Part shown: positions 1 through 64,000 of the stretch, piece after piece
How positions within the stretch are numbered: position 1 is the first letter of the stretch
Layout: every line of letters begins with the position of its first letter
Virus record (IMG/VR): IMGVR_UViG_2851955134_000009
Direction: 5' to 3' (one strand)
DNA from: a virus
Taxonomy: Duplodnaviria > Heunggongvirae > Uroviricota > Caudoviricetes
DNA: 64,000 nucleotides
Notes under the pieces: model-generated
Told to the model about the DNA's origin: nothing
Database searches by the model: none
What the model saw: the letters and a program-made list of their open reading frames with translations, nothing else
Program-made: the position numbers and the translations under genes

Positions 1-1053
1 TTACGGGGTAATGCCAACCGCTGCCGCCACTTTGTCGCCACTTGGCAGCGTTGCCAGAGGATTGAAACGGAGCGCCGTTTCTAGATGATCCGGTGCCAGA
101 TGTGCGTAACGCATAGTCATTTTTATATCGTGGTGTCCGAGAATTTTTTGTAAGGCCAGAATGTTTCCACCCGACATCATGAAGTGCGCCGCAAACGTAT
201 GGCGCAGAACGTGTGTGAGTTGACCGCGAGGGAGCACGATAGACGTTTTTTCCATCACGGATAAAAATTGAAAATAGCAGTCTGTGAAGAAATTGAACCC
301 ATCAAGCGCCATGATCTCTTCGTAAAGCTCTTTACTGATAGGGATGCTTCTGTTTTTCTTCCCCTTCGTTCTGACAAAGGTAATTCGGTATTTGGTCACC
401 TGTGAGCGGGTAAGATTTACGGCTTCACGCCAGCGTGCGCCTGTGCTTAAGCATATCTTAACTACCAGTGCCAGAATTGGGTCCTGACGTTTGCAATCAG
501 CCAGCAATTCAACAATCTGCTCATGGGTAAGCCATGCCATCTCTTTTTCTGCGATGGTGAATTTTCGCATGTTCTCCAGTGGGTTCGGATACGACCATTC
601 GCCCAGACGGGATAGTTCGCTAAAAACACTACTTAGATAGCTTTGCTCCAGGTTAATGGTGACCGGGCTTGCTCCTTTCTTCCATTTCTCGCTGAAGTAG
701 ATCTCGCCTGTCAGGCGTTTATCTCGATAGTGGGCAAACATTTTAGAGGTGAGATCGGTTGCAAGAGGATTGCCCAGAGCGTCAACCATCAACAGCAATT
801 TGTCATAGACATGCTGCCCAGCTGTCAGAGATTTACCATGTAGTTTGAACCATAGCTCAACCACGTCTTTCAGTGTTCGACGATCCACTGATTCACCCAG
901 CCAGGGCTTTGCTTCGGTTTCTTCCATCGTGTGGCGCTCAAAAGCCAGTGCTTCGCCTTTGGTGGCGAATTGTTTACGCACACGACGCCCACTTCGTCCG
1001 GCGGGGTAACATTCGCAAAGCCATTTCCCTGTGGTTAGTTTTCGTACTGCCAT
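1..1053 (-). CDS. int: Tyrosine integrase (P2/186-type)
   Basis: 350-aa ORF with C-terminal HxxR...Y catalytic region (LRHTFAAHF ... MRYAHL); stop codon at window position 1-3, so the attachment site lies outside the window. Confidence 0.9.
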   Translation of the reverse strand: MAVRKLTTGKWLCECYPAGRSGRRVRKQFATKGEALAFERHTMEETEAKPWLGESVDRRTLKDVVELWFKLHGKSLTAGQHVYDKLLLMVDALGNPLATDLTSKMFAHYRDKRLTGEIYFSEKWKKGASPVTINLEQSYLSSVFSELSRLGEWSYPNPLENMRKFTIAEKEMAWLTHEQIVELLADCKRQDPILALVVKICLSTGARWREAVNLTRSQVTKYRITFVRTKGKKNRSIPISKELYEEIMALDGFNFFTDCYFQFLSVMEKTSIVLPRGQLTHVLRHTFAAHFMMSGGNILALQKILGHHDIKMTMRYAHLAPDHLETALRFNPLATLPSGDKVAAAVGITP

Positions 1054-1135
1054 AAAAAGCCCTCATATCAGAGGGCTAAATTTAACTGTATATGTAACCA
1101 GTAATCAATGTGTGATTACTATGAAACATACATTG

Positions 1136-2812
1136 CTAAGCAACATGTAGTTCATCGTTGGCGGAAGTGGCTGCTTTGCGCTCCTGCTCAATAGCTAGAG
1201 ACTCTCTATATTCTTTCGCCTCTGCAAACATTGTCCAGTGGGCGTTGATGTTCATGTCTTCAATAACTGATTTGATTTCTTTTAAATTTACGTTAAAAAA
1301 CTCTTTTCGTGAGTTAATTTTATTGACCTGCTTTTCGTTGAAAACTTTATGCAGATGGTTTTCTAATGATGGTGCATCATCACTATAAATCATCGCATGA
1401 ACATCGAACGAAAAAGGAACACTAGCATCTCCGAGTTCACGAACACGATCAAGTGGTTCAAGGCGGCGTGTCATTCCAATTTTATATACATCTTCGCCAA
1501 ATGAACCAATATTACTAATGATATAGACGTGGCCTGATCTGGTTTGTTGAGCCATAGAAATAGCTCGTTGATTTTTAGCTTCAGCTTCTTCATATTTTAA
1601 CTGTAGTTCAGCTATTTTTTGCTCTAAAGCTAAGCGTTGTTCTTCATTTGCAAGCATAAGTTCTTTCGTTGCTTTATTTATAGCTTGCTGAATAGCTTTT
1701 TCTTCTTTTTCAGCTTCTTTTATCGCTTTTTCATATTCTCTACGAGCTCTTTCCTCTTCACGAAGCTGTTCTTTAATCCTTCTTTGCTCTTCTTTTTCTT
1801 CGAGCATAATTTCATTAACTGCTACACCCCATTTTAGCTCGTTGAGTCTTGCCTGAAGATAGATGTCACTTATTTTTGCGGACCTAAAGGCAGAGCCATT
1901 GTAATTTACTAGTTGAAATGCATCTTTTATTTCTTGGGAAAGTTTTCCAAAATTGTTGTGTTTGACTTTTGATAAAATACTGTCAACTCTTCCATTGAAG
2001 GCATCCAAAACAAAGTTTATGGCAGTATTACGCCTGTTTTGCTCAACATAATCACACGAAGCAGCTTTATTAGTTTTTATTAATGATTTGGTTAACTCTC
2101 TGGCTTTTTGTAATTCCTTGCCTGCATCTGTAAATTCATAATTTTCTGCCAGCTCATCAAGTACACTACGGTTAGGGATGATCCATTCATCACCATAACC
2201 TTCAATTTTATTTTTCATTGATTTTGCAACTGCTTCATATTTTTCTGCAAACTCTTTAGCTTCATATGCTGAACCAGCAATCTCCTTTGCTCTTTCTTCT
2301 GCATCAGAAATAATTTTTACTGCATTGTCATTAGCATTTGAGATTAGCTCATTTGCTTTATTATTAGCATTATCAAGACGTTCTTTGGCTTTCAGGCGTG
2401 CATCGCGAGCGTCTTTGGTGATTGCTATAGCTTCGCTATTAGCGTTGCTTATTGTCATCTGAGCTTGATAATTTGCTTCGTTTACTGTTTTAGCCGCCTT
2501 AATTTGGGCTTCATCTATTTTTTGCTTGGCTATTGAGTCCGCATTTTTTATCTTATTCTCTGCATCCATTACTGCGCTGTGCAATTCTTCGTATTGCCAC
2601 AATGGTGCTGCTCGCCCTTCAAGCTCTGATAATTCTCGTACGGTCTGTGCTAGTTTTTCTTGATTTTCAATCAGTTGGTTAGAAAGGGCTATGTTGTTAG
2701 CTGTCAGGTTATCTATAGCCGCTTTGTGTTTTTTACTTTGTTTAAATAATATTACAGCTAGAACAGGGGCGAGAAATGCTAATAAGAGTATAACGATGGC
2801 AAATGAATTCAT
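1136..2812 (-). CDS. Membrane-anchored coiled-coil protein with C-terminal T5orf172/GIY-YIG-like domain (cargo)
   Basis: 558 aa; N-terminal TM helix, long K/E/A-rich coiled coil, C-terminal YIISNIGSFGEDVYKIGMTRR...HxxxF block; ATG with AAGGA RBS; visibly lower GC than flanks. Confidence 0.7.
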   Translation of the reverse strand: MNSFAIVILLLAFLAPVLAVILFKQSKKHKAAIDNLTANNIALSNQLIENQEKLAQTVRELSELEGRAAPLWQYEELHSAVMDAENKIKNADSIAKQKIDEAQIKAAKTVNEANYQAQMTISNANSEAIAITKDARDARLKAKERLDNANNKANELISNANDNAVKIISDAEERAKEIAGSAYEAKEFAEKYEAVAKSMKNKIEGYGDEWIIPNRSVLDELAENYEFTDAGKELQKARELTKSLIKTNKAASCDYVEQNRRNTAINFVLDAFNGRVDSILSKVKHNNFGKLSQEIKDAFQLVNYNGSAFRSAKISDIYLQARLNELKWGVAVNEIMLEEKEEQRRIKEQLREEERARREYEKAIKEAEKEEKAIQQAINKATKELMLANEEQRLALEQKIAELQLKYEEAEAKNQRAISMAQQTRSGHVYIISNIGSFGEDVYKIGMTRRLEPLDRVRELGDASVPFSFDVHAMIYSDDAPSLENHLHKVFNEKQVNKINSRKEFFNVNLKEIKSVIEDMNINAHWTMFAEAKEYRESLAIEQERKAATSANDELHVA

Positions 2813-2832
2813 TTTAAAATCCTTTTACTATA

Positions 2833-3429
2833 TTAATTCGAGACTATTGTACTTCTTATACAAGCAACCACTTCAATATCAGAAAATGCACATTCAAAGC
2901 TATTCTCTGCTGTTGTAATTTTAATCATTCCTTTAGGAAGCCTTGTGATTTTTCGAATGGAATAGGTTCCGTCGATATTGATTAACCAGTTTCCATCAAG
3001 TACTTCAGAAAATTTTTGATCACAAATGTATGTGACGAGTCCATCCTGAACAACAATTGGTGATGAAAGGTTTGCAGGAAGAAATGATGAATCGAAGACA
3101 TATGAACCGTCTTCAATCATTTTGCCTGCGGCAAGGCGAAACTTAACAAGCTCTTCTGTAGCTGCTGTCAGCGAGCTTTGCTTAAGGCCTTGTCCGGTAG
3201 TTAACCATTTGAGGGAGGTTCCTGTTTCAAGAGCACATTGGATTATCCAGTCAGCAGGAAATGTATCCCGCAAATACCTGTTCGCTAGTGTGCTTTTTGA
3301 TACTTCCAAGTGATCAGCTAAAGCCTGTCGTGTCGTAAAGCCATAGGCTTCGACTAATCGCTCAATCGCAGCCTTACCACCTTTATTGGGATTTATTTTG
3401 ATCTCACTTGGGTACTTTGATTTTGACAT
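2833..3429 (-). CDS. cI: CI-type lysogeny repressor (phage 186 CI-like)
   Basis: 198 aa; N-terminal HTH (AIERLVEAYGFTTRQALADHLEVSKSTLANR); divergent from apl/cII as in the 186 switch. Confidence 0.8.
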   Translation of the reverse strand: MSKSKYPSEIKINPNKGGKAAIERLVEAYGFTTRQALADHLEVSKSTLANRYLRDTFPADWIIQCALETGTSLKWLTTGQGLKQSSLTAATEELVKFRLAAGKMIEDGSYVFDSSFLPANLSSPIVVQDGLVTYICDQKFSEVLDGNWLINIDGTYSIRKITRLPKGMIKITTAENSFECAFSDIEVVACIRSTIVSN

Positions 3430-3524
3430 ATCTCTTTTGCGATCCTAGTATCAGTTTTGTACCCAATTGGGTACTTGTCACGATTACTACAGGCTCACCA
3501 CAAGCCAATAGGAGATGTTGCATC

Positions 3525-3746
3525 ATGACCCCTAACATTTCAATAACTCTGAATACGCCACACGTCACAATCGAGCGTTATAGCGAACTTACTGGTCTTT
3601 CAATCGACACAATCAACGATATGTTGGCGGATGGTCGCATTCCTCGGCATCGTCTTCGTAAAGACAAGAAAAGAGAAAAGGTAATGATCAACCTTGCTGC
3701 TCTTACCGTTGATGCACTTACTGATTGCAATGTTGTATTCAACTAG
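3525..3746 (+). CDS. apl: Apl/Cox-like excisionase and transcriptional regulator
   Basis: 73-aa ORF from internal ATG ([14 protein letters not shown]...), first gene of the rightward lytic operon opposite cI. Confidence 0.6.
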
Positions 3747-3778
3747 TTCCATTTTGGGATACATCAGAGGTGTCGACC

Positions 3779-4288
3779 ATGTTTGATTACCAAGTTTCCA
3801 AACATCCACATTTTGATGAAGCCTGTCGTGCATTCGCACTGCGCCACAATCTGGTGCAACTGGCAGAACGTGCGGGCATGAATGTGCAGATTCTGCGGAA
3901 CAAGCTGAACCCAGCTCAACCTCATTTATTAACCGCACCAGAAATCTGGCTGCTTACCGATCTGACTGAAGATTCAACGTTGGTAGATGGTTTTCTGGCA
4001 CAGATTCATTGTCTGCCATGTGTACCGATTAATGAGGTAGCAAAAGAGAAACTGCCGCATTACGTCATGAGCGCAACTGCAGAGATCGGGCGTGTTGCAG
4101 CAGGTGCGGTATCTGGTGATGTAAAAACTAGTGCCGGTCGTCGTGATGCTATCAGCAGCATTAACTCTGTAACACGACTGATGGCGCTGGCTGCTGTTTC
4201 ATTGCAAGCCCGTTTACAGGCTAATCCTGCGATGGCGAGTGCAGTTGATACCATGACTGGCCTTGGTGCTTCATTCGGTTTGCTGTGA
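3779..4288 (+). CDS. cII: CII-like lysogeny establishment regulator (186 CII-like)
   Basis: Internal ATG with AGAGG RBS; [20 protein letters not shown]...GASFGLL closely resembles 186 CII as recalled. Confidence 0.75.
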
Positions 4289-4295
4289 GGTGTTT

Positions 4296-4592
4296 ATGCT
4301 GACGAAAGAACCATCATTTGCATCGCTGCTGGTAAAACAAAGCCCGGCAATGCACTACGGTCACGGCTGGATCACGGGTGAGGATGGAAAACGCTGGCAT
4401 CCATGTCATTCACAAGATGAATTGCTGTCTGAATTGACCACGAGGAAACGGAGAAAGTCCAAATGTATGCGGCAGAAAGTGAAGTGGTTTATCAGTTTCG
4501 TTACAGAGGGGAGAGTTATTCAGTACCTGAAGATGATTTGCTCTGTTGCTATCCGTCATTGTCGGGCGATGGCAGTTACTTTTTCACGTTAA
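4296..4592 (+). CDS. Hypothetical protein (fil-position ORF); 3' end uncertain
   Basis: ATG with GAGG RBS; overlaps 4463..4687 in another frame, so one of the two may be mis-framed. Confidence 0.3.
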   Translation: MLTKEPSFASLLVKQSPAMHYGHGWITGEDGKRWHPCHSQDELLSELTTRKRRKSKCMRQKVKWFISFVTEGRVIQYLKMICSVAIRHCRAMAVTFSR

Positions 4593-4687
4593 AGGATGGG
4601 ACGTTTTTACGGGGAGAGCAGGTTAAAGAGACGATACGAAAAAATGTATCTCCTCTTGAGCGTTACCGTAAGAACAAAGAACGATAG
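4463..4687 (+). CDS. Hypothetical protein
   Basis: 74-aa ORF with GGAGAAAG RBS 7 nt upstream of ATG. Confidence 0.45.
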   Translation: MYAAESEVVYQFRYRGESYSVPEDDLLCCYPSLSGDGSYFFTLKDGTFLRGEQVKETIRKNVSPLERYRKNKER

Positions 4688-4709
4688 CTGCGTTTGGGGG
4701 ATATGAAGT

Positions 4710-5051
4710 ATGGCAATTAATGGCGCTGCAGCAACTGTTCCATTAAGCCCCGGTGAACGCCTGAATGGACTTAATCACATTGCGGAGTTAAGGGCGAAAG
4801 TTTTTGGCCTGAATATTGAGTCAGAGCTTGAGCGGTTTATTAAAGATATGCGTGATCCACGGGATATCAATAATGAACAAAATAAACGGGCACTGGCTGC
4901 CATATTCTTTATGGCAAAAATTCCAGCTGAACGTCATAGCATCAGCATTAATGAGCTGACCACTGACGAAAAGCGGGAGCTGATTAAAGCAATGAATCAT
5001 TTTCGTGCAGTGGTGAGCTTATTTCCCAGACGGCTAACCATGCCGAATTAA
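4710..5051 (+). CDS. Hypothetical protein
   Basis: 113-aa ORF, G-rich RBS upstream of ATG, within early operon. Confidence 0.5.
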   Translation: MAINGAAATVPLSPGERLNGLNHIAELRAKVFGLNIESELERFIKDMRDPRDINNEQNKRALAAIFFMAKIPAERHSISINELTTDEKRELIKAMNHFRAVVSLFPRRLTMPN

Positions 5052-5118
5052 CCAACTAATGAAATTAATGGCGTAAACCCGCCGGGCATCCCTTTATCTA
5101 AATTCAGGAGAATTGATT

Positions 5119-5352
5119 ATGCGTAATATTGAAACCCTCACGACTAAAACCGGACCGGATGACGCAGGGCTTAATATTTTACTGACAGAGGCTCGTCTGG
5201 AAGAACGCCGGGCAAGGGCTGAAGCAATGGCTGCTCGCCTTGATAGCCTGGCGTGTCATATCTCATCCCACCAGCTAAACCACGTGGAAGCGGCAGAACT
5301 GCTGCGCGTGACTGCTGAAGCAATCCAGAACGAAGCGCAGGAGATCCACTAA
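5119..5352 (+). CDS. Hypothetical protein
   Basis: ATG at 5119 with AGGAG RBS (track start at 5113 is TTG); 77 aa. Confidence 0.5.
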   Translation: MRNIETLTTKTGPDDAGLNILLTEARLEERRARAEAMAARLDSLACHISSHQLNHVEAAELLRVTAEAIQNEAQEIH

Positions 5353-5579
5353 TGGCTGATGCAATGGATCTCGTACAGCAGCGCGTTGAAGAAGAACGCC
5401 AGCGCCATATCCGTGCAGCCCGTGCCAAATCACCGGGCGTGTCACGCGTACTTTGCATTGAATGTGAAGCGCCAATTCCGCCAGCACGACGCCGCGCCAT
5501 TCCGGGAGTGCAGCTTTGCATTACCTGTCAGGAAATCGCAGAACTGAAAGGCAAACATTACAACGGAGGTGCTGTATGA
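5352..5579 (+). CDS. TraR/DksA-family C4 zinc-finger protein
   Basis: 75 aa with CxxC-x17-CxxC (CIECEAP...CITCQEI) at C-terminus; start overlaps upstream stop (TAATG). Confidence 0.7.
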   Translation: MADAMDLVQQRVEEERQRHIRAARAKSPGVSRVLCIECEAPIPPARRRAIPGVQLCITCQEIAELKGKHYNGGAV

Positions 5580-6433
5580 GCACCATCCTGAAATGGGCGG
5601 GAAATAAAACCGCCATTATGCCAGAACTGAAAAAATACCTTCCTGCTGGCCCGCGACTGGTTGAACCTTTCGCGGGTTCCTGTGCTGTGATGATGGAAAC
5701 GGATTATCCCAGCTATCTGGTTGCGGATATTAATCCTGATTTAATCAACCTCTATAAAAAGGTTGCCGCTGATTGTGAATCGTTTATATCTCGCGCCAGA
5801 GTTTTATTTGAGATCGCAAACAGGGAGGTGGCTTATTACAACATAAGGCAGGAGTTTAACTGCTCAACTGAAATTACTGATTTCATGAAAGCGGTATATT
5901 TCCTGTATCTCAATCGTCACGGTTACCGTGGTTTATGTCGCTATAACAAGAGCGGGCATTTCAACATTCCCTACGGTAATTATAAAAATCCGTATTTCCC
6001 TGAAAAAGAACTTCGCACATTTGCAGAAAAAGCCCAGCGAGCAACGTTTATCTGCGCCAGCTTTGATGAAACGCTGGCGATGTTGAAGGCGGGAGATGTG
6101 GTGTATTGCGATCCGCCATATGACGGTACGTTTTCCGGCTATCACACTGATGGTTTCACTGAAGATGACCAGTATCACCTGGCATCCGTTCTTGAACATC
6201 GGTCATCAGAAGGACATCCGGTCATTGTTTCTAACAGTGACACATCCCTGATCCGTTCGCTGTATCGCAATTTTACTCACCACTATATCAAGGTAAAACG
6301 CAGCATCGGTGTGGCAGCTGGCGAGGGTAAATCAGCAACAGAAATCATTGCTGTTTCCGGGCCGCGCTGCTGGATGGGATTTGATTATTCGCGTGGCGTG
6401 GATAGTTCTGCCGTGTACGGAGTACGTGCATGA
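5576..6433 (+). CDS. dam: DNA N6-adenine methyltransferase (Dam family, orphan)
   Basis: ILKWAGNK N-terminal motif and DPPY catalytic motif ([10 protein letters not shown]); GGAGG RBS; no adjacent restriction gene. Confidence 0.85.
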
Positions 6434-8844
6434 GTCATGCCGATATGAACAACTGCTGCGGCTTTAACGAGGCTGCCGCAGCATTCTCATGGAACAGCCC
6501 GAAAAAGGCCATTAACCCTTATCTGGACCCGGCGGAAGTTGCGCCGGTTTCTACGCTTTCAAACCTGATCACTCTGTACGCTGCCGATAACGAGCAGGAA
6601 CAGTTGCGCCGCGAGGCACTGAGTGATCAGGTCTGGGAGCGTTATTTCTTTAATGAATCACGTGATCCTGTCCAGCGCGAAATGGAGCAGGATAAGCTCA
6701 TTAGCCGGGCAAAGCTGGCGCATGAGCAGCAGCGTTTTAATTCAGACATGGTCATTCTGGCGGACGTCAACGCCCAGCCTTCCCATATCAGCAAGCCGCT
6801 GATGCAACGTATTGAATACTTCAGCAGCCTGGGCAGGCCAAAGGCTTATTCCCGCTATTTACGTGAGACGATTAAGCCATGTCTGGAACGACTGGAGCAT
6901 GTACGCGACAGTCAGCTATCTGCATCTTTTCGCTTTATGGCAAGCAATGAAGGGCTGGACGGCCTGCTGATCCTGCCTGAAATGAGTCAGGATCAGGTGA
7001 AACGCCTGTCCACCCTGGTAGCTGCGCATATGAGTATGTGCCTTGATGCAGCTTGTGGTGATTTGTATGCCACCGATGACGTTAAGCCAGAAGAAATCCG
7101 CAAGACATGGGAAAAGGTGGCAGCGGAAACCCTGCGTCTGGATGTCATCCCACCTGCGTTTGAGCAACTCCGTCGGAAAAGAAACCGCCGTAAACCCGTG
7201 CCCTATGAACTCATTCCGGGTTCGCTGGCGCGTATGTTGTGCGCCGACTGGTGGTATCGGAAATTATGGAAGATGCGTTGCGAATGGCGGGAAGAGCAGT
7301 TGCGCGCTGTTTGCCTGGTCAGCAAAAAAGCATCTCCTTATGTCAGCTATGAAGCCGTGATGCATAAACGTGAGCAGCGCCGTAAGTCGCTGGAGTTTTT
7401 CCGTTCTCATGAACTGGTGAACGAAGACGGCGACACGCTGGACATGGAGGATGTGGTAAACGCCAGCAGCAGCAACCCTGCGCATCGCCGCAATGAGATG
7501 ATGGCCTGTGTTAAAGGTCTGGAGCTTATCGCGGAAATGCGCGGTGACTGCGCCGTTTTCTACACTATCACCTGTCCGTCGCGTTTCCATTCCACGCTAA
7601 ATAACGGCAGACCAAACCCGACCTGGACAAACGCGACGGTAAGACAAAGCAGCGATTATCTGGTCGGCATGTTTGCTGCATTTCGTAAGGCGATGCACAA
7701 AGCCGGGTTGCGCTGGTATGGCGTGCGGGTGGCTGAGCCGCATCATGATGGCACAGTTCACTGGCACCTGTTGTGTTTCATGCGCAAAAAAGACCGCCGT
7801 GCCATCACTGCATTACTGCGTAAGTTTGCCATCCGTGAAGACCGCGAGGAGCTGGGCAATAACACTGGGCCGCGCTTTAAGTCTGAGTTGATTAACCCGC
7901 GCAAAGGAACGCCGACAAGCTACATCGCGAAATATATCAGTAAGAACATTGACGGTCGTGGTCTGGCTGGCGAGATCAGCAAGGAAACGGGTAAATCTCT
8001 GCGTGATAACGCTGAATACGTGAATGCCTGGGCGTCTCTGCATCGTGTTCAGCAATTCCGCTTCTTTGGTATTCCGGGGCGTCAGGCTTACCGTGAACTT
8101 CGCTTGCTGGCTGGTCAGGCGGCAAGGCAACAGGGTGACAAAAAAGCAGGTGCGCCGGTACTGGATAACCCGCGTCTTGATGCCATTCTGGCTGCTGCTG
8201 ATGCTGGTTGTTTTGCCACCTACATCATGAAGCAGGGCGGCGTACTGGTTCCCCGTAAATATCACCTCATCAGAACCGCTTATGAAATCAACGAAGAGCC
8301 GACCGCCTATGGCGATCACGGCATTCGTATTTATGGCATCTGGTCACCCATTGCAGAGGGCAAGATCTGCACTCATGCAGTGAAGTGGAAAATGGTTCGT
8401 AAAGCCGTTGACGTTCAGGAGGCGGCAGCCGACCAGGGCGCTTGCGCCCCTTGGACTCGTGGCAATAACTGTCCCCTTGCTGAAAATTTGAACCAACAAG
8501 GGAAAGACAAATCAGCTGATGGGGATACCAGGACGGACATTACCCGCATGGATGACAAGGAGTTGCACGATTACCTGCACAGTATGAGCAAAAAAGAGCG
8601 CCGGGAACTGGCTGCAAGGTTACGCCTGGTGAAACCGAAACGGCGTAAAGACTACAAACAGCGAATTACAGACCATCAGCGACAGCAGCTCGTCTATGAA
8701 CTGAAGTCCAGAGGATTTAATGGCAGCGAGAAAGAGGTCGATTTACTCCTTCGCGGCGGCAGTATTCCGTCAGGAGCAGGCCTGCGTATCTTCTATCGGA
8801 ACCAGCGTTTGCAGGAAGATGATAAGTGGCGAAACCTGTATTAA
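6430..8844 (+). CDS. A: Replication initiation endonuclease (P2 gpA family, rolling-circle)
   Basis: 804 aa; active-site tyrosine region [15 protein letters not shown]; ATGA overlap with dam. Confidence 0.85.
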
Positions 8845-8997
8845 TTACGCGGGTTAACAATTCGTGCTCTTAATAATACCAGGCATATCAGGCTAATGAA
8901 CGTAAAAAAACGTTTTACATCAGTAAGATTATTATATACTGTAAATATAAACAGTGGTTATGTATACAGTATTGCTTGTGGTGTCATAGGAGGAAAG

Positions 8998-9186
8998 ATG
9001 CAGGACTATTTTTTGGAGTCTTTGAAGCTCCAGCGCATTGATTTTTTTCTTAAGCTTGTAGCGGCTAGTGAGTGTAGTGATGAAGAGAAGGGGCTGGCTT
9101 TGCAGTGGGTTTCTGAACTGACAGATGAACTCATGGCAAAAATCAGAACCCACGAATACAACCGCTCAATGGATGTCATCAGCTGA
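8998..9186 (+). CDS. Hypothetical small protein
   Basis: 62-aa ORF from ATG with AGGAGG RBS. Confidence 0.45.
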   Translation: MQDYFLESLKLQRIDFFLKLVAASECSDEEKGLALQWVSELTDELMAKIRTHEYNRSMDVIS

Positions 9187-9196
9187 GGTGACCTTT

Positions 9197-9430
9197 ATGC
9201 GCATTGAAATAATGATCGATAAAGAGCAGAAGATTAGCCAGTCTACCTTGGACGCCCTTGAATCCGAGCTTTACCGCAATCTGCGCCCCCTGTATCCCAA
9301 AACGGTAATTCGCATCCGCAAAGGTAGCTCTAACGGTGTGGAACTGACCGGACTGCAACTGGACGAAGAAAGAAAACAAGTGATGAAGATTATGCAGAAG
9401 GTGTGGGAAGACGACAGCTGGCTGCATTAA
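9197..9430 (+). CDS. DinI-like SOS-response modulator
   Basis: 77 aa, MRIEIMIDKE...VWEDDSWLH matches the DinI pattern (MRIEV...W.ES..W); GAGGTG RBS. Confidence 0.7.
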   Translation: MRIEIMIDKEQKISQSTLDALESELYRNLRPLYPKTVIRIRKGSSNGVELTGLQLDEERKQVMKIMQKVWEDDSWLH

Positions 9431-9589
9431 GAAAAGTTGCTGGCGTCTGAACTTGGTTCTGGCGTCAGCAAGGTTGAACAACGAGTACAGTGAGGCGTTA
9501 GGTGTGGCGTTTATTTGATGAGTGAACGCCCGTTCTGCGACAGGTTCGGAGATTAAGGTTGAAACTACGGGCAAAATACCATCTTTTTC

Positions 9590-10015
9590 CTACTTAATTG
9601 AGTCCAGTAACAAGTTACAGTTACTCTCATTGTAGAGAGAACGAGCAATTAGTGTTACCTGCTTTCCATTCATTCCCGGCTTATCCCATAACACAGCTTC
9701 TTGCGACGCCACAAATTCAGCATAATCAATTATGCGTTGTTCGTGATCTGGTTCCTCATAGCCAAAGTATGAGAGCGCATCGTTGTAAGCGTGGTAAGCT
9801 GCTTTCTGTAATATCTTGATATCGGCTGTAGGTACTTGCTCCGTGTAGCTAGGATCTAATTGTGTGCTACTGCCATAGAATGCACATGAAAGGTAAGATA
9901 TTGATTTCTGTTGAGCTTTAGTTCCTTTCTCATAGTTTTTAGCTGTTACCGCCTGAACAGGGACGCTAACAAAGCTTGCAACCAGAATTAAAATTAATAC
10001 GTAAAAGCTTTTCAT
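9590..10015 (-). CDS. Secreted protein of unknown function (cargo)
   Basis: 141 aa with N-terminal signal peptide (MKSFYVLILILVASFVSVPVQA); low GC; GAGGT RBS. Confidence 0.6.
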   Translation of the reverse strand: MKSFYVLILILVASFVSVPVQAVTAKNYEKGTKAQQKSISYLSCAFYGSSTQLDPSYTEQVPTADIKILQKAAYHAYNDALSYFGYEEPDHEQRIIDYAEFVASQEAVLWDKPGMNGKQVTLIARSLYNESNCNLLLDSIK

Positions 10016-10288
10016 TTTGACCTCAGCCGAAACGTTAGAGAGACTATCGAAATTTGTAAAACCCGTGGCGATTCAGTTTGAGATCCTCCCCCTTACATGA
10101 TTTTTAATCAAATATATGCTTTTGTAAGCATACCTGTTAACCGAATTATTTATTTTTAGAGATCTTCCGACATACTGATTATGCCCGCTGAGGAGTTCAC
10201 CTTGCGTAAAGTCCGATTCGCTTTACTCGTCTGTGCATGTCTATGCTGCATGAGATTGCATGATCGTTTGAGGATCGTTTTTGCTAAG

Positions 10289-10312
10289 GCCCGCCAGAAC
10301 TGGCGGGCTTTT
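10289..10312 (+). terminator. Rho-independent terminator
   Basis: GCCCGCC-AGAACT-GGCGGGC hairpin followed by TTTT. Confidence 0.6.
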
Positions 10313-10357
10313 GCGTAGATCATGCTCCTGCATGAAAACCACTACATAAAGCGGGCA

Positions 10358-10376
10358 GGCGTGGCGGGGATACGAG
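10358..10376. other. Candidate cos (cohesive end) site of the P2-like phage
   Basis: GGCGTGGCGGGGA matches the start of the P2/186 19-nt cos sequence as recalled (GGCG[A/T]GGCGGGGAAAGCA.); lies between replication and head genes as expected. Confidence 0.4.
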
Positions 10377-10462
10377 CGCGCGTATTAGGTTTTATTTGAG
10401 AGCTTGTTAAATATGATGTTTCACAATTAGAATTGTCCGTAAATCATTCTGTTGGAGGCATT

Positions 10463-10645
10463 ATGGAATACTTAAGCGAAATCATTAGTTTTTTGGCAGG
10501 GGCGGGTATCAGTTGGGCTATTACTTTCAATGTGTATAATTACAAAGTAAAGCAAATTTGTATGAACCAAAGTTCTCCCATTCAAAATGGAAATACAGTG
10601 ACAAACGGAAGCATTGTCGGTAGAGATCAGACTAATTCTCACTAA
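10463..10645 (+). CDS. Small membrane protein, first gene of candidate cassette
   Basis: 60 aa from ATG with GGAGG RBS; one TM helix (IISFLAGAGISWAITF); C-terminal NGSIVGRDQTN motif repeated in the next ORF. Confidence 0.5.
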   Translation: MEYLSEIISFLAGAGISWAITFNVYNYKVKQICMNQSSPIQNGNTVTNGSIVGRDQTNSH

Positions 10646-10658
10646 GGGAGTGATTGGT

Positions 10659-11225
10659 GTGTTTAGTAAACAGGAGCAATCAGGTAATAGAGTAAGAAAT
10701 GGGAGTATTGTTGGAGGGAGTCAAACAAACCACATTACCAATATAGTTCGTAGTAGTAATCGAACTTTAGAGCGTTTGTACCAAAAGTTCTCTCAAGAAG
10801 ATGGAACTATGGGGGGGCAGGATTTTTGTGATAAGTTAAAGCACTATTTAGCCTCGGATACCAATCCAGATATAAGAGATTTAGCTACAAAGCTAACTGA
10901 TAGTGATAGAACTGAATTAATTTACTTTGCAACTGCTCTTAAAGAGCAAGCCCTCAAGGCGATAATGAAGTGCCAATCTTCCAAAACCGCACAAGAAATA
11001 TATGCGTTTATTCTTGATAAAATTCATGCTGATTTTATGCTCAAAATTACACCTCTTATTCAGAAGGATGAGGACCGAGTAATTGTTGATGAAAAAATTT
11101 CATTGGTATTAGAAAATATTAGTGAAATGTTGGGCGATAATTTGTTAAACTTATCCGAAAAGGATCTTTTGGGACTGTTGTATTTTTTAGGCGGAAATTG
11201 TTATATAAGGTGGGATAAATGTTAG
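10659..11225 (+). CDS. Hypothetical protein, candidate cassette component
   Basis: About 188 aa from GTG at 10659 (GTG at 10650 also possible); low GC; N-terminal NGSIVGGSQTN repeat; ends overlapping next start. Confidence 0.55.
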   Translation: MFSKQEQSGNRVRNGSIVGGSQTNHITNIVRSSNRTLERLYQKFSQEDGTMGGQDFCDKLKHYLASDTNPDIRDLATKLTDSDRTELIYFATALKEQALKAIMKCQSSKTAQEIYAFILDKIHADFMLKITPLIQKDEDRVIVDEKISLVLENISEMLGDNLLNLSEKDLLGLLYFLGGNCYIRWDKC

Positions 11226-11719
11226 TTTATCATCCAGCATATGATGCCTATCATTGTCTATTTAGAATGATGGCAATTATGGAAAATACAAATCGGCTTG
11301 AGATTGATAAGCTTAAAATATTGGATTTTTACATTTTATTTCCTGCGTTATTAAGTGAAGTGAAAATGCCGAGAGAATTTATTAAAATTAAAAAAACAGC
11401 AAAACTACATCATAATGAATATCATGATCCATTGAGTCCAAGGATTATTTTCAAGGAAATGCGTCAAATACAGGATGCAGCACTAAAATGTATGCTTGCG
11501 ACTGGTTATATTGATTCTGATGATTTCAGCAATGGTTTTGTCTCAAGAACAAATAAACAATTACCACTGAACCTAGCCTTAGAAATGGGCGTTTTTTTAG
11601 AGCGCAAAGAACCGTTTTCATCTTTCATTACACAAAAGATGGCTAAATTTGATCTGACTGGACCTGATGGATTGAAGGCTAGAACTAAACTTATGGAGTA
11701 TAGATATGACACTTATTAA
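11219..11719 (+). CDS. Hypothetical protein, candidate cassette component
   Basis: 166 aa; ATG with AAGGTGGG RBS; 7-nt overlap with upstream gene and 14-nt overlap with the ATPase gene. Confidence 0.6.
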   Translation: MLVYHPAYDAYHCLFRMMAIMENTNRLEIDKLKILDFYILFPALLSEVKMPREFIKIKKTAKLHHNEYHDPLSPRIIFKEMRQIQDAALKCMLATGYIDSDDFSNGFVSRTNKQLPLNLALEMGVFLERKEPFSSFITQKMAKFDLTGPDGLKARTKLMEYRYDTY

Positions 11720-13610
11720 GCCTACTCTTATTGTAACCAGATTAACAGTTTTTCAACACGGACATCGTGCATTTGATTGTGAATTCCACAAAGGTGTTAA
11801 CATTATTCGTGGGCGAAATAGTTCTGGTAAAACTACAATAATGGATATGCTGGCATTTTCATTGGGAGCTGAAAATATCAGGTGGAAACCACAGGCTTTG
11901 AAATGCACTAGAACAATCGTTGAAGTGCTTCTCAATAATGAGAAAGCATGCTTTAAACGAGAGATATCTATTGAGCAAATGCGACCTCTTTATATTTATT
12001 GGGGAGCGATGGATAAGGCTTTGAATGCTGGGGAACACGAATGGGATTTATACCCATTCAAGAGAACTGAGAGTAAAATTAGCTTCACCCAAGCTATTTT
12101 CAATGCATTATCAATGCCCTTGGCACAAGGTGCTGGTTCTTCTAATTTGACATTGCATCAGATTTTACGTGTCTTGTATGCAGATCAGCCGTCGTTACAT
12201 AGTCCAATTTTTCGATTTGACAGATTTGATAATGCTCTTACCCGTGAGACGGTAGGTGGATACTTATGTGGTGTTTATAATGATGAGTTGTACAATGCAC
12301 AACTTTCTTTAAGAGATGTTGAGACCGAACTAACAAAGAAAGTTACTGAATTAAAAAGTATCTTTACTGTATTAGGTAGATCTGGACAGGCTCCAGATTT
12401 ACAAGGTATTGATGAGAAAATAAAGCATCTAAATAAATTGAGAGCTATTGAGAATGTAAAACTAACAAATAGAGCTATTATAACTAATGAAGAAGGGGCT
12501 GATTCTGAAAAACGAATGGGTACTATCAGGGAGGAACTCAATGAAGCTAAAAGGAAATTATCTTCCCTAAAAGATAAAATCCAATCTTTGGATTTTGAAA
12601 TTTCAGATTCTGATATGTTTATATCAGAATTAAATGAGCGGCTAAAAAACTTAGAACAGTCTCGAGAAACGCGTGCTATATTTGATAGTATGAATTTTGA
12701 TTTTTGCCCTAGTTGTCTTTCCAAAATAGATAAGGCTCATAATGATCATGTTTGTCATCTATGTAAAGTGGAACAATTAGATGATAAAGCTGAAAATCAG
12801 TTATTAAGAATGAAAAATGAATTAACTCTTCAAATCAAAGAATCTCTTCAATTAATGGATAGAAGAAAAGAAGAGTTGGTAAGATTAAAGCGAGATGTTC
12901 CTTTAGCTGAGAGTGAATTAAAAAGGCTTGAACAGGATTATTTCAAAGAGTCACACTATTGGTCTTCACCGCAAGAGTTAGCTGTAGGTAAAATATATAG
13001 GGAAATTGGACGGCTTGATGAAGAAATAAAAAGAGCTTATGAAGATAAGAAGCTTATTGTTGTTATTAATGAACTTCAAGAGCGTCGCGATGAACTTCAG
13101 GCGGAAAAAAATAGACTTGATGATCTTATTGAACTTTATGAAGAAAAAGAGGAAGTTCTTAAAGATAAAATTTATGCTTCAGTGAGCTCAATAGCACAAG
13201 AGCTTTTACAAGAAGATTTGCCTTTGCAAAAAGAGTTTATGTCTCCTGAAAGTGTGGAGTTTAGTTTTACTGATAATAGCGTTTATGTGAATGGTAGTAA
13301 GAACTTTTCTGAAAGTTCAGCTGTAGTATTAAGGCATATATTCCATTTGGCACTACTTTCAGCAAGTATAGAGAACCACTCAATGCGACTTCCAAGATTT
13401 ATGATGTTAGATGGGATCGACGATGGTGGAATGGAAAAAGAACGGAGTCACAATTTACAGGAAATAATAATTGATGAGTGCTCACGTTATGAACATGATT
13501 ATCAGTTGATATTTGCAACATCTGAAATAAATCCCAAATACAGTGAGAGTGAATATATTGTTGGTGAGTATTATTCGCCAGATAATTATTCATTGAAAAT
13601 AATTGAGTAA
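11706..13610 (+). CDS. SMC/Rad50-like ABC ATPase with long coiled-coil insert and CxxC...CxxC hook-like motif
   Basis: 634 aa; Walker A GRNSSGKTT near N-terminus, about 300-aa K/E-rich coiled coil with CPSC-x10-CHLC, C-terminal Walker-B-like FMMLDGIDD; no TOPRIM or nuclease domain visible. Confidence 0.75.
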   Translation: MTLIKPTLIVTRLTVFQHGHRAFDCEFHKGVNIIRGRNSSGKTTIMDMLAFSLGAENIRWKPQALKCTRTIVEVLLNNEKACFKREISIEQMRPLYIYWGAMDKALNAGEHEWDLYPFKRTESKISFTQAIFNALSMPLAQGAGSSNLTLHQILRVLYADQPSLHSPIFRFDRFDNALTRETVGGYLCGVYNDELYNAQLSLRDVETELTKKVTELKSIFTVLGRSGQAPDLQGIDEKIKHLNKLRAIENVKLTNRAIITNEEGADSEKRMGTIREELNEAKRKLSSLKDKIQSLDFEISDSDMFISELNERLKNLEQSRETRAIFDSMNFDFCPSCLSKIDKAHNDHVCHLCKVEQLDDKAENQLLRMKNELTLQIKESLQLMDRRKEELVRLKRDVPLAESELKRLEQDYFKESHYWSSPQELAVGKIYREIGRLDEEIKRAYEDKKLIVVINELQERRDELQAEKNRLDDLIELYEEKEEVLKDKIYASVSSIAQELLQEDLPLQKEFMSPESVEFSFTDNSVYVNGSKNFSESSAVVLRHIFHLALLSASIENHSMRLPRFMMLDGIDDGGMEKERSHNLQEIIIDECSRYEHDYQLIFATSEINPKYSESEYIVGEYYSPDNYSLKIIE

Positions 13611-13614
13611 TTGT

Positions 13615-13645
13615 ATATGTGGCTGCTATTTTTGTAGCCACATAT
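13615..13645. terminator. Perfect 10-bp hairpin between convergent ATPase and Q genes (possible bidirectional terminator)
   Basis: ATATGTGGCT-(11 nt loop)-AGCCACATAT immediately after the ATPase stop; no clean U-tract. Confidence 0.35.
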
Positions 13646-13675
13646 AAATTACTGTCTGAACTTTATTGTTTTTGT

Positions 13676-14704
13676 TCAAAGTACGTATGGTCTAAACCTA
13701 ATTATTTCTATTTCAAGCCAGTCGTTTAATTGATCAAATCTTTTCTGCATGGGCACCAATTCATTGCGCATAAATACCTTACTAGCCTTCTCCACATCCC
13801 CAAACCCCCCAACATTATTCGGCAAAATTCCCATCATCTGAGGCGGTACGCGGTGTGCAGCCATCATGTCGTCCCGGCTCACGTTCTTGATGTTCAGAAA
13901 TTCATCTTTCGCTGCGACTTCTGACAACGGGATAATCTGAAGTCCGTCCTTTTTGCCGTTAGGCGAGTACATAAACAGATTGCGGAAGTTGCCTGGACCT
14001 TTGGCGCTTTTCATCGCGTTGCGGAGGTTGTTCACATCCTCCTGATTCTGCGCGGCGTCGGTCATGTACATGATGAAGCCTGCATGACTACCGTTGATGT
14101 AATACTTACGGCGGAACAGCGTGGCGGATTCGTTGAGCAGGGCGGATGGAATGGCAGAAAGATAGCCGGGCAGGCCGTAGATCTCCTGGTTGATGTCCGG
14201 TTCCATCAGATGAAAAATGCTGCCTTTCGTGAACTGATACGGCTGGGTTGTCATACCGTATTGCACAAACCAGTAGGTATCCAGGTCTAACCCGCGTCGG
14301 GTGTATTTTGCCAGCGCAGGCTCAAGGGCGATAACTTCACCGAATCGGTTCGTGCGTTTCTCCAGGTAGGCGTTACCAAATACCAGATAGTCCTGCACAA
14401 AACGCGAAAAAGCCTGTTGGCTGAGCAGCGGATGAGGGATATAGGTACTGGTCAGAATGTTGCACTTTACTGCAATCGGGGAACTGTGATGCACGGCAGC
14501 GCGGAAGGTGCGCGCCAGTCCGTCAAAGCTGACGGGAGGCTCATACCAGCGATCTGTCTGAACACATTCCACATAGTCCAGCAGTTCGCGGCGGTCAAGT
14601 ACTGGAACGGGATCACCGAAGCTGAATGCTTCGGCTGAAGTCTGGTTTTTATGCTGGATCTGATTCGTCGCCGCAGCGCGGTTTTTCTTACTCTTTCCCA
14701 TCAA
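13676..14704 (-). CDS. Q: Portal protein (P2 gpQ-like)
   Basis: 342 aa; size and position match P2 Q next to the terminase ATPase. Confidence 0.85.
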   Translation of the reverse strand: MMGKSKKNRAAATNQIQHKNQTSAEAFSFGDPVPVLDRRELLDYVECVQTDRWYEPPVSFDGLARTFRAAVHHSSPIAVKCNILTSTYIPHPLLSQQAFSRFVQDYLVFGNAYLEKRTNRFGEVIALEPALAKYTRRGLDLDTYWFVQYGMTTQPYQFTKGSIFHLMEPDINQEIYGLPGYLSAIPSALLNESATLFRRKYYINGSHAGFIMYMTDAAQNQEDVNNLRNAMKSAKGPGNFRNLFMYSPNGKKDGLQIIPLSEVAAKDEFLNIKNVSRDDMMAAHRVPPQMMGILPNNVGGFGDVEKASKVFMRNELVPMQKRFDQLNDWLEIEIIRFRPYVL

Positions 14705-16467
14705 AAAATCTCCACAATATTGCTGGTATTGGCGGACTCGCCCTGCAGCGGTTCGTTAAACAGTGCGTGCATTGTTGCCCAGGCCAGATCGGCGTGGCTG
14801 GCTTCTTCGCTGCGGCTGGCTTCATAGGTTGGGCGGTTGCCACTGGCGGTGGTGGCACGACGGATTGCCATGAATGACTGCGCAATGTCGGTGTGCCCGG
14901 CGTCAAACTCCAGACGGCGGTGGCTGATAATGTCGTAGGCCTTGAGTACCAGGGCATTTTTAACGTTGGGGTTGTAGACAAACTCCCGGACGGCAGGAAA
15001 GAACGCTTTCACGTTCTCGTAAACTCCGTGACCGACACCTGTCGAGTCGATACCGATATAGGTCACGTTGTACTGTTCGGTCAGTTTTTTGATGGCGTCA
15101 GCCTGGGCGCGGAAGTCCATCCCGCGCCACTGGTGACGCTCAAGAATGCGAAACTTACCGCCTGGCACGGCTGGCGGTGCCACCACCACGCATCCGGCGC
15201 TGTCGCCGTTCTGCGTACCTTTTGCCGGGTCATAACCGATCCACACTTCTCGCCAGCCAAACGGGCGCAGGGCCAGTGCATGAAAGTCGGTCCAGACTTC
15301 CCAACTGTCCACCATGCATGCCTGCAGCTCGCTGAGCGGAAATACGGACGCGAGATCGTCCACGAATTCACACATCAGCAGGTTCTGGTATTCGTCCGGG
15401 CTGTATTCCATGCGCAACTGGTCAAGGTCGAACAGGTTACAGCCGCCGCGCACCGCATCTTCCACGGTGACTATCTGGCGGTATTGCCCGTCTGCACACA
15501 GCAGGCCTGGAGCCAGATTGCTGTGGGACAGGTCGATGTCCACCTTGTCGGCTTTATTGCGCCCACGGTTGAATAGCGCACCGGACCAGAACGGATAAGC
15601 ACTGTGTGTCAGGCTGGATGGCGTGGAAAAATAGGTTTGTCGCCATTTTTTGTGAATAGCCATACCGGAAGCCACTTTGCGCAGCTCCTGGAATTTCGGT
15701 ATCCAGAAATATTCATCCAGATACAGGTTGCCGTGGTAACTCTGGGCCGTGCGGGCATTGGTGCCGAGGAAATACAGTGTGGCCCCGTTGGGAAGCACCA
15801 TCGGATCGCCTTTCAGCTCCACTTCCACTTCTTTGGCGAAGTCGATGATGTACTGCTTAAAGACGTGGGCCTGTGCCTTGCTGGCGGAAAGGAAAATCTG
15901 GTTACGTCCGGTAAGCAGAGCGTCAATCAGGGCTTCACGGGCAAAGTAAAAGGTCGCGCCGATCTGGCGTGACTTCAGCAGGTTGCGGATGCGGTTGGTT
16001 TTTCCGGCTTCCCACCAGTGGCGCTGGTAGTTGAACATGGAGGAATGGAAAATTTCTTCCAGCTTCTCAATCTGTTCATCGGTGAAAACATTCTTTTCAG
16101 GCTGACGGCGTGGGCCTTTGTTGCGGTTGGCGACGTTAGGGTTTAAGTCGGCTTCGTTGCCGCCATTGTTAAACTTGCCGATCCGCGCGTGGCGCTCCGA
16201 CTGGCGCGCCAGCAGGTCAATTTCTTTAAAGTCTTTCCCTTCTTTGTGCTCCTTCATAATGAGCTGGCAGTAGCGTGCGGCGGTAGTGAGCTGCATCTGA
16301 TCCAGCGGCCCATAGTCACCCCACTTGTCGCGTTTTTTCCAGCTGTGAACGGTTGCAACTTTCTCGCCCAGCATTTCAGCAATGCGGGCGACGCGGTATC
16401 CCTGAAAGTACAGCAGCATGGCCTGCCGACGGGGATCGAGATCTGCGGGTGTCAGTGTGGTGTTCAT
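14701..16467 (-). CDS. P: Terminase large (ATPase) subunit (P2 gpP-like)
   Basis: 588 aa; overlaps Q by 4 nt; divergent from O-N-M as in P2. Confidence 0.85.
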   Translation of the reverse strand: MNTTLTPADLDPRRQAMLLYFQGYRVARIAEMLGEKVATVHSWKKRDKWGDYGPLDQMQLTTAARYCQLIMKEHKEGKDFKEIDLLARQSERHARIGKFNNGGNEADLNPNVANRNKGPRRQPEKNVFTDEQIEKLEEIFHSSMFNYQRHWWEAGKTNRIRNLLKSRQIGATFYFAREALIDALLTGRNQIFLSASKAQAHVFKQYIIDFAKEVEVELKGDPMVLPNGATLYFLGTNARTAQSYHGNLYLDEYFWIPKFQELRKVASGMAIHKKWRQTYFSTPSSLTHSAYPFWSGALFNRGRNKADKVDIDLSHSNLAPGLLCADGQYRQIVTVEDAVRGGCNLFDLDQLRMEYSPDEYQNLLMCEFVDDLASVFPLSELQACMVDSWEVWTDFHALALRPFGWREVWIGYDPAKGTQNGDSAGCVVVAPPAVPGGKFRILERHQWRGMDFRAQADAIKKLTEQYNVTYIGIDSTGVGHGVYENVKAFFPAVREFVYNPNVKNALVLKAYDIISHRRLEFDAGHTDIAQSFMAIRRATTASGNRPTYEASRSEEASHADLAWATMHALFNEPLQGESANTSNIVEIF

Positions 16468-16609
16468 GGCACAAACCTACAGCCTTGAATGACGGCTTTC
16501 CCCGCCTGCGGTTTGTGTGGTTGTCGGTACAAATACCGCGCATTGTTTCACTGCCCCCATCACCGCAACCATAAGGCTCCAGTAAGTTTTTTCTAACGGA
16601 GCACGGCTC

Positions 16610-17443
16610 ATGACAGTGAAAGCAAAGCGTTTTCGCATCGGGGTGGAAGGTGCCACCACCGACGGACGCGAAATCCAGCGTGAATGGCTGGAACAGATGG
16701 CAGCCAGCTACAACCCGGCGGTGTATACCGCGCTGATTAACCTTGAGCACATCAAGTCTTATCTGCCGGACAGCACCTTTAACCGCTACGGCAAGGTGAC
16801 GGCGCTGTTTGCTGAAGAAATCACGGAAGGCCCGCTGGCAGGCAAGATGGCGCTGTATGCCGATGTTGAGCCAACGGAGTCCCTGGTGGAACTGGTGAAA
16901 AAAGGCCAGAAATTATTCACCTCTATGGAAGTCAGCCCGAAGTTCGCTGATACGGGCAAAGCCTACCTGGTTGGCCTGGCTGCCACTGATGACCCTGCCA
17001 GTCTGGGTACGGAAATGCTGACATTCAGCGCCAGTGCAGCCCATAACCCGCTGGCAAACCGCAAGCAGAATCCTGCCAATCTTTTTACCGCTGCAGAGGA
17101 AACGGTGATCGAACTGGAAGAAATCCAGGAGGACAAGCCGTCCCTGTTTACCCGTGTCACGGCGCTGTTCACCAAAAAAGAGCAGTCCGACGATGCCCGG
17201 TTCTCTGATGTGCATAAGGCCGTGGAACTGGTCGCCACTGAGCAGCAAAACCTGAGTGCGCGCACCGAAAAATCCCTGTCTGAACAGCAAGAACGCCTGT
17301 CTGAGCTGGAGACAGCCATGCAGGCACAGCTGACCGCCTTTAACGAACTGGTGGACAAGCTGAGCCATGAAGACAGCCGCCAGGACTACCGCCAGCGTGC
17401 AACAGGCGGTAACGCCCACGCTGACACTCTGACCAATTGCTGA
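16610..17443 (+). CDS. O: Capsid scaffolding protein (P2 gpO-like)
   Basis: 277 aa, first gene of rightward head operon. Confidence 0.8.
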   Translation: MTVKAKRFRIGVEGATTDGREIQREWLEQMAASYNPAVYTALINLEHIKSYLPDSTFNRYGKVTALFAEEITEGPLAGKMALYADVEPTESLVELVKKGQKLFTSMEVSPKFADTGKAYLVGLAATDDPASLGTEMLTFSASAAHNPLANRKQNPANLFTAAEETVIELEEIQEDKPSLFTRVTALFTKKEQSDDARFSDVHKAVELVATEQQNLSARTEKSLSEQQERLSELETAMQAQLTAFNELVDKLSHEDSRQDYRQRATGGNAHADTLTNC

Positions 17444-17459
17444 TGGAGCACAAAACCTG

Positions 17460-18518
17460 ATGAAGAAGAATACCCGCTTTGCTTTTAACGCTTACCTGCA
17501 GCAGCTGGCGCGTCTGAACGGTGTGGCAGTTGAAGAACTGTCCAGCAAGTTCACCGTGGAGCCGTCCGTGCAGCAGACGCTGGAAGACCAGATCCAGCAG
17601 TCCGCCGCTTTCCTGACGCTGATTAATGTCACCCCGGTGACTGAACAGTCCGGTCAACTGCTGGGGCTGGGTGTTGGTAGTACCATTGCCGGAACCACTG
17701 ATACCACCGCGAAAGAGCGTGAACCCGTCGATCCGACGCTGATGGTCGATGTGGAATACAAATGCGAGCAGACCAACTTTGACACGGTGCTGACCTACGC
17801 GAAGCTGGATCTGTGGGCGAAGTTTCAGGATTTCCAGGTGCGTATCCGTGACGCCATCGTGAAACGTCAGGCACTGGACCGCATCATGATCGGCTTTAAC
17901 GGCGTGAAGCGTGCGAAAACCTCCAACCGTAGCGAAAACCCGCTGCTGCAGGATGTGAATAAAGGTTGGCTGCAGAAAATCCGTGAGGATGCACCGGATC
18001 ACGTCATGGGCAGCACCACCACGGGCGGTGAAACCACACCGGGCGCGGTGAAAGTCGGTAAAGGTGGCGAATATGCCAACCTGGACGCCGTGGTGATGGA
18101 TGCCGTTAATGAGCTTATCGACGTGGTCTACCAGGACGATGACGATCTGGTGGTGATTTGCGGTCGTGAACTGTTGTCTGATAAGTATTTCCCGCTGGTC
18201 AACAAAGAGCAGGAAAACAGTGAAAAACTGGCTGCCGATATGATCATCAGCCAGAAACGCATGGGTGGCCTGCAGGCCGTGCGTGCGCCGTTCTTCCCGC
18301 CGAATGCGCTGCTGATCACCCGTCTGGATAACCTGTCCATCTACTGGCAGGAAGACACCCGCCGCCGTTCAGTTATCGACAACCCGAAACGTGATCGGAT
18401 TGAAAACTTTGAATCCGTTAACGAAGCCTATGTGGTTGAGGACTACCGCTGCGCCGCACTGGTGGAAAACATCCAGATTGGCGACTTCAGCGCCGCCGCA
18501 GCAGAAGCCGGAGCGTAA
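17460..18518 (+). CDS. N: Major capsid protein (P2 gpN-like)
   Basis: 352 aa, follows scaffold gene. Confidence 0.85.
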   Translation: MKKNTRFAFNAYLQQLARLNGVAVEELSSKFTVEPSVQQTLEDQIQQSAAFLTLINVTPVTEQSGQLLGLGVGSTIAGTTDTTAKEREPVDPTLMVDVEYKCEQTNFDTVLTYAKLDLWAKFQDFQVRIRDAIVKRQALDRIMIGFNGVKRAKTSNRSENPLLQDVNKGWLQKIREDAPDHVMGSTTTGGETTPGAVKVGKGGEYANLDAVVMDAVNELIDVVYQDDDDLVVICGRELLSDKYFPLVNKEQENSEKLAADMIISQKRMGGLQAVRAPFFPPNALLITRLDNLSIYWQEDTRRRSVIDNPKRDRIENFESVNEAYVVEDYRCAALVENIQIGDFSAAAAEAGA

Positions 18519-18521
18519 CCT

Positions 18522-19172
18522 ATGAACCTGAGTCCCGCACGGCAGCATCGCCTGCGCGTTCAGGCTGAACAGGCCGCCCGCGAGGGCGGCAGTGTTCGCC
18601 ACGCGTCGGGCTATGACCTGATGTTGCTGCAACTGGCGGAAGATCGCCGCCGTCTCAAGGGCGTTCAGTCCACGGTCAAAAAAGCGGAAATCAAAGTGGA
18701 GCTGCTGCCGAAGTACGCCGCCTGGGCGGAGGGTGTCCTGGCTGCCGGAGGCACTCAACAGGATGACGTGCTGATGTACGTGATGCTGTGGCGCATTGAT
18801 GCCGGAGATTATGCCGGGGCGCTGGAGATCGGGCGTCATGCCCTGCGTCATGGCTGGGTGATGCCGCTGGGTAACCGCAACGTGCAGACCGTGCTGGCAG
18901 AGGAAATGGCAGACGCAGCGCAGAGCGCAATGCTTGCCGCCACCGGCTTTGATGCCGATCTGTTACTGCAGACACTGGAACTAACAGACGGTCTGGATAT
19001 GCCGGACCAGTCACGGGCGCGTCTGCATAAAGCGATTGGCGCTGTCCTGAGTGAAAGCAATCCGGCTTCCGCCCTTAATCATCTCAACCATGCGTTACAG
19101 CTCGATCCCCGCTGTGGCGTGAAAAAAGACAAACAGCAGCTGGAGCGCAGACTGCGCAATGACAGCCGCTGA
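18522..19172 (+). CDS. M: Terminase small (endonuclease) subunit (P2 gpM-like)
   Basis: 216 aa, P2 order N-M-L. Confidence 0.75.
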   Translation: MNLSPARQHRLRVQAEQAAREGGSVRHASGYDLMLLQLAEDRRRLKGVQSTVKKAEIKVELLPKYAAWAEGVLAAGGTQQDDVLMYVMLWRIDAGDYAGALEIGRHALRHGWVMPLGNRNVQTVLAEEMADAAQSAMLAATGFDADLLLQTLELTDGLDMPDQSRARLHKAIGAVLSESNPASALNHLNHALQLDPRCGVKKDKQQLERRLRNDSR

Positions 19173-19267
19173 CAGAACGTGCCCCCGCGCACGGGCGGCA
19201 CGGGGTGGCGAAAGGCACTGCCACATCAAAACCCCGTCCACCGCCCTTTATTTCAGGAGAAAGCAGC

Positions 19268-19732
19268 ATGAAGTTTGTTGCGCCAGAACAGGCACCGGAA
19301 CAGGCGGAAATCATCAGAAATACGCCGTTCTGGCCTGATGTGGACCTGTCGGAGTTTCGCAGTGTCATGCGCACTGACGGTACGGTGACGCCGCCGCGTT
19401 TAAAGCAGGTTGCGCTGTCGGCAATTTCGGAGGTCAACGCAGAGCTGTATGAGTTTCGCAGACGTCAGCAGATGCTGGGGTATGTGTCGCTGGCTGAGGT
19501 TCCGGCGGAACAGTTGGACGGCAAAAGTGAGCGCATTCAGCACTATTTCAACGCGGTTTACTGCTGGGCACGCGCCATGCTCAACGAACGATACCAGGAC
19601 TATGACGCTACGGCATCCGGTGTGAAGCGAGGCGAGGAACTGGCGGAATCCTGCGGTGATTTGTGGCGTGACGCCCGCTGGGCCATCAGCCGGGTGCAGG
19701 ATGCGCCGCACTGCACAGTGGAGCTTATCTGA
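19268..19732 (+). CDS. L: Head completion/stabilisation protein (P2 gpL-like)
   Basis: ATG at 19268 with AGGAG RBS; 154 aa. Confidence 0.7.
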   Translation: MKFVAPEQAPEQAEIIRNTPFWPDVDLSEFRSVMRTDGTVTPPRLKQVALSAISEVNAELYEFRRRQQMLGYVSLAEVPAEQLDGKSERIQHYFNAVYCWARAMLNERYQDYDATASGVKRGEELAESCGDLWRDARWAISRVQDAPHCTVELI

Positions 19733-19935
19733 TGAAAGTGCGTGCGCATCAGTATGACACGGTGGACGCGCTTTGCTGGCGTCATTACGGGCGCACGCAG
19801 GGTGTCACGGAGCAGGTACTGAAGGCAAATCCGGGGCTTGCCGAATATGGCCCCTTTTTACCTCACGGGCTGCAGGTGGAGCTGCCGGACATTCCGACCA
19901 CCACCACCGTGCAGACCGTCCAGCTATGGGACTGA
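19732..19935 (+). CDS. X: Tail protein X (P2 gpX-like)
   Basis: 67 aa; MKVRAHQYDTVDALCWRHYGRT...GLAEYGPFLPHG resembles P2 gpX as recalled. Confidence 0.8.
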   Translation: MKVRAHQYDTVDALCWRHYGRTQGVTEQVLKANPGLAEYGPFLPHGLQVELPDIPTTTTVQTVQLWD

Positions 19936-19938
19936 ATT

Positions 19939-20154
19939 ATGACGCTTGAGCGAATCAGCGCCTTTATCACGTATTGCATCGCCGTTGTGCTGGCCTGGCT
20001 GGGGGATTTGTCCATCAAGGATGCTTCAACGCTGGGCGGCCTGATGATCGGTGTGCTGATGCTGGCTATCAACTGGTACTACAAACACAAAGCCTACCAG
20101 CTTCTGCGCGACGGGCAGATCTCGCGGGAGGACTATGAATCCATCAATCGTTAA
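19939..20154 (+). CDS. Holin
   Basis: 71 aa with two hydrophobic helices and charged C-terminus, immediately upstream of the lysozyme. Confidence 0.65.
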   Translation: MTLERISAFITYCIAVVLAWLGDLSIKDASTLGGLMIGVLMLAINWYYKHKAYQLLRDGQISREDYESINR

Positions 20155-20650
20155 ACGCTGCCTTGTCGGGGCTGTGCTGGCTATTGCTGCCACGCTGCCG
20201 GGTTTTCAGCAGCTTCACACCTCCGTGGAGGGACTGAAACTGATCGCCGATTACGAAGGCTGTCGTCTGCAGCCGTATCAGTGCAGCGCGGGTGTCTGGA
20301 CCGACGGCATTGGTAATACATCGGGCGTCATTCCCGGCAAAACAATCACGGAACGACAGGCAGCAGAAGGGCTGATCTCCAACGTGCTGCGTGTGGAGCG
20401 GGCGCTGGAAAGGTGTGTGAAGCAACAGCCACCGCAGAAGGTGTATGACGCTACGGTGTCGTTTGCCTTCAACGTGGGGACGGGCAATGCCTGTAGTTCC
20501 ACGCTGGTGAAATTGCTCAATCAGCGGCGCTGGGCGGATGCGTGCCGACAGTTGCCGCGCTGGGTGTATGTAAAAGGTGTGTTTAATCAGGGGCTAGATA
20601 ACCGCCGAGCGCGGGAGATGGCCTGGTGCCTTAAAGGAGCTGGACTATGA
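20135..20650 (+). CDS. Lysozyme/endolysin with N-terminal signal-anchor (SAR-type)
   Basis: 171 aa; hydrophobic N-terminus (LVGAVLAIAATLPG) followed by a lysozyme-like E...D...T region (YEGCRLQPYQCSAGVWTDGIGNT). Confidence 0.75.
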   Translation: MNPSIVKRCLVGAVLAIAATLPGFQQLHTSVEGLKLIADYEGCRLQPYQCSAGVWTDGIGNTSGVIPGKTITERQAAEGLISNVLRVERALERCVKQQPPQKVYDATVSFAFNVGTGNACSSTLVKLLNQRRWADACRQLPRWVYVKGVFNQGLDNRRAREMAWCLKGAGL

Positions 20651-21075
20651 TACGTGCGCTGGCGGTAGTGGCGGCGCTGGCACTCGTTGCGCTGGGCTGG
20701 CAGTCGTGGCGGCTTAACAGCGCCAGCCATACCATCGAAACGCAGCGCGCGGCGCTGAAAAGTAAAGCGCACGAACTAACGAAGAAAAATAGCCAGCTGA
20801 TCAGTCTGTCCATTCTGGCTGAAACCAACAACCGGGAGCAGGCGCGGCTCTACGCCGAAGCAGAACAGACCAGCGCACAGCTGAGACAACGACAACGCCG
20901 GATCGAGGAACTGAAACGTGAGAACGAGGATTTACGCCACTGGGCTGATACTCCTTTGCCTGCTGACATTATCCGGCTGCGGGAACGTCCGGCACTCACC
21001 GGAGGTGCAGCTTACCGTCAGTGGTTGTCCGCGAGTGACGCCGTGTCGGCTGGAGCAGGCAGCACCGCGCACTAA
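20647..21075 (+). CDS. lysB: i-spanin (Rz-like, LysB)
   Basis: 142 aa, N-terminal TM then charged coiled coil; contains embedded lysC in +1 frame. Confidence 0.75.
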   Translation: MIRALAVVAALALVALGWQSWRLNSASHTIETQRAALKSKAHELTKKNSQLISLSILAETNNREQARLYAEAEQTSAQLRQRQRRIEELKRENEDLRHWADTPLPADIIRLRERPALTGGAAYRQWLSASDAVSAGAGSTAH

Positions 21076-21154
21076 CGGTGATCTGAATGCGTTGCTGGAT
21101 GAAACGGAGGCCGCCTGGGCGGTCTGTGCAGACAAAGTGGACATGATTATTTGA
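20918..21154 (+). CDS. lysC: o-spanin lipoprotein (Rz1-like, LysC), 3' end replaced by Mu-like insertion
   Basis: Lipobox LTLSGC; 78 aa; stop codon TGA is the first 3 nt of the inserted element; reconstructed empty site gives a 96-codon ORF. Confidence 0.7.
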   Translation: MRTRIYATGLILLCLLTLSGCGNVRHSPEVQLTVSGCPRVTPCRLEQAAPRTNGDLNALLDETEAAWAVCADKVDMII

Positions 21155-21200
21155 TGCGCCGCGCGATAAATGCGCTCTATCTTGTGCGATAAATGGCATC
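21152..21200. repeat. Right-end terminal repeat region (transposase binding sites)
   Basis: TGATGCGCCGCGCGATAAATGCG...GTGCGATAAATGG, two GATAAAT motifs 22 bp apart; resembles the Mu R-end as recalled. Confidence 0.7.
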
Positions 21201-21229
21201 CACGCGGCGTTTCATTATTTGAAAAAGAA

Positions 21230-21802
21230 TTACATTTCAGGTTCCGTTATGACAGTCCCAACAGGGTGATAGCGGTAGATCGTTGACAGTCCAATATCAT
21301 AGATAATTGCCAGCCGCTTTCTGTCATACCCTTTCTGGAGCAATCTTGCGATCTGCTCATGCTGCTCCTTCGTCAGTTTCGGGCGACGTCCTCCAACTCT
21401 CCCTTGTGCTCGCGCAGCAGCCAGTCCTGCCAGCGTGCGCTCAACTATCAGTTCACGCTCCATTTCTGCCAGTGCACCCATCATATGAAAAAAGAACCTT
21501 CCCATCGGAGTGCTGGTATCGATTGAATCCGTCAGACTGCGAAAATTGACACCTTTTGCGCGTAGCTCTTCTGTGAGAGCAATGAGGTGTTTCATTCTTC
21601 TACCCAACCGATCCAGCTTCCAGACCACCAATGTATCCCCTCTTTTAAGGCACTTTAAAGCGCGTTTCAGGCCTGGTCGTTCCGACTTGGTTCCGCTCAT
21701 TTTGTCCTCAAAAATCTGTTCACATCCTGCGCACATTAATGCATTGCGTTGCAAATCTGTGTTTTGGTCATTTGTTGACACACGTATGTAGCCAATCAGC
21801 AT
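21230..21802 (-). CDS. gin: Serine DNA invertase (Gin/Hin/Cin family)
   Basis: 190 aa from ATG at 21802 (MLIGYIRVSTNDQ...); resolvase catalytic N-terminus and C-terminal HTH; adjacent to invertible tail-fibre segment. Confidence 0.9.
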   Translation of the reverse strand: MLIGYIRVSTNDQNTDLQRNALMCAGCEQIFEDKMSGTKSERPGLKRALKCLKRGDTLVVWKLDRLGRRMKHLIALTEELRAKGVNFRSLTDSIDTSTPMGRFFFHMMGALAEMERELIVERTLAGLAAARAQGRVGGRRPKLTKEQHEQIARLLQKGYDRKRLAIIYDIGLSTIYRYHPVGTVITEPEM

Positions 21803-21915
21803 TAAAAATACTCCCTTTTGAGTGGTTAAAGTACTGAGATAATGTGAGGAGGATTTGAGAGATAAACGTTGGTTTGGGGGAAGGCTCTGCATTGCCTGTT
21901 GGTGTACCGGTTCCA

Positions 21916-21948
21916 TGGCCCACCGCCACACCGCCAGCAGGCTGGTTA
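21916..21948. repeat. Inverted repeat, left crossover site of invertible segment
   Basis: 33-bp TGGCCCACCGCCACACCGCCAGCAGGCTGGTTA, perfect inverted copy at 23394..23426. Confidence 0.8.
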
Positions 21949-22335
21949 CAGTGCAACGGAGCTACGTTCACCAAAGAACAATATCCTGTTCTGGCCAGAG
22001 TCTACCCGACCCTCCGTCTTCCCGATTTGCGCGGTGAGTTTATCCGTGGATGGGACGGTGGTCGCAAGGTTGATACCGGGCGTGCGCTACTTTCATTTCA
22101 GGAAGGGACTATCGTATCCGGTTTTGATGATAATGATACCGGAGATATCAGTTCGCTCGGCTCTACACAATACGGATTTGGTGACGCTTTAACCTCTAAT
22201 CAACTGGGGGTCATAAATGGCAAAAAGTGGATATTTGATGCATCCTCTAAAGGTGCACAAAGATATGACTGGTGGGCTTATGTATCAGCTCGCCCCCGCA
22301 ATATCGCATTTAACTATATCGTGAGGGCGGCGTGA
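21949..22335 (+). other. Silent alternative tail-fibre C-terminal cassette (Sv'-like)
   Basis: Shares the GEGSALPVGVPVPWPTATPPAGWL junction and the C-terminal NYIVRA with the expressed fibre; no own ATG (track start is TTG inside the repeat). Confidence 0.7.
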
Positions 22336-22341
22336 TACCGT

Positions 22342-22956
22342 TCAGCCGGCAAGCGCCAGTGGCGCTTCCGGCCAGCTGATTTCAGGTGCCTTGCTGATAT
22401 CCAGTGCGTTCAGCTCGTCGATATAATCCAGCACGGCGTTCAGTTTTGCCGTTTCTTCTGGTTTCAGACTGCGACCTGCCCGCAGTTTGAGGTTGATGAG
22501 GTCGATGGACTTCATCGCCTGATCCACCCGTTCCTGGCGTTGCAGTCTGGCAACCTCCAGCTCTGCGGCTCGCTGCCGTTCAGTATCGGTTACCCACGCC
22601 TCACCGTTCCAGGTATCCCATGGCGTGGCCGGCTGTTTTGTGGTGGTGTCCGCCGGGTAATCACCCGGCTGGGTAATCTGAACGGGAGTACCGTTCTCCG
22701 TGCTGTATACCGTCTCGCCGCGGTGATCAGGCACATGTTCCCACCCGTTCAGCGTGGCAGTCCGGCAAACCACGTAACCCGAAATTGCCTCCGGCGGTGC
22801 ATCGGCGCACGAATGTGCCGGAGTACCCACCCCAAGGGCGAGATACTCCACAGAGGATGAGGTGTATTCCCGGGTTTCCTCGTCATAGTGATATACAGTG
22901 ATATCGCCCGCTACAGTGGCGATACCGTTTTCATCCAGAACTGCAGTGTTACTCAT
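22342..22956 (-). CDS. Tail fibre assembly protein (Mu U-like chaperone)
   Basis: 204 aa, immediately downstream of the fibre gene, inside the invertible segment. Confidence 0.8.
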   Translation of the reverse strand: MSNTAVLDENGIATVAGDITVYHYDEETREYTSSSVEYLALGVGTPAHSCADAPPEAISGYVVCRTATLNGWEHVPDHRGETVYSTENGTPVQITQPGDYPADTTTKQPATPWDTWNGEAWVTDTERQRAAELEVARLQRQERVDQAMKSIDLINLKLRAGRSLKPEETAKLNAVLDYIDELNALDISKAPEISWPEAPLALAG

Positions 22957-24725
22957 TAAACTGCCCTCACAATGTAATTAAGTGCAATGCTACGGGGTCT
23001 GACAGTGATACCCTTCGCATACCCGCTTCTGATAGAGGTCAGAATAGTAGCCTGCATACCATTGTCTGACATTGCCACGACAGGATCGCTGAATGTTGTC
23101 CCGTCCGGCATTTTAAAGCTGCCCTCACGAAGGTCTGTAATGGAATCTTCATTGTTGAATCCCATGCCGACTATCCCCGAGGTTCCCGTAGTGTCCTGGT
23201 TATAATAATCCAGCATTGCTGTTCTTAACAGCGTTGCCCCTTGTGCGGACAGCAACTTACGTCCTGTATCAACTTTGCGCCCGTCGTCCCATCCACGGAT
23301 AAACTCACCGCGCAAATCGGGAAGACGGAGGGTCGGGTAGGCTCTGGCCAGAACAGGATATTGTTCTTTTGTAAAGGCGCGCCCGTCGCACTTTAACCAG
23401 CCTGCTGGCGGTGTGGCGGTGGGCCACGGAACAGGCACACCAACGGGTAGCGCCGAGCCTTCTCCTAAACCAAGGTAATTGAGGACATCTTTTATACTGC
23501 CCTTAGCGATAATAGCGCGACCAATAGCTGTAAGGGTTGCCAGCGCTGCGCGGTCTGCTCCGGTAAAATAAGGCAACCGATCTGCTGCAGTGGCAAGTCC
23601 TGCCAGAGCAGTGAGCGTGGCATCTGCCGGTTGTTTTCCGTTTGCCAGATCGTATGCAGCCTTGACCGCTTTCGGTGTGGCGGCCAGTATTTCAGACGTG
23701 CTGTTGATGGCACTGCTCAGTTGTACGGTGCCTTTTGCCGTCAGCGAGGCCGCAGGCACTCCCGTTATCTGACTCCACGGGTGAGTGTGGCTGGCAGGCG
23801 CCTTGCCGGCTGCCAGGTCGTATGCAGCCTTGACCGCTTTCGGTGTGGCGGCCAGCGTTTCAGACGTGCTGTTGATGGCACTGCTCAGTTGTACGATCCC
23901 TTTACGGGTCGTTGTTGCATCCTGGGCTGTGTATTTTCCCCGGGCCAGATCATACGCGATTTTCACAGCCTTCGGCGTGGCAGCCTCAGTTTCTGATTGA
24001 CTGTCCGTGGCGCTGCTCAGTTGTACGGTGCCTTTTGCCGTCAGTGAAGCCGCAGGCACTCCCGTTATCTGACTCCACGGGTGAGTGTGGCTGGCAGGCG
24101 CCTTGCCGGCTGCCAGGTCGTATGCAGCCTTGACCGCTTTCGGTGTGGCGGCCAGCGTTTCAGACGTGCTGTTGATGGCACTGCTCAGTTGTACGATCCC
24201 TTTACGGGTCGTTGTTGCATCCTGGGCTGTGTATTTTCCCCGGGCCAGATCATACGCGATTTTCACAGCCTTCGGCGTGGCAGCCTCAGTTTCTGATTGA
24301 CTGTCCGTGGCGCTGCTCAGTTGTACGGTGCCTTTTGCCGTCAGTGAAGCCGCAGGCACTCCCGTTATCTGACTCCACGGGTGAGTGTGGCTGGCAGGCG
24401 CCTTGCCGGCTGCCAGGTCGTATGCAGCCTTGACCGCTTTTGGTGTGGCGGCCAGCGTTTCAGAGGTGCTGTTGGTGGCACTGCTCAGTTGGGTGAACCC
24501 CTTAGCTGTCAGTGTCGCGTCCGGGTGGTTACGGGAACGTACGTGTTCAGCCAGTGACTGTGCGGCTTCCTCCGTTTTCTTCTTCAGCCATTTCGTCCTG
24601 TTTGCCAGTTGCCGGGGGGCTCGATTTGATATCCCGTCTGCACCACCCAGAACCGGATCTGATGTCTCCAGTTGATAGATATTTTCTTCCCACTTTTCTG
24701 TTTCATTCAGGTTTCCCATAATCAA
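22956..24725 (-). CDS. Tail fibre protein (Mu S-like) with repetitive shaft
   Basis: 589 aa; about 100-aa repeats (GTVQLSSA..S.SET.AATPKAVK.AYDLA); C-terminal 145 aa lies inside the invertible segment. Confidence 0.85.
   Translation of the reverse strand: MIMGNLNETEKWEENIYQLETSDPVLGGADGISNRAPRQLANRTKWLKKKTEEAAQSLAEHVRSRNHPDATLTAKGFTQLSSATNSTSETLAATPKAVKAAYDLAAGKAPASHTHPWSQITGVPAASLTAKGTVQLSSATDSQSETEAATPKAVKIAYDLARGKYTAQDATTTRKGIVQLSSAINSTSETLAATPKAVKAAYDLAAGKAPASHTHPWSQITGVPAASLTAKGTVQLSSATDSQSETEAATPKAVKIAYDLARGKYTAQDATTTRKGIVQLSSAINSTSETLAATPKAVKAAYDLAAGKAPASHTHPWSQITGVPAASLTAKGTVQLSSAINSTSEILAATPKAVKAAYDLANGKQPADATLTALAGLATAADRLPYFTGADRAALATLTAIGRAIIAKGSIKDVLNYLGLGEGSALPVGVPVPWPTATPPAGWLKCDGRAFTKEQYPVLARAYPTLRLPDLRGEFIRGWDDGRKVDTGRKLLSAQGATLLRTAMLDYYNQDTTGTSGIVGMGFNNEDSITDLREGSFKMPDGTTFSDPVVAMSDNGMQATILTSIRSGYAKGITVRPRSIALNYIVRAV
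23394..23426. repeat. Inverted repeat, right crossover site of invertible segment
   Basis: Reverse complement of 21916..21948, located inside the fibre gene at the constant/variable junction. Confidence 0.8.
23640..24480. repeat. 300-bp tandem repeats within the tail-fibre gene
   Basis: 23761..24060 and 24061..24360 are identical, with diverged partial copies on both sides. Confidence 0.85.
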
Positions 24726-25312
24726 CTGCTCCCGTGGTTATAACTGCCATCATGGATGGCGGTATTGTTATAGCGAATGGCCACAGACTGATACTCCAGG
24801 CTGGCCAGATGGCAGCGGGCCGGTGCAAATGCAGCCAGCGTCTGACGCAGCATCGCGGCCTGATCGTTAGTAATGGGCTGTTTCAGAATAACGCGATAAA
24901 CTGCCCAGGCGGCTGCATCTCCATGAACAAACAGTCCGTTATAGCTGCGATTGCCGTCGTAACTGAGACGACCTGTGCCTTCAATCAGATCCACTTCACC
25001 AAAGCCAAAACGGCGGATAACTTCCCGGATTGACCACGGCGTCCCTTTATACCGGTGCAGTTCGATGGCTGCTTTTATAAGCATGCGGCGAACATCGTCC
25101 GATTCCGCCAGCTCCCAGCCATCGCCAGACAGTGAGAACTGCTCGCCCAGCCATGGCAGCGCGGAACTGTCGACGATATCGACGAGAAAGACCATCAGTA
25201 CGCTCAGGTCGATGTTATCCAGCCGTCCTGCCAGTCTTCCCAGCGTCCTGAGACTGATATCACCCTCAAGCGGTGGCGGGAGTTGTAATGGCTCAGTCAT
25301 CAGACACTCCAC
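24722..25312 (-). CDS. Baseplate/tail protein (P2 gpI-like, Mu gp48 position)
   Basis: 196 aa, between J-like baseplate gene and tail fibre. Confidence 0.7.
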   Translation of the reverse strand: MECLMTEPLQLPPPLEGDISLRTLGRLAGRLDNIDLSVLMVFLVDIVDSSALPWLGEQFSLSGDGWELAESDDVRRMLIKAAIELHRYKGTPWSIREVIRRFGFGEVDLIEGTGRLSYDGNRSYNGLFVHGDAAAWAVYRVILKQPITNDQAAMLRQTLAAFAPARCHLASLEYQSVAIRYNNTAIHDGSYNHGSS

Positions 25313-26396
25313 TCATGTTAAGAGTGATTGCCGTACAGTTTGCCCATTCGTTTTCTGCCACCACCCGCAGTGCCGGTGTCACCAGTTCAACCTGGTACAC
25401 CCCGGAAACGGACAATGCACTGATAATCTGGCTGGGGACAATATCACGCCCCAGCGTGGCGGCACGTGATGCCACCCAGTTCTGTATGGCGCTGTTAGCG
25501 GCATCTTTTACAGACCTGGCATCCTGATCACGATAGATCGTAATCCTGGCTTCAATGGTGTAATCCACCTTCACTGGTGTTTTAGCCCGCACTGTATCAG
25601 TGAGTGGCCTGACTTTCTCATCAGAGCAGAAACTCTCTACCAGCGTGAGAACACCGCCGTCCGGCAGACCGGTACTGAGCAGCGGATACAGATCTACGGT
25701 CCCGGGAACCGGGGAAAGCACAGCAACATCGACAATGTTGGGATGGGCCTGCATGGCATGAAAGCGGTATGCGCCACGGCTTCCGGCATTGGTGAATGAC
25801 TCCGGGGCCAGCCTGATACGCTCCCGGAGCCTGTCATCGTCTTCCTGTTCTGAACCGCCGGAACTGGCCGTCAGATTGCTCACCAGCAGGTCGACGTTAT
25901 CAATCTCATCGAGTAACTGACTGACCTGCGCAGGTTGCCAGCCGTTACCAGCGGTACCGGGTTCGGTACAGGTGGACGTGACATTGACCAGCAGCAATCC
26001 GGCCTTCAGTACCACATCTGTATCGGTGGCAAAAATAACGCTGTCGGAAGCGCTGACGCGGGTGCCTGCCGGGATCAGCACATCAATGGCCAGTGCCTCA
26101 TCTACGGAGAACTGGAGCGTGGTGGTGGCAGGCTGCGCGGCAAGACGGTATACACCGACCAGTTCACCGAGGTAATCAATCATCGGCTCACGGGCAAAGG
26201 CGACCAGATTCTGCTTTGCTGCCTCCTGTACCGCAACCCTGACCAGCATTTCGCGATAGGCCCACAGATCAATCAGCAGACGTTCTGCCTGTGCCGGGTA
26301 CAGCGTTTTGCCGGTATCCGCTTCATACTTCGCAATCATTTCTGCCGTGATTTTGTCGGCATCGCGTTCAATAAAATCGGGTTCTGTCAGCGCCAT
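25293..26396 (-). CDS. Baseplate protein J-like
   Basis: 367 aa in W-J-I order. Confidence 0.75.
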   Translation of the reverse strand: MALTEPDFIERDADKITAEMIAKYEADTGKTLYPAQAERLLIDLWAYREMLVRVAVQEAAKQNLVAFAREPMIDYLGELVGVYRLAAQPATTTLQFSVDEALAIDVLIPAGTRVSASDSVIFATDTDVVLKAGLLLVNVTSTCTEPGTAGNGWQPAQVSQLLDEIDNVDLLVSNLTASSGGSEQEDDDRLRERIRLAPESFTNAGSRGAYRFHAMQAHPNIVDVAVLSPVPGTVDLYPLLSTGLPDGGVLTLVESFCSDEKVRPLTDTVRAKTPVKVDYTIEARITIYRDQDARSVKDAANSAIQNWVASRAATLGRDIVPSQIISALSVSGVYQVELVTPALRVVAENEWANCTAITLNMSGVSDD

Positions 26397-26734
26397 AGCA
26401 GCTCCTGAGTCCGGGTCTGTCCGTCTGAGCCTTTCCAGCTCACCCGGAGCGTAAGATGTTCGCCGTCGACGGCGGGTTTAACTGACATAAGCTGGCAGCG
26501 GGGCTCCCAGCGCCGGATGGCATCGACGGATTCGCGCACCACATGCGGAATGGCCCGGTCTACAGGCCAGTCGATATAAAGATGCAGATTGCTGCCGAAC
26601 TCCGGGCGATGCGGGTCGCTGCCGCGGGGAGTCCGCAGGATAATTTGAATCGCCTGCCGGATATCATCCAGCCCCCGGACAATTTCGCCGGGAGCCTGCA
26701 GGGCTGGTTGCCAGAATACTGAGGTCGTTTTCAT
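26387..26734 (-). CDS. Baseplate wedge protein (GPW/gp25-like)
   Basis: 115 aa, conserved position between V-like and J-like. Confidence 0.7.
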   Translation of the reverse strand: MKTTSVFWQPALQAPGEIVRGLDDIRQAIQIILRTPRGSDPHRPEFGSNLHLYIDWPVDRAIPHVVRESVDAIRRWEPRCQLMSVKPAVDGEHLTLRVSWKGSDGQTRTQELLWR

Positions 26735-26788
26735 GGGGGCAGTATTGCCCCCGTGCGGGAACGCTGATATTAAAGGCGTTTAAGAAGC

Positions 26789-27385
26789 TCAGTGGGAGTG
26801 GTGGCTGGAGTTTTCGCCATCAGACAGCATACTGCCCGTGGCATGGGCATTCCCTTTAATCTCGATATTGCCATGGATGGTCGCGGTAACACCTTTACCA
26901 CCAGAACCCGCCATGCCTCCTTCGTAAATCAGCTTTCCCCTGACACGCAGATCTCCGGTAAGTTCGGTTTCCGGTGCGTCAATCGTGGCTTTCTGTGTTT
27001 TCAATACCACATCAGCACCACACTCAATGACAATATGCTCAATGCCGCCCCGGATGGTCAGAGTGTGCGTCTTCCGGTTGTAGCTGTACTCTGCACCATC
27101 AGCAAACCGGGTTCCCCGGATATTTTTGTCACTGAACGGTGGTTTATCGACGTCTGAATACACCGCGCCCAGAATAACACCATCCTCGCCGTTGGCATCG
27201 AGCAGCACCTCAACCTGCTCCCCCACGTCAGGGAGCCAGTAATCTTTGTTATCCTGGGTATTGCGCTGCAGCACGTTAAGCCAGTTTGTGCGCAGGTTAT
27301 CGCATTCAGGCAGACGAACGCGGGCCTGAACCCTGTCGGCATCAACGGCACTGACCGTACCGACCTGACGAGTGACACCAGTCAT
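26789..27385 (-). CDS. Baseplate spike/hub protein (gpV-like)
   Basis: 198 aa with Gly-rich C-terminus. Confidence 0.7.
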   Translation of the reverse strand: MTGVTRQVGTVSAVDADRVQARVRLPECDNLRTNWLNVLQRNTQDNKDYWLPDVGEQVEVLLDANGEDGVILGAVYSDVDKPPFSDKNIRGTRFADGAEYSYNRKTHTLTIRGGIEHIVIECGADVVLKTQKATIDAPETELTGDLRVRGKLIYEGGMAGSGGKGVTATIHGNIEIKGNAHATGSMLSDGENSSHHSH

Positions 27386-28536
27386 TTTTTCTTCTCCTTA
27401 ATCACCGTCGATGTACTGCCATCCGGGTGATAAACCGTGAGTTTCTGAGTTTTTTGTTTTTTCCCTCTTGTGACTGGCCCCCGTGCCACTTCCAGCTCTG
27501 TGGTGTAGCCGCTGTTACGGTCAAACGCATGGCGGGCAGTGGTTATGAGCCATGGCCCGGATAACTGCCCAAAACCCACCAGTTCAATTTTGTTGCCTGC
27601 TGTCAGTTGAGGTGTTCCCGTCAGCGTCAGGGAGCCGTTCTGCTGGTATTCGTTATGTCTGGCCAGTGCTGAATCCGCTTTAATCCGGGCACTGTCCGGG
27701 TCGCTGACGCGGCTGTTAACTTTAAGTGAGTCAGCGCTGGTAACCTTACCACCTTTGAGCTTTTTGTCGCTTTCACGGGTACCACCATCAGCTTCGTAGA
27801 CGATCAGTTTTTTACTGCTGCTTTTCTGGTGTTTTACCTTTGCAGATTTATAGACCCGGTTGATGGTGTCACGCAGGGAAAAGCGGGCCACATCCTGCGG
27901 TTTTAACTGCCTGACCGGCTCCTGACTGCGCAGTGTGGCCAGATGAGAAAAAATCAGCTGGTCACTGACCACTTTCACTGCATAACCATACTCGCTGGCC
28001 AGCCGGCGCAGAAAACCCACGTCGGTTTCAGCATACTGGGTCACCCGGTCGATTCTGATGGACTCAATGCTGCCCACCAGTTTCAGTCGGTGCTTTCTGG
28101 CAATCCGCCCCGCAACAGCTGCCAGCGTGGTGTTCTCAAAACCACGACTGGTTTTAGTCCGCAGAGCACTGTTAACCGAGGTGGCCACCCCACGGATAGA
28201 AACAACGGAAGCGGGCGAACTCACTTCGATCTCGTCTATAGAGAACGTACCGCAGGACAGCAGCTTCTCGCCCTGATAGCCCATTTTCAGCGTCAGCGTG
28301 TCACCCTTGCCCGGATACCACTTATCCAGCCAGCGGCCATCGGTGTCGTCCAGCTCCACCTCAATGGTATCGGACTCATTTTTGATGTTATCGCTCCAGG
28401 TCACACGGGTGACATAAGGCGCGATATCAGAGGTGATGTTTTTCTGCAGATACCACAGAGTGAACACCGGTGTCAGCACATCGCTGACGCTGGTTAACGC
28501 TGATGTGACTTGCGCAGTGCTGTTTATCTCAGCCAT
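27382..28536 (-). CDS. Tail protein (P2 gpD-like, Mu P position)
   Basis: 384 aa, downstream of tape measure in Mu order. Confidence 0.7.
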   Translation of the reverse strand: MAEINSTAQVTSALTSVSDVLTPVFTLWYLQKNITSDIAPYVTRVTWSDNIKNESDTIEVELDDTDGRWLDKWYPGKGDTLTLKMGYQGEKLLSCGTFSIDEIEVSSPASVVSIRGVATSVNSALRTKTSRGFENTTLAAVAGRIARKHRLKLVGSIESIRIDRVTQYAETDVGFLRRLASEYGYAVKVVSDQLIFSHLATLRSQEPVRQLKPQDVARFSLRDTINRVYKSAKVKHQKSSSKKLIVYEADGGTRESDKKLKGGKVTSADSLKVNSRVSDPDSARIKADSALARHNEYQQNGSLTLTGTPQLTAGNKIELVGFGQLSGPWLITTARHAFDRNSGYTTELEVARGPVTRGKKQKTQKLTVYHPDGSTSTVIKEKKK

Positions 28537-28739
28537 GGGGCAATATCCTCTTCTGTACGGGCTTCTTCAGCCTCAATCACCGGGATCAGTAACAACAGCC
28601 CGGAGGGCAGCACCGGCGTGATGGCCACGTGCGGATTGGCGGCAATAATCCGGGGATAGCCCAGCGGGTCACCGTAGTACTGCCATGCCAGCGAATCCCA
28701 GCGCTCTCCGTCACGGGTAACATGTTCAAGAAACATCAC
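28524..28739 (-). CDS. Tail protein X-like
   Basis: 71 aa; WDSLAWQYYGDP...PSGLLLLIP pattern resembles gpX family. Confidence 0.6.
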   Translation of the reverse strand: MMFLEHVTRDGERWDSLAWQYYGDPLGYPRIIAANPHVAITPVLPSGLLLLIPVIEAEEARTEEDIAPWLR

Positions 28740-29620
28740 ACACTCCTCGTCAGTATTCTGGCGGCCATTGCACTTAATCCCGGAGACATGCGGTTGAATG
28801 CTGTGCTGGCGGCGTTAAGCTGCCCGGAAACGGTATCCAGAGCACCTGCAATATTTCTTTTGTCCACACCACTCAGCGCAGACTGTGCCTGCTGTACATA
28901 CGTGGCTGCTTCGCTGGCTGTTCTGGCCAGACTGATGGCATCGGGCATGGATTCAGAGAGTGCGTTAAACGCCGGAACACTTTTCCCCAGAGCCCCGGAG
29001 ATATTACCCAGTCCGCTCATCAGCCCCGGCACACGGGTCAGTGCGACAACGGGGTTATCCTTCATTTTCTGTGTCACCCGAACGGCGCTGATAGTGGTCT
29101 GGAGTACAGACTGCGCCTGTTTCGCATAGTTGACGCCGTTGCGGATGAACTGCGCCACCCCTGAAGGTGAAGGAATGGCACCGGAGACCGCCCCGACACC
29201 CGGGAGCTTCGTGCGTATTGCCGGTGGTTGCAGAGGATTTTTCGGATCACCGGTGTATTCCCGGAGAGACACGGTGGCACTGACAGCCAGCACGTTACCG
29301 GTGCTGTCTGTCTGCTCGCTGGTTGCGGTCACATCGGTAATCACGAACCAGCCACGATAGTCACCGTTGCCGAAGACCAGCGCCAGTGCCTGATGGGCTT
29401 TCATGGTTGTTCGCAGTCTCGCCAGCTCCACATCGGGTGCACAATAATGCTGATGGAAGACCAGACTTATCTGGATTTCGTCCAGCCTGTCGCCGACGAA
29501 CTGCAGGCCAGGCTTACCCCCGATGCGGGCATGCTCCGCATAATCGACGCCGAACGTGGCCTCGAAGCCGTCCCAGTAGGTAATCAGATCAAACTCAATA
29601 TCACCCAGTACGGCAAACAT
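28736..29620 (-). CDS. Tail protein (P2 gpU-like N-domain, Mu N position)
   Basis: 294 aa, directly downstream of tape measure. Confidence 0.65.
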   Translation of the reverse strand: MFAVLGDIEFDLITYWDGFEATFGVDYAEHARIGGKPGLQFVGDRLDEIQISLVFHQHYCAPDVELARLRTTMKAHQALALVFGNGDYRGWFVITDVTATSEQTDSTGNVLAVSATVSLREYTGDPKNPLQPPAIRTKLPGVGAVSGAIPSPSGVAQFIRNGVNYAKQAQSVLQTTISAVRVTQKMKDNPVVALTRVPGLMSGLGNISGALGKSVPAFNALSESMPDAISLARTASEAATYVQQAQSALSGVDKRNIAGALDTVSGQLNAASTAFNRMSPGLSAMAARILTRSV

Positions 29621-32571
29621 CAGCGGTACTCCTTACGTTGTTTCTGAGCCAGCAGACGCTCCAGCATTTTTTCCAGCTCATGCAGACTCATATTCAGGGC
29701 ACCAGTCAGTCCTGCAGGCGCTGTGGTTTCCCTGCCATTGAGGAAAAACTGAGGATTAAAGCTGACCTGGATACCACCAGACGTTCCACCGCCGGTTGCA
29801 GCTGCACCACGGCCTGAATATCCGGCAGCCAGGATTTCAGGCGAGGGGATACGGGGAACATCCGGTGTCATCTCATTTGCCAGACGTTGACCTGGTAAAG
29901 TCGATGCCCGGGTGGAGATCGGAATAGCGGGCATGGAAGACAAACTATTGATTACGGATCCGATCGCATTTTTAGCAGACGACATAAACCCGTTGATATC
30001 GGGCAACGGCATACTGAAGCGAACACCTGAAGTGTTATCCCGTATTTCTGGCCCCTGAATGCTCACGGGCATTCTGGGGAGCAGTTCACTGGCCATTCGC
30101 TGCCCGGCCAGAGCTGCAATCGGAGTGCTCCGCTGCAGGCCAATGGCGGCCCCCTGCGCGATATTGTCACCAAAGCCCATAAACACGCGGCTCGGCGAAT
30201 GAATACCCAGCTTTTCACTGAACCAGCCACTGATGCTGTCACCCATTCCGGTTACACTGGATTTGAGCGACTCCCATTTGTTTTTGATACCGTTAATCAG
30301 ACCGTCGACAAGATGGCCACCGAAGTCGGTGAACTTTGCCGGCAGATCAACACCAAGATATTTCAGCGCAGCTGCAAAGGCTTTATAGAGCAGACCTGCC
30401 GGCGACCAGTTAATCAGCAGCTTACCAGTTCCCGCGATACCGCCGTTAAAGGCCTCCTGAATGTCAGACCAGCACTGTTTAAACCAGCTACTGATGCTGT
30501 CACCCATTCCGGTTACACTGGATTTGAGCGACCCCCATTTGTTTTTGATACCGTTAATCAGACCGTCGACAAGATGGCCACCGAAGTCGGTGAACTTTGC
30601 CGGCAGAGCAACGCCGAAATATTTCAGCGCAGCCGCAAAGGCTTTATAGAGCAGCCCTGCCGGCGACCAGTTAATCAGCAGCTTACCAGTTCCCGCGATA
30701 CCGCCGTTAAAGGCTTCCTGAATGTCAGCCCAGCGCTGTTTAAACCAGCCACTGACTGTCCCCCAGTTGCGGTAGATAAGGTAAGCTGCTGCCGCGACAG
30801 CGGTGATAACGAGACCGATGGGATTCATCATCAGCGCTCGCCCAATCCAGAGAACGGCACGTGCAGCGCTCATAAAACCGCGAACGAGGCTGCCCGCCAG
30901 AACTTTGCTGAGTTTCAGTCCTCCGCTGGTCAGTCGGCTAAATCCAGTGACAAGCCAGCGTAATTTGCCACCTTCTCCTAGTGCGGTAGTCAGTCGATGC
31001 CAGTTGGTCCGGAGTAAAACAGCAGTTTTCCAGACGTTCACAAAGGGGGAAATAAGGAGATTCAGCCCCAGTTTGAGACCAACAGTCGCTATCTTAATCG
31101 CAAGGAGCGCACTGATGAGCTTAAAAGCCCCACTGACAAATTGCGGGTGAGTCGCCACCCAGTGTTTTGCCCCCTGAATGAGTGGGATCAGCTCCTGAGT
31201 CAGAGAAATAAAAGAGGGGGCGAGCTGATCGCCCAGCGTAATAGCCAGATCGCGACTGCTGACCATAAGCGCTTTAGTGGCTTCAAGGGGAGATTTCAGC
31301 CGCTGATCGTAAGCACTGGCAAGCAAATCGTTATCCGCAGCCCTGAGAGCACCGGCACGGATCTCGCGATATCTGTCCATGTTGGCCAGCATCGGGCGGA
31401 TAAATGCCATGACCTGCATATCCGCGAACATATCGCCCAGACCAAAGTTTTTCGCCAGAGCCTGAAGTGCCTCATCTCTTGCCGTATCATTCTTTATTTT
31501 CATGGCGGATTTGAAGCCGGCCAGCGCTTCGGGGCTTTTGGCATTGAGGTAACGTTCTATAACACTCAACATCCCTTCAATCGGAGAGATCCCCGCAGCC
31601 TTATAACTCGCAACAGAACCCTGCAAATCAATACCCAGATCAGCAAACTGTTTCTGAGTATCGCGGGCAAAAATTTTGGTAAGAAAGTTTTTAAAATTAT
31701 TGGCTGCTTCGTCGGTGGAGCCCGCACCGATTTTTGCTATCTGGAGACTGGCCCCGATTTCAGCAACAGCCTCTTTTCCACTGGCAATACCCGCCATCAT
31801 TGGGGCCAGGGACTGCATCCACTTGACCTGATCCGGGATTTCAAATGACCCCTGGTCACCGGCATAAGCCATAATATTCTGGACGGCACTAAAATCTCTG
31901 GCCGCACCTTTCAGGGAGTTTTGCCAGACTGCGGCCACTTTTGCCCAGTCCTGAGATGACGTGCGTGTTGCCGTTGCCGCGCGGGCAATATCCGGCATCA
32001 GAAAACCGATATCTGACAAGTTATCAATATTGTCGCTGATGAGCGAACCCACCGCCTCCTGCAGTTCATCCTGATACTGATTGTATTTTTGCGCCCAGCC
32101 TTTTATCTGTCCGGCAAGTGCATCCCGCGTTTTATTGTCATATTTTGCGGTGATCGACATATCAATCATTTTGTCCTGAAAAGACATGGACTGCTGAACG
32201 GCAGGGGAAACCGTATGATAAACAGTCTGTGCCATGCCATACGCTTCAATCCCCTGACCATACAGCGCCATGCGGTTAGCTTTCAGCGCATCACTGGTGG
32301 CTGATGCCGCTGACAGACGGCGCTGCTGGCGCTCAATTTGCTCCATGGTGCGGCTTACCCGCAGCAGCTCGCTGTTGAGATGCTGCATCCGGGAAGAGCC
32401 CAGTTGACCATAACGTTCTGTTGCACGGGTTAAAGCGTTCTGACGTTCCTGCAGGCGGCGTGAGGTATCGCTCAGGGAATCAAGCGCACGGCGGGTACCG
32501 CTCATTGCAGAACGGAATGTGCTGCCAATCATCCCGCCGATAACAACGCCGACTGAAAACTGTCCCGACAT
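29620..32571 (-). CDS. Tail tape measure protein
   Basis: 983 aa, helical and Gly/Ala-rich, internal 87-aa tandem duplication. Confidence 0.85.
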   Translation of the reverse strand: MSGQFSVGVVIGGMIGSTFRSAMSGTRRALDSLSDTSRRLQERQNALTRATERYGQLGSSRMQHLNSELLRVSRTMEQIERQQRRLSAASATSDALKANRMALYGQGIEAYGMAQTVYHTVSPAVQQSMSFQDKMIDMSITAKYDNKTRDALAGQIKGWAQKYNQYQDELQEAVGSLISDNIDNLSDIGFLMPDIARAATATRTSSQDWAKVAAVWQNSLKGAARDFSAVQNIMAYAGDQGSFEIPDQVKWMQSLAPMMAGIASGKEAVAEIGASLQIAKIGAGSTDEAANNFKNFLTKIFARDTQKQFADLGIDLQGSVASYKAAGISPIEGMLSVIERYLNAKSPEALAGFKSAMKIKNDTARDEALQALAKNFGLGDMFADMQVMAFIRPMLANMDRYREIRAGALRAADNDLLASAYDQRLKSPLEATKALMVSSRDLAITLGDQLAPSFISLTQELIPLIQGAKHWVATHPQFVSGAFKLISALLAIKIATVGLKLGLNLLISPFVNVWKTAVLLRTNWHRLTTALGEGGKLRWLVTGFSRLTSGGLKLSKVLAGSLVRGFMSAARAVLWIGRALMMNPIGLVITAVAAAAYLIYRNWGTVSGWFKQRWADIQEAFNGGIAGTGKLLINWSPAGLLYKAFAAALKYFGVALPAKFTDFGGHLVDGLINGIKNKWGSLKSSVTGMGDSISSWFKQCWSDIQEAFNGGIAGTGKLLINWSPAGLLYKAFAAALKYLGVDLPAKFTDFGGHLVDGLINGIKNKWESLKSSVTGMGDSISGWFSEKLGIHSPSRVFMGFGDNIAQGAAIGLQRSTPIAALAGQRMASELLPRMPVSIQGPEIRDNTSGVRFSMPLPDINGFMSSAKNAIGSVINSLSSMPAIPISTRASTLPGQRLANEMTPDVPRIPSPEILAAGYSGRGAAATGGGTSGGIQVSFNPQFFLNGRETTAPAGLTGALNMSLHELEKMLERLLAQKQRKEYR

Positions 32572-32646
32572 AGTGGTTAACCTCCGGGGAAGGTGAAAAG
32601 ACGTGAGGGGATAACGCAGAACAGCCGCTACTGGCGGCTGTCTGTA

Positions 32647-32904
32647 CTATGATTTGTCGCCGTACTCGCTTTTTATTTGCTCTTCAGCCTGCTCCAGCCA
32701 CATCTCCAGATCGTCAGTATCGAGGGCATCAATCTCCCCCGGCTGAAACCGGAACCATCTCGCCAGCAGCCCCTGCGCCTGCGTCAGCGCCTTTGTCGCT
32801 CTCACCCATCCCCGTGATGAGCTGAAATCGTTTCTGTAACTGCAGGTAATCAGCCAGATCCATATTGTCGAGATCTTCCGGGAGAAGACCAGTACTGCGG
32901 GCAA
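32647..32904 (-). CDS. Frameshift extension of tail assembly chaperone (E'/T-like), expressed only as a fusion
   Basis: ORF in +1 (= -2) frame relative to the chaperone, overlapping its 3' end; no own start (track start is TTG). Confidence 0.6.
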   Translation of the reverse strand: MPAVLVFSRKISTIWIWLITCSYRNDFSSSRGWVRATKALTQAQGLLARWFRFQPGEIDALDTDDLEMWLEQAEEQIKSEYGDKS

Positions 32905-33064
32905 TCAGCGGTTCGTCCCAGTCTGCCGGGTTTTTGCTGATTTTGCGCACCTGCTTCAGGTCTTTTACCGTCAGGCGTTTCAGTTCAACCAGCTCAATTC
33001 TGGTGCCTGCAGCAGTGGTGAAGGGATAAGACAATTTAAAAGTATCGGATGGGGTCTGTGACAT
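32729..33064 (-). CDS. Tail assembly chaperone (gpE/G-like)
   Basis: 111 aa, upstream of tape measure; G5 run 2 codons before stop. Confidence 0.75.
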   Translation of the reverse strand: MSQTPSDTFKLSYPFTTAAGTRIELVELKRLTVKDLKQVRKISKNPADWDEPLIARSTGLLPEDLDNMDLADYLQLQKRFQLITGMGESDKGADAGAGAAGEMVPVSAGGD

Positions 33065-33161
33065 GATTGTGCTCCTGTGTAAGTTCAGGGCAGTATGTCG
33101 GGAGAAGCGCGTGACGGATATTAAAGGAGATTAAGAAGAAGGGGCCGGAGCCCCTGTGATG

Positions 33162-33443
33162 TCAGCAAGTGCGAAACCCCTTGCAGTTACGCAGGAAAGC
33201 GATGAGAAGCGTCTTTCCCTCAGATTTGCCGGTGCCGGAGAACCAGTGGTCGGGAGGCTCCCATGCTTCAATCAAATCCGCCAGTCTGCGGGCCTTTGAA
33301 CGTGTGCAGTCAATCGGGTCATTGGTTTTACGGGTATTAAAAAGGGTTTCCACCCCCGGAATATCAAGGAGGGTAAACCACGTACCATTTGACATGCCCA
33401 GTGCCGCACATCGTCCTCCTTTATCCGTCAGTTCAACACTCAC
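33162..33443 (-). CDS. Hypothetical protein between tail tube and chaperone genes
   Basis: 93-aa ORF, same strand as tail operon. Confidence 0.4.
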   Translation of the reverse strand: MSVELTDKGGRCAALGMSNGTWFTLLDIPGVETLFNTRKTNDPIDCTRSKARRLADLIEAWEPPDHWFSGTGKSEGKTLLIAFLRNCKGFRTC

Positions 33444-33445
33444 CG

Positions 33446-33967
33446 TCAGCCCCCGATATTGATACGGTAGTCAGTCAGTTGATCAACACCGCCGACCCGG
33501 AAGATGTTGGCCAGATAGTCCAGTTGCAGCAGCTCTTCACCATCCAGTACCTGTCTGATATACGTGCATGTGAAGCTACTGGAGAACTCGGCGTTCTCGT
33601 GCTGTTTGAACGTCCCCAGCGGGTTCTTCTTGAACATAATCGTCAGGAAGGTGACCAGCGGGATTTCGTCAATCAGCCCCTGCGAGCTGTAGCGCTGGAC
33701 GCTGGAACGACACTGCAGTGCCAGCGACCTGTACGGGTTCGCGGCAGACAGCATCGCATCGCGGTAAAAGCTGTTCCATTTGATTTCGCCTTCCAGTTTG
33801 TCAAAACCAGCCGGGAGTTCCACCTTACCCACCATCCCCAGCGCCTTGTGTTCCTGCATAATCATGGAGACATCGGGGAGTTTAACTTCCTCAGCCCGTC
33901 CCAGCAGGTTAGTACCATCCAGATAGATGTTGGCATTCGTGATGCGGTTTATCTCAATCTTTGACAT
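33446..33967 (-). CDS. Tail tube protein
   Basis: 173 aa, immediately after sheath gene. Confidence 0.8.
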   Translation of the reverse strand: MSKIEINRITNANIYLDGTNLLGRAEEVKLPDVSMIMQEHKALGMVGKVELPAGFDKLEGEIKWNSFYRDAMLSAANPYRSLALQCRSSVQRYSSQGLIDEIPLVTFLTIMFKKNPLGTFKQHENAEFSSSFTCTYIRQVLDGEELLQLDYLANIFRVGGVDQLTDYRINIGG

Positions 33968-35394
33968 CAGTTGCCCCCTTTCAGGGTTAACAGGTATTCC
34001 GAGGTGATCTCAGTCTCAAACGTCAGTCGCTCCAGCGGCGGTGGTGGCGTATATTTGTAGCTCAGCAACAGGTGCCCGGCGGCCAGCTCCGTCTCCGGAT
34101 TGCGGGCCGGATCAAACCAGCAACGGAAGCCCAGTACCGCACCATCACCAGTCATTTTGCGACCGTAGGCGTTGACCGACTCCGTCAGTGCATCAATCAG
34201 CGCCTGAGTAATCGGCATGTCGATGTACTGCTGGCTGAAATAACGAATGGACTCGTTGATCACATCACCGGTGCGGCGAACGTTCTCAAAGTTACGCATA
34301 TGGGTGACCGTTGGCCATGCTGCCGTCCGGTTACCCCACAGACGAAGGCCGCTGCCGTAACTGCTGAATACCGTGGTGATCCCCTGTTCGTTAAGCAGGT
34401 TCACCTCACTCTGCGGGTCATCAATCATCGCGGACAGCTGGCGCTCCACGCCGGTGATCCCCAGAATCTCCTGATTGGAGGATGACCACCAGTAGCCCTT
34501 GTCCAGATCGACTCTGGCACGCAGACCTGCTGCACGCTGGCTGAGCGGCTCCAGACGCTCCGTGTTTGTCACCGGGTCATATACCTTCACATGCGGATAG
34601 CACAGACGGACGCGGTCGGAGCTGGTATTGAAGTTAATGGTGCCTTCCGGGCCACGACCTGCCAGAGCCTGTGCAAAGGTGGTACCGACAGGCGCATCAA
34701 TGTAGGTTACCGCGCCCAGCTTCTCTGTCATGGCGATAAGCTCAACTGCTACACTCTTCTGGGTGCAGAACACCGGCGCAATCAGAATTTTGGCAAAATA
34801 GCCGTACAGGTTGAAGCTGTCGTTAAGCAGCTTCATGCCGGTTCGGTTTCCGGCGCTGTTCACCCCGCCGATGATGTCCGCCGCAGTCACCTTCGACGGG
34901 TCCGCGTACTCATAGCTCACCTTCACGCTGCCACCGGCCTCAATAGCCTTGCCCAGGTTCGTGAGCACACCCGCCTGCGCATCAACACGGTAGTCCGTGT
35001 TCGCCGTGTGGGTGGTGCTGCCTTCACTGTTTTTCACCACCACATTAGCGACAACCGGATGCGCAAGTCTGGCCTGCCCTGTCGATTTGTCAAAGGTAAC
35101 CACTTCACCCTGGATCGCCGTTTTATGTTTCGCCGGGTCGAGGACGTTAATGACCAGAACGGTGCCTGCACCATGGTCATAAATCGCATCCAGCGCCTGC
35201 GGAATGGTAAAGCCGGTGAACTGGCTGCCAAATGCCGCTGCGTCTTTCTCAGACAGGCACTGTACCAGCGTATTGACGTCCCCCATCGGGGCGGTACCAA
35301 TCAGGCCAATAACGGCAGATTTCACCGTTTTAACCGGGCGGGCACCGTTTTCCACCTCAATGGTTTCGGGACCATGCAGATAGTTAGCTGCCAT
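33967..35394 (-). CDS. Contractile tail sheath protein
   Basis: 475 aa, sheath-tube-chaperone-tape measure order. Confidence 0.85.
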   Translation of the reverse strand: MAANYLHGPETIEVENGARPVKTVKSAVIGLIGTAPMGDVNTLVQCLSEKDAAAFGSQFTGFTIPQALDAIYDHGAGTVLVINVLDPAKHKTAIQGEVVTFDKSTGQARLAHPVVANVVVKNSEGSTTHTANTDYRVDAQAGVLTNLGKAIEAGGSVKVSYEYADPSKVTAADIIGGVNSAGNRTGMKLLNDSFNLYGYFAKILIAPVFCTQKSVAVELIAMTEKLGAVTYIDAPVGTTFAQALAGRGPEGTINFNTSSDRVRLCYPHVKVYDPVTNTERLEPLSQRAAGLRARVDLDKGYWWSSSNQEILGITGVERQLSAMIDDPQSEVNLLNEQGITTVFSSYGSGLRLWGNRTAAWPTVTHMRNFENVRRTGDVINESIRYFSQQYIDMPITQALIDALTESVNAYGRKMTGDGAVLGFRCWFDPARNPETELAAGHLLLSYKYTPPPPLERLTFETEITSEYLLTLKGGN

Positions 35395-35638
35395 GGGTGT
35401 CCTCCGTTTTCACTTCGCTGTCACTGCTGCTTCTGCGCTTTGGTGACTGCACAGCCGGTGTGCCGGCGAGTTTAGTCTCTTCAGGTACCGGCGTCAGATG
35501 TTTCAGCGCCACCAGTACCTTCACGTAGTCATGCTCCTCCGGCAGGGAAAACGTCTTCCCCGGCCAGAGCAGGATTTCGGTTCCGTCCGACAGCGTGACG
35601 CCGCTGGCCGGGCCGGAATAGCGGTATGCTTTCATCAC
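35384..35638 (-). CDS. Hypothetical protein (Mu gp38 position)
   Basis: 84-aa ORF in morphogenesis operon. Confidence 0.5.
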   Translation of the reverse strand: MMKAYRYSGPASGVTLSDGTEILLWPGKTFSLPEEHDYVKVLVALKHLTPVPEETKLAGTPAVQSPKRRSSSDSEVKTEDTHGS

Positions 35639-36099
35639 TCGCTTTCCTCATAGTTCACTTCGGTTAACAGCGGGCCGGACGGTAAATCGCTGTCTTCGAT
35701 AAAGACGCTTTCAGTCGCGAAGTCGAGGGCGTATTGCCACAGCCCCCTGACTTCACCGATAAACACCTCGCGGGTCAGCCAGATACGACGGCGGCAGCCG
35801 GGCGGGGTGTAGCCACCGAGAATGCGGCGGACAGCATCCAGGACATTAATCGCCCCTTTTTTACCGTTGAGCTGGCGGAAGACCACCGTGACGCAGAGCT
35901 GGATAGTCTGAGGCTGGATCACCGCACCGGTATCATCCGGCCTGTCAAAGCGCGAACCGGCATAGCTCAGCAGCAACGCGCCAACCGGATGGTTCAGGCG
36001 ATATTCAGCCGGTTTCTCCGGGAAGTACTCCACCTGCAGTTGCGGCAGGTTCTCGCGTAACCGGGCCAGTACCGCATCAAGGACGGGCAGAACGTTCAT
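35635..36099 (-). CDS. Virion morphogenesis protein (Mu gp37 position)
   Basis: 154 aa, overlapping neighbours. Confidence 0.55.
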   Translation of the reverse strand: MNVLPVLDAVLARLRENLPQLQVEYFPEKPAEYRLNHPVGALLLSYAGSRFDRPDDTGAVIQPQTIQLCVTVVFRQLNGKKGAINVLDAVRRILGGYTPPGCRRRIWLTREVFIGEVRGLWQYALDFATESVFIEDSDLPSGPLLTEVNYEESE

Positions 36100-36545
36100 C
36101 AGTATTTCTCCAGTAAACCGTCACGACCGCCGAAAGTGGCCGGGCGACTGCGTACACGAAACTCTCCTGGCTCAGGCACATCTTTCTGAGTGGACGGCAG
36201 CCCCAGCGTGAGCCTGTTATCACGTAACTCCCTGAGTTGCCGCAGCGCTTCTTTGTGGTCATCCTTCACCGTATCCGGGAGGTCACCTTCCGGGCGGCGG
36301 GCGTAGAGCCGGTAACGGACCAGCGTGATGGCAATGTCCCGCAGAACGGTCGGTATCTCCGCCAGCGGCAGGATATAGCGTCCGCGCAGATGGGCATCAA
36401 TCAGCTCGTCGGCATAGCGGATACAGCTGTCCACCACACGGGTATTCACTGTTGCAGGCGAGTCGAAGTCCATATCTTCACTGGTGAGCTCGATCAGCGT
36501 TCGTTCCGGCACCTGCGCAAGCAAATCCTCCAGGGTGCAGTACAT
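36099..36545 (-). CDS. Head-tail connector-like protein (Mu gp36 position)
   Basis: Start reassigned to internal ATG (MYCTLEDLLAQ...) 1 nt after upstream stop; 148 aa. Confidence 0.55.
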   Translation of the reverse strand: MYCTLEDLLAQVPERTLIELTSEDMDFDSPATVNTRVVDSCIRYADELIDAHLRGRYILPLAEIPTVLRDIAITLVRYRLYARRPEGDLPDTVKDDHKEALRQLRELRDNRLTLGLPSTQKDVPEPGEFRVRSRPATFGGRDGLLEKY

Positions 36546-36546
36546 C

Positions 36547-36882
36547 TCACACCCCGCGCAGGATACGGATGATGTCGCCTTCGGCCTTTGCCTCATCCAG
36601 TGCAATGCCACAGGATTTACCACTGTCAGCCTGAGGAACAGCCCTTGATTTGGCATCAGACTGTACCAGTGCCCCTCTGGAAACTGCCGCTCCCGTTTCA
36701 ACTGCAAGGATCCCGGTCACACTCACCGGGGTCAGATCACCTGCACGGGCATCCACCTGGGCGACACCGACGGCAACGGCACCCTGCTTACATGCGCCGT
36801 TATCTGCTCCCACAAACCTCTGCTGAGTAAGTGCAGTACTGGCTGTGACTGTCATGGTCAGAGTGACCTGCTGTGTAGTCAT
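36547..36882 (-). CDS. Hypothetical protein downstream of major capsid
   Basis: 111 aa, Ala/Gly/Val/Thr-rich. Confidence 0.5.
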   Translation of the reverse strand: MTTQQVTLTMTVTASTALTQQRFVGADNGACKQGAVAVGVAQVDARAGDLTPVSVTGILAVETGAAVSRGALVQSDAKSRAVPQADSGKSCGIALDEAKAEGDIIRILRGV

Positions 36883-36892
36883 AGACTTCTCC

Positions 36893-37846
36893 TTACTTCA
36901 CTATATTTGTAACGAGATAACCGGCATCCCCGCCCACGACCGCCACCTTATAGATGTCGGTATAACGGCAGTACTTCACCTTTCCGCCCACTCCATCGTA
37001 TTTATCTGCCACCGGCATCCCCTTACGTCGCAGGGTATACCCGAACGATGGTTCATTTTCGTCGGCACTTTCGGCACCTTCTCGCGGTGGAGTGACATAG
37101 AAGAGCATGAGATTATCTCCCCAGATGTCCACCGGATATTTGTTCCGGTTGCCTGCATCAGTCATGGATGCCATGGAAACAGGCTCACCCACAATGACCT
37201 TGTCCAGACCAAAAAGCTCCCTGAGGATTTGCGGGGTGATCCGTTTTCTCTCATTAAGTCCCAGAGCAGTGGTGATGGCTGGATGATATCTCAGCAGGGG
37301 CATCACACTGGCTCCCATGACCATCAGATTGGGTCTGACCCCGATCTTACTTCGCACAGCTTCAATGCCTCCCTCAATGACCTCAACAGGATCACCATGG
37401 CCTCCTTCCCAGCGTTCAACAGACGTCATCGTCTTTACCGAAGATGCCGGGTACACTTTTTTGTCCTGCGCAAGACGGGCAGCAATAAGCTCACGGCGAA
37501 GATGAATGCCATTTGTCACCCGCCGGATTGCCTTGGCCTCTTCGTTGAACATTGACTCCGTCTGTTCACGGTAGTCCACAGGTGCAGCAAGATCGTGCTC
37601 ATGCAACACCAGATCCAGCGTACTGCTCTTTTCCCTGATCAGAACATTACTGTCTGCCCCCACAGCACGGACGGTATCAACTTCCACAAACGCTGATCTC
37701 CCGAAAACGGGGACCGTTACCGCTTCTCTGTCCGTATACACAACCGGAAATATATGTTCTCCGATGAAGGCTGCATTCCTGTAGCCACGCGCGATGCTGG
37801 TCATAACAGGATCAACAACGCGTTTATTTTTTAAGTAATCAGACAT
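36893..37846 (-). CDS. Major head protein (Mu T-like)
   Basis: 317 aa, after protease/scaffold gene. Confidence 0.8.
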   Translation of the reverse strand: MSDYLKNKRVVDPVMTSIARGYRNAAFIGEHIFPVVYTDREAVTVPVFGRSAFVEVDTVRAVGADSNVLIREKSSTLDLVLHEHDLAAPVDYREQTESMFNEEAKAIRRVTNGIHLRRELIAARLAQDKKVYPASSVKTMTSVERWEGGHGDPVEVIEGGIEAVRSKIGVRPNLMVMGASVMPLLRYHPAITTALGLNERKRITPQILRELFGLDKVIVGEPVSMASMTDAGNRNKYPVDIWGDNLMLFYVTPPREGAESADENEPSFGYTLRRKGMPVADKYDGVGGKVKYCRYTDIYKVAVVGGDAGYLVTNIVK

Positions 37847-37855
37847 GCTTTCTCC

Positions 37856-38971
37856 TTACAGGCAGCGTGTGACAGCAGCCTCATAGCTGATGCCTTCTTT
37901 TTTCGACAGTTCCACAGCCTTCTGGTGCAGTGCCAGACGGTCAGGGTCGGCTTCTGCAAACTCCGTCACATCCACTTTCACCGTGTCGCCGACACGCTCC
38001 TTCGTGGCCTGTTCGGCGAAGTTCATCACCGGCTCCCCGTCGGAGAGCAGCGAACGGAAGGCGGTGGCCAGCGGTGTGCGGCTTTCCCCCTCAGCAAACT
38101 CCACCGGCTTGTCGCCACCGGCGACGGCATCCAGCAGGGCAACCACCACGGAGGAGGCGCGGGGAGCCAGACGGCCCTCTGCGACCAGTTTTTCTGCAAA
38201 GGCCACATTGTCCTTATGCAGTTGCTCCTGTCTGACCTGTGCATCACGCGCATCGCGATCAGCAGCCTGCTGCTTCAGGCGGCGGTTCTCCGCCTGAAGG
38301 GCTTCAATCTCTTCTTTTGTCATCGATGATTCCTCGTTACTTGCGGAAGACGGCACCTGGCCTGTCTCACTGAATTGCGCACCTGCTGCATCCTGCGACG
38401 GTGTGTCGCGGTACGCCTCTTCGCGCAGACTGTTGAGCTGCCATTCCGGCAGAACTTTTTCTGCTTCGTCCAGACTGAAGCGGGCGATCAGAAAATCGCG
38501 CAGCTTTCCCCACAGTGAGGCATTCGTGATGGCCTGCCAGTCGGCGAACTCCACCACACCTTCTTCCTGCTCACTGAAGGACACCTGTTTCAGTCCTTTG
38601 ACGGAAGGTGGCTGTGCCCCAAGAAAGCCCACATGGCGCAGGTAGAGCACGCCGGGCTTCGGATTGGACGGTGAATCCGGGAGGTAGAAAGAGGCAGACA
38701 CTTTTTTGAATCGTCCGTCGGTGACCATCTCAGCAAACTGCGGGTCCAGCTGGGCAGGCTCTGCCATCAGATCGACGCCGCTGAGCGACAGGGCTTTCAC
38801 CCAGCCCCACGCCGGGTCTTCCGTTCTGGGATGACCAATCACGAGTGGTGCTTCATGGACGGACGGGTCATAGGCTTTCACGCAGGCGGCAAGATCGTCT
38901 GGCGTGAACGGCAGTTTTTTGCCGTGCATATCGGTATGAGTACCGGCTTTAAAAATGTGAATGGCTGACAT
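37856..38971 (-). CDS. Head maturation protease/scaffold (Mu I-like)
   Basis: 371 aa with acidic coiled-coil C-terminal half. Confidence 0.75.
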   Translation of the reverse strand: MSAIHIFKAGTHTDMHGKKLPFTPDDLAACVKAYDPSVHEAPLVIGHPRTEDPAWGWVKALSLSGVDLMAEPAQLDPQFAEMVTDGRFKKVSASFYLPDSPSNPKPGVLYLRHVGFLGAQPPSVKGLKQVSFSEQEEGVVEFADWQAITNASLWGKLRDFLIARFSLDEAEKVLPEWQLNSLREEAYRDTPSQDAAGAQFSETGQVPSSASNEESSMTKEEIEALQAENRRLKQQAADRDARDAQVRQEQLHKDNVAFAEKLVAEGRLAPRASSVVVALLDAVAGGDKPVEFAEGESRTPLATAFRSLLSDGEPVMNFAEQATKERVGDTVKVDVTEFAEADPDRLALHQKAVELSKKEGISYEAAVTRCL

Positions 38972-39185
38972 TTTGCTGTCCCGCGTTATGTTGTCGGAGA
39001 CAGTTTGTGAGAAATGCGGGCCCGGCGATTTTAATCTGCTTTAGAAAACATCAGGGGAGAAGGACAGGGAAAGCAATGTGGTGAACCGGAGGCAGTTATA
39101 AAACAGAGGCTGTAAAGCCTTTATAAAGGTAATACAGCCCCTCATTCGCTGGCAATGATAAATCACCCGCCTGAAGAGAGAAAAC

Positions 39186-39644
39186 TCAGCGACGGGCCGC
39201 TGCTTCAAGATGGCGGACAATGGTATCGAGGATGGGGACTACCACTTCAGGCTGTAGCTCTCCATCCTCCGTCACCGGCAGGAACGGGCGGGCCGGAAGT
39301 TCAACAGACTCATTACGCCCCGTTTTACCCCCGAACTGGTGAATGGCACCGTAAACAACGTTGGTCCCCACAACAGCCTGCCGGTCGTCATGCTCGGTTG
39401 ATACTGACCCCATCAGACGCCCGGTATCCTGCAGTGTCTGTCCGTTACGTTCTTCCGCTGCCAGCGAGGGCATCCACCCCGGACGCCCCTCATCAAGAAA
39501 GTTAAACTGTGTTTCCGCCAGCAGGGTTCCGGCGATTTTGCGCATCGCAGGCTCCATGTCTGTGGCAGCCAGATCCAGCGCACGGAGGCTCCGGCGCAGG
39601 GATTTATCATTAATGGTGACACTGACCAGGTTATCGGAAGCCAT
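39186..39644 (-). CDS. Virion morphogenesis protein (Mu G-like)
   Basis: 152 aa between F-like and protease. Confidence 0.65.
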   Translation of the reverse strand: MASDNLVSVTINDKSLRRSLRALDLAATDMEPAMRKIAGTLLAETQFNFLDEGRPGWMPSLAAEERNGQTLQDTGRLMGSVSTEHDDRQAVVGTNVVYGAIHQFGGKTGRNESVELPARPFLPVTEDGELQPEVVVPILDTIVRHLEAAARR

Positions 39645-39646
39645 TG

Positions 39647-40468
39647 TTATCCTCTCAGTTCCTGTTGTGCCAGTGGCTGAAGCGTACCCTGATAGCGGGC
39701 CAGGTCGGGACGGTATGCTGCCCCCGGTGCATAAGACCAGCCGACGTCGGTGGTCACCTTCGTGGTGCCGGTATTAAAGGTGGCCACGTTCCACATTTCG
39801 CCGGTTTTCTCTGAGACCAGTTTCAGTTCCTGGCCCATGGCAGAGCCGGAGCTGATAACCTTCAGGCCACGGGCACGTACATCCGCCGCACTCAGGGCAA
39901 TCACACTACAGCGGCAGCGCCAGCCGTTCGGCGGGTAAAATGCCTGCCAGAACGGGTCATCCCAGCGCAGCACCAGACCATGCAGCGCCAGATGGCTCCT
40001 GCGGGTATGGCTGTCGTTGATGCCGGTATACATCCAGTACGGCCTGTCGTCGACGTTTTCCATCTGCTCCGCCCAACGACCGGCGCTGTAGAGTACGGAC
40101 ATATTGGTGCGAAAGATGGTATCGAGCCGCCACGGACTGCCCTGCTGAATGGTGACCGGCTCACCCGTTACCGGGTCAGTCGTGTCACGCGGTCCCCACC
40201 ATCCCCTGCGCTTCAGCGCCGGCTCCAGCTCCTGCCGGAACCAGCGATCGGTTTTTCCTTCATCAACAGCCTGCTGCAGTGTCCCGCGAATATCTTCCAG
40301 AATATCCAGGCGGGTCACTTTAGCGACGGTAAAGGCGCGGGCATGGGCGTCCTGCCACATTTCTTCCTGGTCCCAGGTAATCTGATACCCTTTGGACTTC
40401 AGGTAGCTGACTGCCCGCTTCGGGGGAAGCGTCATGCAGTACGCCAGTTCAGCCGTTGTCACGCTCAT
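39647..40468 (-). CDS. Minor head protein (Mu F-like)
   Basis: Start set to ATG at 40468 (GGGGG RBS); about 273 aa; follows portal. Confidence 0.7.
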   Translation of the reverse strand: MSVTTAELAYCMTLPPKRAVSYLKSKGYQITWDQEEMWQDAHARAFTVAKVTRLDILEDIRGTLQQAVDEGKTDRWFRQELEPALKRRGWWGPRDTTDPVTGEPVTIQQGSPWRLDTIFRTNMSVLYSAGRWAEQMENVDDRPYWMYTGINDSHTRRSHLALHGLVLRWDDPFWQAFYPPNGWRCRCSVIALSAADVRARGLKVISSGSAMGQELKLVSEKTGEMWNVATFNTGTTKVTTDVGWSYAPGAAYRPDLARYQGTLQPLAQQELRG

Positions 40469-41945
40469 GCAGCTGCCCCCAGATATTTGCCACAAAGAGA
40501 ATACGGGCCAGCCGCTCCTGCAGATCGTCCGTGTTCATCTGAGGGTAGAGCTCCGCCAGTTCGCCCAGCAGCTCAGTCGGGTTAACCCCGTTTTCGACCC
40601 GTCTGAACAGAGGTGCCAGGACGGGTTCCAGCGTGCCATTTAACACACCTCCGTTCATCAGAATGTCCAGCGCGTCGTCAAGCTGCTGCTGAGCCTGAAT
40701 ATCGGCATCAATCGCCTCGGCAAATGACAGCGGCAGCATGTTCTTCTCGCATTCTGACGGTGGTGTCTCGTCAATATCGCCGTCCTGCAGCTGGTACTCA
40801 CGCTTGAAGTATTGCGGGGTCAGACGCAGACCCGCCCGGGTGAGTTTTTCATCGCGGGTGGCACGGGTGTCATCAATGGCCTCCTGTTCCCACATGGCCC
40901 AGACCGGACACGGCACATCGCCGAAGTTCAGGGTGACCACCGTTCTTATGACCTGATTCACTGCCGCCTGAATGATGTCCGCATCCGCATCGCGGATATC
41001 AGCCGTCACCTCCAGCCCGGCCTGTGCAGAGGCCTTGTTACTGTTCGCTTCCGTGGTCTGATTCTGACCGAGTAATGCAATGGAGATCTCACTGCGTGAC
41101 AGTGTGATCAGCTCGCGGAATACCTCGCTGCTGTCCGCCTTGCCATCCGCTGCTTTGAGTTCGATGCTGCTGTCATCAGGGATGGCGGCCACCGCGTCCT
41201 CCACCATCTGCTCCATGGAGTCCAGCAGTTTTTCAATCTCTGCATCATTTGCACCCCTCGGGTGCTTACCGATGACCCAGGGGGAGCCAAACTTTTCGGC
41301 AAAGCGGAGCCAGAATTTCATCCCGCCTTTCTTGAAGGCGACCGGCCAGAAGCACATGGACAGGTCCGGGAAACCGTAAGGATTGTCATACGAGGCATCC
41401 TGTGCCGGCACCACGAATTTTGACGGTGACAGCAGCTCACCCTCCACACCCGCATCACGAGCCCGGAAGCGCAGGCAGTTGTCCGTATCAAACTGAAACC
41501 ACTCAGGCGGTTTGCCGACAATATCCGTCACCGCCCACGCCCTGACCGAACGGCCCCACATGATTTCACAGGGCTGATACCCGTAGAGCACGGCATCGCT
41601 CATCTCACCGATGATGCGGGACAGATCCAGATCGTCGAGCATGTCGCGGATGAAACGGAAGACCCGGGCAGAAGCGTGACCGCGCTCCAGTCCACGTTCC
41701 AGCGATTTGACCGCTGCTTTACGTCTGCGGATACAGCCCCCGACCAGCGGGTCGGTGCGCAGTTCGCGGTAGATACGGATATCCCGTCCCTGAGCCTTGA
41801 GAATGGGATCAGGGTTGGGCAGGTACATTCCCAGAGCGTAAAAGTCGATGGCGCGGCTGCGGGAGGCAATCTGCGCGGTCAGTGACTTTTTGGGTTCGGC
41901 AAACGCCACGAACTCATCGGGTGAAACCCAGATACCTTTTGCCAT
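40449..41945 (-). CDS. Portal protein (Mu gp29-like)
   Basis: 498 aa, ATGA overlap with terminase large subunit. Confidence 0.8.
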   Translation of the reverse strand: MAKGIWVSPDEFVAFAEPKKSLTAQIASRSRAIDFYALGMYLPNPDPILKAQGRDIRIYRELRTDPLVGGCIRRRKAAVKSLERGLERGHASARVFRFIRDMLDDLDLSRIIGEMSDAVLYGYQPCEIMWGRSVRAWAVTDIVGKPPEWFQFDTDNCLRFRARDAGVEGELLSPSKFVVPAQDASYDNPYGFPDLSMCFWPVAFKKGGMKFWLRFAEKFGSPWVIGKHPRGANDAEIEKLLDSMEQMVEDAVAAIPDDSSIELKAADGKADSSEVFRELITLSRSEISIALLGQNQTTEANSNKASAQAGLEVTADIRDADADIIQAAVNQVIRTVVTLNFGDVPCPVWAMWEQEAIDDTRATRDEKLTRAGLRLTPQYFKREYQLQDGDIDETPPSECEKNMLPLSFAEAIDADIQAQQQLDDALDILMNGGVLNGTLEPVLAPLFRRVENGVNPTELLGELAELYPQMNTDDLQERLARILFVANIWGQLHERDNG

Positions 41946-43468
41946 CAGAATCCCTCCAGCATACGGGCCGCCTGACGACGACGTCGTGAGCTTGCCTTCA
42001 CCGGCCCTTTGTTAATTTCACGGCTGGCGAAATACGCCAGCGCCAGTGCGATGGCTGAATCCCCGTGGCGTTTACCACCATCAGCCTTTGCTTTTGAGCG
42101 TTGTTCCGGCACGCGGGGGACACCGTTCACCACCTGAACGGCCCGCAGGTCATCCAGTGTGTCTTCATCTTTTGGTAAGTCCAGCAGGTTACCGTCTTCC
42201 AGTGCAGCTTTGACCGGAGGCATATGCTCCCGGTACCAGCCTTCGGTTGGCATCACCTGCTGAACCCGGCTGGAGCCGTAGCGCTGCATGGCGTATTCAG
42301 CCAGATAGGCACCATTACCACGGGCATCAAATGCTGCACCCAGCAGACCGGGCAGGCCATCCATCAGATACCAGGTGATTTGCTCCTGCTGTCTGAACGG
42401 CACGTTACGCAGCTCCAGTACGAATGGCACGCGTCGTACCAGGTTCTTCTCCTGCAGCAGGGGATAGTCCACCGACAAATCACCGCTGCGACCAAAGTCG
42501 CGCCCCAGGAAAGAGCGGGCATCAGTGGGGAGTGCCTCCAGCAAGGGTTTCAGATGCTCATCAAGCCAGTCCTGTGTCTCGTGGAAGCGAACCTCATCAG
42601 ACAGCAGTTCATAACCTTCCTTGCAGGTCAGACGCAATACTGGCGTATCAGCGGACATTCGGGACTCTATCAGGGCACGGGACAGCCAGGCACCGCCACC
42701 GTTGGCCGGAATACAGTCAAGCTCTTCGGATGCGCCGGCACCGTAGAATTTGTACACCGACGCCATCCAGGCCAGCTCGGATGCCTCCGACCATTCCTTC
42801 CCGGTGCGCAGACAAACGCGCTGGAACAGCCCCTCAGATACGGCTTCCCGGAAAGTGATGCGATGTACGCTGCCTCCCTGACGTCCGGCACGGATATCTC
42901 CGATAAGCGTACTGAATGGATTGTCGTCACCGTCATGGGTGGAGATAACGCGTACCTTGCCCCCCCAGATAAGCATCGCCAGCGCCGCTTTCAGCAGTTC
43001 GTCCAGTTGCTCATGGAACGCCGCTTCGTCGATAACAATAATACCCTGACGGCCACGCAGGTTAGACGGGCGGCTGGAGAGCGCGACAATGCGAAAGCCG
43101 GAGTCAGGAAATTTGATGGTGTAAGTCCTGATGTGTTTGTCGTCGTCGTCCTCTTCCCAGAATCCTTCTTCAATTTCACTGGCCGCATAGTTGAATGCCC
43201 GTGCCCACATCGCACACGCCTGAATGTATTCGACGGTCATGTCCTGGTTATAAGCGATGTAATACACATTCATCCCGCCTGCTGGCGCAGAAGAGGCGGC
43301 GGTCAGTACGTTATCGGATGCCTCAGCCCATGTAATACCGGTACGACGGCTCTTTTCTATCACCTTAAGCGGAGAGGCATCTGCCACCCAGCGCTGCTGG
43401 TAGGGCAACAGAACGGGAGGGGCATCATAACCGGAAGTGTCTGGTATTACCGGCGTGAACTGGCTCAT
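41945..43468 (-). CDS. Terminase large subunit
   Basis: 507 aa, position upstream of portal. Confidence 0.8.
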   Translation of the reverse strand: MSQFTPVIPDTSGYDAPPVLLPYQQRWVADASPLKVIEKSRRTGITWAEASDNVLTAASSAPAGGMNVYYIAYNQDMTVEYIQACAMWARAFNYAASEIEEGFWEEDDDDKHIRTYTIKFPDSGFRIVALSSRPSNLRGRQGIIVIDEAAFHEQLDELLKAALAMLIWGGKVRVISTHDGDDNPFSTLIGDIRAGRQGGSVHRITFREAVSEGLFQRVCLRTGKEWSEASELAWMASVYKFYGAGASEELDCIPANGGGAWLSRALIESRMSADTPVLRLTCKEGYELLSDEVRFHETQDWLDEHLKPLLEALPTDARSFLGRDFGRSGDLSVDYPLLQEKNLVRRVPFVLELRNVPFRQQEQITWYLMDGLPGLLGAAFDARGNGAYLAEYAMQRYGSSRVQQVMPTEGWYREHMPPVKAALEDGNLLDLPKDEDTLDDLRAVQVVNGVPRVPEQRSKAKADGGKRHGDSAIALALAYFASREINKGPVKASSRRRRQAARMLEGF

Positions 43469-44013
43469 GTGGCAATCCCCAGAATCTCGCGACGAAGTGC
43501 CTGTACTGCGTCGCTTGACAATCCGCCCTTACGGGCAATTTTCTCGGCCGCATTCGCTGCAAGTTCTGCTTTTTCCTTGACCTCACTCTGAAAACGCTTG
43601 AGATTGACAGAGGCGCGGGTCAGGGTCGCAATATTGCGGGAAGCGGTGGCCAGCAATTTCGCCCGATCAGTCGGATCATTCTCGTCACTGACTTGTTGCA
43701 GACGCATCAGGATGTCGATCATCTCCGTCTGGATCAACGTCATCAGTCCCGCAGAACGGTCATCCGCATCATCCCCCGCTTCACGAGCCATCAGCCTGGC
43801 TGCTTCAGTTGCCGCACGAACACGGGCCAGTTGCTGCTCCATTTTGTAGCCGAACCGCTGCAGGGAGGAGCGGGTTATCACATATCCCCTCTCTTTTAAC
43901 AAACTTTCAAGTTCAGCATAGCCGGTGAAATTATTCTCCGTCAGCGCCCGCTCCAGCCAGCGGCGGACATCCGTCGGCAGAGAATCAATGCTGCTGCGAC
44001 GTCCCATAATCAC
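43465..44013 (-). CDS. Terminase small subunit-like protein (Mu gp27 position)
   Basis: 182 aa helical protein directly upstream of terminase large subunit. Confidence 0.55.
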   Translation of the reverse strand: MIMGRRSSIDSLPTDVRRWLERALTENNFTGYAELESLLKERGYVITRSSLQRFGYKMEQQLARVRAATEAARLMAREAGDDADDRSAGLMTLIQTEMIDILMRLQQVSDENDPTDRAKLLATASRNIATLTRASVNLKRFQSEVKEKAELAANAAEKIARKGGLSSDAVQALRREILGIAT

Positions 44014-44321
44014 TCACTCCAGTATTTTTCCGGTCGGGCAATACCCGGGCCGCATTCCACGGTGTATTCCACAATATCCACACCAAGGCGACTCAGATCG
44101 GCAAACCAGTCACCGGACGGTCTCTTCTCCAGCTCCACCATTTTGCGATCTGCCAGATAATCAAGCTCCCGGCGCAGCTCCAGTTGCGTGGTGTCCGGGT
44201 AGATGGCGCGGGACACGTCCAGCAGCAGCGTCTCGCTGGCGGTGTAAGGGCGGGTTTTGTTCAGGGCAACCAGCAGACTCCAGCGCAGGGATTCACGGCG
44301 TACCCGGGTAATATCGACCAT
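44010..44321 (-). CDS. Hypothetical protein
   Basis: 103-aa ORF coupled to neighbours. Confidence 0.45.
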   Translation of the reverse strand: MVDITRVRRESLRWSLLVALNKTRPYTASETLLLDVSRAIYPDTTQLELRRELDYLADRKMVELEKRPSGDWFADLSRLGVDIVEYTVECGPGIARPEKYWSE

Positions 44322-44647
44322 TATTGACCTCCGGTATTGCGGTACTGCTGTACCACTTCCAGTTTGTTGTAAAGCGCGTCCAGTTTGGCCTCGATGACTG
44401 TCTGGCCACGGATATAATCCTCGCGACGGACATAATTCAGCGGTAAATCCGCTTTAAATCGCATAAATTCTTTTTCCAGCTCGCCCCAGTTGGATGCAGA
44501 CTGTTGCAGGGCCTGTTCAAGAGAGGCGAATCGTGCCGCCTGGCGTTCTTCTGTTTTACTGAACAACCATTTGGCGAGCCCTCCCACAAACCCCATGAAG
44601 GTGAGCAAAAAACTCACCACCGTCCAGAATTCAACCTGCAGTGTCAT
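44321..44647 (-). CDS. Membrane protein, lysis-region
   Basis: 108 aa with N-terminal TM helix. Confidence 0.5.
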   Translation of the reverse strand: MTLQVEFWTVVSFLLTFMGFVGGLAKWLFSKTEERQAARFASLEQALQQSASNWGELEKEFMRFKADLPLNYVRREDYIRGQTVIEAKLDALYNKLEVVQQYRNTGGQ

Positions 44648-45294
44648 TTCTGTAATCCTTCCCGTTCATCCAGTAGCGCGTTTATCTGGTTCCGCCAGCG
44701 ACGACATTGCCCTGCGTTGTCGATGATGTTGGCGAGAACGTCACGCTGGGAGACGCCTGAGTCGCGTAGCCAGGCGTCAGCGGTTTCAGGTTGCCCGGTC
44801 GCTGTGCCAGAGCGGGTGCCAGTGGCGGCAACTGAGTCTGAATGACCGCTGTCGACGGATGCGTTGTCATATCCGAGTGCGGCGTTGTACTGGCGCACGA
44901 AACCGCGAGTAAACACGCACTCAATGGGATGGCTCTTACCTTTTTCATCAATCCAGCGCTGTGTGACATCGTTAATTTGCCCCTGTAGTTGTTTATTCCG
45001 GCTCTCCAGTTGAGCAATCTGCTCAAGGTAACTGGCTTCAGCCTGCTGCCCGGCGGCCACCTGCTCCTGATACCGTTTTGCCCAGGCCCGCAACGCAGCG
45101 TTCTCAAGCGTTGCCTGCTCCGTTTTGTATTTGTCGAATGCTGACTGCAACTGACTGAGCGCGGTATTACCGTCACGCTTTGCAGAGTCATGACCACTGC
45201 TGTATCCCATGGCATACAGGCCGACCAGAAAGGCATTGATAAGAATGGCCAGCAGAATGCCGCGCCACGGCAGCTTTTTAACCAGATGCCACAC
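44644..45294 (-). CDS. Spanin-like lysis protein (TM plus coiled coil)
   Basis: Start set to GTG at 45294 with GGGAGG RBS; TM GILLAILINAFLVGLYAMGY then coiled coil. Confidence 0.55.
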   Translation of the reverse strand: MWHLVKKLPWRGILLAILINAFLVGLYAMGYSSGHDSAKRDGNTALSQLQSAFDKYKTEQATLENAALRAWAKRYQEQVAAGQQAEASYLEQIAQLESRNKQLQGQINDVTQRWIDEKGKSHPIECVFTRGFVRQYNAALGYDNASVDSGHSDSVAATGTRSGTATGQPETADAWLRDSGVSQRDVLANIIDNAGQCRRWRNQINALLDEREGLQK

Positions 45295-46018
45295 AACTGC
45301 TGCCTCCCCATGTGAGATATCGCGGTGCCAGCTCGCGCAGGATGCGTTGTGGATAATGGCGGTTCTCCCGCCAGCTGGCAGCATTGCGTCCGGCATTCAC
45401 CGTGGCGACATGTCCGAACCAGCGCTGACTGTCCAGCCCCAGATATGCGGCGAGCCGCTGGTCACGGCGCACCCAGCCCGGGCCACCGTTATAGCCCGAC
45501 AGTGTCATGGCCATACGCTCGCAGTCGCTGGCGGCACTGATGCGCTGCCACAGCCAGCGGTCATAACTGACCAGCGCCCGGATAGCCCATGCCGGATTAA
45601 ACGGCTCTCGACTGCTCAGCGCCGGCATCAACTGGCTTATCCAGTCGGCAGTGGCAGGCATAAACTGCGCCAGTCCCTGAGCCCCCACCGGCGAGATCGC
45701 ATCAGGTCGCCAGCCGCTTTCCTGATGCAGTTGCGCAGCGAAATCAGCCACCGGCGCAGACAGTCCCCATTCAAGCCGGGCATTACGGATCACATCATCG
45801 CGATACTGCAGGGCAGCCCGCGGGGGCTGTGCTGCGGATGCCTGACTGAAAAAGCCACCACACCAGAGCAACATTGCGACAAAGAATACCCATGCCATAT
45901 GAACCAGAAAGGTCCCGGCGCGGACTGACAGGCGTTCGGTTCTGATGAAGACCCGAAAGGCTTCGAAAGCCAGTTTCAGGGACATGCATACAATCCAGGT
46001 GATCTGCGGCCAGTTCAT
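45278..46018 (-). CDS. Lytic transglycosylase endolysin with N-terminal membrane anchor
   Basis: SLT-type motif (LHQESGWRP...AQGLAQFMPAT) and hydrophobic N-terminus; follows holin-like gene. Confidence 0.75.
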   Translation of the reverse strand: MNWPQITWIVCMSLKLAFEAFRVFIRTERLSVRAGTFLVHMAWVFFVAMLLWCGGFFSQASAAQPPRAALQYRDDVIRNARLEWGLSAPVADFAAQLHQESGWRPDAISPVGAQGLAQFMPATADWISQLMPALSSREPFNPAWAIRALVSYDRWLWQRISAASDCERMAMTLSGYNGGPGWVRRDQRLAAYLGLDSQRWFGHVATVNAGRNAASWRENRHYPQRILRELAPRYLTWGGSSCVASG

Positions 46019-46020
46019 GA

Positions 46021-46371
46021 TTAAAGCCCCATCGCAACAGCCAGACAGACAGCTGCAACAATCAGTGCACGACGAAGCAGGGCGGCAGCAAACACCAGAT
46101 GAAGCCCGGTCTGTACGGGCCAGCGCCCCTCAGCCATGAGGCGCTCGTCATGCTTCAGGTACTGCCCCGGGCGGGCCTTCGGGAAGAGCGAGCGGTCCAG
46201 CCAGTAGCCGAGAACGGAGGCGAGGGAGATGAGAGAGAGCTTGTACACCACCACCGGCAGCTGCTGGGGCGAGACCAGCGCGATGATGAGGAGCAGCAGT
46301 ACGGCGGCAACAAGCCAGCCACGCAGGCGGGTTTTTTGTACGTCTGCGATAAGGGAGGTGAGTTTTTTCAT
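46021..46371 (-). CDS. Holin-like membrane protein
   Basis: 116 aa with 2-3 TM helices, first gene of leftward late/lysis operon. Confidence 0.55.
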   Translation of the reverse strand: MKKLTSLIADVQKTRLRGWLVAAVLLLLIIALVSPQQLPVVVYKLSLISLASVLGYWLDRSLFPKARPGQYLKHDERLMAEGRWPVQTGLHLVFAAALLRRALIVAAVCLAVAMGL

Positions 46372-46503
46372 AAAGATGTCTCCTTGTGTAGTGGAGACAG
46401 CATCACAAATACGGGGCGCGAAGGATTTTAAAGCGCGTTAAGAGAGCCGGGGATACGGGATGCGCAGAATAAACGATGAATTATTCACAGAGGAGAATAC
46501 GAT

Positions 46504-47247
46504 ATGACGCACACACTGAATCCGGTCATCACTGTCACTGTGTCCGGTCCTGTGGGCAGCGGTAAAAGTTACGTACTGGCGCGGATAGAAGAGATGGTGA
46601 AACAGGAACTCGGAAACAGCGTCATTGTCGATGCTGCTGACGTGGAGAATGAGCGCCGTATGAGTGGCGATGATCTGACGACCTGGCAGAAGCCACGGGC
46701 TGGCACAGTGATCAGGCTGGAGGAATACACGGGACAGGGCCTGTTGTCATACGGCGAGGAGCGTATCTGTCGGACGAATGAGCTGCTGGATGTTATATGC
46801 CCCGCGGGCCGGCAACCCTGGATACTGCCCGATGCACTGCATGCCACCATTGCGGCACTGATGACAGTTTACGATCAGGAACTGCTCATGAAGGAGTTAC
46901 GTAAACTCACCGGTCAGCCAACAGAATGTTTTTCGGCCCCGAAGTACGGGAAGCAGGAACACATCCCGGTGAACACAATCCCCGTTAACCAGCCTCCCCG
47001 GTTCTTCGACGAATACATTCTGACACCGGAAAATAAAGCTGAGCATGAAGAGATCAAAGAGGCGTTGTTCCGGGAAATCAGGAAGATTGCTGAAATGCAA
47101 CTGGGGGGCGGGCTGGACAGAGTGATGGCGAGAGGAGAATGGGAGTCGCTGTTTGAAAGAGTTTCCCCGGAATTACTGCCCCTCGCACTGGCTATCGGGA
47201 TTATGCAGACAGCAGATAAACCTCACTTACGTTCATCAAACACGTAG
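46504..47247 (+). CDS. P-loop NTPase of unknown function (accessory)
   Basis: 247 aa; Walker A GPVGSGKS at residues 15-22; lies between lysis genes and repressor. Confidence 0.55.
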   Translation: MTHTLNPVITVTVSGPVGSGKSYVLARIEEMVKQELGNSVIVDAADVENERRMSGDDLTTWQKPRAGTVIRLEEYTGQGLLSYGEERICRTNELLDVICPAGRQPWILPDALHATIAALMTVYDQELLMKELRKLTGQPTECFSAPKYGKQEHIPVNTIPVNQPPRFFDEYILTPENKAEHEEIKEALFREIRKIAEMQLGGGLDRVMARGEWESLFERVSPELLPLALAIGIMQTADKPHLRSSNT

Positions 47248-47300
47248 CGCAGAATATTTTGCCGGTGAGTACATAAAAATCATCATTTAAGGAGTGCATC

Positions 47301-47516
47301 ATGAATCCCCGATTAACGTTAACAGAACATCAGCGCCGTGCTGAAGCAGTGAACAATGTTCTGGAAGATATTATCCGGTTACATCGCGGAGAACTGAGTG
47401 TCTGTCGTGCCGCTTTTCATTTTCAGGGAATACAAAAGCAGTTTGATACTTCTGTTTTTGCAGAAGGTATTACTTATGCCCTGGACCGGATAAGGTCAGA
47501 AAATCGCCCCGGATAA
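47301..47516 (+). CDS. Hypothetical small protein
   Basis: 71 aa; AAGGAG RBS. Confidence 0.5.
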   Translation: MNPRLTLTEHQRRAEAVNNVLEDIIRLHRGELSVCRAAFHFQGIQKQFDTSVFAEGITYALDRIRSENRPG

Positions 47517-47707
47517 TCCCTAAACCACATTAACAGAAATCCCACTATCCCTGCCGCATCATGAAAGAACGACCAGCCCGGTGCTTCGGACCCACCGGGC
47601 TGGCCATCGTCCCACAGAAGTGGCTGTGAGCCGACCGAGGTTCAGTCAGTCTCGCGAGACCAGACTAGCCTGCCATATTTTTAATAATTGTAAAAGGCTT
47701 ACAGATT

Positions 47708-48472
47708 ATGAAAATGCAGACATTACCCATCGTTCCATGGATTGGTGGCAAACGCCGCCTTGCAAAACACATTCTGCCGCTGTTTCCGGCGCATGAATGT
47801 TATGTGGAGCCGTTTTGTGGGGCAGCAGCGCTCTATTTTCTTAAGACACCCGGCAAGATCGAAGTCATCAATGATATCAACGGTGAACTGGTGAATCTGT
47901 ACCGGGTGGTAAAGCATCACCTGGAAGAATTTGTCCGCCAGTTCAAATGGGCGCTGGTCAGCCGTCAGATCTACAAATGGCTGCAGATCACCCCGGAAGA
48001 AACACTGACGGATATCCAGCGTGCGGCACGGTTCTACTACCTTCAGAAGCAGGCGTTTGGCGGCAAGGTGGCAGAGCACAGCTTCGGTACCTCCACCACA
48101 TCCCCGCCACGCTTCAACCTGCTGCGTATTGAAGAAGAACTGTCAGCGGCACACCTGCGGCTTTCCAGAACAGTCATAGAACACATGGACTGGCAACAGT
48201 GCATTGAGCGTTATGATCGTCCGCACACGCTGTTCTACTGCGACCCACCGTACCTGGGTACGGAAGGCTATGGTGTGGATTTTCCTGAAGGGAACTACTC
48301 GCGGCTGGCAGAGCTGGCCCGGTGCATCAGAGGAAAAATGATAATTTCGGTGAACGACATCCCGCAGATGCGCGAGGTGTTCACTGGACTGAACATACAG
48401 ACAGTGAATATCAACTACAGTCTGGCGGGTAAATCCACGCCGCGCCGTGAACTGCTAATCTGCAACTTCTGA
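47708..48472 (+). CDS. DNA N6-adenine methyltransferase (Dam-like, orphan)
   Basis: 254 aa; PWIGGKRRL N-terminal motif and DPPY catalytic motif (LFYCDPPYLGT); no restriction partner. Confidence 0.85.
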   Translation: MKMQTLPIVPWIGGKRRLAKHILPLFPAHECYVEPFCGAAALYFLKTPGKIEVINDINGELVNLYRVVKHHLEEFVRQFKWALVSRQIYKWLQITPEETLTDIQRAARFYYLQKQAFGGKVAEHSFGTSTTSPPRFNLLRIEEELSAAHLRLSRTVIEHMDWQQCIERYDRPHTLFYCDPPYLGTEGYGVDFPEGNYSRLAELARCIRGKMIISVNDIPQMREVFTGLNIQTVNINYSLAGKSTPRRELLICNF

Positions 48473-48588
48473 AACAAAACCGGAAAGCACAATGCTTTCC
48501 GGTAAACCAAACAACTTCCACTATGTCACTGGCGATGTTTTCTGAAATCATCCAGATCAACCACCTGTCTTTTGTGTCCGGGTCAGTA

Positions 48589-48936
48589 TCAGCCTGCGAT
48601 TTTTCCTGGTTTTGGCTGAGTATAGAAGCGCCCAACCTCAAGAAATGAGCGTCGTTGCTCCGGAGTCATTTCATCAAATGCGTCCATTAATTTCTGTTTG
48701 TCTGGTGACATTTTTGGGATAGCGTTGGTAGTTGCATCCCCTCTCTGTCCCGTAACAACGTAAAGCACGTCAAGCCCCAAAGTAGCCCAAATTGCCAAAG
48801 CATCTGCTCCGGGAGCGGATTCATCCTTTTCCCACCGCAATTGGCTTTTATAGGATGCCCCCACCAATTCAGCAAACTCAGACTGACTAAATCCTAGGCG
48901 GTTTCGTTCTTCTTTTAATCGTGAACCAAGTGACAT
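48589..48936 (-). CDS. Repressor-like HTH protein (XRE/Cro-C1 type)
   Basis: 115 aa; HTH (RLGFSQSEFAELVGASYKSQLRWE); divergent from Ner-like early operon. Confidence 0.7.
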   Translation of the reverse strand: MSLGSRLKEERNRLGFSQSEFAELVGASYKSQLRWEKDESAPGADALAIWATLGLDVLYVVTGQRGDATTNAIPKMSPDKQKLMDAFDEMTPEQRRSFLEVGRFYTQPKPGKIAG

Positions 48937-49029
48937 TTTTGTCCCAATATCTATTTACATATCCCATTATTGGGATAATAATCTAACAAATATAAAGCAA
49001 ACATCATTGCACTAAACAAGGAGACAACA
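48937..49029. promoter_or_regulatory. Divergent promoter/operator region between repressor and early operon
   Basis: AT-rich; inverted repeat CCCAATA (48943..48949) / TATTGGG (48968..48974); GGAG RBS before early gene. Confidence 0.45.
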
Positions 49030-49218
49030 ATGACTGCAGACCAGGTCAAAGCTCATTTCCGTCGCAATGGGATCACTTTTACCCAGTGGGCAAAACAGAA
49101 CAACTACACCAGAGCGGAGGTTTACCGCGTACTGAATGGCCAGGTAAAAGCGAACTACGGCAAAGCCCATGAAATCGCTGTCAAGCTGGGATTAAAAACC
49201 ATCACTGACGCCGCTTAA
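49030..49218 (+). CDS. Ner/Cro-like small DNA-binding protein
   Basis: 62 aa, first early gene; HTH-like NYTRAEVYRVLNGQ. Confidence 0.55.
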   Translation: MTADQVKAHFRRNGITFTQWAKQNNYTRAEVYRVLNGQVKANYGKAHEIAVKLGLKTITDAA

Positions 49219-49271
49219 AAAGATACAGCATACGAAAAAGATTATCACATATTGAAAAAAGAGGTGTGCAG

Positions 49272-49580
49272 ATGAGTAAGACGAATGTTTCAAGCTCCGG
49301 CAGTCGCATCCTCCGGGTACTAAAAGCGCTGCGTGGTCATGCTCTGAACGGTATTTCCAACGGTGAACTGGCAGCAGCACTGCACGAGTCACCGGCGAAC
49401 ATCAACCGGGCACTCAACACCCTCATTGAAGAAGGGCTGGCTCTGAAACTGGAGAACGGACGTTTCGCACCGGGCATTCAGTTGCTGCAGATCGCCATGG
49501 CCCACAGTAACGAGATGGCACGTGCACAGGATCGTATTAACGAAATTAACCAACGTGTTATTTCAGGAAGTCGTTTGTAA
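49272..49580 (+). CDS. Hypothetical DNA-binding protein
   Basis: ATG at 49272 with GAGG RBS; 102 aa. Confidence 0.5.
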   Translation: MSKTNVSSSGSRILRVLKALRGHALNGISNGELAAALHESPANINRALNTLIEEGLALKLENGRFAPGIQLLQIAMAHSNEMARAQDRINEINQRVISGSRL

Positions 49581-49590
49581 GGAGTAATCA

Positions 49591-50508
49591 ATGGGACGCA
49601 CCAAATCACCGGTTAGCACTGAACTGAACGTCGAGGTACCGCTGTCGGATGATCTCAATGTCAGTCTGAACGCCATGACACAGCATCGCATGGAAATCAT
49701 GCAACAGTTCGGCGATGGTCTGCCCTATGAGCGCGATCGTGTTGTCCATGAGGCACGCTTTTATATGGCACAGAGCGCTGAGGCCATGCTGGAGGCAGGT
49801 AAACGGCTAATAATCCTTAAGGAAAATGAACCACACGGGGAGTTTATAAAGATTCTTGAAAGTGAGTTGGGGCTGGCATACCGGACATCTGTGAGAATGA
49901 TGCAGGCATCGACAAAATACTTATCCCCGGCGCTGAAACCAAATGTGCCAACGTTGGCACATTTGGGAAAAGCCAAACTTTTCGAATTAATGACAGAAGA
50001 CGACGAAGAGCTTGCCGAACTGGCCGACGGCGGTACGGTTGCCGGCCTGACGCTTGACGATGTTGATCGCATGTCAGTACGTGAACTTCGTCAGGCCCTG
50101 CGCGAAGCGCGCGAAACCAATGCAGCACAACAGCGTGTTCTAGCCGACAAAAATGAAAAAATCGACTCACTCTCCACCAGGCTGGAGAAAAAATCCCGTA
50201 TTCAACCGCCTGAGCCTGATGAAGAGGTGAAGAAGCTGCGGGCGGAAGTGACCGCATTAGCGGTTGAGGCGGAATCTGCCATCGCCGTCCGGCTCTCCGG
50301 TGCCTTTGAAACCCTGTGTGAATACTGCAGTAAAAACATGATTGATACCCCCAGAGATTTCATGGCCGGTCTGGTCTGCCAGATTGAACGCAGTGTTCAT
50401 GCATTGCGTGAGACGTTCGACCTTGATGCCGCACCATCGGGTAACGATGTCCCCGCATGGCTGACCGAACCGGAGCCTGAAATCAACCGACCGGAGGGCA
50501 TGCGTTAA
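49591..50508 (+). CDS. Hypothetical early protein
   Basis: 305 aa, acidic, coiled-coil segment. Confidence 0.55.
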   Translation: MGRTKSPVSTELNVEVPLSDDLNVSLNAMTQHRMEIMQQFGDGLPYERDRVVHEARFYMAQSAEAMLEAGKRLIILKENEPHGEFIKILESELGLAYRTSVRMMQASTKYLSPALKPNVPTLAHLGKAKLFELMTEDDEELAELADGGTVAGLTLDDVDRMSVRELRQALREARETNAAQQRVLADKNEKIDSLSTRLEKKSRIQPPEPDEEVKKLRAEVTALAVEAESAIAVRLSGAFETLCEYCSKNMIDTPRDFMAGLVCQIERSVHALRETFDLDAAPSGNDVPAWLTEPEPEINRPEGMR

Positions 50509-50825
50509 TGAACACGAATAATACACAAAATATCCTGATGGACAGCCCGGAAGCACTGGGGCACGCACTGTGTAATCTGCTGCCGGAGATGGTGCAGGGT
50601 TTCCGCGTGGTGACACCTTCCGGTGAAATCTGCGTACCCGCACAGGAGGCGCATCCGTTTGTACTGACGATGGAAGTGATGCTGATGCAGCAGATAAGAC
50701 GTCTGCAGCATCAGTCAGCATTGCGCCCGGCAGTTGCGCCGCAACCGGTAAATAACGTGGTGAAAACCTGCGATGGCGAAACCCTGCGCGACCGTGCCAG
50801 AAAAATTGCCGCCAGAATCGGATAA
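50508..50825 (+). CDS. Hypothetical protein
   Basis: 105 aa; TAATG overlap. Confidence 0.45.
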   Translation: MNTNNTQNILMDSPEALGHALCNLLPEMVQGFRVVTPSGEICVPAQEAHPFVLTMEVMLMQQIRRLQHQSALRPAVAPQPVNNVVKTCDGETLRDRARKIAARIG

Positions 50826-50840
50826 CAGGGAAGACAAGCT

Positions 50841-52610
50841 ATGACCCCGGCACTGACTGAAAAACTTGTTGAAACAGCCCGCGCGGCACGTAATGCGGGG
50901 CATGGTAAACGCGGTGCAATATACGACGCTGCCTGTGCTGAACTTGGCATGTCCCGCGCCACTCTGCTGCGCAGGCTGAAGGAGGTCTCTGTGACTGATA
51001 AACGCAAAAAACGCGCCGATGCCGGACGCAGCACCCTGACCCGCGACGAAGCCGCGCTGATATCTGCCACACTACGTGAGGCCACCCGCAAGAACGGTAA
51101 GCGTCTCTATTCCATCGCGGATGCAGTGGAAACCCTGCGGGCTAACGGCTTTATCTCCGCAGGCAGAACAGATGAAACCACCGGTGAGTTTTTCCCGTTG
51201 TCCGAAGATGCCATCAGTCGTGCCCTGCGTAACTATGGCCTGCACCCGGAACAACTGGATGCCCCTGCACCGCATACCGAAGTGGCCAGTCTGCACCCCA
51301 ATCATGTCTGGCAGATTGACGCCTCACTCTGCACGCTTTACTACCTGAGCAATGGACATAAAGGGCTGCAGGTGATGGACAGCGCGAAATTCTACAAAAA
51401 CAAGCCCGCTAACCTTGCCCGTATCGCCAGTGACCGCGTGTGGAGTTACGAGATTACCGACCATGCCAGCGGCTGGATTTACGTTGAGTATGTGACGGGT
51501 GCGGAATCCGGTGAGAACCTGTGTTCTGTGCTTATCAACGCCATGCAGGAGCGTGGCGGCGCAGACGTGCTGCACGGCGTGCCAAAAATACTCTATCTCG
51601 ACCCCGGCTCGGCAAACACCGCGGGTATGACGAAAAACATGTGCCGCTCACTGGGCATCGACCTGATAGCGCACAAGCCGCATAACGCCCGCGCCACCGG
51701 ACAGGTGGAAAAGGCGCGTGACATTATCGAACGCAAGCTGGAGCCGGGTCTGAAGTTCCGGCCGGTTCACAGTCTGGAAGAACTCAACGCGCTGGCCGCG
51801 AAATGGCGCAGCCACTTTAACGCCACGGCTGTTCACAGCCGCCACGGTAAAACCCGCACGGATATCTGGCTGAAGATTACTGCTGAGCAGCTGAAAAAAG
51901 CGCCTTCCGTTGAGGTATGTCGTGAACTGGCTGTGGCGGCACCAGAACTCCGCAAAGTCACGCCAAAACTTCGTGTCTCGTTCCGGGGCACTGAATTTGA
52001 CGTATCAACGGTACCGGGCGTACTGGTCGGTGAAAAACTGATGATTACCCGTAACCCGTGGCGCAGCGATGTGGCACAGGTGGTTCTGACCGGTGAGGAC
52101 GGCCACGAGACGTTCTTCCTGGTCGAAGAGGTCAGAAAGAACGAGTTTGGCTTTGCTGAAGGCGCGGCGGTATTTGGCGAAAGTTACAAAGCCCTGCCGG
52201 AAACCCCGGCGCAGATGGCGGCAAAAGAAACCGAAGCGCTGGTCACCGGTACAGACAACGCCGCAGATGCAGCTGCCGCACGCAAGGCGAAGGCGCTGCC
52301 GTTCGGCGGGCGGCTTGACCCGTATAAACATATTGATGACGCCACACTTCCGGCCTGTATACCGAAGCGTGGTCAGGCCTCTGACGTACGCGGACCGCGC
52401 ACTGAACAGCGTCCCATGACTCATGTGGAGGCCGCGAAAGCCCTGCGCGGGAAGTTTAGCGCAAACGGCCTGACCTGGACGCCGGAACATTACCGCCAGT
52501 TAACAGCACAGTACCCGGACGGCGTACCGGAAGCCGCACTGGATGAAGTCATGGCCACGCTGACCACGCCGGCCCGCAGCAGCGTTATCAGCATTGTTAA
52601 CGGCAACTGA
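50841..52610 (+). CDS. DDE transposase (retroviral-integrase-type core), transposable-phage A-like
   Basis: 589 aa; N-terminal HTH; core with HVWQIDAS, YLDPGSANT and downstream E; followed by AAA+ partner. Confidence 0.8.
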   Translation: MTPALTEKLVETARAARNAGHGKRGAIYDAACAELGMSRATLLRRLKEVSVTDKRKKRADAGRSTLTRDEAALISATLREATRKNGKRLYSIADAVETLRANGFISAGRTDETTGEFFPLSEDAISRALRNYGLHPEQLDAPAPHTEVASLHPNHVWQIDASLCTLYYLSNGHKGLQVMDSAKFYKNKPANLARIASDRVWSYEITDHASGWIYVEYVTGAESGENLCSVLINAMQERGGADVLHGVPKILYLDPGSANTAGMTKNMCRSLGIDLIAHKPHNARATGQVEKARDIIERKLEPGLKFRPVHSLEELNALAAKWRSHFNATAVHSRHGKTRTDIWLKITAEQLKKAPSVEVCRELAVAAPELRKVTPKLRVSFRGTEFDVSTVPGVLVGEKLMITRNPWRSDVAQVVLTGEDGHETFFLVEEVRKNEFGFAEGAAVFGESYKALPETPAQMAAKETEALVTGTDNAADAAAARKAKALPFGGRLDPYKHIDDATLPACIPKRGQASDVRGPRTEQRPMTHVEAAKALRGKFSANGLTWTPEHYRQLTAQYPDGVPEAALDEVMATLTTPARSSVISIVNGN

Positions 52611-52620
52611 GGAGGGAAAC

Positions 52621-53787
52621 ATGCTGGTACTGAAGCAGCAACTGAAAGAGGCCCGTATTCCACAGGCGGTGGCGGCGAGAGCTGTCGATGTTTCTGAGGC
52701 CACGCTGGCCCAGATTGTGAATCATAACGCGTGGCCCCGCACCAGCCCCGGAGAAGTGCGCCGGCGTCTTGCGTCCTGGCTGGAAAGTCAGGGGATTGAT
52801 ACAACGAAGAGTTTTGATGCTGTACAGGGCGCGGCCACGCCCCGTACAGCGGGTACCACAGATAAAACGAGCCTCAGTGAGGAAGAGAATATGTTACTCA
52901 AAAAACAGGTGTTATTTCCAGCAACCAAAAAAGCGTTTGGTCTTTTCCGTGACCCGTTCGCCGATGAAGCCATGCAGGGTTCTGATGATGTGTTCACCAC
53001 CCCGGACATTCGCTACGTGCGTGAGGCGCTGTACCAGACAGCCCGTCATGGTGGGTTTATGGCCGTCATCGGTGAGTCCGGTGCGGGTAAATCCACGCTG
53101 CGCCGCGACCTGACTGAACGTATTAACCGCGAGAATGCGCCGGTAATTGTTATCGAGCCATACATCATCGCTATGGAAGACAACGATGTGAAAGGGAAAA
53201 CCCTGAAGGCAGCAGCTATTGCCGAAGCCATTATCAGTACCATCGCACCACTGGAAAGCATCAGACGCAGTCAGGACGCCCGCTTTCGCCAGTTGCATCG
53301 CGTCCTGAAAGACAGCAGCCAGGCGGGGTTCAGCCACGTTCTGGTGATTGAGGAGGCCCACAGTCTGCCCATTCCGACACTGAAACACCTCAAACGCTTT
53401 TTTGAGCTGGAGTCCGGTTTCAAAAAACTGCTGTCCATCGTGCTGATTGGCCAGCCGGAACTGGCGACAAAACTGTCTGAACGCAATATGGAAGTCCGTG
53501 AAGTCGTTCAGCGCTGTGAGGTGGTCGAACTTCTGCCTCTGGACAATAACCTTGAAGAATTTCTGACGTTCAAACTGCAACGGGCCGGTAAACAACTGAC
53601 GGACATTATGGACGCCAGCGCAGTGGATGCCATACGTGCCCGCCTGAGCAATCCGGGAAGTCATCGTAAAAATATGGTCAGCCTGCTGTATCCGCTGGCC
53701 GTCAGTAACCTGGTAATAGCCGCCATGAATCTGGCCGCTGAAATCGGGGTTCCACAGGTCAACGCTGACGTTGTCAAAGGAGTTTAA
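52621..53787 (+). CDS. AAA+ ATPase transposition helper (Mu B-like)
   Basis: 388 aa; N-terminal HTH; Walker A GESGAGKST; Walker B VLVIEEAH. Confidence 0.8.
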   Translation: MLVLKQQLKEARIPQAVAARAVDVSEATLAQIVNHNAWPRTSPGEVRRRLASWLESQGIDTTKSFDAVQGAATPRTAGTTDKTSLSEEENMLLKKQVLFPATKKAFGLFRDPFADEAMQGSDDVFTTPDIRYVREALYQTARHGGFMAVIGESGAGKSTLRRDLTERINRENAPVIVIEPYIIAMEDNDVKGKTLKAAAIAEAIISTIAPLESIRRSQDARFRQLHRVLKDSSQAGFSHVLVIEEAHSLPIPTLKHLKRFFELESGFKKLLSIVLIGQPELATKLSERNMEVREVVQRCEVVELLPLDNNLEEFLTFKLQRAGKQLTDIMDASAVDAIRARLSNPGSHRKNMVSLLYPLAVSNLVIAAMNLAAEIGVPQVNADVVKGV

Positions 53788-53789
53788 TA

Positions 53790-54059
53790 ATGAAATCCAC
53801 CACAGGTATCAACCAGCAAATCAGCAAAGTGCAGTCAGCCATTATGGCGCTTAAGGCGACGAACACGGATGTACAAAGCATCACCATCAGGGGTAACAAA
53901 CCTGTCATCCGCGTTTCCCGGAGTGCGCATTGCATGCGCATGCTTGAGCAGGGAAAGGCCTGTTATCTGTATACCGGACATGACCACAGGGGATATTTCC
54001 GTCAGGGCGTTTTCGAACTGCACGGCTGTCGCGTCGTGTGGCCGGAATCTTTGTGGTAA
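53790..54059 (+). CDS. Hypothetical protein
   Basis: 89-aa ORF directly after the ATPase gene. Confidence 0.45.
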   Translation: MKSTTGINQQISKVQSAIMALKATNTDVQSITIRGNKPVIRVSRSAHCMRMLEQGKACYLYTGHDHRGYFRQGVFELHGCRVVWPESLW

Positions 54060-54086
54060 TCAGCACAACCGGAGAAATCATAAAAT

Positions 54087-54617
54087 ATGGCAAAAAGTAC
54101 AAAAGGGGCAAAACGTATCAAGGCCGCAGCGGCACTCTGGGTACCAGGGACACGCGAAGAGGTCATTGAGGGAATCAGACTACTCGGTGACGCACAACGT
54201 GAACTGGTCAGGGCTGAAACAGAAATGAATGACGCCATTGGCGATATCACCGCACGTTATGCCCCGCTCACCGAGAGCCTGAAAAAACGCATGGCCGAAC
54301 TGCAGTCCGGTATCCAGACATGGTGTGAGGCGCACCGTGATGAACTGACCGGCAACGGGAAGGTGAAGTTCGCTAACCTTACCACCGGCGAGGTGCAGTG
54401 GCGAAACCGTCCGCCATCAGTCAGTATCCGTGGGGCGGATAATGTTATTGAATTACTGAGACGTCTGGGGCTTGAGCGCTTTATTCGTGTAAAAGAGGAA
54501 ATAAATAAAGACGCTATCCTGAATGAAAAAGAGGCCGTGAAAAATATTCCCGGTATTTCCATTAAAAGCGACATTGAGGATTTTTCAATAATTCCTTTTG
54601 AGCAGGATGTGCAGTAA
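54087..54617 (+). CDS. gam: Gam-like host-nuclease inhibitor
   Basis: 176 aa; strong similarity to Mu Gam as recalled (RIKAAAA...TEMNDAI...WCEANRDELT...SIRG...FIR.K.EINK.AIL...SDIEDFSIIPFEQ). Confidence 0.85.
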   Translation: MAKSTKGAKRIKAAAALWVPGTREEVIEGIRLLGDAQRELVRAETEMNDAIGDITARYAPLTESLKKRMAELQSGIQTWCEAHRDELTGNGKVKFANLTTGEVQWRNRPPSVSIRGADNVIELLRRLGLERFIRVKEEINKDAILNEKEAVKNIPGISIKSDIEDFSIIPFEQDVQ

Positions 54618-54714
54618 ACACACCACGTTAATTATTTAATAAAAACATTTTCTTTTTTATTCCGGCGTCAGCGCCGCGGGCTTCTGCACGCCGGAAACAG
54701 AGGAGAATTAAATC

Positions 54715-54909
54715 ATGATATTTAAATGTATTCAGTGCGAGAGGGATATAACAGCCCTGCGTTTTCACAGCGCCATCGCCGTGATGTCCGGTAAATACCA
54801 CATCCCTGCGGTACGCGTCACCCTGGTCTGCCCGTACTGCAGCCAGCATTTTTCGGCGGACGTGCCCGTCATGGAATTCTCCCGCCCTGACAGGGAGGAC
54901 GCGCAATGA
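54715..54909 (+). CDS. Small zinc-ribbon protein
   Basis: 64 aa with CxxC (CIQC) and CxxC (CPYC); GAGGAG RBS. Confidence 0.5.
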   Translation: MIFKCIQCERDITALRFHSAIAVMSGKYHIPAVRVTLVCPYCSQHFSADVPVMEFSRPDREDAQ

Positions 54910-55178
54910 TTACCCCACAGGAAGCACGACAGCGCACCCGAACCCTTGTTGAACACTATGTCAACGAGTGTGAATGCCGCAACCTCACCGATGTGAAGCA
55001 CGTCCTGACGGCACTAATCAGTATGGCCGCTCAGGCCATTGTGGCAACCAACGGAAAGGCGGCTGCCCTGCAGGTACTGGTGAACACACTCACCCACACG
55101 GCAGAGCATGAGGTGCCGTACCGGATGGAAACCACTGCAGAAGGCGGCCTGCACATCACCGTCAGCCGGAAGCACTGA
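54906..55178 (+). CDS. Hypothetical protein
   Basis: 90 aa, ATGA overlap. Confidence 0.45.
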   Translation: MITPQEARQRTRTLVEHYVNECECRNLTDVKHVLTALISMAAQAIVATNGKAAALQVLVNTLTHTAEHEVPYRMETTAEGGLHITVSRKH

Positions 55179-55187
55179 GGGCGCGGC

Positions 55188-55484
55188 ATGACACGGAACA
55201 CCATACTCACCCGCACCGCCCTCTACCGTCTGGCCCTGCAGCGTTTCGGGCCGGACGCACAGGCCCTGAAACTGACAGAAGAGGCCGCTGAACTGGCGGC
55301 CAGTGCTGCCCGCAATCTGAACGGACAGGGCAGCGAAAGTGACCTCGCGGCAGAGCTGGCAGACGTGGAAATCATGACAGAGCAATTGCGCCTTCAGGGA
55401 ATGGACCGGCTGATTGACTTCCACAAACAGAAAAAACTGGAACGTCTGGCTGCACGACTGGGCGTGATTTACACGAACGAGTAA
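55188..55484 (+). CDS. MazG-like nucleotide pyrophosphohydrolase domain protein (tentative)
   Basis: 98 aa with paired acidic helices KLTEEAAELA ... AELADVEIM typical of the MazG/NTP-PPase fold. Confidence 0.45.
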   Translation: MTRNTILTRTALYRLALQRFGPDAQALKLTEEAAELAASAARNLNGQGSESDLAAELADVEIMTEQLRLQGMDRLIDFHKQKKLERLAARLGVIYTNE

Positions 55485-55498
55485 CCGGGAGGCATTCA

Positions 55499-55714
55499 AT
55501 GGCTGACATACTCAGGGAAATCACCGCATGGACACTGATTCTTACTGGCCTGGCGACATGCCTCAGTGCGGGAGCAGCCCTGGCTGCCCTGCTGATGCAC
55601 ATAACAACACAGTGGTTATGGGAAAAGCTTAAAGCAGCATACAGCCTGAAAGAGCTGTCCGACGCTGTCCGGGCATGGAAACGGCAGAAAAATACCGGAG
55701 ATACAGAACAATGA
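55499..55714 (+). CDS. Small membrane protein
   Basis: 71 aa, one TM helix. Confidence 0.45.
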   Translation: MADILREITAWTLILTGLATCLSAGAALAALLMHITTQWLWEKLKAAYSLKELSDAVRAWKRQKNTGDTEQ

Positions 55715-56394
55715 CAGACCAGAATAAACACATTGAGAAACTGAAAAAGTTGCTGGCGCTGGCCGCATCCGGCAACCCGCACGAGGCCGCTCTGGCACTG
55801 CGCCGAGCCCGTAAACTGATGGATGTTCACGGCATCACACATTCCGACATTGCTATGAGTGATATTGATGAAACCATCAGTCATTACTGGCCGACAGGCA
55901 GTCTCCGTCCACCGCGCTACATGCTGGGCCTGATGAACATCATCCGCGAGGCATTTGGTGTTAACTCCATCATTCACCCCGGCACGCATCCGTCTGTGGG
56001 GTTCTACGGTAACCGGGAACGAGCGGCACTGGCTGCGTACACCTGGGAAGTGCTGGTCCGCCAACTGAAAAAGGCGCGTCAGCAGTATATCAGCGCACAG
56101 AACAAAAGAATAAAAAACGCCACCCGTACCAGCCGTGGAGACCAGTTTGCTGAAGGCTGGGTACTGGCCGTTATCAGTGAAATACAGTCCTTTGCCCTGA
56201 CCGATGATGAGCGTGAACTGATGCAACAGTGGCTGGAACATAAATACCCGCAAACGCAAACCACCAGGGCGCGTAAACCGGGAAGAAGCCGCAATGGCGA
56301 CGTCTCGCGCTATGCGGGGTTTCGTGAAGGGCAGAACGTCAGACTGCACCGCCCGGTCAGTGGGCAGGAACAGCAGAAACTGGAGGCCAGATGA
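55711..56394 (+). CDS. Hypothetical protein (DUF2786-like N-terminus)
   Basis: ATG at 55711 (ATGA overlap); N-terminal KLKKLLALAASGNPHEAA motif. Confidence 0.5.
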   Translation: MTDQNKHIEKLKKLLALAASGNPHEAALALRRARKLMDVHGITHSDIAMSDIDETISHYWPTGSLRPPRYMLGLMNIIREAFGVNSIIHPGTHPSVGFYGNRERAALAAYTWEVLVRQLKKARQQYISAQNKRIKNATRTSRGDQFAEGWVLAVISEIQSFALTDDERELMQQWLEHKYPQTQTTRARKPGRSRNGDVSRYAGFREGQNVRLHRPVSGQEQQKLEAR

Positions 56395-56621
56395 TTACGT
56401 TATCAGGTAACAGCCGGAAATTAAAAGCCTGCCGAATATCTCCCAGATACCTTTTTGCCCGCGCCTTTTTTAAGAACGTCAGGCCGGGGATCACAATTGG
56501 TGTTATTGCCGGACGCGAACAGGTTGAAAAATACATGTCAGGTGCATGGTGGAATAAAGACCCTGTCATTGCTGCCCGTAATATTCATATCAGTTGGGGG
56601 GATATTCAGAATGACTGCTGA
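56391..56621 (+). CDS. Hypothetical protein
   Basis: 76 aa, ATGA overlap. Confidence 0.35.
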   Translation: MITLSGNSRKLKACRISPRYLFARAFFKNVRPGITIGVIAGREQVEKYMSGAWWNKDPVIAARNIHISWGDIQNDC

Positions 56622-56826
56622 ATCTGTTGTATGTGCCCTGTTCTGGTATTGTTTTGTCGGTTGGTGTACTGCTGAACTGCACCGCCGTTCAGGGTTTTAT
56701 TCACGTTACAGTGGTGCCGGTTACTGGATTAGCTGGTCGGTGATGTTCCTGTGCTGGCCTGTGGCATTTCCTTTATATGTCTATTATATCAGTGATGCAG
56801 GCAGAAGGAGCAACGATGATGACTAA
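56611..56826 (+). CDS. Small membrane protein
   Basis: Internal ATG at 56611 with G-rich RBS; two TM helices. Confidence 0.4.
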   Translation: MTAESVVCALFWYCFVGWCTAELHRRSGFYSRYSGAGYWISWSVMFLCWPVAFPLYVYYISDAGRRSNDDD

Positions 56827-57268
56827 ACAACGTCTTATCCAGCTTATCCATATTGCCCGTAATGAACTGGGTATGGATGAAGACACCTACCGCCAGATGT
56901 TACAGGGGCTGACCGGTAAAGCCTCAACCAAAGGAATGGATACCACACAACTAAACTGCGTGCTGGAATCCATGAAAAAGAAAGGCTTTCGCGTTAAACC
57001 AGCCAGAAAAGCCAGCTCCGGTTTACCGCTGGATAACCATCCGCAGTCCAGGAAAATTCGTGCGCTATGGCTTGAAATGGCTGCTGCCGGCATTGTTCGT
57101 GACCGTTCAGAAAATGCATTAGCGAGGTGGATCAAGCGGGAAACGGGCATCAGCGCCCTGCGCTGGCTCAGTACTGAACAGGCAGGCAGTGTTATTGAGA
57201 AACTGAAGAAGTGGCAGCACAGAGCTGCGGGAGTAAAACATGAGCGACCTGAATCAGTTTCGAAGTAA
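56816..57268 (+). CDS. gemA: GemA-like regulatory protein (Mu gp16 family)
   Basis: 150 aa; MTKQRLIQLIHIARNELGMDEDTYRQML...; AGGAG RBS. Confidence 0.65.
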   Translation: MMTKQRLIQLIHIARNELGMDEDTYRQMLQGLTGKASTKGMDTTQLNCVLESMKKKGFRVKPARKASSGLPLDNHPQSRKIRALWLEMAAAGIVRDRSENALARWIKRETGISALRWLSTEQAGSVIEKLKKWQHRAAGVKHERPESVSK

Positions 57269-57638
57269 AGGGCCGGAACTCCTGGTGGAACTGGCACAGC
57301 ATACCTCTGAGACCGTTCGCGAGATTATTGATATTGAGCCCGCAATTGCCGACCAGATTGGTCAGGCCGTCGCGAACCGCATGATGCAGGTCTGGGGCGG
57401 GCAAAACGTTTATTTCCCGATGGGCATGGTATGGAAGGTCAGTCAGCGCGACCGGGAAATCTTCAGGGAGTTTAACGGACGTAACCACCATGAACTGGCC
57501 CGCAAATTTGGTGTTTCGCTTCAGTGGGTCTACAGCGTGGTTAAGCGGGTAAGAAAAGAAGAACTGGATCGGATGCAGGGCAGGTTGTTTGATGAAGATC
57601 TGCCAGAGGAGACGAAAGACGTTAACAAATCCAGATAA
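57240..57638 (+). CDS. mor: Mor-like middle-operon transcriptional activator
   Basis: 132 aa; C-terminal HTH (ELARKFGVSLQWVYSVVKR); position after gemA as in Mu. Confidence 0.65.
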   Translation: MSDLNQFRSKGPELLVELAQHTSETVREIIDIEPAIADQIGQAVANRMMQVWGGQNVYFPMGMVWKVSQRDREIFREFNGRNHHELARKFGVSLQWVYSVVKRVRKEELDRMQGRLFDEDLPEETKDVNKSR

Positions 57639-57682
57639 TTCCTGCTTGTTAAAGTCCTTTCAAAAATCTCCTTATTGTATAA

Positions 57683-57714
57683 AAGCACGGTAGACCCCTT
57701 ACCGTGCTTTTTTT
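57683..57714 (+). terminator. Rho-independent terminator ending the early operon
   Basis: Perfect 10-bp stem AAGCACGGTA/TACCGTGCTT, 7-nt loop, followed by T7. Confidence 0.8.
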
Positions 57715-57752
57715 ATGCTCTCTCTTTAGTATTCAGGATGCAGGGAGAAAAT

Positions 57753-58385
57753 ATGTTTGACGTTTCGTTGTTAAATCTGCCATGGGCAACACTGGTGACC
57801 CTGACCAGTGGCTATATTGGGTATTTTATTGCGAATGTGGGACTGAAGGATCACCACAAGCCCATTGAGGTGACTTTTTCTTCGCTGATTTTTGGCCTGA
57901 CAGCAATGATGGCTTACCAGGCTGTTATGTGGGCAGGTCTGAATGCCTGGCTGGCAACACCACCAGCACTTCTGTGTGCCGTTACATGCGGTGCGTGGTG
58001 GCGCAGGTACGGTCGCAAATGGATGTACAGATTACTGTGGAATAATGATATTTCATGGTCTGACGATACCAGCTCAGCATGGCAGGCAATGTTTGATCAA
58101 ACAGGCTTCAGCGTTACCGAGGTCAGAGTGATTCTTCGCGATGGTTCCGGTATGATGTCACGGCTGCCAGGGAACTTTGAAGAGTGGCCTAACGGTCCGT
58201 TTACCCTGGGGAATAAAGGCGATATGGTTCTTTACGTCACGCACAGCAGCCCTTCAGGCAGTAACGAATGGGAAGAGTATAAAGGCGTGGTTGATAAGTA
58301 CTGGGGAGCTCTGGCAACCTATATTCCAGCAGATCAGATTGCCAGAGTGGAGATCAGGCGCGTTCGTGCAACGAACGATGAATGA
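57753..58385 (+). CDS. Membrane protein moron at the element left end
   Basis: ATG at 57753 with GGGAG RBS; 210 aa; 3 predicted TM helices at N-terminus; separated from early operon by a strong terminator. Confidence 0.6.
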   Translation: MFDVSLLNLPWATLVTLTSGYIGYFIANVGLKDHHKPIEVTFSSLIFGLTAMMAYQAVMWAGLNAWLATPPALLCAVTCGAWWRRYGRKWMYRLLWNNDISWSDDTSSAWQAMFDQTGFSVTEVRVILRDGSGMMSRLPGNFEEWPNGPFTLGNKGDMVLYVTHSSPSGSNEWEEYKGVVDKYWGALATYIPADQIARVEIRRVRATNDE

Positions 58386-58689
58386 TGTTTATTTTTTCCC
58401 TGGGGCAGGGGCTGCCGGCATAGTGGTTTTATTGGCAGAGGAAGACGATTCTCCTTTTCTACCGGAATCGCGCTCGAACGTCACGATGTGCTTGCTTTTG
58501 GGCTTTTCTGAGTAATCCAGGCTATCATGCTTATTGTTTTGAGTAGTCATTGGAATCATCCTTTTTGTTGCGGGTCATGTTTCAGCAAACTCGATTCTAA
58601 GTTGCCAGGAAGGATGATTTCAATGCCCGACTTATCTATCGTATAGCGGAAAAGAATTTCAGTTCTGTTCACCAGAACCCATGTTAACC

Positions 58690-58746
58690 CACTCCAATTC
58701 GTTATTTATCTCACGGATCCCCCTTCATTTATCTCATGTCTGATCA
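58690..58746. repeat. Left-end terminal repeat region (transposase binding sites)
   Basis: Reverse complement reads TGATCAGACATGAGATAAATGA...GTGAGATAAATAA, same motif spacing as the right end. Confidence 0.7.
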
Positions 58747-58771
58747 ATTATTGCGTGTCAGGAGCGAAACA

Positions 58772-59203
58772 GTGAACAAACCACAATCCCTGCGCCACGC
58801 CCTCAATAAAGCGGTGCCTTATGTCCGCAATAACCCGGACAAACTGCATCTGTTTGTGGATAACGGTTCGCTGGTTGCCACGGGGGCCAGCTCCATGTCA
58901 TGGGAGTACCGCTACACCCTGAACGTGGTGATTGAGGATTTCAGCGGCGACCAGAATCTGCTGATGGCCCCGGTTTTGCTGTGGCTGCGTGATAACCAGC
59001 CCGATGCCATCAATAACCCGGCGTTACGGGAAAAGCTATTCACCTTTGAGGTGGATATTCTGCGCAACGATGTCTGTGATATCAGCCTCAACCTGCAACT
59101 GACGGAGCGTGTGCTGGTCAGCACTGACGGCAGTGTGTCGAGCGTTGAAGCTATAGCGGAACCTGATGAACCTGAAGAAATGTGGACGGTGAAACGTGGC
59201 TGA
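58772..59203 (+). CDS. R: Tail completion protein (P2 gpR-like)
   Basis: GTG at 58772 with AGGAG RBS; the track start at 58736 lies inside the Mu-like end and is probably not native. Confidence 0.75.
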   Translation: MNKPQSLRHALNKAVPYVRNNPDKLHLFVDNGSLVATGASSMSWEYRYTLNVVIEDFSGDQNLLMAPVLLWLRDNQPDAINNPALREKLFTFEVDILRNDVCDISLNLQLTERVLVSTDGSVSSVEAIAEPDEPEEMWTVKRG

Positions 59204-59642
59204 ACTGCAGAAAGTGGACGACTGGCTGAGTGCCTTGCTGGCGAATCTGGAGCCAGCCGCAAGAAGCCGCATGATGCGCCAGCTGGCGCAGGAACTACGC
59301 CGGACACAGCAGCAAAATATCAGAATGCAGCGCAATCCAGATGGCAGCAGTTATGAACCGCGACGGGTAACAGCACGCAGTAAAAAAGGCCGTATCAAAC
59401 GTCAGATGTTTGCAAAGCTGCGCACCACAAAATACCTGAAAACTTCCGCCAGCGCCGACTCTGCCAGCGTGCAGTTTGAAGGCAAGGTGCAGCGCATTGC
59501 CCGCGTTCACCATTACGGCCTGCGAGATCGCGTCAGTCGTAAGGGACCGGAGGTGCGTTACGCAGAGCGTCGCCTTCTGGGTGTAAATGATGATGTTGAG
59601 GCAATGACCCGCGACATGATTCTGCAATGGCTGGCGGGGTGA
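59196..59642 (+). CDS. S: Tail completion protein (P2 gpS-like)
   Basis: 148 aa, overlapping R stop. Confidence 0.75.
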   Translation: MAELQKVDDWLSALLANLEPAARSRMMRQLAQELRRTQQQNIRMQRNPDGSSYEPRRVTARSKKGRIKRQMFAKLRTTKYLKTSASADSASVQFEGKVQRIARVHHYGLRDRVSRKGPEVRYAERRLLGVNDDVEAMTRDMILQWLAG

Positions 59643-59710
59643 TCTTTGTATCAGCACTGATACAAGTTGCAGCACTGCCGCCTTTCTTCCCCTGATGGCA
59701 ACCTTTCCCT

Positions 59711-60289
59711 ATGAACGCACAATTAACCGAAATCATGCGCCTTATCACCAACCTGATCCGCACAGGGGTAGTCACCGAAGTGGACAGGGAAAACTGGCTT
59801 TGCCGGGTGAAAACGGGCGAGCTTGAAACCAACTGGATCAGCTGGCTGACGCTGCGTGCCGGGAATGCCCGTACATGGTGGCGACCATCGGAAGGTGAGC
59901 AGGTGGTGCTGCTGAGTCTGGGCGGCAATCTGGAAACCGCCTTTGCGCTGCCCGCTGTCTATTCGAATCAGTTCGCACCACCGTCGACGTCGGCGGACGC
60001 CTGCGTGACAGAACATCCTGACGGTGGCTGGTTTGAATACGAACCCGCCACCGGGCGCTGGTATGTCAGGGGCATCAAATCAATGGTCATTGAGGCTGCT
60101 GACAACATCACCATGAAAACCAGTGAGTTTGTACTGGAGGCTGACCGCACGCGCATTAACAGCGAAGTGGTGATCAATGGTGGCGTTACCCAGGGCGGCG
60201 GAGCGATGAGTTCTAACGGGATCGTGGTTGATGCGCATCAGCATACTGGCGTCCTGAAAGGCGGCGATACAACCGGAGGCCCGGTATGA
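59711..60289 (+). CDS. V: Baseplate spike protein (P2 gpV-like)
   Basis: 192 aa, V-W-J-I order. Confidence 0.8.
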   Translation: MNAQLTEIMRLITNLIRTGVVTEVDRENWLCRVKTGELETNWISWLTLRAGNARTWWRPSEGEQVVLLSLGGNLETAFALPAVYSNQFAPPSTSADACVTEHPDGGWFEYEPATGRWYVRGIKSMVIEAADNITMKTSEFVLEADRTRINSEVVINGGVTQGGGAMSSNGIVVDAHQHTGVLKGGDTTGGPV

Positions 60290-60645
60290 CGCTTTATAGC
60301 GGGATGAACAATACCAGCGGCAAAGTCATTACTGATATTGATCATCTGCGCCAGTCGGTGCGGGACATTCTGCTGACACCGCAGGGTAGCCGTATTGCCC
60401 GCCGGGAATATGGTTCCCTGCTGTCGGCACTGATAGATCAGCCACAAAATCCGGCATTACGCCTGCAGGTCATGTCGGCAGTGTATGTGGCGCTGAGTCG
60501 CTGGGAGCCACGGTTGACGCTGGATTCCATCACCATCAACAGCAATTTTGACGGTTCAATGGTGGTGGAGCTGACCGGGCGGCGGAATAACGGTGTGCCT
60601 GTGTCCCTTTCCGTATCAACAGGAGCAGAGAATGGCAGTGATTGA
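60286..60645 (+). CDS. W: Baseplate wedge protein (P2 gpW-like)
   Basis: 119 aa, ATGA overlap with V. Confidence 0.8.
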   Translation: MTLYSGMNNTSGKVITDIDHLRQSVRDILLTPQGSRIARREYGSLLSALIDQPQNPALRLQVMSAVYVALSRWEPRLTLDSITINSNFDGSMVVELTGRRNNGVPVSLSVSTGAENGSD

Positions 60646-61540
60646 CCTTTCGCAGTTGCCTGCACCGCAGATTGTGGATGTGCCGGACTTTGAGACGCTG
60701 CTTGCCGAACGCAAGGCAGAATTTGTGGCGCTTCATCCGAAAGATGAGCAGGAAGCAGTGATCCGCACGCTGGAACTGGAATCTGAACCCGCCACTAAAT
60801 TGTTGCAGGAGAACGCTTACCGTGAGTTGCTTCTGCGCCAGCGCATTAACGAAGCCGCGCAGGCGGTGATGGTGGCTTACGCGATGGGCGGCGATCTTGA
60901 CCAGCTCGCTGCCAACTACAACGTGACACGCCTGACGGTGACGCCTGCTGATAATGATGCTGTGCCGCCCGTTGCAGCTGTGATGGAAAGCGATGAAGCG
61001 TTGCGCCTGCGTGTGCCTGCAGCCTTTGAAGGGCTTTCTGTTGCGGGGCCAACTGCAGCTTATGAATTTCATGCCCGAAGCGCCGACGGTCGGGTGGCGG
61101 ATGCCAGTGCAACCAGCCCGGCACCTGCAGAGGTGGTGCTGACTGTCCTTAGCCGCGAAGGCGATGGAACTGCAGAAAAAGACCTGCTGGACGTGGTGGA
61201 AAAAGCTCTGAACAGTGAGAACGTCCGCCCGGTGGCTGACCGTCTTACGGTTCGCAGCGCAGAAATCATCCCGTATCGCGTGGAAGCCACCATTTTTCTC
61301 TATCCTGGACCGGAAGCAGAGCCGGTAATGGCAGCGGCAAAAGCCAGCCTGCAGAAGTACATCGCCAGTCAGACGCGTCTTGGTCGGGATATTCGCCGTA
61401 GCGCCATCTTTGCCGCCCTGCATGTTGAGGGGGTGCAGCGTGTGGAGCTGGCTTCTCCTCTGGCGGATGTGGTCCTGAACAAAACACAGGCGGCATCATG
61501 TACGCAGTGGAGCGTAACCAACGGAGGAACGGATGAATAG
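60632..61540 (+). CDS. J: Baseplate protein (P2 gpJ-like)
   Basis: ATG at 60632 with AGGAG RBS (MAVIDLSQLPAPQ...); 302 aa. Confidence 0.8.
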   Translation: MAVIDLSQLPAPQIVDVPDFETLLAERKAEFVALHPKDEQEAVIRTLELESEPATKLLQENAYRELLLRQRINEAAQAVMVAYAMGGDLDQLAANYNVTRLTVTPADNDAVPPVAAVMESDEALRLRVPAAFEGLSVAGPTAAYEFHARSADGRVADASATSPAPAEVVLTVLSREGDGTAEKDLLDVVEKALNSENVRPVADRLTVRSAEIIPYRVEATIFLYPGPEAEPVMAAAKASLQKYIASQTRLGRDIRRSAIFAALHVEGVQRVELASPLADVVLNKTQAASCTQWSVTNGGTDE

Positions 61541-62138
61541 TCTGCTGCCACCGGGTTCAACACCACTGGAGCGCCGACTGGCGCAAACCTGCAGCGGGAT
61601 TTCTGATCTGCAGGTGCCGCTTCGTGATTTGTGGAATCCGGCAACCTGTCCGGTCAGTTTCCTGCCTTATCTCGCCTGGGCGTTCTCTGTGGATCGCTGG
61701 GACGAGGGCTGGACAGAAAGCGTCAAGCGCCAGGTGGTGAAGGATGCTTTTTATATTCATCAGCATAAAGGGACCACCAGTGCCGTGCGGCGGGTGGTGG
61801 AGCCGTTCGGATTCCTGATCCGCATTATTGAGTGGTGGCAGACCGGAGAAACACCGGGCACGTTTCGCCTGGATATCGGCGTGCAGGACCAGGGCATCAC
61901 TGAAGATACCTATCTGGAACTTGAGCGACTGATAAGCGATGCCAAACCATGTAGCCGCCACATGATCGGCATGTCCATCAATCTGCAGACCAGCGGCCCG
62001 CATTGGGTGGGAGCCGCCAGCTATCTTGGCGAAGAAATCACGATCTATCCGTATATCAACGAAACGATTATTTCCGGTGGCACCGCGCATGAAGGCGGGG
62101 CGGTCCATGTTATTGACACAATGAGAGTGAATCCATGA
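61533..62138 (+). CDS. I: Baseplate protein (P2 gpI-like)
   Basis: 201 aa, GGAGG RBS. Confidence 0.8.
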   Translation: MNSLLPPGSTPLERRLAQTCSGISDLQVPLRDLWNPATCPVSFLPYLAWAFSVDRWDEGWTESVKRQVVKDAFYIHQHKGTTSAVRRVVEPFGFLIRIIEWWQTGETPGTFRLDIGVQDQGITEDTYLELERLISDAKPCSRHMIGMSINLQTSGPHWVGAASYLGEEITIYPYINETIISGGTAHEGGAVHVIDTMRVNP

Positions 62139-63493
62139 GCACAAAATTTTATACCCTGCTGACGGATATTGGCGCGGCGAAACTTGCCAGCGCCGCCGCG
62201 CTCGGTGTGCCGCTAAAAATTACCCATATGGCGGTGGGCGATGGCGGTGGAGTATTGCCAACGCCGGACGCAAAGCAGACGGCACTGGTAAATGAGAAAC
62301 GCCGGGCTGCGCTGAATATGCTTTATATCGACCCGCAGAACAGCAGCCAGATTATTGCCGAACAGGTGATCCCTGAAAACGAGGGCGGTTGGTGGATACG
62401 TGAAGTGGGCCTGTTTGATGAGTCAGGGGCATTGATTGCCGTGGGCAACTGCCCGGAAAGCTATAAGCCGCAACTGGCTGAAGGTAGCGGGCGCACTCAG
62501 ACCGTGCGCATGGTGCTGATTACCAGCAGCACGGACAATATCACCCTGAAAATCGACCCTGCTGTAGTGCTGGCAACCCGCAAGTATGTGGATGACAAGG
62601 CACTGGAGCTGAAGGTGTACGCGGATGATCAGATGGCAAAACATCTTGCCGCACCGGACCCGCATTCACAGTACGCGCCAAAAGCCAGCCCGACATTTAC
62701 CGGAACCCCCAAAGCGCCAACGCCAGCGGCGGGGAATAATACCACGCAGGTTGCGACCACTGCGTTTGTACAGGCGGCACTGACGGCCCTTATTAATGGT
62801 GCGCCAGCCACGCTGGACACGCTGAAAGAAATAGCCGCAGCCATTAACAATGATCCGAATTTCAGTACCACCATTAACAATGCGCTGGCACTAAAAGCAC
62901 CGTTGTCGAGTCCGGCACTCACCGGAACGCCAACAGCCCCCACGGCGGCGCAGTCGGTCAACAATACACAGATTGCCACTACGGCTTTTGTGAAATCGGC
63001 GATTGCAGGAATGGTGGGTTCTGCACCTGCTGCACTGGATACACTGAACGAACTGGCGGCGGCACTGGGGAATGATCCGAACTTTGCCACGACAATGCTT
63101 AATGCGCTGGCAGGTAAACAACCGCTGGACAATACGCTTACCAATTTGAGTGGAAAGGATGTAGCTGGTCTTCTCACATACCTTGGTTTAAGAGCAAGCG
63201 GGCAGTACACCGATAATTTGTTATTTACAGGTCCTGATGGTCTTAAGATTCAGGTGTTTCGCCGGACGCTCGCAAATTTGACTACTGTCGGTGTAGTAAA
63301 TTCTGTGCCAGTGACTTTCCCTGTCCCGTTCCCTGTTAATTGCTGGGGCGTTTTTTCTACCAAATTAACATGGGTTCAGATAACTAACTCATGCGAGTGG
63401 GTAAGCAATACAGGATTTACCGCTCAGGTCATGATGAATATTGCTGTAAATACAAACACCTCAGACGCTATGTTTTTAGCTATAGGATATTAA
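62135..63493 (+). CDS. H: Tail fibre protein (P2 gpH-like)
   Basis: 452 aa; conserved N-terminus, repeated TTAFV/NDPNF shaft motifs, low-GC C-terminal domain. Confidence 0.8.
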   Translation: MSTKFYTLLTDIGAAKLASAAALGVPLKITHMAVGDGGGVLPTPDAKQTALVNEKRRAALNMLYIDPQNSSQIIAEQVIPENEGGWWIREVGLFDESGALIAVGNCPESYKPQLAEGSGRTQTVRMVLITSSTDNITLKIDPAVVLATRKYVDDKALELKVYADDQMAKHLAAPDPHSQYAPKASPTFTGTPKAPTPAAGNNTTQVATTAFVQAALTALINGAPATLDTLKEIAAAINNDPNFSTTINNALALKAPLSSPALTGTPTAPTAAQSVNNTQIATTAFVKSAIAGMVGSAPAALDTLNELAAALGNDPNFATTMLNALAGKQPLDNTLTNLSGKDVAGLLTYLGLRASGQYTDNLLFTGPDGLKIQVFRRTLANLTTVGVVNSVPVTFPVPFPVNCWGVFSTKLTWVQITNSCEWVSNTGFTAQVMMNIAVNTNTSDAMFLAIGY

Positions 63494-63494
63494 T

Positions 63495-63935
63495 ATGAAT
63501 CGTTTTGTGTTCAGTCCATCTGAGTCCCGTTTTTATGCCATCGAGTGGCAGGCTGATTATGTTGATAATAATTGTTGGCCACATGATGCCATTAACGTTA
63601 GTGACAGCATTTATTATGAGTTTTCCGGCACTCCCCCTACAGGTAAGCAACTTATAACTTTAAATAACATGCCAGCATGGGGTGATATTCCTCCACCTAC
63701 ACGAGAAGAATTAATTGTCGCTGCTGATGTGGAGAAGCAAAAAAGAATAGATTTAGCCAATGATTACATGAACGGTAAGCAATGGCCTGGTAAAGCAGCT
63801 ATTGGTCGTCTGAAAGGTGAGGAACTGGCACAATATAATTTGTGGCTGGATTATCTGGACGCACTGGAGCTGGTCGATACCGCCAGTGCGCCAGATATTG
63901 AATGGCCTACGCCTCCGGCAGTTCAGGCCAGATGA
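63495..63935 (+). CDS. G: Tail fibre assembly protein (P2 gpG-like)
   Basis: 146 aa; C-terminal ...WLDYLDALELVDTASAPDIEWP typical of fibre assembly chaperones. Confidence 0.75.
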   Translation: MNRFVFSPSESRFYAIEWQADYVDNNCWPHDAINVSDSIYYEFSGTPPTGKQLITLNNMPAWGDIPPPTREELIVAADVEKQKRIDLANDYMNGKQWPGKAAIGRLKGEELAQYNLWLDYLDALELVDTASAPDIEWPTPPAVQAR

Positions 63936-64000
63936 CATCTGGCGCGGTGCTGGTATCAGTTGCCGTCACCGCGTCAATGTAATCCAGTACAGCGTTAAGG
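63907..64000 (-). CDS. Partial convergent tail fibre assembly gene (3' end only, rest outside window)
   Basis: Minus-strand frame encodes ...LNAVLDYIDAVTATDTSTAPDVIWPELPEA-stop, a fibre-assembly-chaperone C-terminus overlapping the end of G. Confidence 0.5.
   Translation of the reverse strand, partial: LNAVLDYIDAVTATDTSTAPDVIWPELPEA

Follow-up and report, generated by a model that had tools for sequence, protein, structure and literature searches.

A divergent member of the SNIPE defence family encoded between cI and int of a 186-like prophage

PD-lambda-1 came from a functional selection in E. coli; its source is strain ECOR26, and the 500-aa protein (RCP76574.1, encoded by 1503 bp) contains, according to HHpred, a DUF4041 at residues 197-252 and a T5orf172 domain at residues 357-448 (Vassallo et al. 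2022, PMC9519451). Under its new name, SNIPE, the system was characterised in 2026 (Saxton et al., PMC13190303), and the properties summarised here are all taken from that study. SNIPE is an inner-membrane nuclease whose N-out/C-in topology was established by experiment. It is found close to the lambda tape measure protein and to ManYZ, the inner-membrane conduit of lambda, to which its N-terminal region is modelled as an adaptor. DNA binding depends on DUF4041, which is also in contact with the tape measure protein; this domain is the site of the gain-of-function mutations, and the mutations by which phages escape lie in the tape measure protein. During injection 32P-labelled lambda DNA is fragmented by SNIPE, and an induced lambda prophage is unaffected. 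Only siphoviruses are targeted, and no myovirus tested was affected. When the transmembrane segment is deleted the protein becomes highly toxic and causes E414-dependent double-strand breaks in host DNA, a toxicity that is abolished by the E414A substitution (PMC13190303).

The window analysed here is the whole stretch of 64,000 nucleotides from a Caudoviricetes virus record (IMGVR_UViG_2851955134_000009), with a GC content of 52.3%. It corresponds to E. coli AR_0085 (NZ_CP029741.1), beginning at position 4163205 of that sequence. Positions 1136 to 2812 of its minus strand, stop codon included, hold an uninterrupted ORF of 558 codons that begins with ATG and is identified as a SNIPE/PD-lambda-1 homologue by its PADLOC and PHROG matches and its RefSeq names (see below). 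Upstream, at positions 2833 to 3429 of the same strand, lies the gene of a 186-type CI repressor, recognised by the Pfam profiles Phage_CI_repr and Phage_CI_C; downstream, at positions 1 to 1053 and again on the minus strand, is that of a P2/186-type tyrosine integrase (Pfam Int_N and Phage_integrase). The CII regulator (positions 3725 to 4288) is transcribed divergently. The cI stop and the ATG of the 558-aa gene are 20 nucleotides apart, and this spacer contains a Shine-Dalgarno sequence, AAGGA (positions 2820 to 2824, minus strand), located 7 nucleotides from the ATG. The preliminary description of this DNA had presented the gene as a low-GC insertion at a junction that is normally short, and both points were borne out. 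The intact ORF has a GC content of 0.370, compared with 0.489 for int and 0.497 for the early region at positions 3430 to 8844, that is 37% versus about 49-50% for the prophage DNA around it. As to the junction, cI is directly followed by int in phage 186, where they form one annotated lysogenic operon under pL/pE, and C and int are separated by 115 bp in P2. Since the gene stands 20 nucleotides after cI and before int, which is the pL/pE lysogenic operon in 186, it should by analogy belong to the same lysogenic transcription unit and be co-transcribed with cI in every lysogen. A consensus scan of the minus strand upstream of cI found no pL-like promoter.

Looking at the family profiles, we found that both PADLOC models of PD-Lambda-1 matched the protein, PDLC03976 with an E-value of 2.4e-120 (residues 106-550 against positions 36-481 of the 491 in the model) and PDLC03977 with an E-value of 7.9e-117, the two models covering residues 106-551, and that PHROG 1847 matched it with an E-value of 7e-133. 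The RefSeq product name is 'DUF4041 domain-containing protein' and, in newer annotations, 'SNIPE associated domain-containing protein'. A profile search for DUF4041 and T5orf172 had been set beforehand as the test of the initial proposal, and both Pfam profiles scored above their cut-offs: DUF4041 (PF13250) at residues 267-322 (E 3.1e-12, 46.6 bits for a cut-off of 27) and T5orf172 at residues 427-520 (E 3e-17, 63.3 bits). The MUG113 profile also matched above its curated cut-off, at residues 443-520 (E 4e-20, 72.7 bits). The protein thus combines the features of family members, namely the PD-Lambda-1 profile, a DUF4041, a GIY-YIG nuclease domain with its catalytic Glu, and a predicted anchor. 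We conclude that the 558-aa gene is a divergent member of the SNIPE family, an ordinary prophage-carried defence gene. The proposal of a membrane-anchored, T5orf172/GIY-YIG-like protein acting as a single-gene defence is upheld by the PADLOC match and by the 50% identity of the C-terminal 293 residues to SNIPE. Calling it a candidate was right as to the defence family, but the protein is not uncharacterised, since the mechanism of the family is published and public annotation already names the protein. Its accession was looked for in the supplements of the SNIPE paper (PMC13190303) and did not turn up there.

A different name is found in GenBank, where the product is called 'chromosome segregation ATPase' in records ON470620, OM835953 and KP836356, and a match to the NCBIfam profile SMC_prok_A goes in the same direction. 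We give almost no credence to an SMC-like ATPase: that match reaches 15.5 bits when the curated cut-off is 729.4 and is confined to the charged linker helix, no ATPase domain was detected with Pfam, and the name is an artefact of coiled-coil composition. Two other identities were considered for the N-terminal region and rejected. DivIVA_Wag31 scored 22.3 bits (cut-off 260) and the V-type ATP synthase subunit E profile scored 17.6 bits (cut-off 280), both resemblances being compositional and helical only. Such weak matches fit the published description of the homologues, in which some of the TM-bearing N-termini resemble DivIVA or ATP synthase subunit b (PMC13190303), yet they remain far below the cut-offs.

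From its N-terminus the protein begins with a hydrophobic stretch (residues 4-23, Kyte-Doolittle 19-residue mean up to 3.16), after which come the five basic residues of the cluster KQSKKHK. This is the N-terminal TM helix announced in the preliminary description; it is predicted at about residues 4-23 (positions 2744 to 2803, minus strand) and has an equivalent helix in the reference SNIPE sequence introduced below. Such a sequence predicts a single membrane pass with an N-out/C-in topology, the bulk of the protein being cytoplasmic. The remaining parts, all encoded on the minus strand, are a variable helical stalk rich in Ala, Lys, Glu and Asn (residues 24-204, positions 2201 to 2743), delimited by the AF2 helix, its periodicity and its low identity; a globular domain that contains DUF4041 (residues ~205-335, Pfam core 267-322, positions 1808 to 2200), supported by Pfam, AF2 and conserved basic residues; a charged linker helix (residues 336-424, positions 1541 to 1807), with 24% Glu and neither Pro nor Gly, defined by AF2 helices and its identity to the reference SNIPE; and the T5orf172/GIY-YIG nuclease domain (residues 425-528, positions 1229 to 1540), defined by Pfam, its identity to SNIPE and its motif residues. 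Across 95 diverse homologues the conserved basic residues of the DUF4041 region are K200, R238, K242, K246, R260 and R261, to which R275, K284, R310, R322 and K327 are added.

The AF2 model depended on the alignment. With a shallow one (28 sequences, 82-100% identity) the mean pLDDT was 51.5 and the model was unusable; with 117 sequences, including Bacteroidota and Thermotogota homologues, the mean pLDDT was 74.4. The latter model consists of a continuous helix from residue 3 to residue 203 (pLDDT 67-92), a small helical globular domain at residues ~217-335 (pLDDT 73-86 for residues 221-340), linker helices at residues 316-387 and 390-422, and a C-terminal alpha/beta domain in the order beta-beta-alpha-beta-alpha, an order compatible with GIY-YIG; this domain was modelled with moderate confidence only (pLDDT 42-82 by 10-residue block). 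The GIY-YIG fold is a three-stranded sheet flanked by helices, in the order beta-beta-alpha-beta-alpha-alpha. A long coiled coil had been proposed for this protein. Long helices are indeed present in the AF2 model, but coiled-coil oligomerisation is not supported, as the hydrophobic periodicity of residues 110-204 is 3.6-3.65 residues (reached by none of 300 shuffles) when a heptad requires 3.5, and the E/K/R-rich helix at residues 331-424 has no significant hydrophobic periodicity. Structural comparisons gave little: fold searches with the whole-protein model returned helical proteins only, and a sequence profile search of the PDB returned only the helices of influenza HA2 (E ~0.006, a compositional match), with no solved relative by sequence. 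Aligning the nuclease sub-alignment (Neff 1.6) with the catalytic domain of I-TevI by hhalign gave a probability of 0.1, a value that is uninformative with a single-sequence target and a query of low diversity.

The motif residues of the GIY-YIG nuclease could all be located: VYI at 429-431, YKIG at 443-446, R449/R450, E484 and N497/N500. Among the 117 homologues from Enterobacteriaceae, Bacteroidota and Thermotogota, Y430, K444, G446, R449, R450, E484, N497 and N500 are invariant; Y443 and I445 are not, the latter nearly so. The predicted GIY-YIG fold is founded on Pfam membership, on this motif conservation and on the published HHpred and E414A data (PMC9519451, PMC13190303).

We then compared the protein with SNIPE itself. 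When complete E. coli genomes were searched for distant DNA similarity, a second class of DUF4041 genes came to light, matching the nuclease region only. One of them, of 1503 bp (L001:4984-6486), belongs to a lambdoid prophage of strain 118UI and has ren on one side and the nin region on the other. In the 500-aa protein that it encodes, the nine residues cited by number in the SNIPE paper are all found where they should be (E414, L253, E264, K305, E223, T319, W257, I308 and N250); this sequence was therefore taken as the reference SNIPE. By BLASTP the 558-aa protein is 50% identical to it over the C-terminal 293 residues (E 4e-77). The two proteins share a single-gene organisation, a prophage location and the same order of parts (TM anchor, helical region, DUF4041, linker helix, nuclease). 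When the parts were compared one by one, the identity was highest in the nuclease (73%), followed by the linker helix (49%) and DUF4041 (27%), and fell to 14% in both the pre-DUF4041 segment and the N-terminal stalk. The same conservation gradient has been described for about 500 SNIPE homologues, with hypervariable N-terminal regions and one TM in 59% of them (PMC13190303). E484 aligns with the catalytic E414. In contrast, the positions of tape-measure contact, where substitutions in SNIPE altered recognition of the tape measure protein, differ, with S292 in place of E223, K327 in place of W257 and Q320 in place of N250, and the N-terminal ~260 residues are unrelated (~14% identity). The 558-aa protein is also 58 residues longer overall and about 70 residues longer in its N-terminal part, and it has a conserved extra segment (residues ~195-265) that is common to the Bacteroides, Marinitoga and Synechococcus-phage homologues and missing in SNIPE. 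The genetic setting differs as well, the cI-int junction of a 186-like myovirus prophage for the 558-aa gene and the ren-nin interval of a lambdoid prophage for the SNIPE-type gene that we recovered. Since the tape-measure-contact positions differ and the N-terminal region is unrelated, the targets and partners of SNIPE are not transferable to the 558-aa protein. The ManYZ adaptor of SNIPE is modelled in this unrelated region, and the 558-aa variant probably relies on another membrane partner and has another phage range.

How, then, might the protein act? We consider it likely that the 558-aa gene encodes a SNIPE-family defence protein that is made by the prophage in lysogens and acts by direct defence during injection. 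What the sequence contributes is the predicted family architecture and a putative nuclease in which every motif residue is intact, including the Glu equivalent to E414. By analogy with the characterised SNIPE, the protein would be kept inactive by auto-inhibition at the inner membrane, where it resides. On injection of a phage genome, most likely that of a siphovirus, DUF4041 would engage the conduit formed with the tape measure protein and the DNA, the nuclease would then cut the entering DNA, and the cell would survive, which is direct defence. Neither the resident prophage nor the host DNA would be attacked, since neither ever goes through the injection site. Furthermore, the gene would be harmless to its own phage family, since its carrier is a myovirus and the reference SNIPE acted on no myovirus tested.

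An alternative is abortive infection, one of the three roles offered in the preliminary description, in which infection would release or activate the nuclease, and the enzyme would then degrade both host and phage DNA and kill the cell. The toxicity of TM-less SNIPE and the double-strand breaks that it makes in the host chromosome speak for this option, for they indicate an enzyme that is not sequence-selective (PMC13190303). However, with the characterised SNIPE, infected cells stay alive and keep growing at high MOI, unlike those with the abortive-infection control PD-lambda-3 (PMC13190303), and both the TM anchor and the domain order that keeps the nuclease off the nucleoid are conserved in the 558-aa protein. 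Among the roles first offered, single-gene defence is thus retained, and abortive infection is improbable because SNIPE acts by direct defence (PMC13190303).

A defence role of any kind could also be questioned. The protein might serve the prophage itself, for example as a GIY-YIG endonuclease for homing or DNA processing, or be a decaying passenger without function; many phage proteins of unknown role contain a T5orf172 domain, and the carrying prophage is disrupted in this strain by a Mu-like insertion. The distribution of the gene argues otherwise. We found the region at positions 1 to 4300 of the window, at a coverage of at least 80%, in 164 of 5426 complete E. coli genomes (~3%), and the 558-aa gene itself in 165, with at least 90% nucleotide identity in essentially all of them. 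Comparison of these two counts indicates that the E. coli copies are almost always at the cI-int junction. About 1170 further genomes matched the 1 to 4300 region partially, typically in int and/or the cII region, and were devoid of the 558-aa gene. The gene also stands at this site in two phage records, those of vB_EcoM-813R9 and Klebsiella KP12, where it bears the erroneous name 'chromosome segregation ATPase'. Proteins of exactly 558 residues and 83-85% identity are encoded in Citrobacter, Salmonella, Klebsiella, Enterobacter, Raoultella and others. An intact ORF, such conservation across genera and the invariant motif residues argue for selection; moreover, the site is an accessory one, empty in 186 and P2 and occupied in E. 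coli W by a candidate defence gene, PDC-S20, and a membrane anchor is ill-suited to a homing endonuclease. We therefore regard the absence of a defence role as very unlikely and retain a SNIPE-family defence protein.

More distant relatives place the protein in a subfamily of long-form DUF4041/T5orf172 proteins, found in Enterobacteriaceae, Bacteroidota, Thermotogota viruses and a Synechococcus phage. When 1.84 billion cluster representatives were searched exhaustively, 1409 of them matched at E <= 1e-30, and full-length relatives at about 50% identity include many Bacteroides, Phocaeicola and Parabacteroides sequences as well as proteins of Marinitoga viruses and of a Synechococcus phage. For instance, the homologue of Marinitoga camini virus 2 is 55% identical over residues 145-553, and that of Synechococcus phage Ssp-JY37 is 52% identical over residues 45-541. 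The conserved core of the long forms begins near residue 160, and residues 1-160 diverge within the subfamily (13-24% identity). PADLOC candidate PDC-S57 and stand-alone T5orf172 proteins have the nuclease domain in common with the 558-aa protein (E 4.5e-20 over residues 424-546); the PDC-S57 match is confined to that domain and leaves the DUF4041 region and the N-terminal part uncovered.

The int-cI junctions of related prophages, a survey of which was suggested at the outset, were sampled, and the sampled prophages carry other cargo there. The commonest among the sampled records is a 63-aa protein; others have proteins of 314-349 residues of unknown function beside a longer CI, and E. coli W has the KAP-family NTPase that matches PADLOC candidate PDC-S20 (E 4e-82). 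Homology between the window and six of these prophages stops at positions 1115-1135 and resumes at positions 3177-3250 in five of them and at position 3478 in E. coli W. As judged from these breakpoints, the exchanged low-GC block is made up of the cargo gene and the 3' half of cI (positions 1136 to 3176, GC 0.369). The known hotspots of P2-like prophages (old/tin between A and Q, Z/fun, and the integrase-primase interval) likewise have low-GC cargo that varies between prophages at a fixed junction. The cI-int site is less populated, lies inside the lysogenic operon, and is not the classical A-Q hotspot; a survey of P2-like prophages published in 2026 placed 8% of the P2 defence systems in the integrase-primase interval (PMC13586616). 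In the prophage studied here, the A-Q hotspot is occupied by an ABC-3C/Lamassu-type system.

These comparisons lead to a more speculative proposal, which we put forward tentatively and consider rather unlikely as it stands: the long-stalk subfamily, with its conserved residues 160-265 and its variable N-terminus, may dock on a conduit other than ManYZ and so protect against SNIPE-resistant phages (ManYZ-independent siphoviruses and even other morphotypes), and, in 186-like prophages, the C-terminal half of cI and the cargo gene may be exchanged as a unit, a single immunity-plus-defence cassette.

Altogether, these data settle the annotation of the 558-aa protein as a SNIPE-family defence nuclease, neither a 'chromosome segregation ATPase' nor a hypothetical protein. 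Specialists will not be surprised, as the family has been published together with its mechanism and the variability of its N-terminus. The interval, too, is already recognised as an accessory site (PMC13586616). With a nuclease that is nearly the same, an unrelated N-terminal adaptor region and a diverged DUF4041 surface, the protein is a natural comparison for the SNIPE model, and module swaps between the two could test whether the N-terminal and DUF4041 modules set phage specificity. For the prophages themselves, the cI-int junction emerges as a cargo site which, by analogy with the lysogenic operon of 186, would be expressed in lysogens.

Comparison of the window with five loci of related prophages and phage genomes (L003, L006, L007, L008 and L011) showed that the block exchanged at the cI-int junction covers positions 1136-3176 and includes the C-terminal half of cI, and that this junction is a cargo site. 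In E. coli W the alternative cargo is a KAP NTPase (PADLOC PDC-S20), and the cargo seen elsewhere includes unknown proteins of 314-349 aa. The latter always adjoin a CI whose HTH region is duplicated and whose length is about 290-313 aa, a pairing found in CFT073, KBN10P04869 and Klebsiella phage 4LV2017.

The cargo gene of the window encodes a long-form homologue of SNIPE, and the residue found at the position of SNIPE W257 is K327 (codon 1832-1834). The W257R substitution in SNIPE strongly raised defence against Bas14-type phages (PMC13190303). In all of the diverse long-form homologues examined (95/95), the K327 position was occupied by Lys or Arg. The family is called 'chromosome segregation ATPase' in GenBank phage records L005 (ON470620), OM835953 and L013 (KP836356), and JGI names for relatives are 'vacuolar-type H+-ATPase subunit H' or 'DivIVA'; each of these names is an artefact of helical composition.

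Directly ahead of the int ATG we observed a GC-rich hairpin of 7 bp (AGCCCTC-TGATAT-GAGGGCT, followed by TTTT; 1058-1077, minus strand), the 3' arm of which holds the likely Shine-Dalgarno sequence of int, GAGGG. This hairpin, which lies within a stretch kept in prophages devoid of the cargo gene, could lower int expression from the lysogenic transcript by attenuation or by occlusion. At the other end of int, looking at window positions 1-59 and loci L002, L007, L009 and L010, we found that some related prophages have additional genes between the attachment site and int, which part the window's first 40-44 nt from the remaining int. Among these genes are a 270-bp ORF, one for a DUF2971 protein, and one for a Panacea-domain protein together with its partner. 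The interval is a second cargo site of small size.

A Dam-like orphan adenine methyltransferase is encoded at 5516-6433 (PADLOC oMTase, 1.6e-110), with the replication endonuclease gene just downstream, as in several related prophages. Further along, the 186-like prophage is broken at lysB (about 20647-20994, annotated as a truncated pseudogene) by a run of Mu-like transposable-phage genes spanning about 37 kb (about 21150-58600). Among the genes of this block are those for a Gin-type recombinase (21230-21802), a DDE transposase (50841-52610), a MuB/ExeA-like protein (52594-53787), Gam (54087-54617) and Mor (57240-57638), along with minus-strand tail and head genes. Beyond it, P2-type late genes pick up again near 58770. 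In E. coli AR_0085 the 186-like carrier is probably a defective prophage.

The classical A-Q hotspot of P2 (8845-13675) has a GC content of 0.372. Two minus-strand ORFs located there, 9179-9574 and 9590-10015 (131 and 141 aa), had no match in Pfam or PADLOC; of the two, just the latter has a RefSeq annotation (hypothetical protein). The hotspot also contains a three-gene ABC-3C system (10614-13610), made up of a CTD9-domain protein (10614-11225), the middle component MC5 (11219-11719) and an ABC ATPase (11706-13610) matching PADLOC LmuB (1e-42). These genes are a second defence system of the same prophage, belonging to the Lamassu family.

What the first reader, a model, noticed from the sequence alone, without database searches (positions are those of the whole stretch)
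9590..10015. Low-GC secreted protein of unknown function between replication gene A and the cos-like site
A minus-strand 141-aa protein with a signal peptide, visibly AT-rich relative to the phage backbone, occupies the position where P2 itself carries defence cargo. It could be a periplasmic lysogenic-conversion factor or an exclusion protein.
Basis: inference. Interest (0 to 1): 0.35.

Follow-up and report, generated by a model that had tools for sequence, protein, structure and literature searches.

The report
Orphan periplasmic moron gene in P2-like prophage
A small AT-rich gene cassette inserted next to the packaging site of a P2-like prophage encodes a real, conserved, exported helical protein from a tiny uncharacterised family carried only by temperate phages of enterobacteria; it probably protects the host's cell envelope, but its function has not been tested.

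Summary
Window 9590-10015 (-) is a 141-aa ORF with a Shine-Dalgarno site and a Sec-type signal peptide. Its GC content is 40%, against 53% for the phage backbone. It lies in a 731-bp cassette (9502-10232) that is absent, at exactly this point, from sister phages. The cassette sits between dinI and cos in a P2/Fels-2-like prophage.

The gene is under purifying selection (dN/dS about 0.18). 100 of 5,426 complete E. coli genomes carry it, always in this slot and next to varying defence cargo.

The family is phrog_7437. It has no Pfam, NCBIfam, PADLOC or PDB match. A confident AlphaFold model (pLDDT 88.6) shows an all-helical domain with no specific fold match. All 20 aligned family members have a signal peptide, an acidic mature domain and exactly two cysteines, both invariant.

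Members occur only in temperate phages, phage-plasmids and mobile islands of Enterobacterales.

One new detail: the cassette keeps a dead 27-codon remnant of an upstream two-transmembrane-helix partner gene. That partner is intact in Hafnia and has a homologue in the same position in Klebsiella aerogenes, so this copy is an orphan.

Function is not shown. My best guess, at low confidence, is a periplasmic binder or inhibitor that gives superinfection exclusion or immunity. This is an ordinary moron of unknown function and of modest interest.

The parts
9502..10232 (.). 731-bp AT-rich insertion cassette (40.9% GC). Sister phage 500465-1 has 7 bp here.
   Evidence: blastn of the window against L002: 8800-9501 and 10233-10382 align at 96%, and the stretch between them is replaced by 7 bp. 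All 100 E. coli copies have the cassette with both flanks.
9590..10015 (-). CDS of the 141-aa exported protein (WP_000834899.1; phrog_7437). The mature domain is about 119 aa, 13.4 kDa, pI 5.06.
9950..10015 (-). Codons 1-22: Sec-type signal peptide, with predicted cleavage after VQA.
   Evidence: Hydropathy and motif inspection; equivalent N-termini in the aligned family members; low pLDDT over residues 1-20 only.
10021..10024 (-). Shine-Dalgarno GAGG, 5 nt before the ATG.
   Evidence: Read from the sequence; retained as GAGG or AAGG in the Klebsiella and Hafnia copies.
10032..10060 (-). Candidate proximal promoter, TTTACA (10060-10055) - 17 nt - TAACGT (10037-10032). It is weak against consensus (8 of 12).
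   Evidence: The TTTACA (TTTATA in the lambdoid copy) and TAACGT/TAATGA blocks are among the few upstream stretches conserved across the E. coli, Klebsiella, Hafnia and lambdoid contexts. That this is a promoter is inference only.
10111..10140 (-). Distal promoter-like site, TTAACA-18-TATATT (10 of 12), straddling the point where homology to the Hafnia partner gene starts.
   Evidence: the number of such sites in the region is not above the shuffled expectation. Partly conserved in Klebsiella as CTAACA and TATGTT.
10035..10121 (-). Dead remnant of the last ~27 codons of a ~215-aa two-TM partner gene, with an in-frame TAA replacing a Tyr codon.
   Evidence: tblastn of Hafnia 215-aa residues 190-215 gives 57% identity, ending 20 nt before the ORF start as in Hafnia. 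DNA alignment of window 10122-9583 to L012:4899-5433 is 79% identical, E = 6e-133. The same remnant is present in the Klebsiella cassettes.
9425..9471 (-). Terminator-like hairpin (9471..9437) followed on the minus strand by CUUUUCUU. It lies in backbone DNA and overlaps the end of dinI. It is the likely end of the ORF transcript.
   Evidence: strand folding; the simple scanner did not flag it, so it is tentative.
10286..10313 (+). Strong plus-strand hairpin, GGCCCGCCAGAACUGGCGGGC followed by UUUUGCG. It is the probable terminator of the rightward early operon, so read-through from A/dinI would be antisense to the ORF.
   Evidence: strand folding z = -4.76, 0 of 200 shuffles as stable. It lies in the conserved backbone block 10233-10382.
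10358..10376 (+). cos-like sequence GGCGTGGCGGGGATACGAG.
   Evidence: 15 of 19 matches to the phage 186 cohesive-end sequence as I recall it. It lies inside the block conserved in Fels-2, RE2010 and Klebsiella P2-like phages.
9197..9430 (+). dinI-like gene, the left backbone neighbour.
   Evidence: Pfam DinI 1.3e-22; RefSeq annotation.

Best explanation
What it is (shown). The finding is a phage moron: a self-contained 731-bp AT-rich cassette inserted between dinI and cos of a P2/Fels-2-like (Peduoviridae) prophage, transcribed against the early operon.

It encodes a Sec-exported, soluble, acidic protein of about 13 kDa. The predicted mature domain is made of long alpha-helices, and its two invariant cysteines (C44, C133) most likely form one disulfide.

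It belongs to a very small uncharacterised family (phrog_7437). That family is carried only by temperate phages, phage-plasmids and mobile islands of Enterobacterales. This copy is an orphan: the two-TM membrane-protein gene that precedes it in Hafnia, and that precedes a distant homologue in K. aerogenes, survives here only as a dead 27-codon stub.

How it most likely works (inferred, not shown). It is made in the lysogen from its own promoter, exported to the periplasm and oxidised by DsbA. There it acts as a stoichiometric binder or inhibitor of an incoming periplasm-acting protein. The target could be the tail-associated or injected protein of a superinfecting phage. That would be superinfection exclusion, working like T4 Spackle, a signal-peptide-bearing, disulfide-bonded helical bundle that inhibits gp5 lysozyme. 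Alternatively the target could be a muralytic or membrane-active bacteriocin or T6SS effector, which would make it an orphan immunity protein. Either way the benefit goes to the host cell and so to the prophage.

My confidence is about 0.9 in the description and about 0.35 in the mechanism. The figure below is for the mechanism.
For: Cassette and moron nature: the indel against phage 500465-1 is precise. GC is 40% against 53%. The gene is present in 100 of about 1,280 E. coli genomes that share the backbone flanks, always in the same slot, and next to differing cos-Q cargo: Lamassu/ABC-3C here, an S1 peptidase in SF-468, and AIPR, nSTAND1 or DUF4325 in Klebsiella.

Real protein: dN/dS is 0.175 between the two orphan copies in E. 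coli and Klebsiella.

Export and periplasm: signal peptide without a lipobox or TM segment. All 20 aligned members have exactly two cysteines in the mature part, both invariant, and a pI of 4.5-5.9.

Fold: the AF2 model has pLDDT 88.6 and blocks above 90 across most of the mature domain; it is all-helical.

Mobile-element restriction and autonomy: members are solo genes, often opposed to their neighbours, in several settings. These are the P2 dinI-cos slot, the P2 S-V slot in Hafnia, the end of a lambdoid prophage just after the tail-fibre genes, SSU5-like IncFIB phage-plasmids, and an IS/mer plasmid region. None was found in the representative genomes of 185,579 species.

Envelope theme: distant members sit in operons made almost wholly of other signal-peptide proteins, lipoproteins and small TM proteins.

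Location: it lies in a hotspot where 4 of the 9 cloned P2 constructs (8 new systems plus old-tin) gave anti-phage activity (PMC9122126). The Spackle precedent for a periplasmic, helical, disulfide-bonded exclusion protein is in PMC7677548.
Against: There is no direct functional evidence of any kind. There is no PADLOC, Pfam or NCBIfam hit.

No family member was found next to a recognisable toxin or effector gene in about 15 contexts examined.

The gpA-gpQ hotspot also carries non-defence cargo. Promoter evidence is weak: the count of consensus sites is not above shuffled expectation. Acidic pI and a disulfide are generic periplasmic features.
Confidence: 0.35

Rival explanations
1. It is the relic antagonist of a lost two-gene module. 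The 141-aa protein is the periplasmic partner (antitoxin, immunity or regulator) of the ~215-aa two-TM membrane protein. After that gene was truncated, the orphan persists because it neutralises the partner when related phages or elements supply it, or it has little function of its own.
For: The gene pair (215/219-aa two-TM protein followed by a phrog_7437 member) is conserved in two unrelated phage backbones, at 29% identity (BLASTP) for the membrane proteins and 28-34% for the exported ones. The gaps are 20 nt and 74 nt. The window and Klebsiella cassettes keep the dead 3' stub of the partner at the right spacing. By the positive-inside rule the partner's C-terminal domain is predicted to be periplasmic, the same compartment (sequence; inference).
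Against: Most family members have no such partner. This applies to the phage-plasmid, lambdoid, Citrobacter, Salmonella plasmid, L028 and L029 members. A third partner homologue (P0028) is followed by an unrelated 163-aa protein. The orphan is still under purifying selection between E. coli and Klebsiella (dN/dS 0.175), so it has a function without the partner. The partner shows no toxin domain.
Confidence: 0.15
2. It is a lysogenic-conversion or fitness factor aimed at the animal host or environment rather than at phages or competitors. Examples would be a periplasmic inhibitor of host lysozyme or antimicrobial proteins, or an envelope-stress or metal-binding helper.
For: Phage morons do encode envelope factors, and the P2 hotspot carries a virulence toxin in about 2% of loci. 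Many carriers are extra-intestinal or avian pathogenic isolates, including SF-468 from blood and APEC O1:K1:H7 strains. The protein is periplasmic, acidic and disulfide-bonded.
Against: The strain list is not corrected for clonality and also includes cattle, water and commensal-type isolates. There is no similarity to the LprI-family protein tested (hhalign probability 4%), and nothing resembling a lysozyme inhibitor, SodC or a chaperone appeared in the PDB or Pfam searches. There is no conserved His/Cys/Met metal-site pattern; the invariant residues are C44, W110, Y128, N132 and C133.
Confidence: 0.15
3. It has a role in the phage's own life cycle in the envelope, for example tuning lysis (regulating endolysin, spanin or holin) or lysis inhibition, rather than benefiting the lysogen.
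For: In the K. aerogenes phage and in L028 and L029 the homologue is embedded co-directionally, with overlapping stop and start codons, in phage operons. One partner homologue gives a weak Rz-like spanin PHROG hit (E = 7e-4).
Against: Only about 8% of E. coli prophages with this backbone carry it, and sister phages lack it altogether, so it is dispensable for the phage. In the window it is transcribed against the early operon and far from the lysis cassette. The spanin hit covers a TM-plus-coiled-coil region and is probably compositional.
Confidence: 0.08
4. It is a decaying, functionless ORF left by an old insertion.
For: Its upstream partner is already a pseudogene. No function is known.
Against: dN/dS is about 0.18-0.21. 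The reading frame is intact in all 100 E. coli copies at 99% identity or more. The family is conserved down to 21-25% identity with invariant Cys, Trp, Tyr and Asn. The structure prediction is confident.
Confidence: 0.03

Closest known systems
phrog_7437 (PHROGs v4, unknown function); RefSeq WP_000834899.1 'hypothetical protein'
   Same: Full-length match, 141 of 141 positions, E = 4e-99. All 20 aligned relatives hit this PHROG and no other meaningfully. The identical protein is annotated in 100 complete E. coli genomes. It is listed as 'hypothetical' among P2 hotspot arrangements in Rousset et al. 2022, Table S5A.
   Different: Nothing differs; this is the family it belongs to. The family carries no name, function, Pfam model or structure.
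Phage morons of P2-like phages (tin/old next to cos; orf30 between S and V; Z/fun)
   Same: The slot is the same as tin/old, on the A-to-cos side of the gpA-gpQ hotspot. The cassette is AT-rich, precisely present or absent between sister phages, and transcribed independently of the flanking operon. The Hafnia orthologue sits between S and V, where P2 carries orf30 (P2 map from my own knowledge).
   Different: There is no sequence relationship to Tin, Old or other known cargo. The product is periplasmic, whereas Tin and Old act in the cytoplasm (from my own knowledge of P2).
T4 Spackle (gp61.3), a periplasmic superinfection-exclusion protein
   Same: Both are phage-encoded, with a cleavable signal peptide of about 22 residues. 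Both are small, soluble and all-helical, with one disulfide joining an N-proximal helix to a C-terminal helix. Spackle acts in the periplasm by binding gp5 lysozyme (PMC7677548).
Periplasmic T6SS/bacteriocin immunity proteins (for example Tai4/Rap-type helical immunity proteins) and orphan-immunity arrays on mobile elements

Membership tests
Phage moron (Hendrix-type accessory cassette) | Present in one phage and precisely absent from close relatives at the same site | tested here: met
   Window 9502-10232 corresponds to 7 bp in phage 500465-1. Many E. coli prophages with the same flanks have an empty or differently filled slot.
Phage moron (Hendrix-type accessory cassette) | Nucleotide composition differs from the surrounding phage genes | tested here: met
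   40.4-40.9% GC against 52.9% (gene A) and 50.6% (portal).
Phage moron (Hendrix-type accessory cassette) | Own promoter and terminator flanking the gene | tested here: inconclusive
   Promoter-like sites lie at 10140-10111, and a conserved TTTACA-17-TAACGT lies at 10060-10032. A hairpin plus U-run lies at 9471-9425. None is statistically compelling.
Phage moron (Hendrix-type accessory cassette) | Expressed from the repressed prophage | not testable with these tools
   Needs RNA-seq or 5'-RACE of a lysogen such as PK8568 or SF-468.
P2 gpA-gpQ hotspot anti-phage system (Rousset et al. 2022) | Located between gpA and gpQ, adjacent to cos | tested here: met
   A 6430-8844, ORF 9590-10015, cos-like 10358-10376, Q 13676-14704; hotspot definition.
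P2 gpA-gpQ hotspot anti-phage system (Rousset et al. 2022) | Homology to a known or candidate defence protein | tested here: not met
   No PADLOC family at E <= 0.1.
P2 gpA-gpQ hotspot anti-phage system (Rousset et al. 2022) | Confers resistance to phages when cloned | not testable with these tools
   The protein appears only as 'hypothetical' in Table S5A. It was not found in the stored (truncated) text of Table S5B.
Sec-exported soluble periplasmic protein | N-terminal n-h-c signal peptide with a small-x-small cleavage site, no lipobox, no other TM segment | tested here: met
   Inspection and hydropathy; the same architecture in the aligned relatives. No dedicated predictor was available.
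Sec-exported soluble periplasmic protein | Conserved cysteine pair consistent with a periplasmic disulfide | tested here: met
   C44 and C133 are invariant, with exactly two Cys in every mature domain.
T4 Spackle family | Sequence or fold homology to gp61.3 | tested here: not met
LprI / DUF1311 lysozyme-inhibitor family | Match to PF07007 or to a family member | tested here: not met
   No Pfam hit for any of the 20 members. hhalign against an LprI-family protein gave probability 4%, over the signal peptide only.
Tai4-type T6SS immunity proteins | Specific fold match and an adjacent cognate effector | tested here: not met
phrog_7437 | Full-length HMM match | tested here: met
   E = 4.3e-99, positions 1-141 of 141.

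The most novel reading that the evidence does not exclude
phrog_7437 is the founding family of a new class of phage-encoded periplasmic protection proteins. On this reading it is a helical, disulfide-locked scaffold with no specific match among solved structures. It blocks an incoming phage or a periplasm-acting toxin on its own. It originally worked together with a two-TM inner-membrane partner, in an Imm+Sp-like pair, and spread through P2-like, lambdoid and SSU5-like temperate phages as a solo orphan.
Probability: 0.2. Interest if true: 0.55.

Novelty: new member of a known kind. Interest (0 to 1): 0.3.

Why it matters
Defence discovery in the P2/P4 hotspots has focused on cytoplasmic, nucleic-acid-centred systems. 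Envelope-level cargo is seldom examined and is invisible to PADLOC-type tools.

This gene is a compact candidate: 426 bp, a single gene, and present in about 2% of complete E. coli genomes. A new periplasmic exclusion or immunity function here could be tested with one clone and a phage or bacteriocin panel.

The truncation history also shows how hotspot cargo is trimmed to a minimal functional unit: a two-gene module reduced to an orphan that stays under purifying selection. If the gene has no such phenotype, it remains one more hypothetical moron.

Tried and rejected
1. Pfam, NCBIfam and PADLOC on the ORF gave nothing. Pfam on all 20 relatives at E <= 5 gave only scattered single hits.

2. 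PDB sequence searches with 7- and 20-sequence profiles gave nothing meaningful.

4. Pesticin-immunity (Pim) idea: tblastn against 72,556 plasmids at E <= 10 returned only family members on 13 enterobacterial plasmids (the three inspected were two IncFIB plasmids with phage-type genes and one Salmonella plasmid) plus one weak chance-level Burkholderia hit, and no Yersinia plasmid. I dropped the idea.

5. LprI/DUF1311 idea: hhalign probability 4%.

6. Possible tandem paralogue (157-aa and 165-aa exported proteins beside distant members): hmmsearch E = 4e-4, but hhalign probability only 22%. I left this as unproven.

7. Rfam on 8800-10700 gave no RNA family.

8. tblastn against 50,697 deposited phage genomes found no copy. 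The family is seen in prophages, in 33 IMG/VR loci and in phage-plasmids.

9. Two scans of one representative genome per species (185,579 species) found no relative (one search failed for lack of a conserved stretch).

10. A literature search for the accession returned no paper. The NAR 2026 paper's supplements are not held.

11. No target-site duplication or repeats were seen at the cassette junctions.

Full report
**1. The observation**

GAGG lies 5 nt upstream of the ATG.

The N-terminus, MKSFYVLILILVASFVSVPVQA|VTAK, has the n-h-c layout of a Sec signal peptide with a V-Q-A cleavage motif. There is no lipobox and no other hydrophobic segment. The predicted mature protein is 119 aa, 13.4 kDa, pI 5.06, with two cysteines.

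The gene is 40.4% GC (GC3 38.7%). Replication gene A is 52.9% (GC3 57.3%) and the portal gene is 50.6% (profile).

The surrounding element is a P2/Fels-2-like (Peduoviridae) prophage. Its layout here is:
- Dam-type methylase
- gene A (6430-8844)
- a 62-aa ORF (8998-9186, phrog_698)
- dinI (9197-9430)
- the ORF on the opposite strand
- a conserved cos-proximal block (10233-10382) with a cos-like GGCGTGGCGGGGATACGAG at 10358-10376
- a three-gene Lamassu/ABC-3C system (10659-13610)
- the portal gene Q on the minus strand

**2. It is a discrete inserted cassette**

Against Escherichia phage 500465-1, window 8800-9501 and 10233-10382 align at 96%. The 731 bp between them (9502-10232, 40.9% GC) corresponds to 7 bp in that phage. 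No target duplication is visible at the junctions.

In the collection of 5,426 complete E. coli genomes:
- About 1,280 share the dinI/cos flanks.
- 100 carry the cassette at 99% identity or more. All copies are chromosomal and all sit in this same slot with both flanks.
- In the rest the slot is empty or holds other cargo, such as a KAP P-loop NTPase, DUF2971, a ComF-family protein, DUF8087, DUF6575 or a DUF6694 lipoprotein.

The cargo on the other side of cos varies independently:
- Lamassu/ABC-3C here; only 3 genomes carry the full combination.
- An S1 peptidase pair in strain SF-468.
- AIPR, nSTAND1 or a DUF4325 trio in the Klebsiella P2-like prophages that carry the 90%-identical orthologue.

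The ORF is therefore an independent module, not part of the neighbouring defence system.

**3. It is a real, selected protein from a tiny family**

dN/dS is 0.175 (E. coli against Klebsiella), 0.187 (E. coli against Hafnia) and 0.209 (Klebsiella against Hafnia).

A word-indexed search of 5.8 billion proteins found 7 clusters. An exhaustive HMMER scan of 1.84 billion representatives found 17 proteins at E <= 1e-3, of which the last three are long or repetitive proteins matched only in short stretches. A profile search added a few more, all labelled hypothetical.

Where a source organism is named, it is E. coli, Klebsiella aerogenes, Hafnia alvei, Enterobacter, Citrobacter or Salmonella.

Twenty sequences, down to 21% identity, align over the full length. 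C44, W110, Y128, N132 and C133 are invariant, and there is a conserved core I-D-Y-A-E-F-V-A-S-Q-E-A-V-L-W-D-K-P-G-M-N. Every member shown has an N-terminal signal peptide, an acidic mature domain (pI 4.5-5.9) and exactly two cysteines there.

All 20 match phrog_7437 (unknown function) and nothing else. There is no Pfam, NCBIfam, PADLOC or PDB-sequence match.

**4. Structure**

With the 20-sequence alignment, AlphaFold2 gives mean pLDDT 88.6 and pTM 0.78, with blocks above 90 over most of the mature domain. The model is made of helices at 25-50, 63-83, 91-110, 120-130 and 133-140. The signal peptide is the low-confidence part.

So the fold is a helical bundle with no specific relative among solved or viral predicted structures. 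Helical bundles are hard to discriminate, so I do not claim a new fold.

**5. Where the family lives**

Every context examined is a mobile element:
- The dinI-cos slot of P2-like prophages in E. coli and Klebsiella.
- The S-V slot of a Hafnia P2-like prophage, where P2 carries its orf30 moron (P2 map from my own knowledge).
- The end of a lambdoid prophage, just after the tail-fibre and tail-spike genes and next to trp/ompW.
- The edge of a Citrobacter prophage beside an icd remnant.
- IncFIB plasmids of about 105-115 kb carrying phage-type genes (DUF4942, phage N-6-adenine methylase, RNase HI, HD-domain protein), which I take to be SSU5/pHCM2-like phage-plasmids. There the gene is a solo gene pointing against its neighbours.
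- An IS/mer region of a Salmonella plasmid.
- Operons of integrated elements near mqo/ecotin and of a small K. aerogenes phage.

In those last operons the neighbours are almost all exported too: signal-peptide proteins, lipoproteins and small TM proteins.

No copy occurs in 50,697 deposited phage genomes or in one representative genome for each of 185,579 species. IMG/VR holds 33 loci, mostly the identical P2-type copy. This is strain-level accessory cargo of temperate phages.

**6. The new detail: this copy is an orphan**

In Hafnia the orthologue (77% aa identity) starts 20 nt after a 215-aa protein with two N-terminal TM helices and a C-terminal domain of about 160 aa (sequence). In the K. 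aerogenes phage a distant family member (28-34% identity to the window protein, depending on the alignment) is likewise preceded by a 219-aa two-TM protein. That protein is homologous to the Hafnia one (29% identity, E = 3e-18).

The window's minus strand from 10122 to 9583 is 79% identical at the DNA level to the Hafnia locus (E = 6e-133). The homology starts inside the last 27 codons of the partner gene. tblastn places partner residues 190-215 at 10121-10038 (57% identity), ending at the same 20-nt distance from the ORF start. The frame there contains an in-frame TAA in place of a Tyr codon, and there is nothing homologous further upstream.

The Klebsiella cassettes carry the same stub (64% identity, with stops). 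So a single truncation predates the spread of this cassette among P2-like phages.

The orphan has stayed under purifying selection since then (dN/dS 0.175). Most other family members have no such partner at all. A third partner homologue is followed by an unrelated gene. The exported protein therefore functions autonomously, and the pairing is an optional association rather than an obligate two-component system.

**7. Transcription signals (tentative)**

- A 10-of-12 sigma-70-like site (TTAACA-18-TATATT, 10140-10111) straddles the truncation junction. Such sites are not enriched over shuffles in this region.
- Closer to the gene, TTTACA (10060-10055) - 17 nt - TAACGT (10037-10032) is one of the few upstream stretches conserved in all four contexts aligned, including the otherwise unrelated lambdoid one.
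- Downstream, a hairpin at 9471-9437 followed by CUUUUCUU on the minus strand could end the transcript.
- A strong plus-strand terminator hairpin at 10286-10313 (z = -4.8) lies beyond the cassette. Read-through of the early operon past dinI would therefore be antisense to the ORF.
- No Rfam family matches the region.

**8. What it most likely does**

Shown: this is an independently acquired, selected gene for a soluble exported helical protein with a conserved cysteine pair. It is carried only by temperate mobile elements. It is usually a solo unit in classical moron slots, within a hotspot known to hold defence genes and also other cargo (PMC9122126).

Inferred: it is expressed in the lysogen and acts in the periplasm by binding something that arrives there. 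The best precedent for such a protein is T4 Spackle. Spackle has a 22-residue signal peptide and a 75-aa helical bundle with one disulfide, and it inhibits the gp5 tail lysozyme to exclude superinfecting phage (PMC7677548). The present protein works like Spackle only by analogy; membership was tested and failed.

An orphan immunity protein against a periplasm-acting bacteriocin or T6SS effector fits about equally well. The clustering of distant members with other small exported proteins points to an envelope arms race, but no effector gene was ever adjacent.

I put about 0.35 on the periplasmic protective binder/inhibitor reading (exclusion plus immunity together). I put 0.15 on a relic antagonist of the lost membrane partner, 0.15 on a host-directed conversion factor, 0.08 on a phage life-cycle or lysis role, 0.03 on no function, and the rest on something not considered.

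**9. Novelty and verdict**

The sequence is already in RefSeq (WP_000834899.1, hypothetical), in PHROGs (7437, unknown) and in the hotspot tables of Rousset et al.. No paper mentions the accession.

It is a new, uncharacterised member of a known kind: a moron in the P2 cos-proximal hotspot. The orphaning history and the family portrait are new, but they are incremental.

Interest is modest (0.3). It would rise to about 0.55 if a periplasmic exclusion or immunity activity were demonstrated.

Noticed in passing
window 10659-13610 (+): Three-gene Lamassu-family / ABC-3C system between cos and portal gene Q. It consists of a CTD9 effector-domain protein (Pfam PF20285, 2.5e-30), Middle Component 5 (PF20291, 1.6e-57; weak LmuC) and an SMC/Rad50-like ABC ATPase (PADLOC LmuB, 1e-42). 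It is very AT-rich (34% GC). Only 3 of 5,426 complete E. coli genomes carry the full stretch 8850-13680, that is, this system together with the ORF.
   Followed up: partly
window 10433-10645 (+): A 70-aa ORF with a hydrophobic N-terminal segment lies just upstream of, and overlaps, the start region of the CTD9 gene. RefSeq does not annotate it and it has no Pfam or PADLOC hit. It may be spurious or a small membrane component.
   Followed up: no
window 10286-10313 (+): Very stable GC-rich hairpin followed by UUUUGCG (z = -4.76). It lies in the backbone block next to cos that is conserved across Fels-2, RE2010 and Klebsiella P2-like phages. It is probably the terminator of the early rightward operon.
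   Followed up: partly
L003:5267-7635 (also L004, L063) and L029:1852-5917, L028:3672-5438, L014:5315-6381: Distant family members sit in co-directional, often stop/start-overlapping operons made almost entirely of exported proteins: signal-peptide proteins, lipoproteins with LSGC, LTGC or LSAC lipoboxes, and small TM proteins. Two elements share a second conserved exported protein (157 and 165 aa, 32% identity). It ends in a YSDKNC-like motif and may be a remote paralogue (hmmsearch E = 4e-4, hhalign probability only 22%).
   Followed up: partly
L012:5624-6640 (Hafnia alvei P2-like prophage, S-V slot): A 338-aa protein with a weak NucS_C / PD-(D/E)xK-like hit (E = 0.004) follows the 215-aa plus 141-aa pair in the P2 orf30-equivalent slot. 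It may be a separate nuclease-type defence moron.
   Followed up: no
E. coli dinI-cos slot in other genomes (L010, L011; hits H58-H79): The short interval between dinI and cos is itself a variable sub-hotspot, distinct from the cos-Q interval. It can be empty or hold a KAP P-loop NTPase, DUF2971, a ComF-family protein, DUF8087, DUF6575, or a DUF6694 lipoprotein with a small partner.
   Followed up: partly
L001:6901-7991 (E. coli SF-468): In a prophage with the identical ORF cassette, the cos-Q slot holds an S1-family peptidase plus a 148-aa hypothetical protein instead of Lamassu. This may be a protease-based defence pair.
   Followed up: no
L053 / L054 (IMGVR_UViG_2541047905_000004, 48 kb): One IMG/VR contig carries two copies of the ORF about 33 kb apart in opposite orientation. 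That suggests two P2-like prophages joined in one contig, or an assembly artefact.
   Followed up: no
L002:366-1598 (Escherichia phage 500465-1): The deposited 'phage' genome used as the empty-site reference has an IS21/IS100kyp-like element interrupting replication gene A. It also has a TIR-domain gene in the cos-Q slot.
   Followed up: no

Follow-up and report, generated by a model that had tools for sequence, protein, structure and literature searches.

A predicted P2-family cos region divides the A–Q interval of a 186/Fels-2-type prophage into two cargo slots

The locus studied here raises the question whether a short GC-rich sequence lying behind a hairpin is the cos site of a P2-like prophage and, if so, how the cargo genes are distributed around it. 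The DNA analysed, hereafter the window, is a stretch of 64,000 nucleotides from a virus of the class Caudoviricetes (IMG/VR record IMGVR_UViG_2851955134_000009). Direct reading of the sequence placed the 13-mer GGCGTGGCGGGGA at 10358..10370, with a gap of 45 bases between it and the T-run of the hairpin, in agreement with the coordinates and the 45-bp spacing of the two elements in the initial annotation. The elements of the region are as follows.

10233..10382, no strand assigned: conserved cos block, made up of a 125-bp right-end part, the 19-nt cohesive sequence and a further 6 nt
10234..10261, plus strand: TGCAT motifs (starts at 10234, 10247 and 10257), candidate terminase-recognition repeats, putatively bound by the enzyme; also present in the P2, 186 and P4 right-end flanks
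10289..10312, plus strand: GC-rich hairpin with a 9-bp stem and an AA loop, followed by TTTT
10328..10382, plus strand: equivalent of the 55-bp P2/P4 cos core, from the core identities
10358..10376, plus strand: predicted 19-nt cohesive end GGCGTGGCGGGGATACGAG, from the P2/186 register, the identity to the SEN8 19-mer and the survey
10357/10358 on the top strand and 10376/10377 on the bottom strand: predicted nicks, from the register with annotated P2 and 186 cos

By itself, the 13-mer is weak evidence for cos. Its exact sequence is present in a single copy in the 64-kb window, and when up to two mismatches were allowed it was found 4 times against 1.87 expected, which is no enrichment; the case for cos therefore rests on context, and it is the flanks and the surroundings that settle its identity. 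For this comparison, the circular end junctions of P2, 186 and P4 were rebuilt from their records, cos being annotated in those of P2 and 186. The window was found to be in register with the end junctions of all three phages at the annotated cleavage points. Across the 55-base core (10328..10382), the counterpart of the P2/P4 cos core of Ziermann & Calendar 1990 as it is described in the citing passages of PMC3931495, PMC5694545 and PMC9594776, the window agreed with 186 at 44/55 positions, with P4 at 43/55, with P2 at 41/55 and with SEN8 at 53/55, while P2 and P4 agreed with each other at 51/55. The in-register alignment to the P2 and 186 cos regions bears out the earlier call of a P2/186-type cos. 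The junctions of the window and of 186 read as follows.

Window: flank ...CTGCATGAAAACCACTACATAAAGCGGGCA, cohesive 19-mer GGCGTGGCGGGGATACGAG, next bases CGCGCG
186: flank ...CTGCATTAAAACCGACCCATAAAGTGGGCA, cohesive 19-mer GGCGTGGCGGGGAAAGCAT, next bases TGCGCG

Common to 186, P2, P4 and the window are a cohesive end that opens with GGCG(A/T)GGCGGGGA, a flank of the form TGCATTAAAACC...AAGCGGGC before it, (C/T)GCGCG after it and TGCAT repeats further upstream. Compared with 186, the first bases of the cohesive 19-mer were identical (13/13) and the overall agreement was 15/19, with four unlike bases within positions 14-19. These positions read TACGAG in the window, AAGCAT in 186 and AAGCAC in P2 and P4. 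The full 19-mer corresponds to ggcgtggcggggatacgag, which was reported as the cos of the Salmonella phage SEN8, a Fels-2/RE-2010-like phage (PMC5427200). The SEN8 record opens with this 19-mer under the name 'putative cos site' and ends at the base equivalent to 10357 of the window; the site was identified during annotation, and a literature search on the sequence for end mapping of the ATACGAG cos type gave annotation-level statements only. With the SEN8/Felsduovirus type of cos (Fels-2, RE-2010), the window thus shares an identical SEN8 19-mer and a right-end 125-bp flank that is 89-93% identical, but it differs from SEN8 and RE-2010 in its cargo, which is here an ABC-3C/Lamassu-like cassette, and in its host, which is here E. 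coli.

The candidate site lies between A and Q of a genome encoding P2-type terminase subunits. The genes concerned, together with those between A and cos, are listed below.

6430..8844, plus strand: gene A, left border of the A-cos slot (Pfam Phage_GPA, E = 1.2e-127)
9197..9430, plus strand: DinI-like gene, homologue of 186 tum, in the A-cos slot (Pfam DinI, E = 1.3e-22; RefSeq)
9590..10015, minus strand: ORF of 141 aa whose N-terminus resembles a signal peptide, in the A-cos (right-end) slot (ORF list)
13676..14704, minus strand: portal gene Q, right border of the cos-Q slot (Pfam Phage_portal; RefSeq)
14701..16467, minus strand: terminase large subunit P (ORF list and RefSeq annotation of PK8568)
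18522..19172: terminase small subunit M (ORF list and RefSeq annotation of PK8568)

Identification of cos by homology is strong, and we consider it very probable that 10233..10382 is the P2-family cos region of a 186/Fels-2-type prophage. That the GC-rich 13-mer arose by chance and is no packaging site would fit the non-significant count of near-matches in the window (4 against 1.87 expected with up to two mismatches); it is hardly conceivable, since about 150 bp between A and Q align in register with the cos of 186, P4, P2 and SEN8, and the other near-match, at 48101, is without cos-type flanks. The latter sequence, AGCGTGGCGGGGA (48101..48113, minus strand, one mismatch), had been considered as a second cos-like 13-mer; it is located in an ORF of the BcepMu-like prophage described below, its flanks are not of the cos type, and it was set aside as a chance occurrence. 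The cos of a P4-like satellite was also considered and was ruled out by the flanking genes, which are P2-type A, Q and P.

If packaging proceeds as in P2, 186 and P4, the terminase encoded by M and P would recognise the cos block on circular phage DNA and would nick the two strands 19 nt apart, at 10357/10358 on the top and 10376/10377 on the bottom strand. The virion DNA would then bear the 5' extension GGCGTGGCGGGGATACGAG. If the site is cos, the gene for the secreted protein (9590..10015, minus strand) would be located at the right virion end and the ABC-ATPase cassette (10463..13610) at the left end, from cos to Q; this consequence had been drawn before and it holds.

The extent of the packaging signal was estimated from relatives. 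An IMG/VR pattern scan with GGGCRGGCGWGGCGGGGA returned at least 120 loci; an exact 18-nt match was required, the sample is not random, and the fractions given from it are indicative. The 19-mer of the window was the commonest variant among the listed sequences of this survey (43/121). In 43 distinct listed loci of the same cos type, column conservation of at least 90% covered approximately 10233..10382 and dropped sharply at both edges, on the left-end side 6 nt past the 19-mer, that is, after +25. BLAST matches in 85 phage records stopped at about 10382-10390, the listed matches in E. coli genomes stopped at about 10382-10388, and the cos block was 100% identical over 183-184 nt in several other genomes. 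In addition to the three TGCAT motifs in the right-end flank, a fourth is present at 10329, within the core. GATC (Dam) sites are found three times in the block, starting at 10262, 10273 and 10318 (window 10262..10322), and GATCGTTT occurs there as a direct repeat, with copies at 10262 and 10273.

On the left-end side, homology is likewise lost in P4 after +26. The flank from +26 to +190, which is partly common to cargo-free relatives, P2 and 186, is missing in the window: in P2 and 186, Q follows within about 190 bp past cos, whereas in the window 3.3 kb of cargo lies between them and the P2/186 left-end flank is entirely gone. An accessory packaging element could therefore be absent from the window. 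Judged by analogy, the absence of the P2/186-type left flank in P4 and in SEN8, which was sequenced as a phage and carries cargo directly after cos, argues that this flank is dispensable. These observations suggest that the conserved packaging signal in this lineage is about 150 bp long with just 25 bp on the left-end side, which is relevant to the design of P2/P4-type cosmids. Since conservation reaches 125 bp into the right-end side and no more than 25 bp into the left-end side, cargo would be free to occupy the DNA from 10383 up to Q.

Within the block, the hairpin (GCCCGCCAG-AA-CTGGCGGGC) occupies 10289..10308, and TTTT comes next, at 10309..10312. The predicted folding energy of its region was -27.6 kcal/mol, whereas shuffled sequences gave -15.05 on average (z = -5.1); 0/200 of them were as stable. 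The T-run is short, with 4 T, or 5 T within 8 bases, and the hairpin was not among the calls of a consensus terminator scan. The initial annotation had described it as a clean terminator. A strong hairpin with a short T-run is indeed present, yet as an element of the cos block: a stem with at least 7/9 pairs was found at -69..-50 from the cut in 40/43 listed loci of the lineage, whatever stood upstream, and a T-rich tail was found in 38 of them. The nearest plus-strand gene upstream stops at 9430, about 860 bp away. The hairpin is better regarded as a fixed element of this conserved block than as a terminator that serves the upstream cargo.

With regard to its role, we consider it most likely that the hairpin would act as an insulator, keeping rightward transcripts of the A-cos slot from reaching the cut site. 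It may instead serve mainly in packaging, as a recognition or bending element to which a host factor or the small terminase subunit would bind, and not mainly as a terminator; we regard this as possible but less likely. Its position within the conserved block and away from any gene end would suit such a role, as would the missing call in the terminator scan and the occurrence of GC hairpins without a T-run at the same offset (-70..-49) in 186 (CGCCAG-AG-CTGGCG) and P4 (ACCGCGCC-ATTCCC-GGCGCGGT); in many other loci, a motif of the type CCAG..CTGGCGCGG is common at this offset. The T-rich tail in 38/43 listed lineage loci and the very stable fold, on the other hand, are what an intrinsic terminator needs, and a comparable hairpin was not found in P2 at the same offset, which indicates that the element is not universally required for packaging.

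A further question is whether the predicted cos is still in use in this genome. The P2-like prophage of E. coli PK8568 is complete, the window is colinear with it to 21151 and again from 58747, and the 8.5 kb flanking cos is 99.7% identical to this intact prophage. Between the two colinear parts, a 37.6-kb BcepMu-like transposable prophage is inserted in lysC (21152..58746). The insertion cuts off R, S and the tail genes from the remaining late operon, and the cos-to-cos unit that includes it is about 70 kb, roughly twice the 33.6-kb genome of P2. The P2-like prophage copy of the window is probably unable to make virions. Since the insertion splits the prophage, the cos copy, which is probably intact in sequence, is probably no longer used. 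One may go further and regard cos as a dead relic of a defective prophage, a site that in this genome is no longer cut and has escaped selection, and we lean towards this view because the insertion in the late region interrupts lysC, separates R, S and the tail genes and about doubles the cos-to-cos length. Against it, the cos block is identical or nearly identical in many genomes, and its flanking 8.5 kb match the intact PK8568 prophage at 99.7%. Given this near-identity to intact relatives, any inactivation would be recent and the sequence would still be that of a working cos. The loss of function at this copy therefore qualifies the identification of the P2-family cos region and does not replace it.

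Several features of the inserted prophage were recorded separately. It encodes a Mu-type portal, a DDE transposase (50841..52610), an AAA ATPase (52594..53787) and a Gin-like invertase (21230..21931). Its transposase region shares 98% identity with Escherichia phage PhiKM and 69% with BcepMu, its ends are of the form TG...CA, and the target duplication is ATTAT(T).

With cos placed at 10358..10376, the interval from A to Q would consist of two slots: an A-cos slot holding the DinI-like gene and the gene for the secreted protein, and a cos-Q slot holding the ABC-3C/Lamassu-like cassette. Similar genes are known from the A-cos side of related phages, where 186 tum is annotated as DinI-like and P2 old and tin are A-cos slot genes. 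The 141-aa ORF (9590..10015) matched no Pfam or PADLOC family. Just upstream of it, a promoter-like site at 10140..10111 was the best in the scan, with 10/12 matches. Among the listed relatives, A and cos were 486 to 4177 bp apart, and cos and Q 182 to 4432 bp; each slot is variable in length, with the cos block fixed between them, which upholds the earlier two-slot description.

The position of the cassette between cos and Q had been called unusual, on the ground that Q normally abuts cos. That Q adjoins cos is true of P2 and 186 (at most about 190 bp), but the distance exceeded 400 bp in 48 of the 89 P2-like loci with a recognisable Q among those listed. For the portal lineage of the window, that is, listed loci with a Q sharing at least 75% identity with that of the window, the corresponding count was 25/29. 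The claim of an unusual location is thus contradicted by these loci as well as by the literature, in which the hotspot is already described. In SEN8, the cos-Q cargo is a hypothetical gene and an HNH endonuclease gene; RE-2010 carries an AIPR abortive-infection gene annotated 'prevents superinfection', and 500465-1 a TIR-domain gene. From the cos-Q slots of the 48 listed loci, 72 distinct cargo ORFs were collected, including DRT/retron reverse transcriptases, AbiEii-like ATPases, a restriction-modification pair and ABC-3C (MC3/CTD7), SieB, AbiC, TIR, SEFIR and RES proteins.

The position 'between cosL and the gpQ homolog' is named as a foreign-gene hotspot in a passage of PMC5694545 that cites Dodd & Egan 1996 and Nakayama 1999. 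In E. coli, 1,650 gene arrangements were described for the gpA-gpQ interval, a defence hotspot lying 'adjacent to the cos site' (Rousset et al. 2022, PMC9122126), and the gpA-gpQ defence hotspot of P2-like phages is also treated in NAR 2026, PMC13586616. The window resembles this gpA-gpQ or cosL-Q hotspot in its variable, defence-rich cargo from A to Q beside cos, SMC-type systems being among the listed cargo. The feature is therefore an ordinary instance of an already known and common arrangement. Recent surveys treat A-Q as one interval, whereas in the window and the surveyed loci the cos block physically splits it in two, which refines the description of the A-Q hotspot and does not amount to a new kind of locus. 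As the gpA-gpQ defence hotspot is physically two slots around the cos block, a sharper mining for defence systems becomes possible. The practical value is otherwise modest, consisting in predicted virion ends for this prophage type that can be used in annotation and in the choice of genome start points, and no new biological question is opened.

The cargo showed a strong orientation bias. In the cos-Q slots of the listed IMG/VR loci (L005-L124), 67 of the 72 distinct ORFs of at least 100 aa point away from cos toward Q, and the cassette of the window and P4 gop are likewise transcribed away from cos; the ORFs of the A-cos slots were split 77 to 35. The cos-Q slot starts at exactly +26 in each lineage examined. 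One could imagine from this that the 150-bp cos block is a fixed anchor between two independently exchanging slots and that cargo capture is tied to the cohesive end; for example, DNA could be captured at the left end of the linear phage DNA, as opposed to being acquired by ordinary recombination and selection. The start at +26, the 67/72 orientation and the presence of the same ABC-3C cassette on either side of cos in different prophages would fit such a process, which we nevertheless consider improbable.

The cassette in the cos-Q slot consists of four genes, followed by a repeat at its border with Q.

10463..10645, plus strand: ORF of 60 aa, hydrophobic at its N-terminus and probably encoding a membrane protein, likely the first cassette gene (ORF list; without annotation in RefSeq)
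10659..11225, plus strand: ABC-3C component with CTD9, 188 aa from a GTG start (Pfam CTD9, E = 2.5e-30; RefSeq, strain PK8568; homologues of a consistent 183-208 aa)
11219..11719, plus strand: ABC-3C middle component 5, LmuC-like (Pfam MC5, E = 1.6e-57; weak PADLOC LmuC, E = 8.7e-4)
11706..13610, plus strand: SMC/ABC-type ATPase, LmuB-like (PADLOC LmuB, E = 9.8e-43; weak Pfam AAA_15, SMC_N and AAA_23)
13607..13652, no strand assigned: AT-rich inverted repeat between the convergent stops of the ATPase gene and Q, at the place of the Q terminator of cargo-free relatives (sequence read directly)

From these domain matches, the four genes were identified as an ABC-3C/Lamassu-like cassette, a putative defence system. 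As in Lamassu and ABC-3C systems, an SMC-like ABC ATPase, a middle component and a third component bearing a CTD are encoded in one operon. In contrast to those systems, the CTD9 protein of the window has just about 75 residues before the CTD, and upstream of its gene lies a conserved 60-aa hydrophobic ORF; Pfam and PADLOC recognised no effector domain in either the CTD9 protein or this small upstream ORF. The 60-aa ORF may be the missing effector of the system. Its C-terminus, NGSIVGRDQTN, is echoed by the N-terminus of the CTD9 protein, NGSIVGGSQTN. From overlapping ORFs of 70 and 203 aa that share the motif NGSIVG.xQTN, it had been suspected that the CTD9 gene was split by a frameshift or truncation; this was ruled out, because 38 CTD9 homologues are uniformly about 171-208 aa long and in Serratia the small ORF is conserved as a gene of its own.

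A homologous four-gene cassette was found in a Serratia P2-like prophage (L133 3798..6985, cos at 7127) in the order 63-aa ORF (L133 3798..3989), CTD9 protein, MC5 and ABC ATPase. There it occupies the A-cos slot and Q adjoins cos, whereas in the window it lies between cos and Q, so that the same cassette is found in either slot. The GC content of the window cassette is 34%, compared with 53-54% in A and Q-P. The cassette was detected at this site in 3/5426 complete E. coli genomes; 1273 genomes were matched, and the listed matches cover the cos block alone. Homology to cargo-free relatives resumes at 13716, inside Q, and the cassette has replaced the DNA from +26 to Q, the usual Q terminator and the last 13 or so codons of Q.

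Follow-up and report, generated by a model that had tools for sequence, protein, structure and literature searches.

What is the function of the four genes that fill the slot between a probable cos region and the portal gene Q in a P2/Fels-2-like prophage of E. coli, and which of their products could act as the effector if the cassette is a defence system? In the window (the whole stretch of 64,000 nucleotides that was analysed), these genes form a compact plus-strand operon, with open reading frames at positions 10463-10645, 10659-11225, 11219-11719 and 11706-13610 and short or overlapping junctions (+13 nt between genes 1 and 2, -7 nt between genes 2 and 3, -14 nt between genes 3 and 4). The GC content of the cargo genes is 31-39%, against 51-58% for the phage genes on either side; gene positions, compactness and low GC are as described in the first-pass annotation.

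The upstream edge of the slot is marked by a block at positions 10300-10395 that is common to P2/Fels-2-like phages; of the whole query, this block of 83-96 bp alone is found in 1,269 E. coli genomes and in 80 phage records, with 92-96% identity. It is probably the cos region, and a search with a P2 cos 19-mer, used as an approximate query, gave no match. In Fels-2, the same block has a hypothetical gene on one side and, on the side of Q, a different cargo gene of 565 aa, which fills the stretch up to Q. The placement of the operon between a cos-like site and Q was recovered, but the idea that this interval normally holds almost no sequence does not apply to phages of this lineage. A promoter-like site (TTGTTA-18-TAGAAT, positions 10404-10433, plus strand, 9 of 12 matches in a consensus scan) lies upstream of the operon and is weak evidence, since comparable sites are no more frequent in this region than expected from shuffling. 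At the other end, a strong hairpin at positions 13606-13653, between the convergent ATPase and portal genes, is a probable bidirectional terminator (-25.4 kcal/mol, z = -7.1, none of 200 shuffles equally stable).

Three of the four products belong to known families. Gene 4 (11706-13610, plus strand) encodes a 634-aa SMC/Rad50-like ABC ATPase that matches the PADLOC LmuB models PDLC03862 (E 9.8e-43, residues 5-572) and PDLC03859 (E 4e-42, residues 13-623), as well as phrog_1637 (E 8e-204). Its Walker A motif (G36-R-N-S-S-G-K42-T43, positions 11811-11834, plus strand), of which the G, S, S, G and K are conserved in at least 60% of 65 orthologues, is followed by a coiled-coil region of about 300 aa; the Q-loop is also conserved in these orthologues. 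The apex of the coiled coil carries a zinc-hook-like motif (C334-P-S-C337 ... C350-H-L-C353, positions 12705-12764, plus strand), whose four cysteines and proline are each at least 90% conserved in the same alignment, and a CPxC-type hook is reported to be typical of LmuB (review, PMC10586767). The Walker-B-like region (P563-RFMMLD569-GIDDGGME577, positions 13392-13436, plus strand; pattern 'Prf...D.i.d.GMe') is degenerate, D-G replacing D-E, with FMMLD at residues 565-569, and atypical Walker B motifs have been reported for LmuB (PMC10586767). Gene 3 (11219-11719, plus strand) encodes a 166-aa middle component of the LmuC type, matched over its full length by MC5 (Pfam PF20291, E 1.6e-57) and by the PADLOC LmuC model (E 8.7e-4). 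Profile searches against Pfam, PADLOC and NCBIfam gave no nuclease or other catalytic domain in either protein. The features read by eye in the ATPase (Walker A, coiled coil of some 300 aa, Walker-B-like motif, lack of a nuclease domain) were thereby confirmed. Gene 2 (10659-11225, plus strand) encodes a 188-aa LmuA-like adaptor consisting of an N-terminal motif, a helical linker and a CTD9 domain (Pfam PF20285, E 2.5e-30, 105.7 bits against a cut-off of 27.9, nucleotides 10878-11213), and is named 'ABC-three component system protein' by PGAP/RefSeq; it matches no NCBIfam model and no PADLOC model, including those for LmuA.

Because of the CTD9, MC5 and LmuB matches and the RefSeq ABC-three component names, the operon is assigned at the level of sequence families to a four-gene variant of type II Lamassu (ABC-3C). 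The first-pass annotation had proposed a defence-type operon of ABC-three-component or Lamassu-like logic, built around an SMC/Rad50-like ATPase and carried as prophage cargo, which these matches support. Its view that the partners do not obviously match known families was not upheld, given the CTD9 and MC5 scores and the RefSeq names already in place. The profile search that it had suggested places three of the four proteins in a characterised family and leaves the membrane protein unassigned. Judged by these profiles, the novelty of the locus would lie in the fourth gene and in a co-evolving motif that it shares with gene 2. The arrangement was not found described in the literature searched, and the paper that introduced ABC-3C systems (Krishnan et al. 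2020, PMC7544218) may already mention the small gene.

Weak matches of the ATPase to Rad50, SMC and SbcC models might instead suggest a phage DNA-repair or replication accessory module. Such matches, however, cover the P-loop or the coiled coil only and fall far below curated cut-offs, whereas the top-scoring models are specific to Lamassu; an Mre11/SbcD partner is lacking; and the cargo genes, of foreign GC content and patchy distribution (4 of 5,426 E. coli genomes), lie in the gpA-Q interval, an anti-phage hotspot (PMC9122126). A role outside defence is accordingly considered highly improbable.

The next question is where the effector of this Lamassu-like system resides. About 73 residues precede CTD9 in gene 2, and searches against Pfam, PADLOC, NCBIfam and PHROG functions revealed no enzymatic effector domain in them. 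The GTG at 10659 was retained as start codon, as chosen by PGAP and backed by the N-termini of homologues; an upstream in-frame TTG at 10614, present in the ORF list, would give a protein of 203 aa. Homologues form 566 clusters at 50% identity, spread over many phyla, and among the best 150 of these nearly all are 175-200 aa long. The AlphaFold2 (AF2) model of the adaptor is disordered over residues 1-34 (pLDDT below 50) and helical beyond, its overall pLDDT of 56 being too poor for a fold search.

Upstream of the adaptor, gene 1 (10463-10645, plus strand; ATG start with GGAGG 6 nt upstream), which has no RefSeq/PGAP annotation, encodes a 60-aa single-pass membrane peptide. It starts with a glutamate at position 2, followed by a hydrophobic helix (residues 4-25 approximately), a basic juxtamembrane patch and a predicted cytoplasmic tail; in the AF2 model, residues 2-34 are helical (pLDDT 79-88) and the tail is coil. 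No Pfam match was obtained, but the peptide matches phrog_17975 (E 5e-9). When compared with orthologues of 75-88% identity, substitutions fall mainly in the third codon position (27 of 39 in one example). Out of 76 related genome loci, 71 have the gene, together with a matching motif, ahead of the CTD9 gene; the CTD9 gene is directly followed by the MC5 gene in 75, and the LmuB gene is present in 74. Gene 1 is also found in essentially all of 25 further loci (22 from IMG/VR and 3 others; in one, L005, it is cut by the contig end), and with its motif in all complete IMG/VR loci. The 76 genome loci come from Proteobacteria, Bacteroidota, Verrucomicrobia, Cyanobacteria and other phyla, and homologues of the small protein that were fetched independently likewise adjoin CTD9-MC5-ABC genes. 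The gap between gene 1 and the CTD9 gene, 13 nt in the window, has a median of 4 nt over the loci, with many values of -4 or -1. The third-position bias, the distinct PHROG family and the conservation in about 100 loci, across which only the four genes are syntenic, establish that the small ORF is a real gene.

The peptide is probably inserted in the membrane constitutively. In all 62 proteins compared, positive charge is higher in the flank behind the helix than in the one ahead of it, which places the tail in the cytoplasm in each of them, and an acidic residue occupies helix position 2 in 49 of 75 proteins. The helix of the window's peptide is moderately hydrophobic (best 19-residue Kyte-Doolittle mean of 1.49). 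The proteins from loci L060, L074 and L100 are among those that carry two copies of the tail motif.

The tail of gene 1 and the N-terminus of gene 2 carry the same motif, of which the first-pass annotation made no mention. It is a stretch of 18-20 residues rich in G, N, Q, V and I, which in the window counts 18 residues: QNGNTVTNGSIVGRDQTN in gene 1 (residues 41-58, positions 10583-10636, plus strand) and QSGNRVRNGSIVGGSQTN in gene 2 (residues 7-24, positions 10677-10730, plus strand), identical at 13 of 18 residues. The coding DNA of the two copies is identical at only 35 of 54 nucleotides (65%), and third codon positions account for 12 of the 19 differences; selection therefore acts on the protein. 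Among close homologues of gene 2, Q7, N10, G15 and V18 are nearly invariant. Examples of matching pairs from other loci are L076 (QTAGKNSTQYQSGGNMTINK and QTAGKNSTQYQSGGNMTVNN), L027 (QSNNTVHGDMSAGDMNK and QSNNIVHGDMAARDINK) and L099, where both partners carry QQNNGNNSVNYQAE. Motif scores were compared between own partners and shuffled partners: for the 71 of 76 loci with the small gene, the own-partner score gave z = 20 and was reached in none of 10,000 shuffles, and for nine clade representatives it was matched by none of 20,000 shuffles. As judged from these sequences, each locus shows co-evolution of its two motifs, and this holds over many phyla. Their composition includes G (15%), N (13%), V (9%) and D (9%) in the tails, where K is also high, and G (13%), N (12%), I (9%) and V (8%) in the adaptor motifs; charged residues (D, R, K) are abundant, and AF2 monomer models of both proteins show coil only, without any strand, in the motifs.

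These observations bear on whether gene 1 matters at all. An ordinary three-gene Lamassu, with an unrecognised effector within residues 1-88 of the adaptor and an incidental small ORF, would fit the PGAP annotation of three genes only, and Lamassu families with 'hypothetical' effectors are known among DefenseFinder subtypes. The small ORF, however, is under purifying selection, has a PHROG family of its own and varies in concert with the adjacent gene in several phyla, and the low-complexity, disordered residues 1-34 of the adaptor leave about 40 helical residues, too few for any known enzyme fold. This explanation is strongly disfavoured.

The reading favoured here, with moderate confidence and by analogy with known systems, is that the membrane peptide would be the effector, recruited or clustered once DNA sensing frees the CTD9 adaptor for oligomerisation, leading to abortive infection; the possible membrane effector of the first-pass annotation agrees with it. 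Release of LmuA followed by its oligomerisation has been described in Lamassu (10.1101/2025.03.14.643221, 10.1101/2025.06.23.660979), and DNA sensing and LmuA release probably proceed in this way here too. By extension of the published structures, a LmuB dimer and MC5 would at rest sequester the CTD9 of single adaptor molecules, and recognition by LmuB of DNA ends or hairpins of replicating phage would free the adaptor, which would oligomerise via CTD9. The further steps are proposed here: oligomerisation would bring the N-terminal motifs side by side, these would form a homotypic, probably in-register beta assembly on which the identical peptide tails would be captured or templated, and the clustered transmembrane helices would breach or depolarise the inner membrane, so that the infection is aborted. 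The peptide would then stand in for the effector domain that the LmuA-like protein lacks, coupled to it in trans, with the same logic as NLR/Bell and Bab/Agp pairs in amyloid signalling. Against this reading, the peptide, with its probably constitutive insertion, has no HeLo/Bell-type bundle that would restrain the helix and keep it harmless, the helix is of moderate hydrophobicity, and the motif is charged and devoid of strand in the AF2 models.

The pairing of the motifs and their co-variation are equally compatible with any stable binding. The peptide could be a permanent tether that keeps the Lamassu complex on the inner membrane by motif-motif binding, perhaps so that it meets phage DNA on entry, while killing or interference would be due to the LmuB/CTD9 complex acting on DNA, or to a host factor; the apparently constitutive insertion with a cytoplasmic tail, and the roughly equal stoichiometry suggested by tight gene coupling, would suit such a tether. 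It would nevertheless leave a conserved operon of only four syntenic genes without any effector, LmuB and MC5 having no nuclease or other catalytic domain, and the motif occupies the exact place of LmuA effector domains. In addition, binding partners usually want complementary surfaces rather than near-identical sequences, and the tandem motif copies of some peptides would be superfluous in a simple anchor. We regard the tether as unlikely.

Homotypic motifs could also cap one another, so that the N-terminal motif of the adaptor would itself be the toxic or polymerising element and the peptide its sink or antidote until firing. The upstream position of gene 1 and its translational coupling could see to it that synthesis of the peptide comes first or exceeds that of the adaptor, and a Lamassu requires some means to suppress accidental activation. 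In solved Lamassu complexes, however, LmuA is already sequestered by LmuB and LmuC, and a soluble cap would need neither a conserved transmembrane helix nor an acidic second residue and a positive-inside flank. Small single-pass peptides are, moreover, commonly toxins rather than antidotes. The inhibitor role appears improbable, and the peptide is retained here as candidate effector.

Whether the motif common to both proteins truly acts as an amyloid-like (prion-type) templating signal is a separate matter, on which we lean towards doubt: release and oligomerisation of the adaptor would then nucleate a cross-beta fold that spreads onto the tails of a minimal 60-residue membrane executioner. 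If so, an amyloid-signalling pathway would for the first time have an SMC/ABC DNA sensor as its driver and not an NLR, and it would be widespread in unicellular Gram-negative bacteria and their prophages and using several interchangeable motif families.

More generally, this subtype suggests that the effector of a Lamassu system can be a separate, unannotated membrane peptide of 50-90 residues, coupled only through a short matching motif. The small membrane gene is overlooked by PADLOC and PGAP. If true, this would account for 'Lamassu systems missing a known effector', and the logic of amyloid signalling, so far that of cell death in fungi, animals and actinobacteria, would reach SMC-type DNA sensors and ordinary enterobacterial prophages. 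Matched and mismatched motif pairs would also offer a simple, swappable test bed for activation signalling by peptide motifs.

With respect to known amyloid-signalling pairs, the effector motif is C-terminal and the sensor-side motif N-terminal (Dyrka et al., 10.1101/2020.01.06.895854; Bab/Agp, 10.1101/2024.11.07.622273), the genes are collinear and at most 10 bp apart or overlapping, the motifs are enriched in G/N/Q/V/I, some effectors have two motif copies, and the N-terminal hydrophobic helix has an acidic residue at position 2-3 (10.1101/2020.01.06.895854; 10.1101/2024.11.07.622273). The present pair resembles Bell/NLR (BASS1-10), E. coli Bab/Agp (BASS11) and fungal HET-S/NWD2 in having a motif of about 20 aa at the C-terminus of a membrane peptide and at the N-terminus of an adaptor. 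It also shares the collinear, adjacent or overlapping genes with the effector candidate first, the mutual similarity of partner motifs within diverse motif families, the two motif copies in some peptides and the acidic helix position 2. The enrichment in G/N/Q/V/I and the scarcity of P and L, over some 20-25 aa, are as in BASS motifs, unlike the high K of the tails, and this likeness is one of composition and placement. The present pair differs in its sensor, which is an SMC-type Lamassu complex and not an NLR/STAND or TPR protein, in its effector candidate, a peptide of about 60 aa with one membrane-spanning helix in place of the five-helix bundle of Bell/HeLo, and in its hosts, which are mostly unicellular Proteobacteria and Bacteroidota.

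CBASS/Pycsar membrane effectors and small single-pass toxins disrupt membranes via clustered short transmembrane segments, which is analogous to the end point proposed here, and are triggered by nucleotide second messengers or by expression level. To our knowledge, none of them is coupled by a peptide motif common to a sensor-associated adaptor.

Lamassu systems occur in about 10% of prokaryotic genomes and, as far as we know, are understood so far only where the effector is a nuclease joined to the sensor-docking domain. As in type II Lamassu/DdmABC, the gene order here is effector-side protein, middle component and SMC-like ATPase; MC- and CTD-family domains, an LmuB with Walker A, coiled coil and CPxC hook, a prophage-hotspot location and a low GC content are likewise shared with Lamassu. 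The subfamily, however, is CTD9-MC5, unlike the Cap4-CTD7-MC3 subfamily of solved complexes, and genes 2-4 have no sequence-level match to any PDB chain. The adaptor, unlike LmuA, carries no enzymatic domain, whether nuclease, lipase, SIR2 or any other, and the operon has a conserved fourth gene for a membrane peptide bearing the N-terminal motif of the adaptor. All-in-one CTD9 proteins, such as the lipase-CTD9 proteins with a larger N-terminal domain in cis (10.1101/2025.03.14.643221) or P0156 (larger N-terminal domain, CTD9 E 2e-33), have the same C-terminal CTD9 docking and oligomerisation domain as the adaptor described here, in which, in contrast, the N-terminal position holds a motif only and the presumed effector is encoded by a separate gene.

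The cassette consists of four plus-strand ORFs, found where the first-pass annotation had placed them: ORF 1 (10463-10645; 60 aa, ATG start, GGAGG 6 nt upstream), ORF 2 (10659-11225; 188 aa, GTG start, AAGGGAG upstream), ORF 3 (11219-11719; 166 aa) and ORF 4 (11706-13610; 634 aa), with successive spacers of +13, -7 and -14 nt. Its low GC content was likewise recovered (31-39%, versus 51-58% in the phage genes on both sides). Pfam places the 188-aa protein in PF20285 ("C-terminal domain 9 of ABC-3C systems", CTD9; E 2.5e-30). The 166-aa protein is assigned along its full length to PF20291 ("ABC-3C middle component 5", MC5; E 1.6e-57) and has in addition a weak PADLOC match to LmuC (E 8.7e-4). 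The ATPase is covered nearly end to end by several PADLOC LmuB models (E 9.8e-43 and 4e-42). RefSeq names these three products "ABC-three component system protein", "ABC-three component system middle component 5" and "ATP-binding protein", and their order (effector-side protein, middle component, ATPase) is that of type II Lamassu/DdmABC/ABC-3C systems. A PDB sequence search with the LmuB, MC5 and CTD9 profile returned nothing useful.

Conservation in the ATPase was read from an alignment of 65 orthologues, in which the Walker A (G36-xNSSGK42-T43), the Q-loop region, a mid-coiled-coil CPxC...CxLC cluster (residues 334-353), a signature-like FSxSS motif and a degenerate Walker B (FMMLD-G) are all conserved. 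LmuB proteins typically carry a zinc hook, "CPxCG or similar", and an atypical Walker B (review, PMC10586767). The cassette is thus almost certainly a member of the Lamassu family. The Walker A, coiled coil and Walker-B-like motif of the first-pass annotation are confirmed by the alignment, and the profile search that it proposed assigned CTD9, MC5 and LmuB, leaving the small protein without a Pfam, PADLOC or NCBIfam model. Its candidate undescribed system is, as far as these three genes go, a described one, given their family matches, RefSeq names and type II Lamassu order, and the two middle proteins, in which it saw no obvious match to known families, each belong to one. Since the core is that of a known family, the finding is not categorically new.

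The 60-aa ORF, which PGAP leaves unannotated, is a real gene. Compared with orthologues 75-88% identical to it, its differences fall mostly at third codon positions (e.g. 6, 6 and 27 by codon position), and its product hits a PHROG family made up of 63-residue phage proteins, with no function assigned (E 5e-9). The idea that it and the CTD9 gene are halves of one gene broken by a frameshift or stop was rejected, as they are separate ORFs in every locus and in several phyla; database entries that are longer (P0049, P0152 and others) owe their length to a start set too far upstream and have no membrane helix. AF2 modelling with 62 homologues gives a helix over residues 2-34 (pLDDT 79-88) followed by a coil tail. 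A hydrophobic helix is common to the small proteins across loci (the best 17-residue Kyte-Doolittle mean has a median of 2.3); in the E. coli peptide of the window it is only moderately hydrophobic. Position 2 is D or E in 49 of 75 unique sequences, and in 62/62 the residues following the helix carry more positive charge than those preceding it (means +3.0 versus -0.85), which places the tail in the cytoplasm.

The C-terminal tail of this peptide (QNGNTVTNGSIVGRDQTN) recurs close to the N-terminus, or head, of the adjacent CTD9 protein (residues 7-24, QSGNRVRNGSIVGGSQTN), with 13/18 residues identical. The coding DNA is identical at only 35/54 positions (65%), and 12 of the 19 differences lie at third codon positions; the resemblance is thus one preserved in the protein and not the trace of a fresh duplication, and recent gene conversion was rejected as its source on the same figures. 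Related loci were collected from identical-protein look-ups (four), from IMG/VR (22) and from genomes (80 of 126 matches, one genome per species), the last covering Gamma-, Beta-, Alpha- and Deltaproteobacteria, Bacteroidota, Verrucomicrobia, Acidobacteria, Elusimicrobia, Cyanobacteria and a clostridial MAG. Among the 76 genome loci with a parsable CTD9 ORF, 71 carry upstream, on the same strand, an ORF ending in a sequence that matches the neighbour's N-terminus; this ORF has a median length of 59 aa and a median spacer of 4 nt, often -4 or -1. Of the five misses, at least the one in L057 results from the parsing: the start was wrongly chosen, and upstream of it lies a small ORF whose motif is typical. 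An MC5 homologue lies directly downstream in 75/76 of these loci and a LmuB homologue in 74/76.

The motif varies by clade, tail and head changing together, as can be seen from the tail and head pairs of the related loci L083 (IKNVKAGGDVVGRDKVHK and LKNIRAGGDVVGRDKITN), L068 (VTQSGNVVGGDQAGRDINRR and ITQSGNIIGGDQAGRDIRKT), L027 (QSNNTVHGDMSAGDMNK and QSNNIVHGDMAARDINK), L076 (QTAGKNSTQYQSGGNMTINK and QTAGKNSTQYQSGGNMTVNN) and L099 (QQNNGNNSVNYQAETITVNN and QQNNGNNSVNYQAEVINVYG). Co-variation was assessed by scoring all tails against all heads and shuffling partners. The own-partner scores summed to 4210, against 2445 +/- 87 for shuffled partners (z = 20; 0/10,000), and for nine clade representatives of the closer set to 548, against 382 +/- 45 (0/20,000). 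Tails are thus closer to their own partners than to shuffled ones, unlike independently drifting old paralogues, which shows co-evolution; an ordinary three-gene Lamassu preceded by an incidental ORF is contradicted by this co-variation and is very improbable. In five loci (L060, L074, L100, L101 and L055) the small protein carries two tandem motif copies against one in the adjacent CTD9 protein, much as HET-s and some BASS effectors have two pseudo-repeats. Four loci from Eubacteriales and Bacteroidota (L069, L076, L095 and L104) have distinct partners of 80-92 aa with two hydrophobic segments, and a quite different shared motif (QTAGxNSxQYQSGGNMTINK). Such sequences suggest that several interchangeable motif families may be mounted on one CTD9-MC5-LmuB chassis.

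A profile of the small protein retrieved 338 database proteins. Among the 120 matches listed, almost all are 49-83 aa long, nearly all are unnamed or "hypothetical", and none has a Pfam domain. The genomic contexts checked for retrieved proteins again showed CTD9-MC5-ABC, which makes the small gene a fourth component specific to this Lamassu subtype; that it is also a functional one is very probable. The one exception, database protein P0269 in locus L112 (4001-4594), is a decayed remnant without Lamassu neighbours, next to lepA: the small membrane protein is intact, but the CTD9 gene after it is cut down to 132 aa, and neither MC5 nor ATPase is present. In three metagenome records (L110, L113 and L114) the callers list the small gene and the ATPase but call nothing in the roughly 1 kb that separates them, a gap of the size expected for CTD9 plus MC5; RefSeq shows the reverse, the small gene being the uncalled one. 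Automated defence finders will therefore often see the system as incomplete.

Canonical LmuA proteins carry an enzymatic effector domain ahead of the CTD, namely nucleases, trypsin-like peptidase, hydrolases, TIR, SIR2 or dehydrogenase (review, PMC10586767), to which lipases have been added for CTD8 and CTD9 (10.1101/2025.03.14.643221). The CTD9 protein of the window has only about 73 residues N-terminal to CTD9, with no Pfam, PADLOC or NCBIfam match, and no PADLOC LmuA model matches the protein. In its AF2 model residues 1-34 have pLDDT below 50 and the rest is helical (overall pLDDT 56, too low for fold comparison). A local truncation was rejected because homologues are equally short: 38 close ones have 171-208 aa, and an exhaustive profile search gave 566 clusters at 50% identity (436 with E up to 1e-10), the best 150 of which are nearly all 175-200 aa long and aligned from the first few residues. 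In a few members the N-terminal domain is larger, so that all-in-one forms exist beside the short form. One of them, P0156 (349 aa), has about 190 extra N-terminal residues without Pfam match (…GDGPDGGREA…QSKFK…) which by eye look like a restriction-endonuclease-type fold; it would be the all-in-one counterpart of the split arrangement. The extreme C-terminus of the CTD9 protein (11198-11222) reads FLGGNC-x-IRWD-x-C, invariant or nearly so family-wide (C181, W185 and C188 in the close set), and contains a conserved cysteine pair.

The window is 100% identical to the chromosome of E. coli strain AR_0085, where a P2/Fels-2-like prophage encloses the cassette. Before it lie the gpA replication gene (6430-8844), a small hypothetical gene, a DinI-like gene and, on the minus strand, a 141-aa gene (9590-10015); after it come portal gene Q (13676-14704, minus strand) and terminase. 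The 141-aa protein, from the same hotspot (GC about 41%), has a signal-peptide-like N-terminus (MKSFYVLILILVASFVSVPVQA) and matches phrog_7437, of unknown function (E 4e-98), with no Pfam, PADLOC or NCBIfam match. Its gene lies upstream of a block at 10300-10395 (2501-2583 in L108), the sole part of the region common to other P2-like phages and 1,269 E. coli genomes. This block is probably cos, an identity that stays inferred because a P2 cos 19-mer has no match in the window. A weak promoter-like site follows (10404-10433), and a hairpin between the convergent ATPase and portal genes (13606-13653; -25.4 kcal/mol, z = -7.1), not picked up by a simple terminator scan, is probably a bidirectional terminator. 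The first-pass annotation took the slot between cos-like site and Q to be normally near-empty; as Fels-2 holds a different 565-aa hypothetical gene there, the interval is a regular cargo slot of the lineage and no oddity. Orthologues from Serratia and from many IMG/VR contigs also lie between gpA and Q of P2-like prophages, an interval described as an anti-phage hotspot (Rousset et al., PMC9122126), and it is extremely improbable that the cassette is a repair module and not a defence system. The complete cassette occurs in 4 of 5,426 complete E. coli genomes and is absent from deposited phage genomes searched by DNA and by MC5 protein.

In the Cap4-CTD7-MC3 subfamily of Lamassu, a single LmuA is held back by two LmuB protomers and LmuC, which bind up its C-terminal oligomerisation domain; its release is brought about by DNA ends or hairpins and ATP-driven head engagement, after which LmuA oligomerises through this domain and thereby activates its N-terminal effector (10.1101/2025.03.14.643221, 10.1101/2025.06.23.660979). 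Effector domains are freely exchanged because the contacts involve the C-terminal domain only (same sources). By analogy, the CTD9 protein would be a LmuA reduced to an adaptor: once released and oligomerised through CTD9, it would present several N-terminal motifs in a cluster, to which the membrane peptide would bind by its identical tails, and the clustered helices would damage the inner membrane and abort infection. The near-identity of the non-complementary partners and a motif of about 18-20 residues without globular fold point to a homotypic, in-register beta assembly. We lean somewhat towards the peptide being a membrane effector triggered through the motif; true amyloid-type templating is possible but doubtful. 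Counting against the effector and amyloid readings are the many charged residues of the motifs and their coil state in monomer AF2 models. The effector reading is further weakened by the moderate hydrophobicity of the E. coli helix, by the lack of a Bell/HeLo bundle and by the helix being probably in the membrane constantly; a constitutive tether, with the killing done elsewhere, is nevertheless an unlikely role for the peptide, and that of a cap or antidote a still less likely one.

In the literature searched, which lay outside the founding paper on ABC-3C, CTD9 and MC5 (Krishnan et al. 2020), no paper links Lamassu to amyloid signalling or to MC5. A 2026 P2/P4 preprint cites a study in which a similar system, which may be another subtype, protected. 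The core (CTD9, MC5, LmuB) is already known, and what is apparently new is the fourth gene with its matching motif, in a four-gene Lamassu variant that appears to be widespread and unreported and whose presumed effector, judged from sequence, is the motif-coupled membrane peptide. The layout resembles that of amyloid-signalling pairs, as described for NLR/Bell pairs with BASS motifs (Dyrka et al., 10.1101/2020.01.06.895854) and for the E. coli Bab/Agp abortive-infection system (10.1101/2024.11.07.622273). In known amyloid-type effectors a Bell/HeLo bundle hides the killing helix, whereas the peptide has no such bundle. Shared with these pairs are the placing of the motif at the C-terminus of a small membrane-targeting effector and the N-terminus of a sensor-side protein, collinear genes mostly at most 10 bp apart or overlapping, a motif composition rich in G, N, Q, V and I, pseudo-repeats in some effectors (here L060, L074, L100 and L101), and an acidic residue at position 2-3 of a hydrophobic N-terminal helix.
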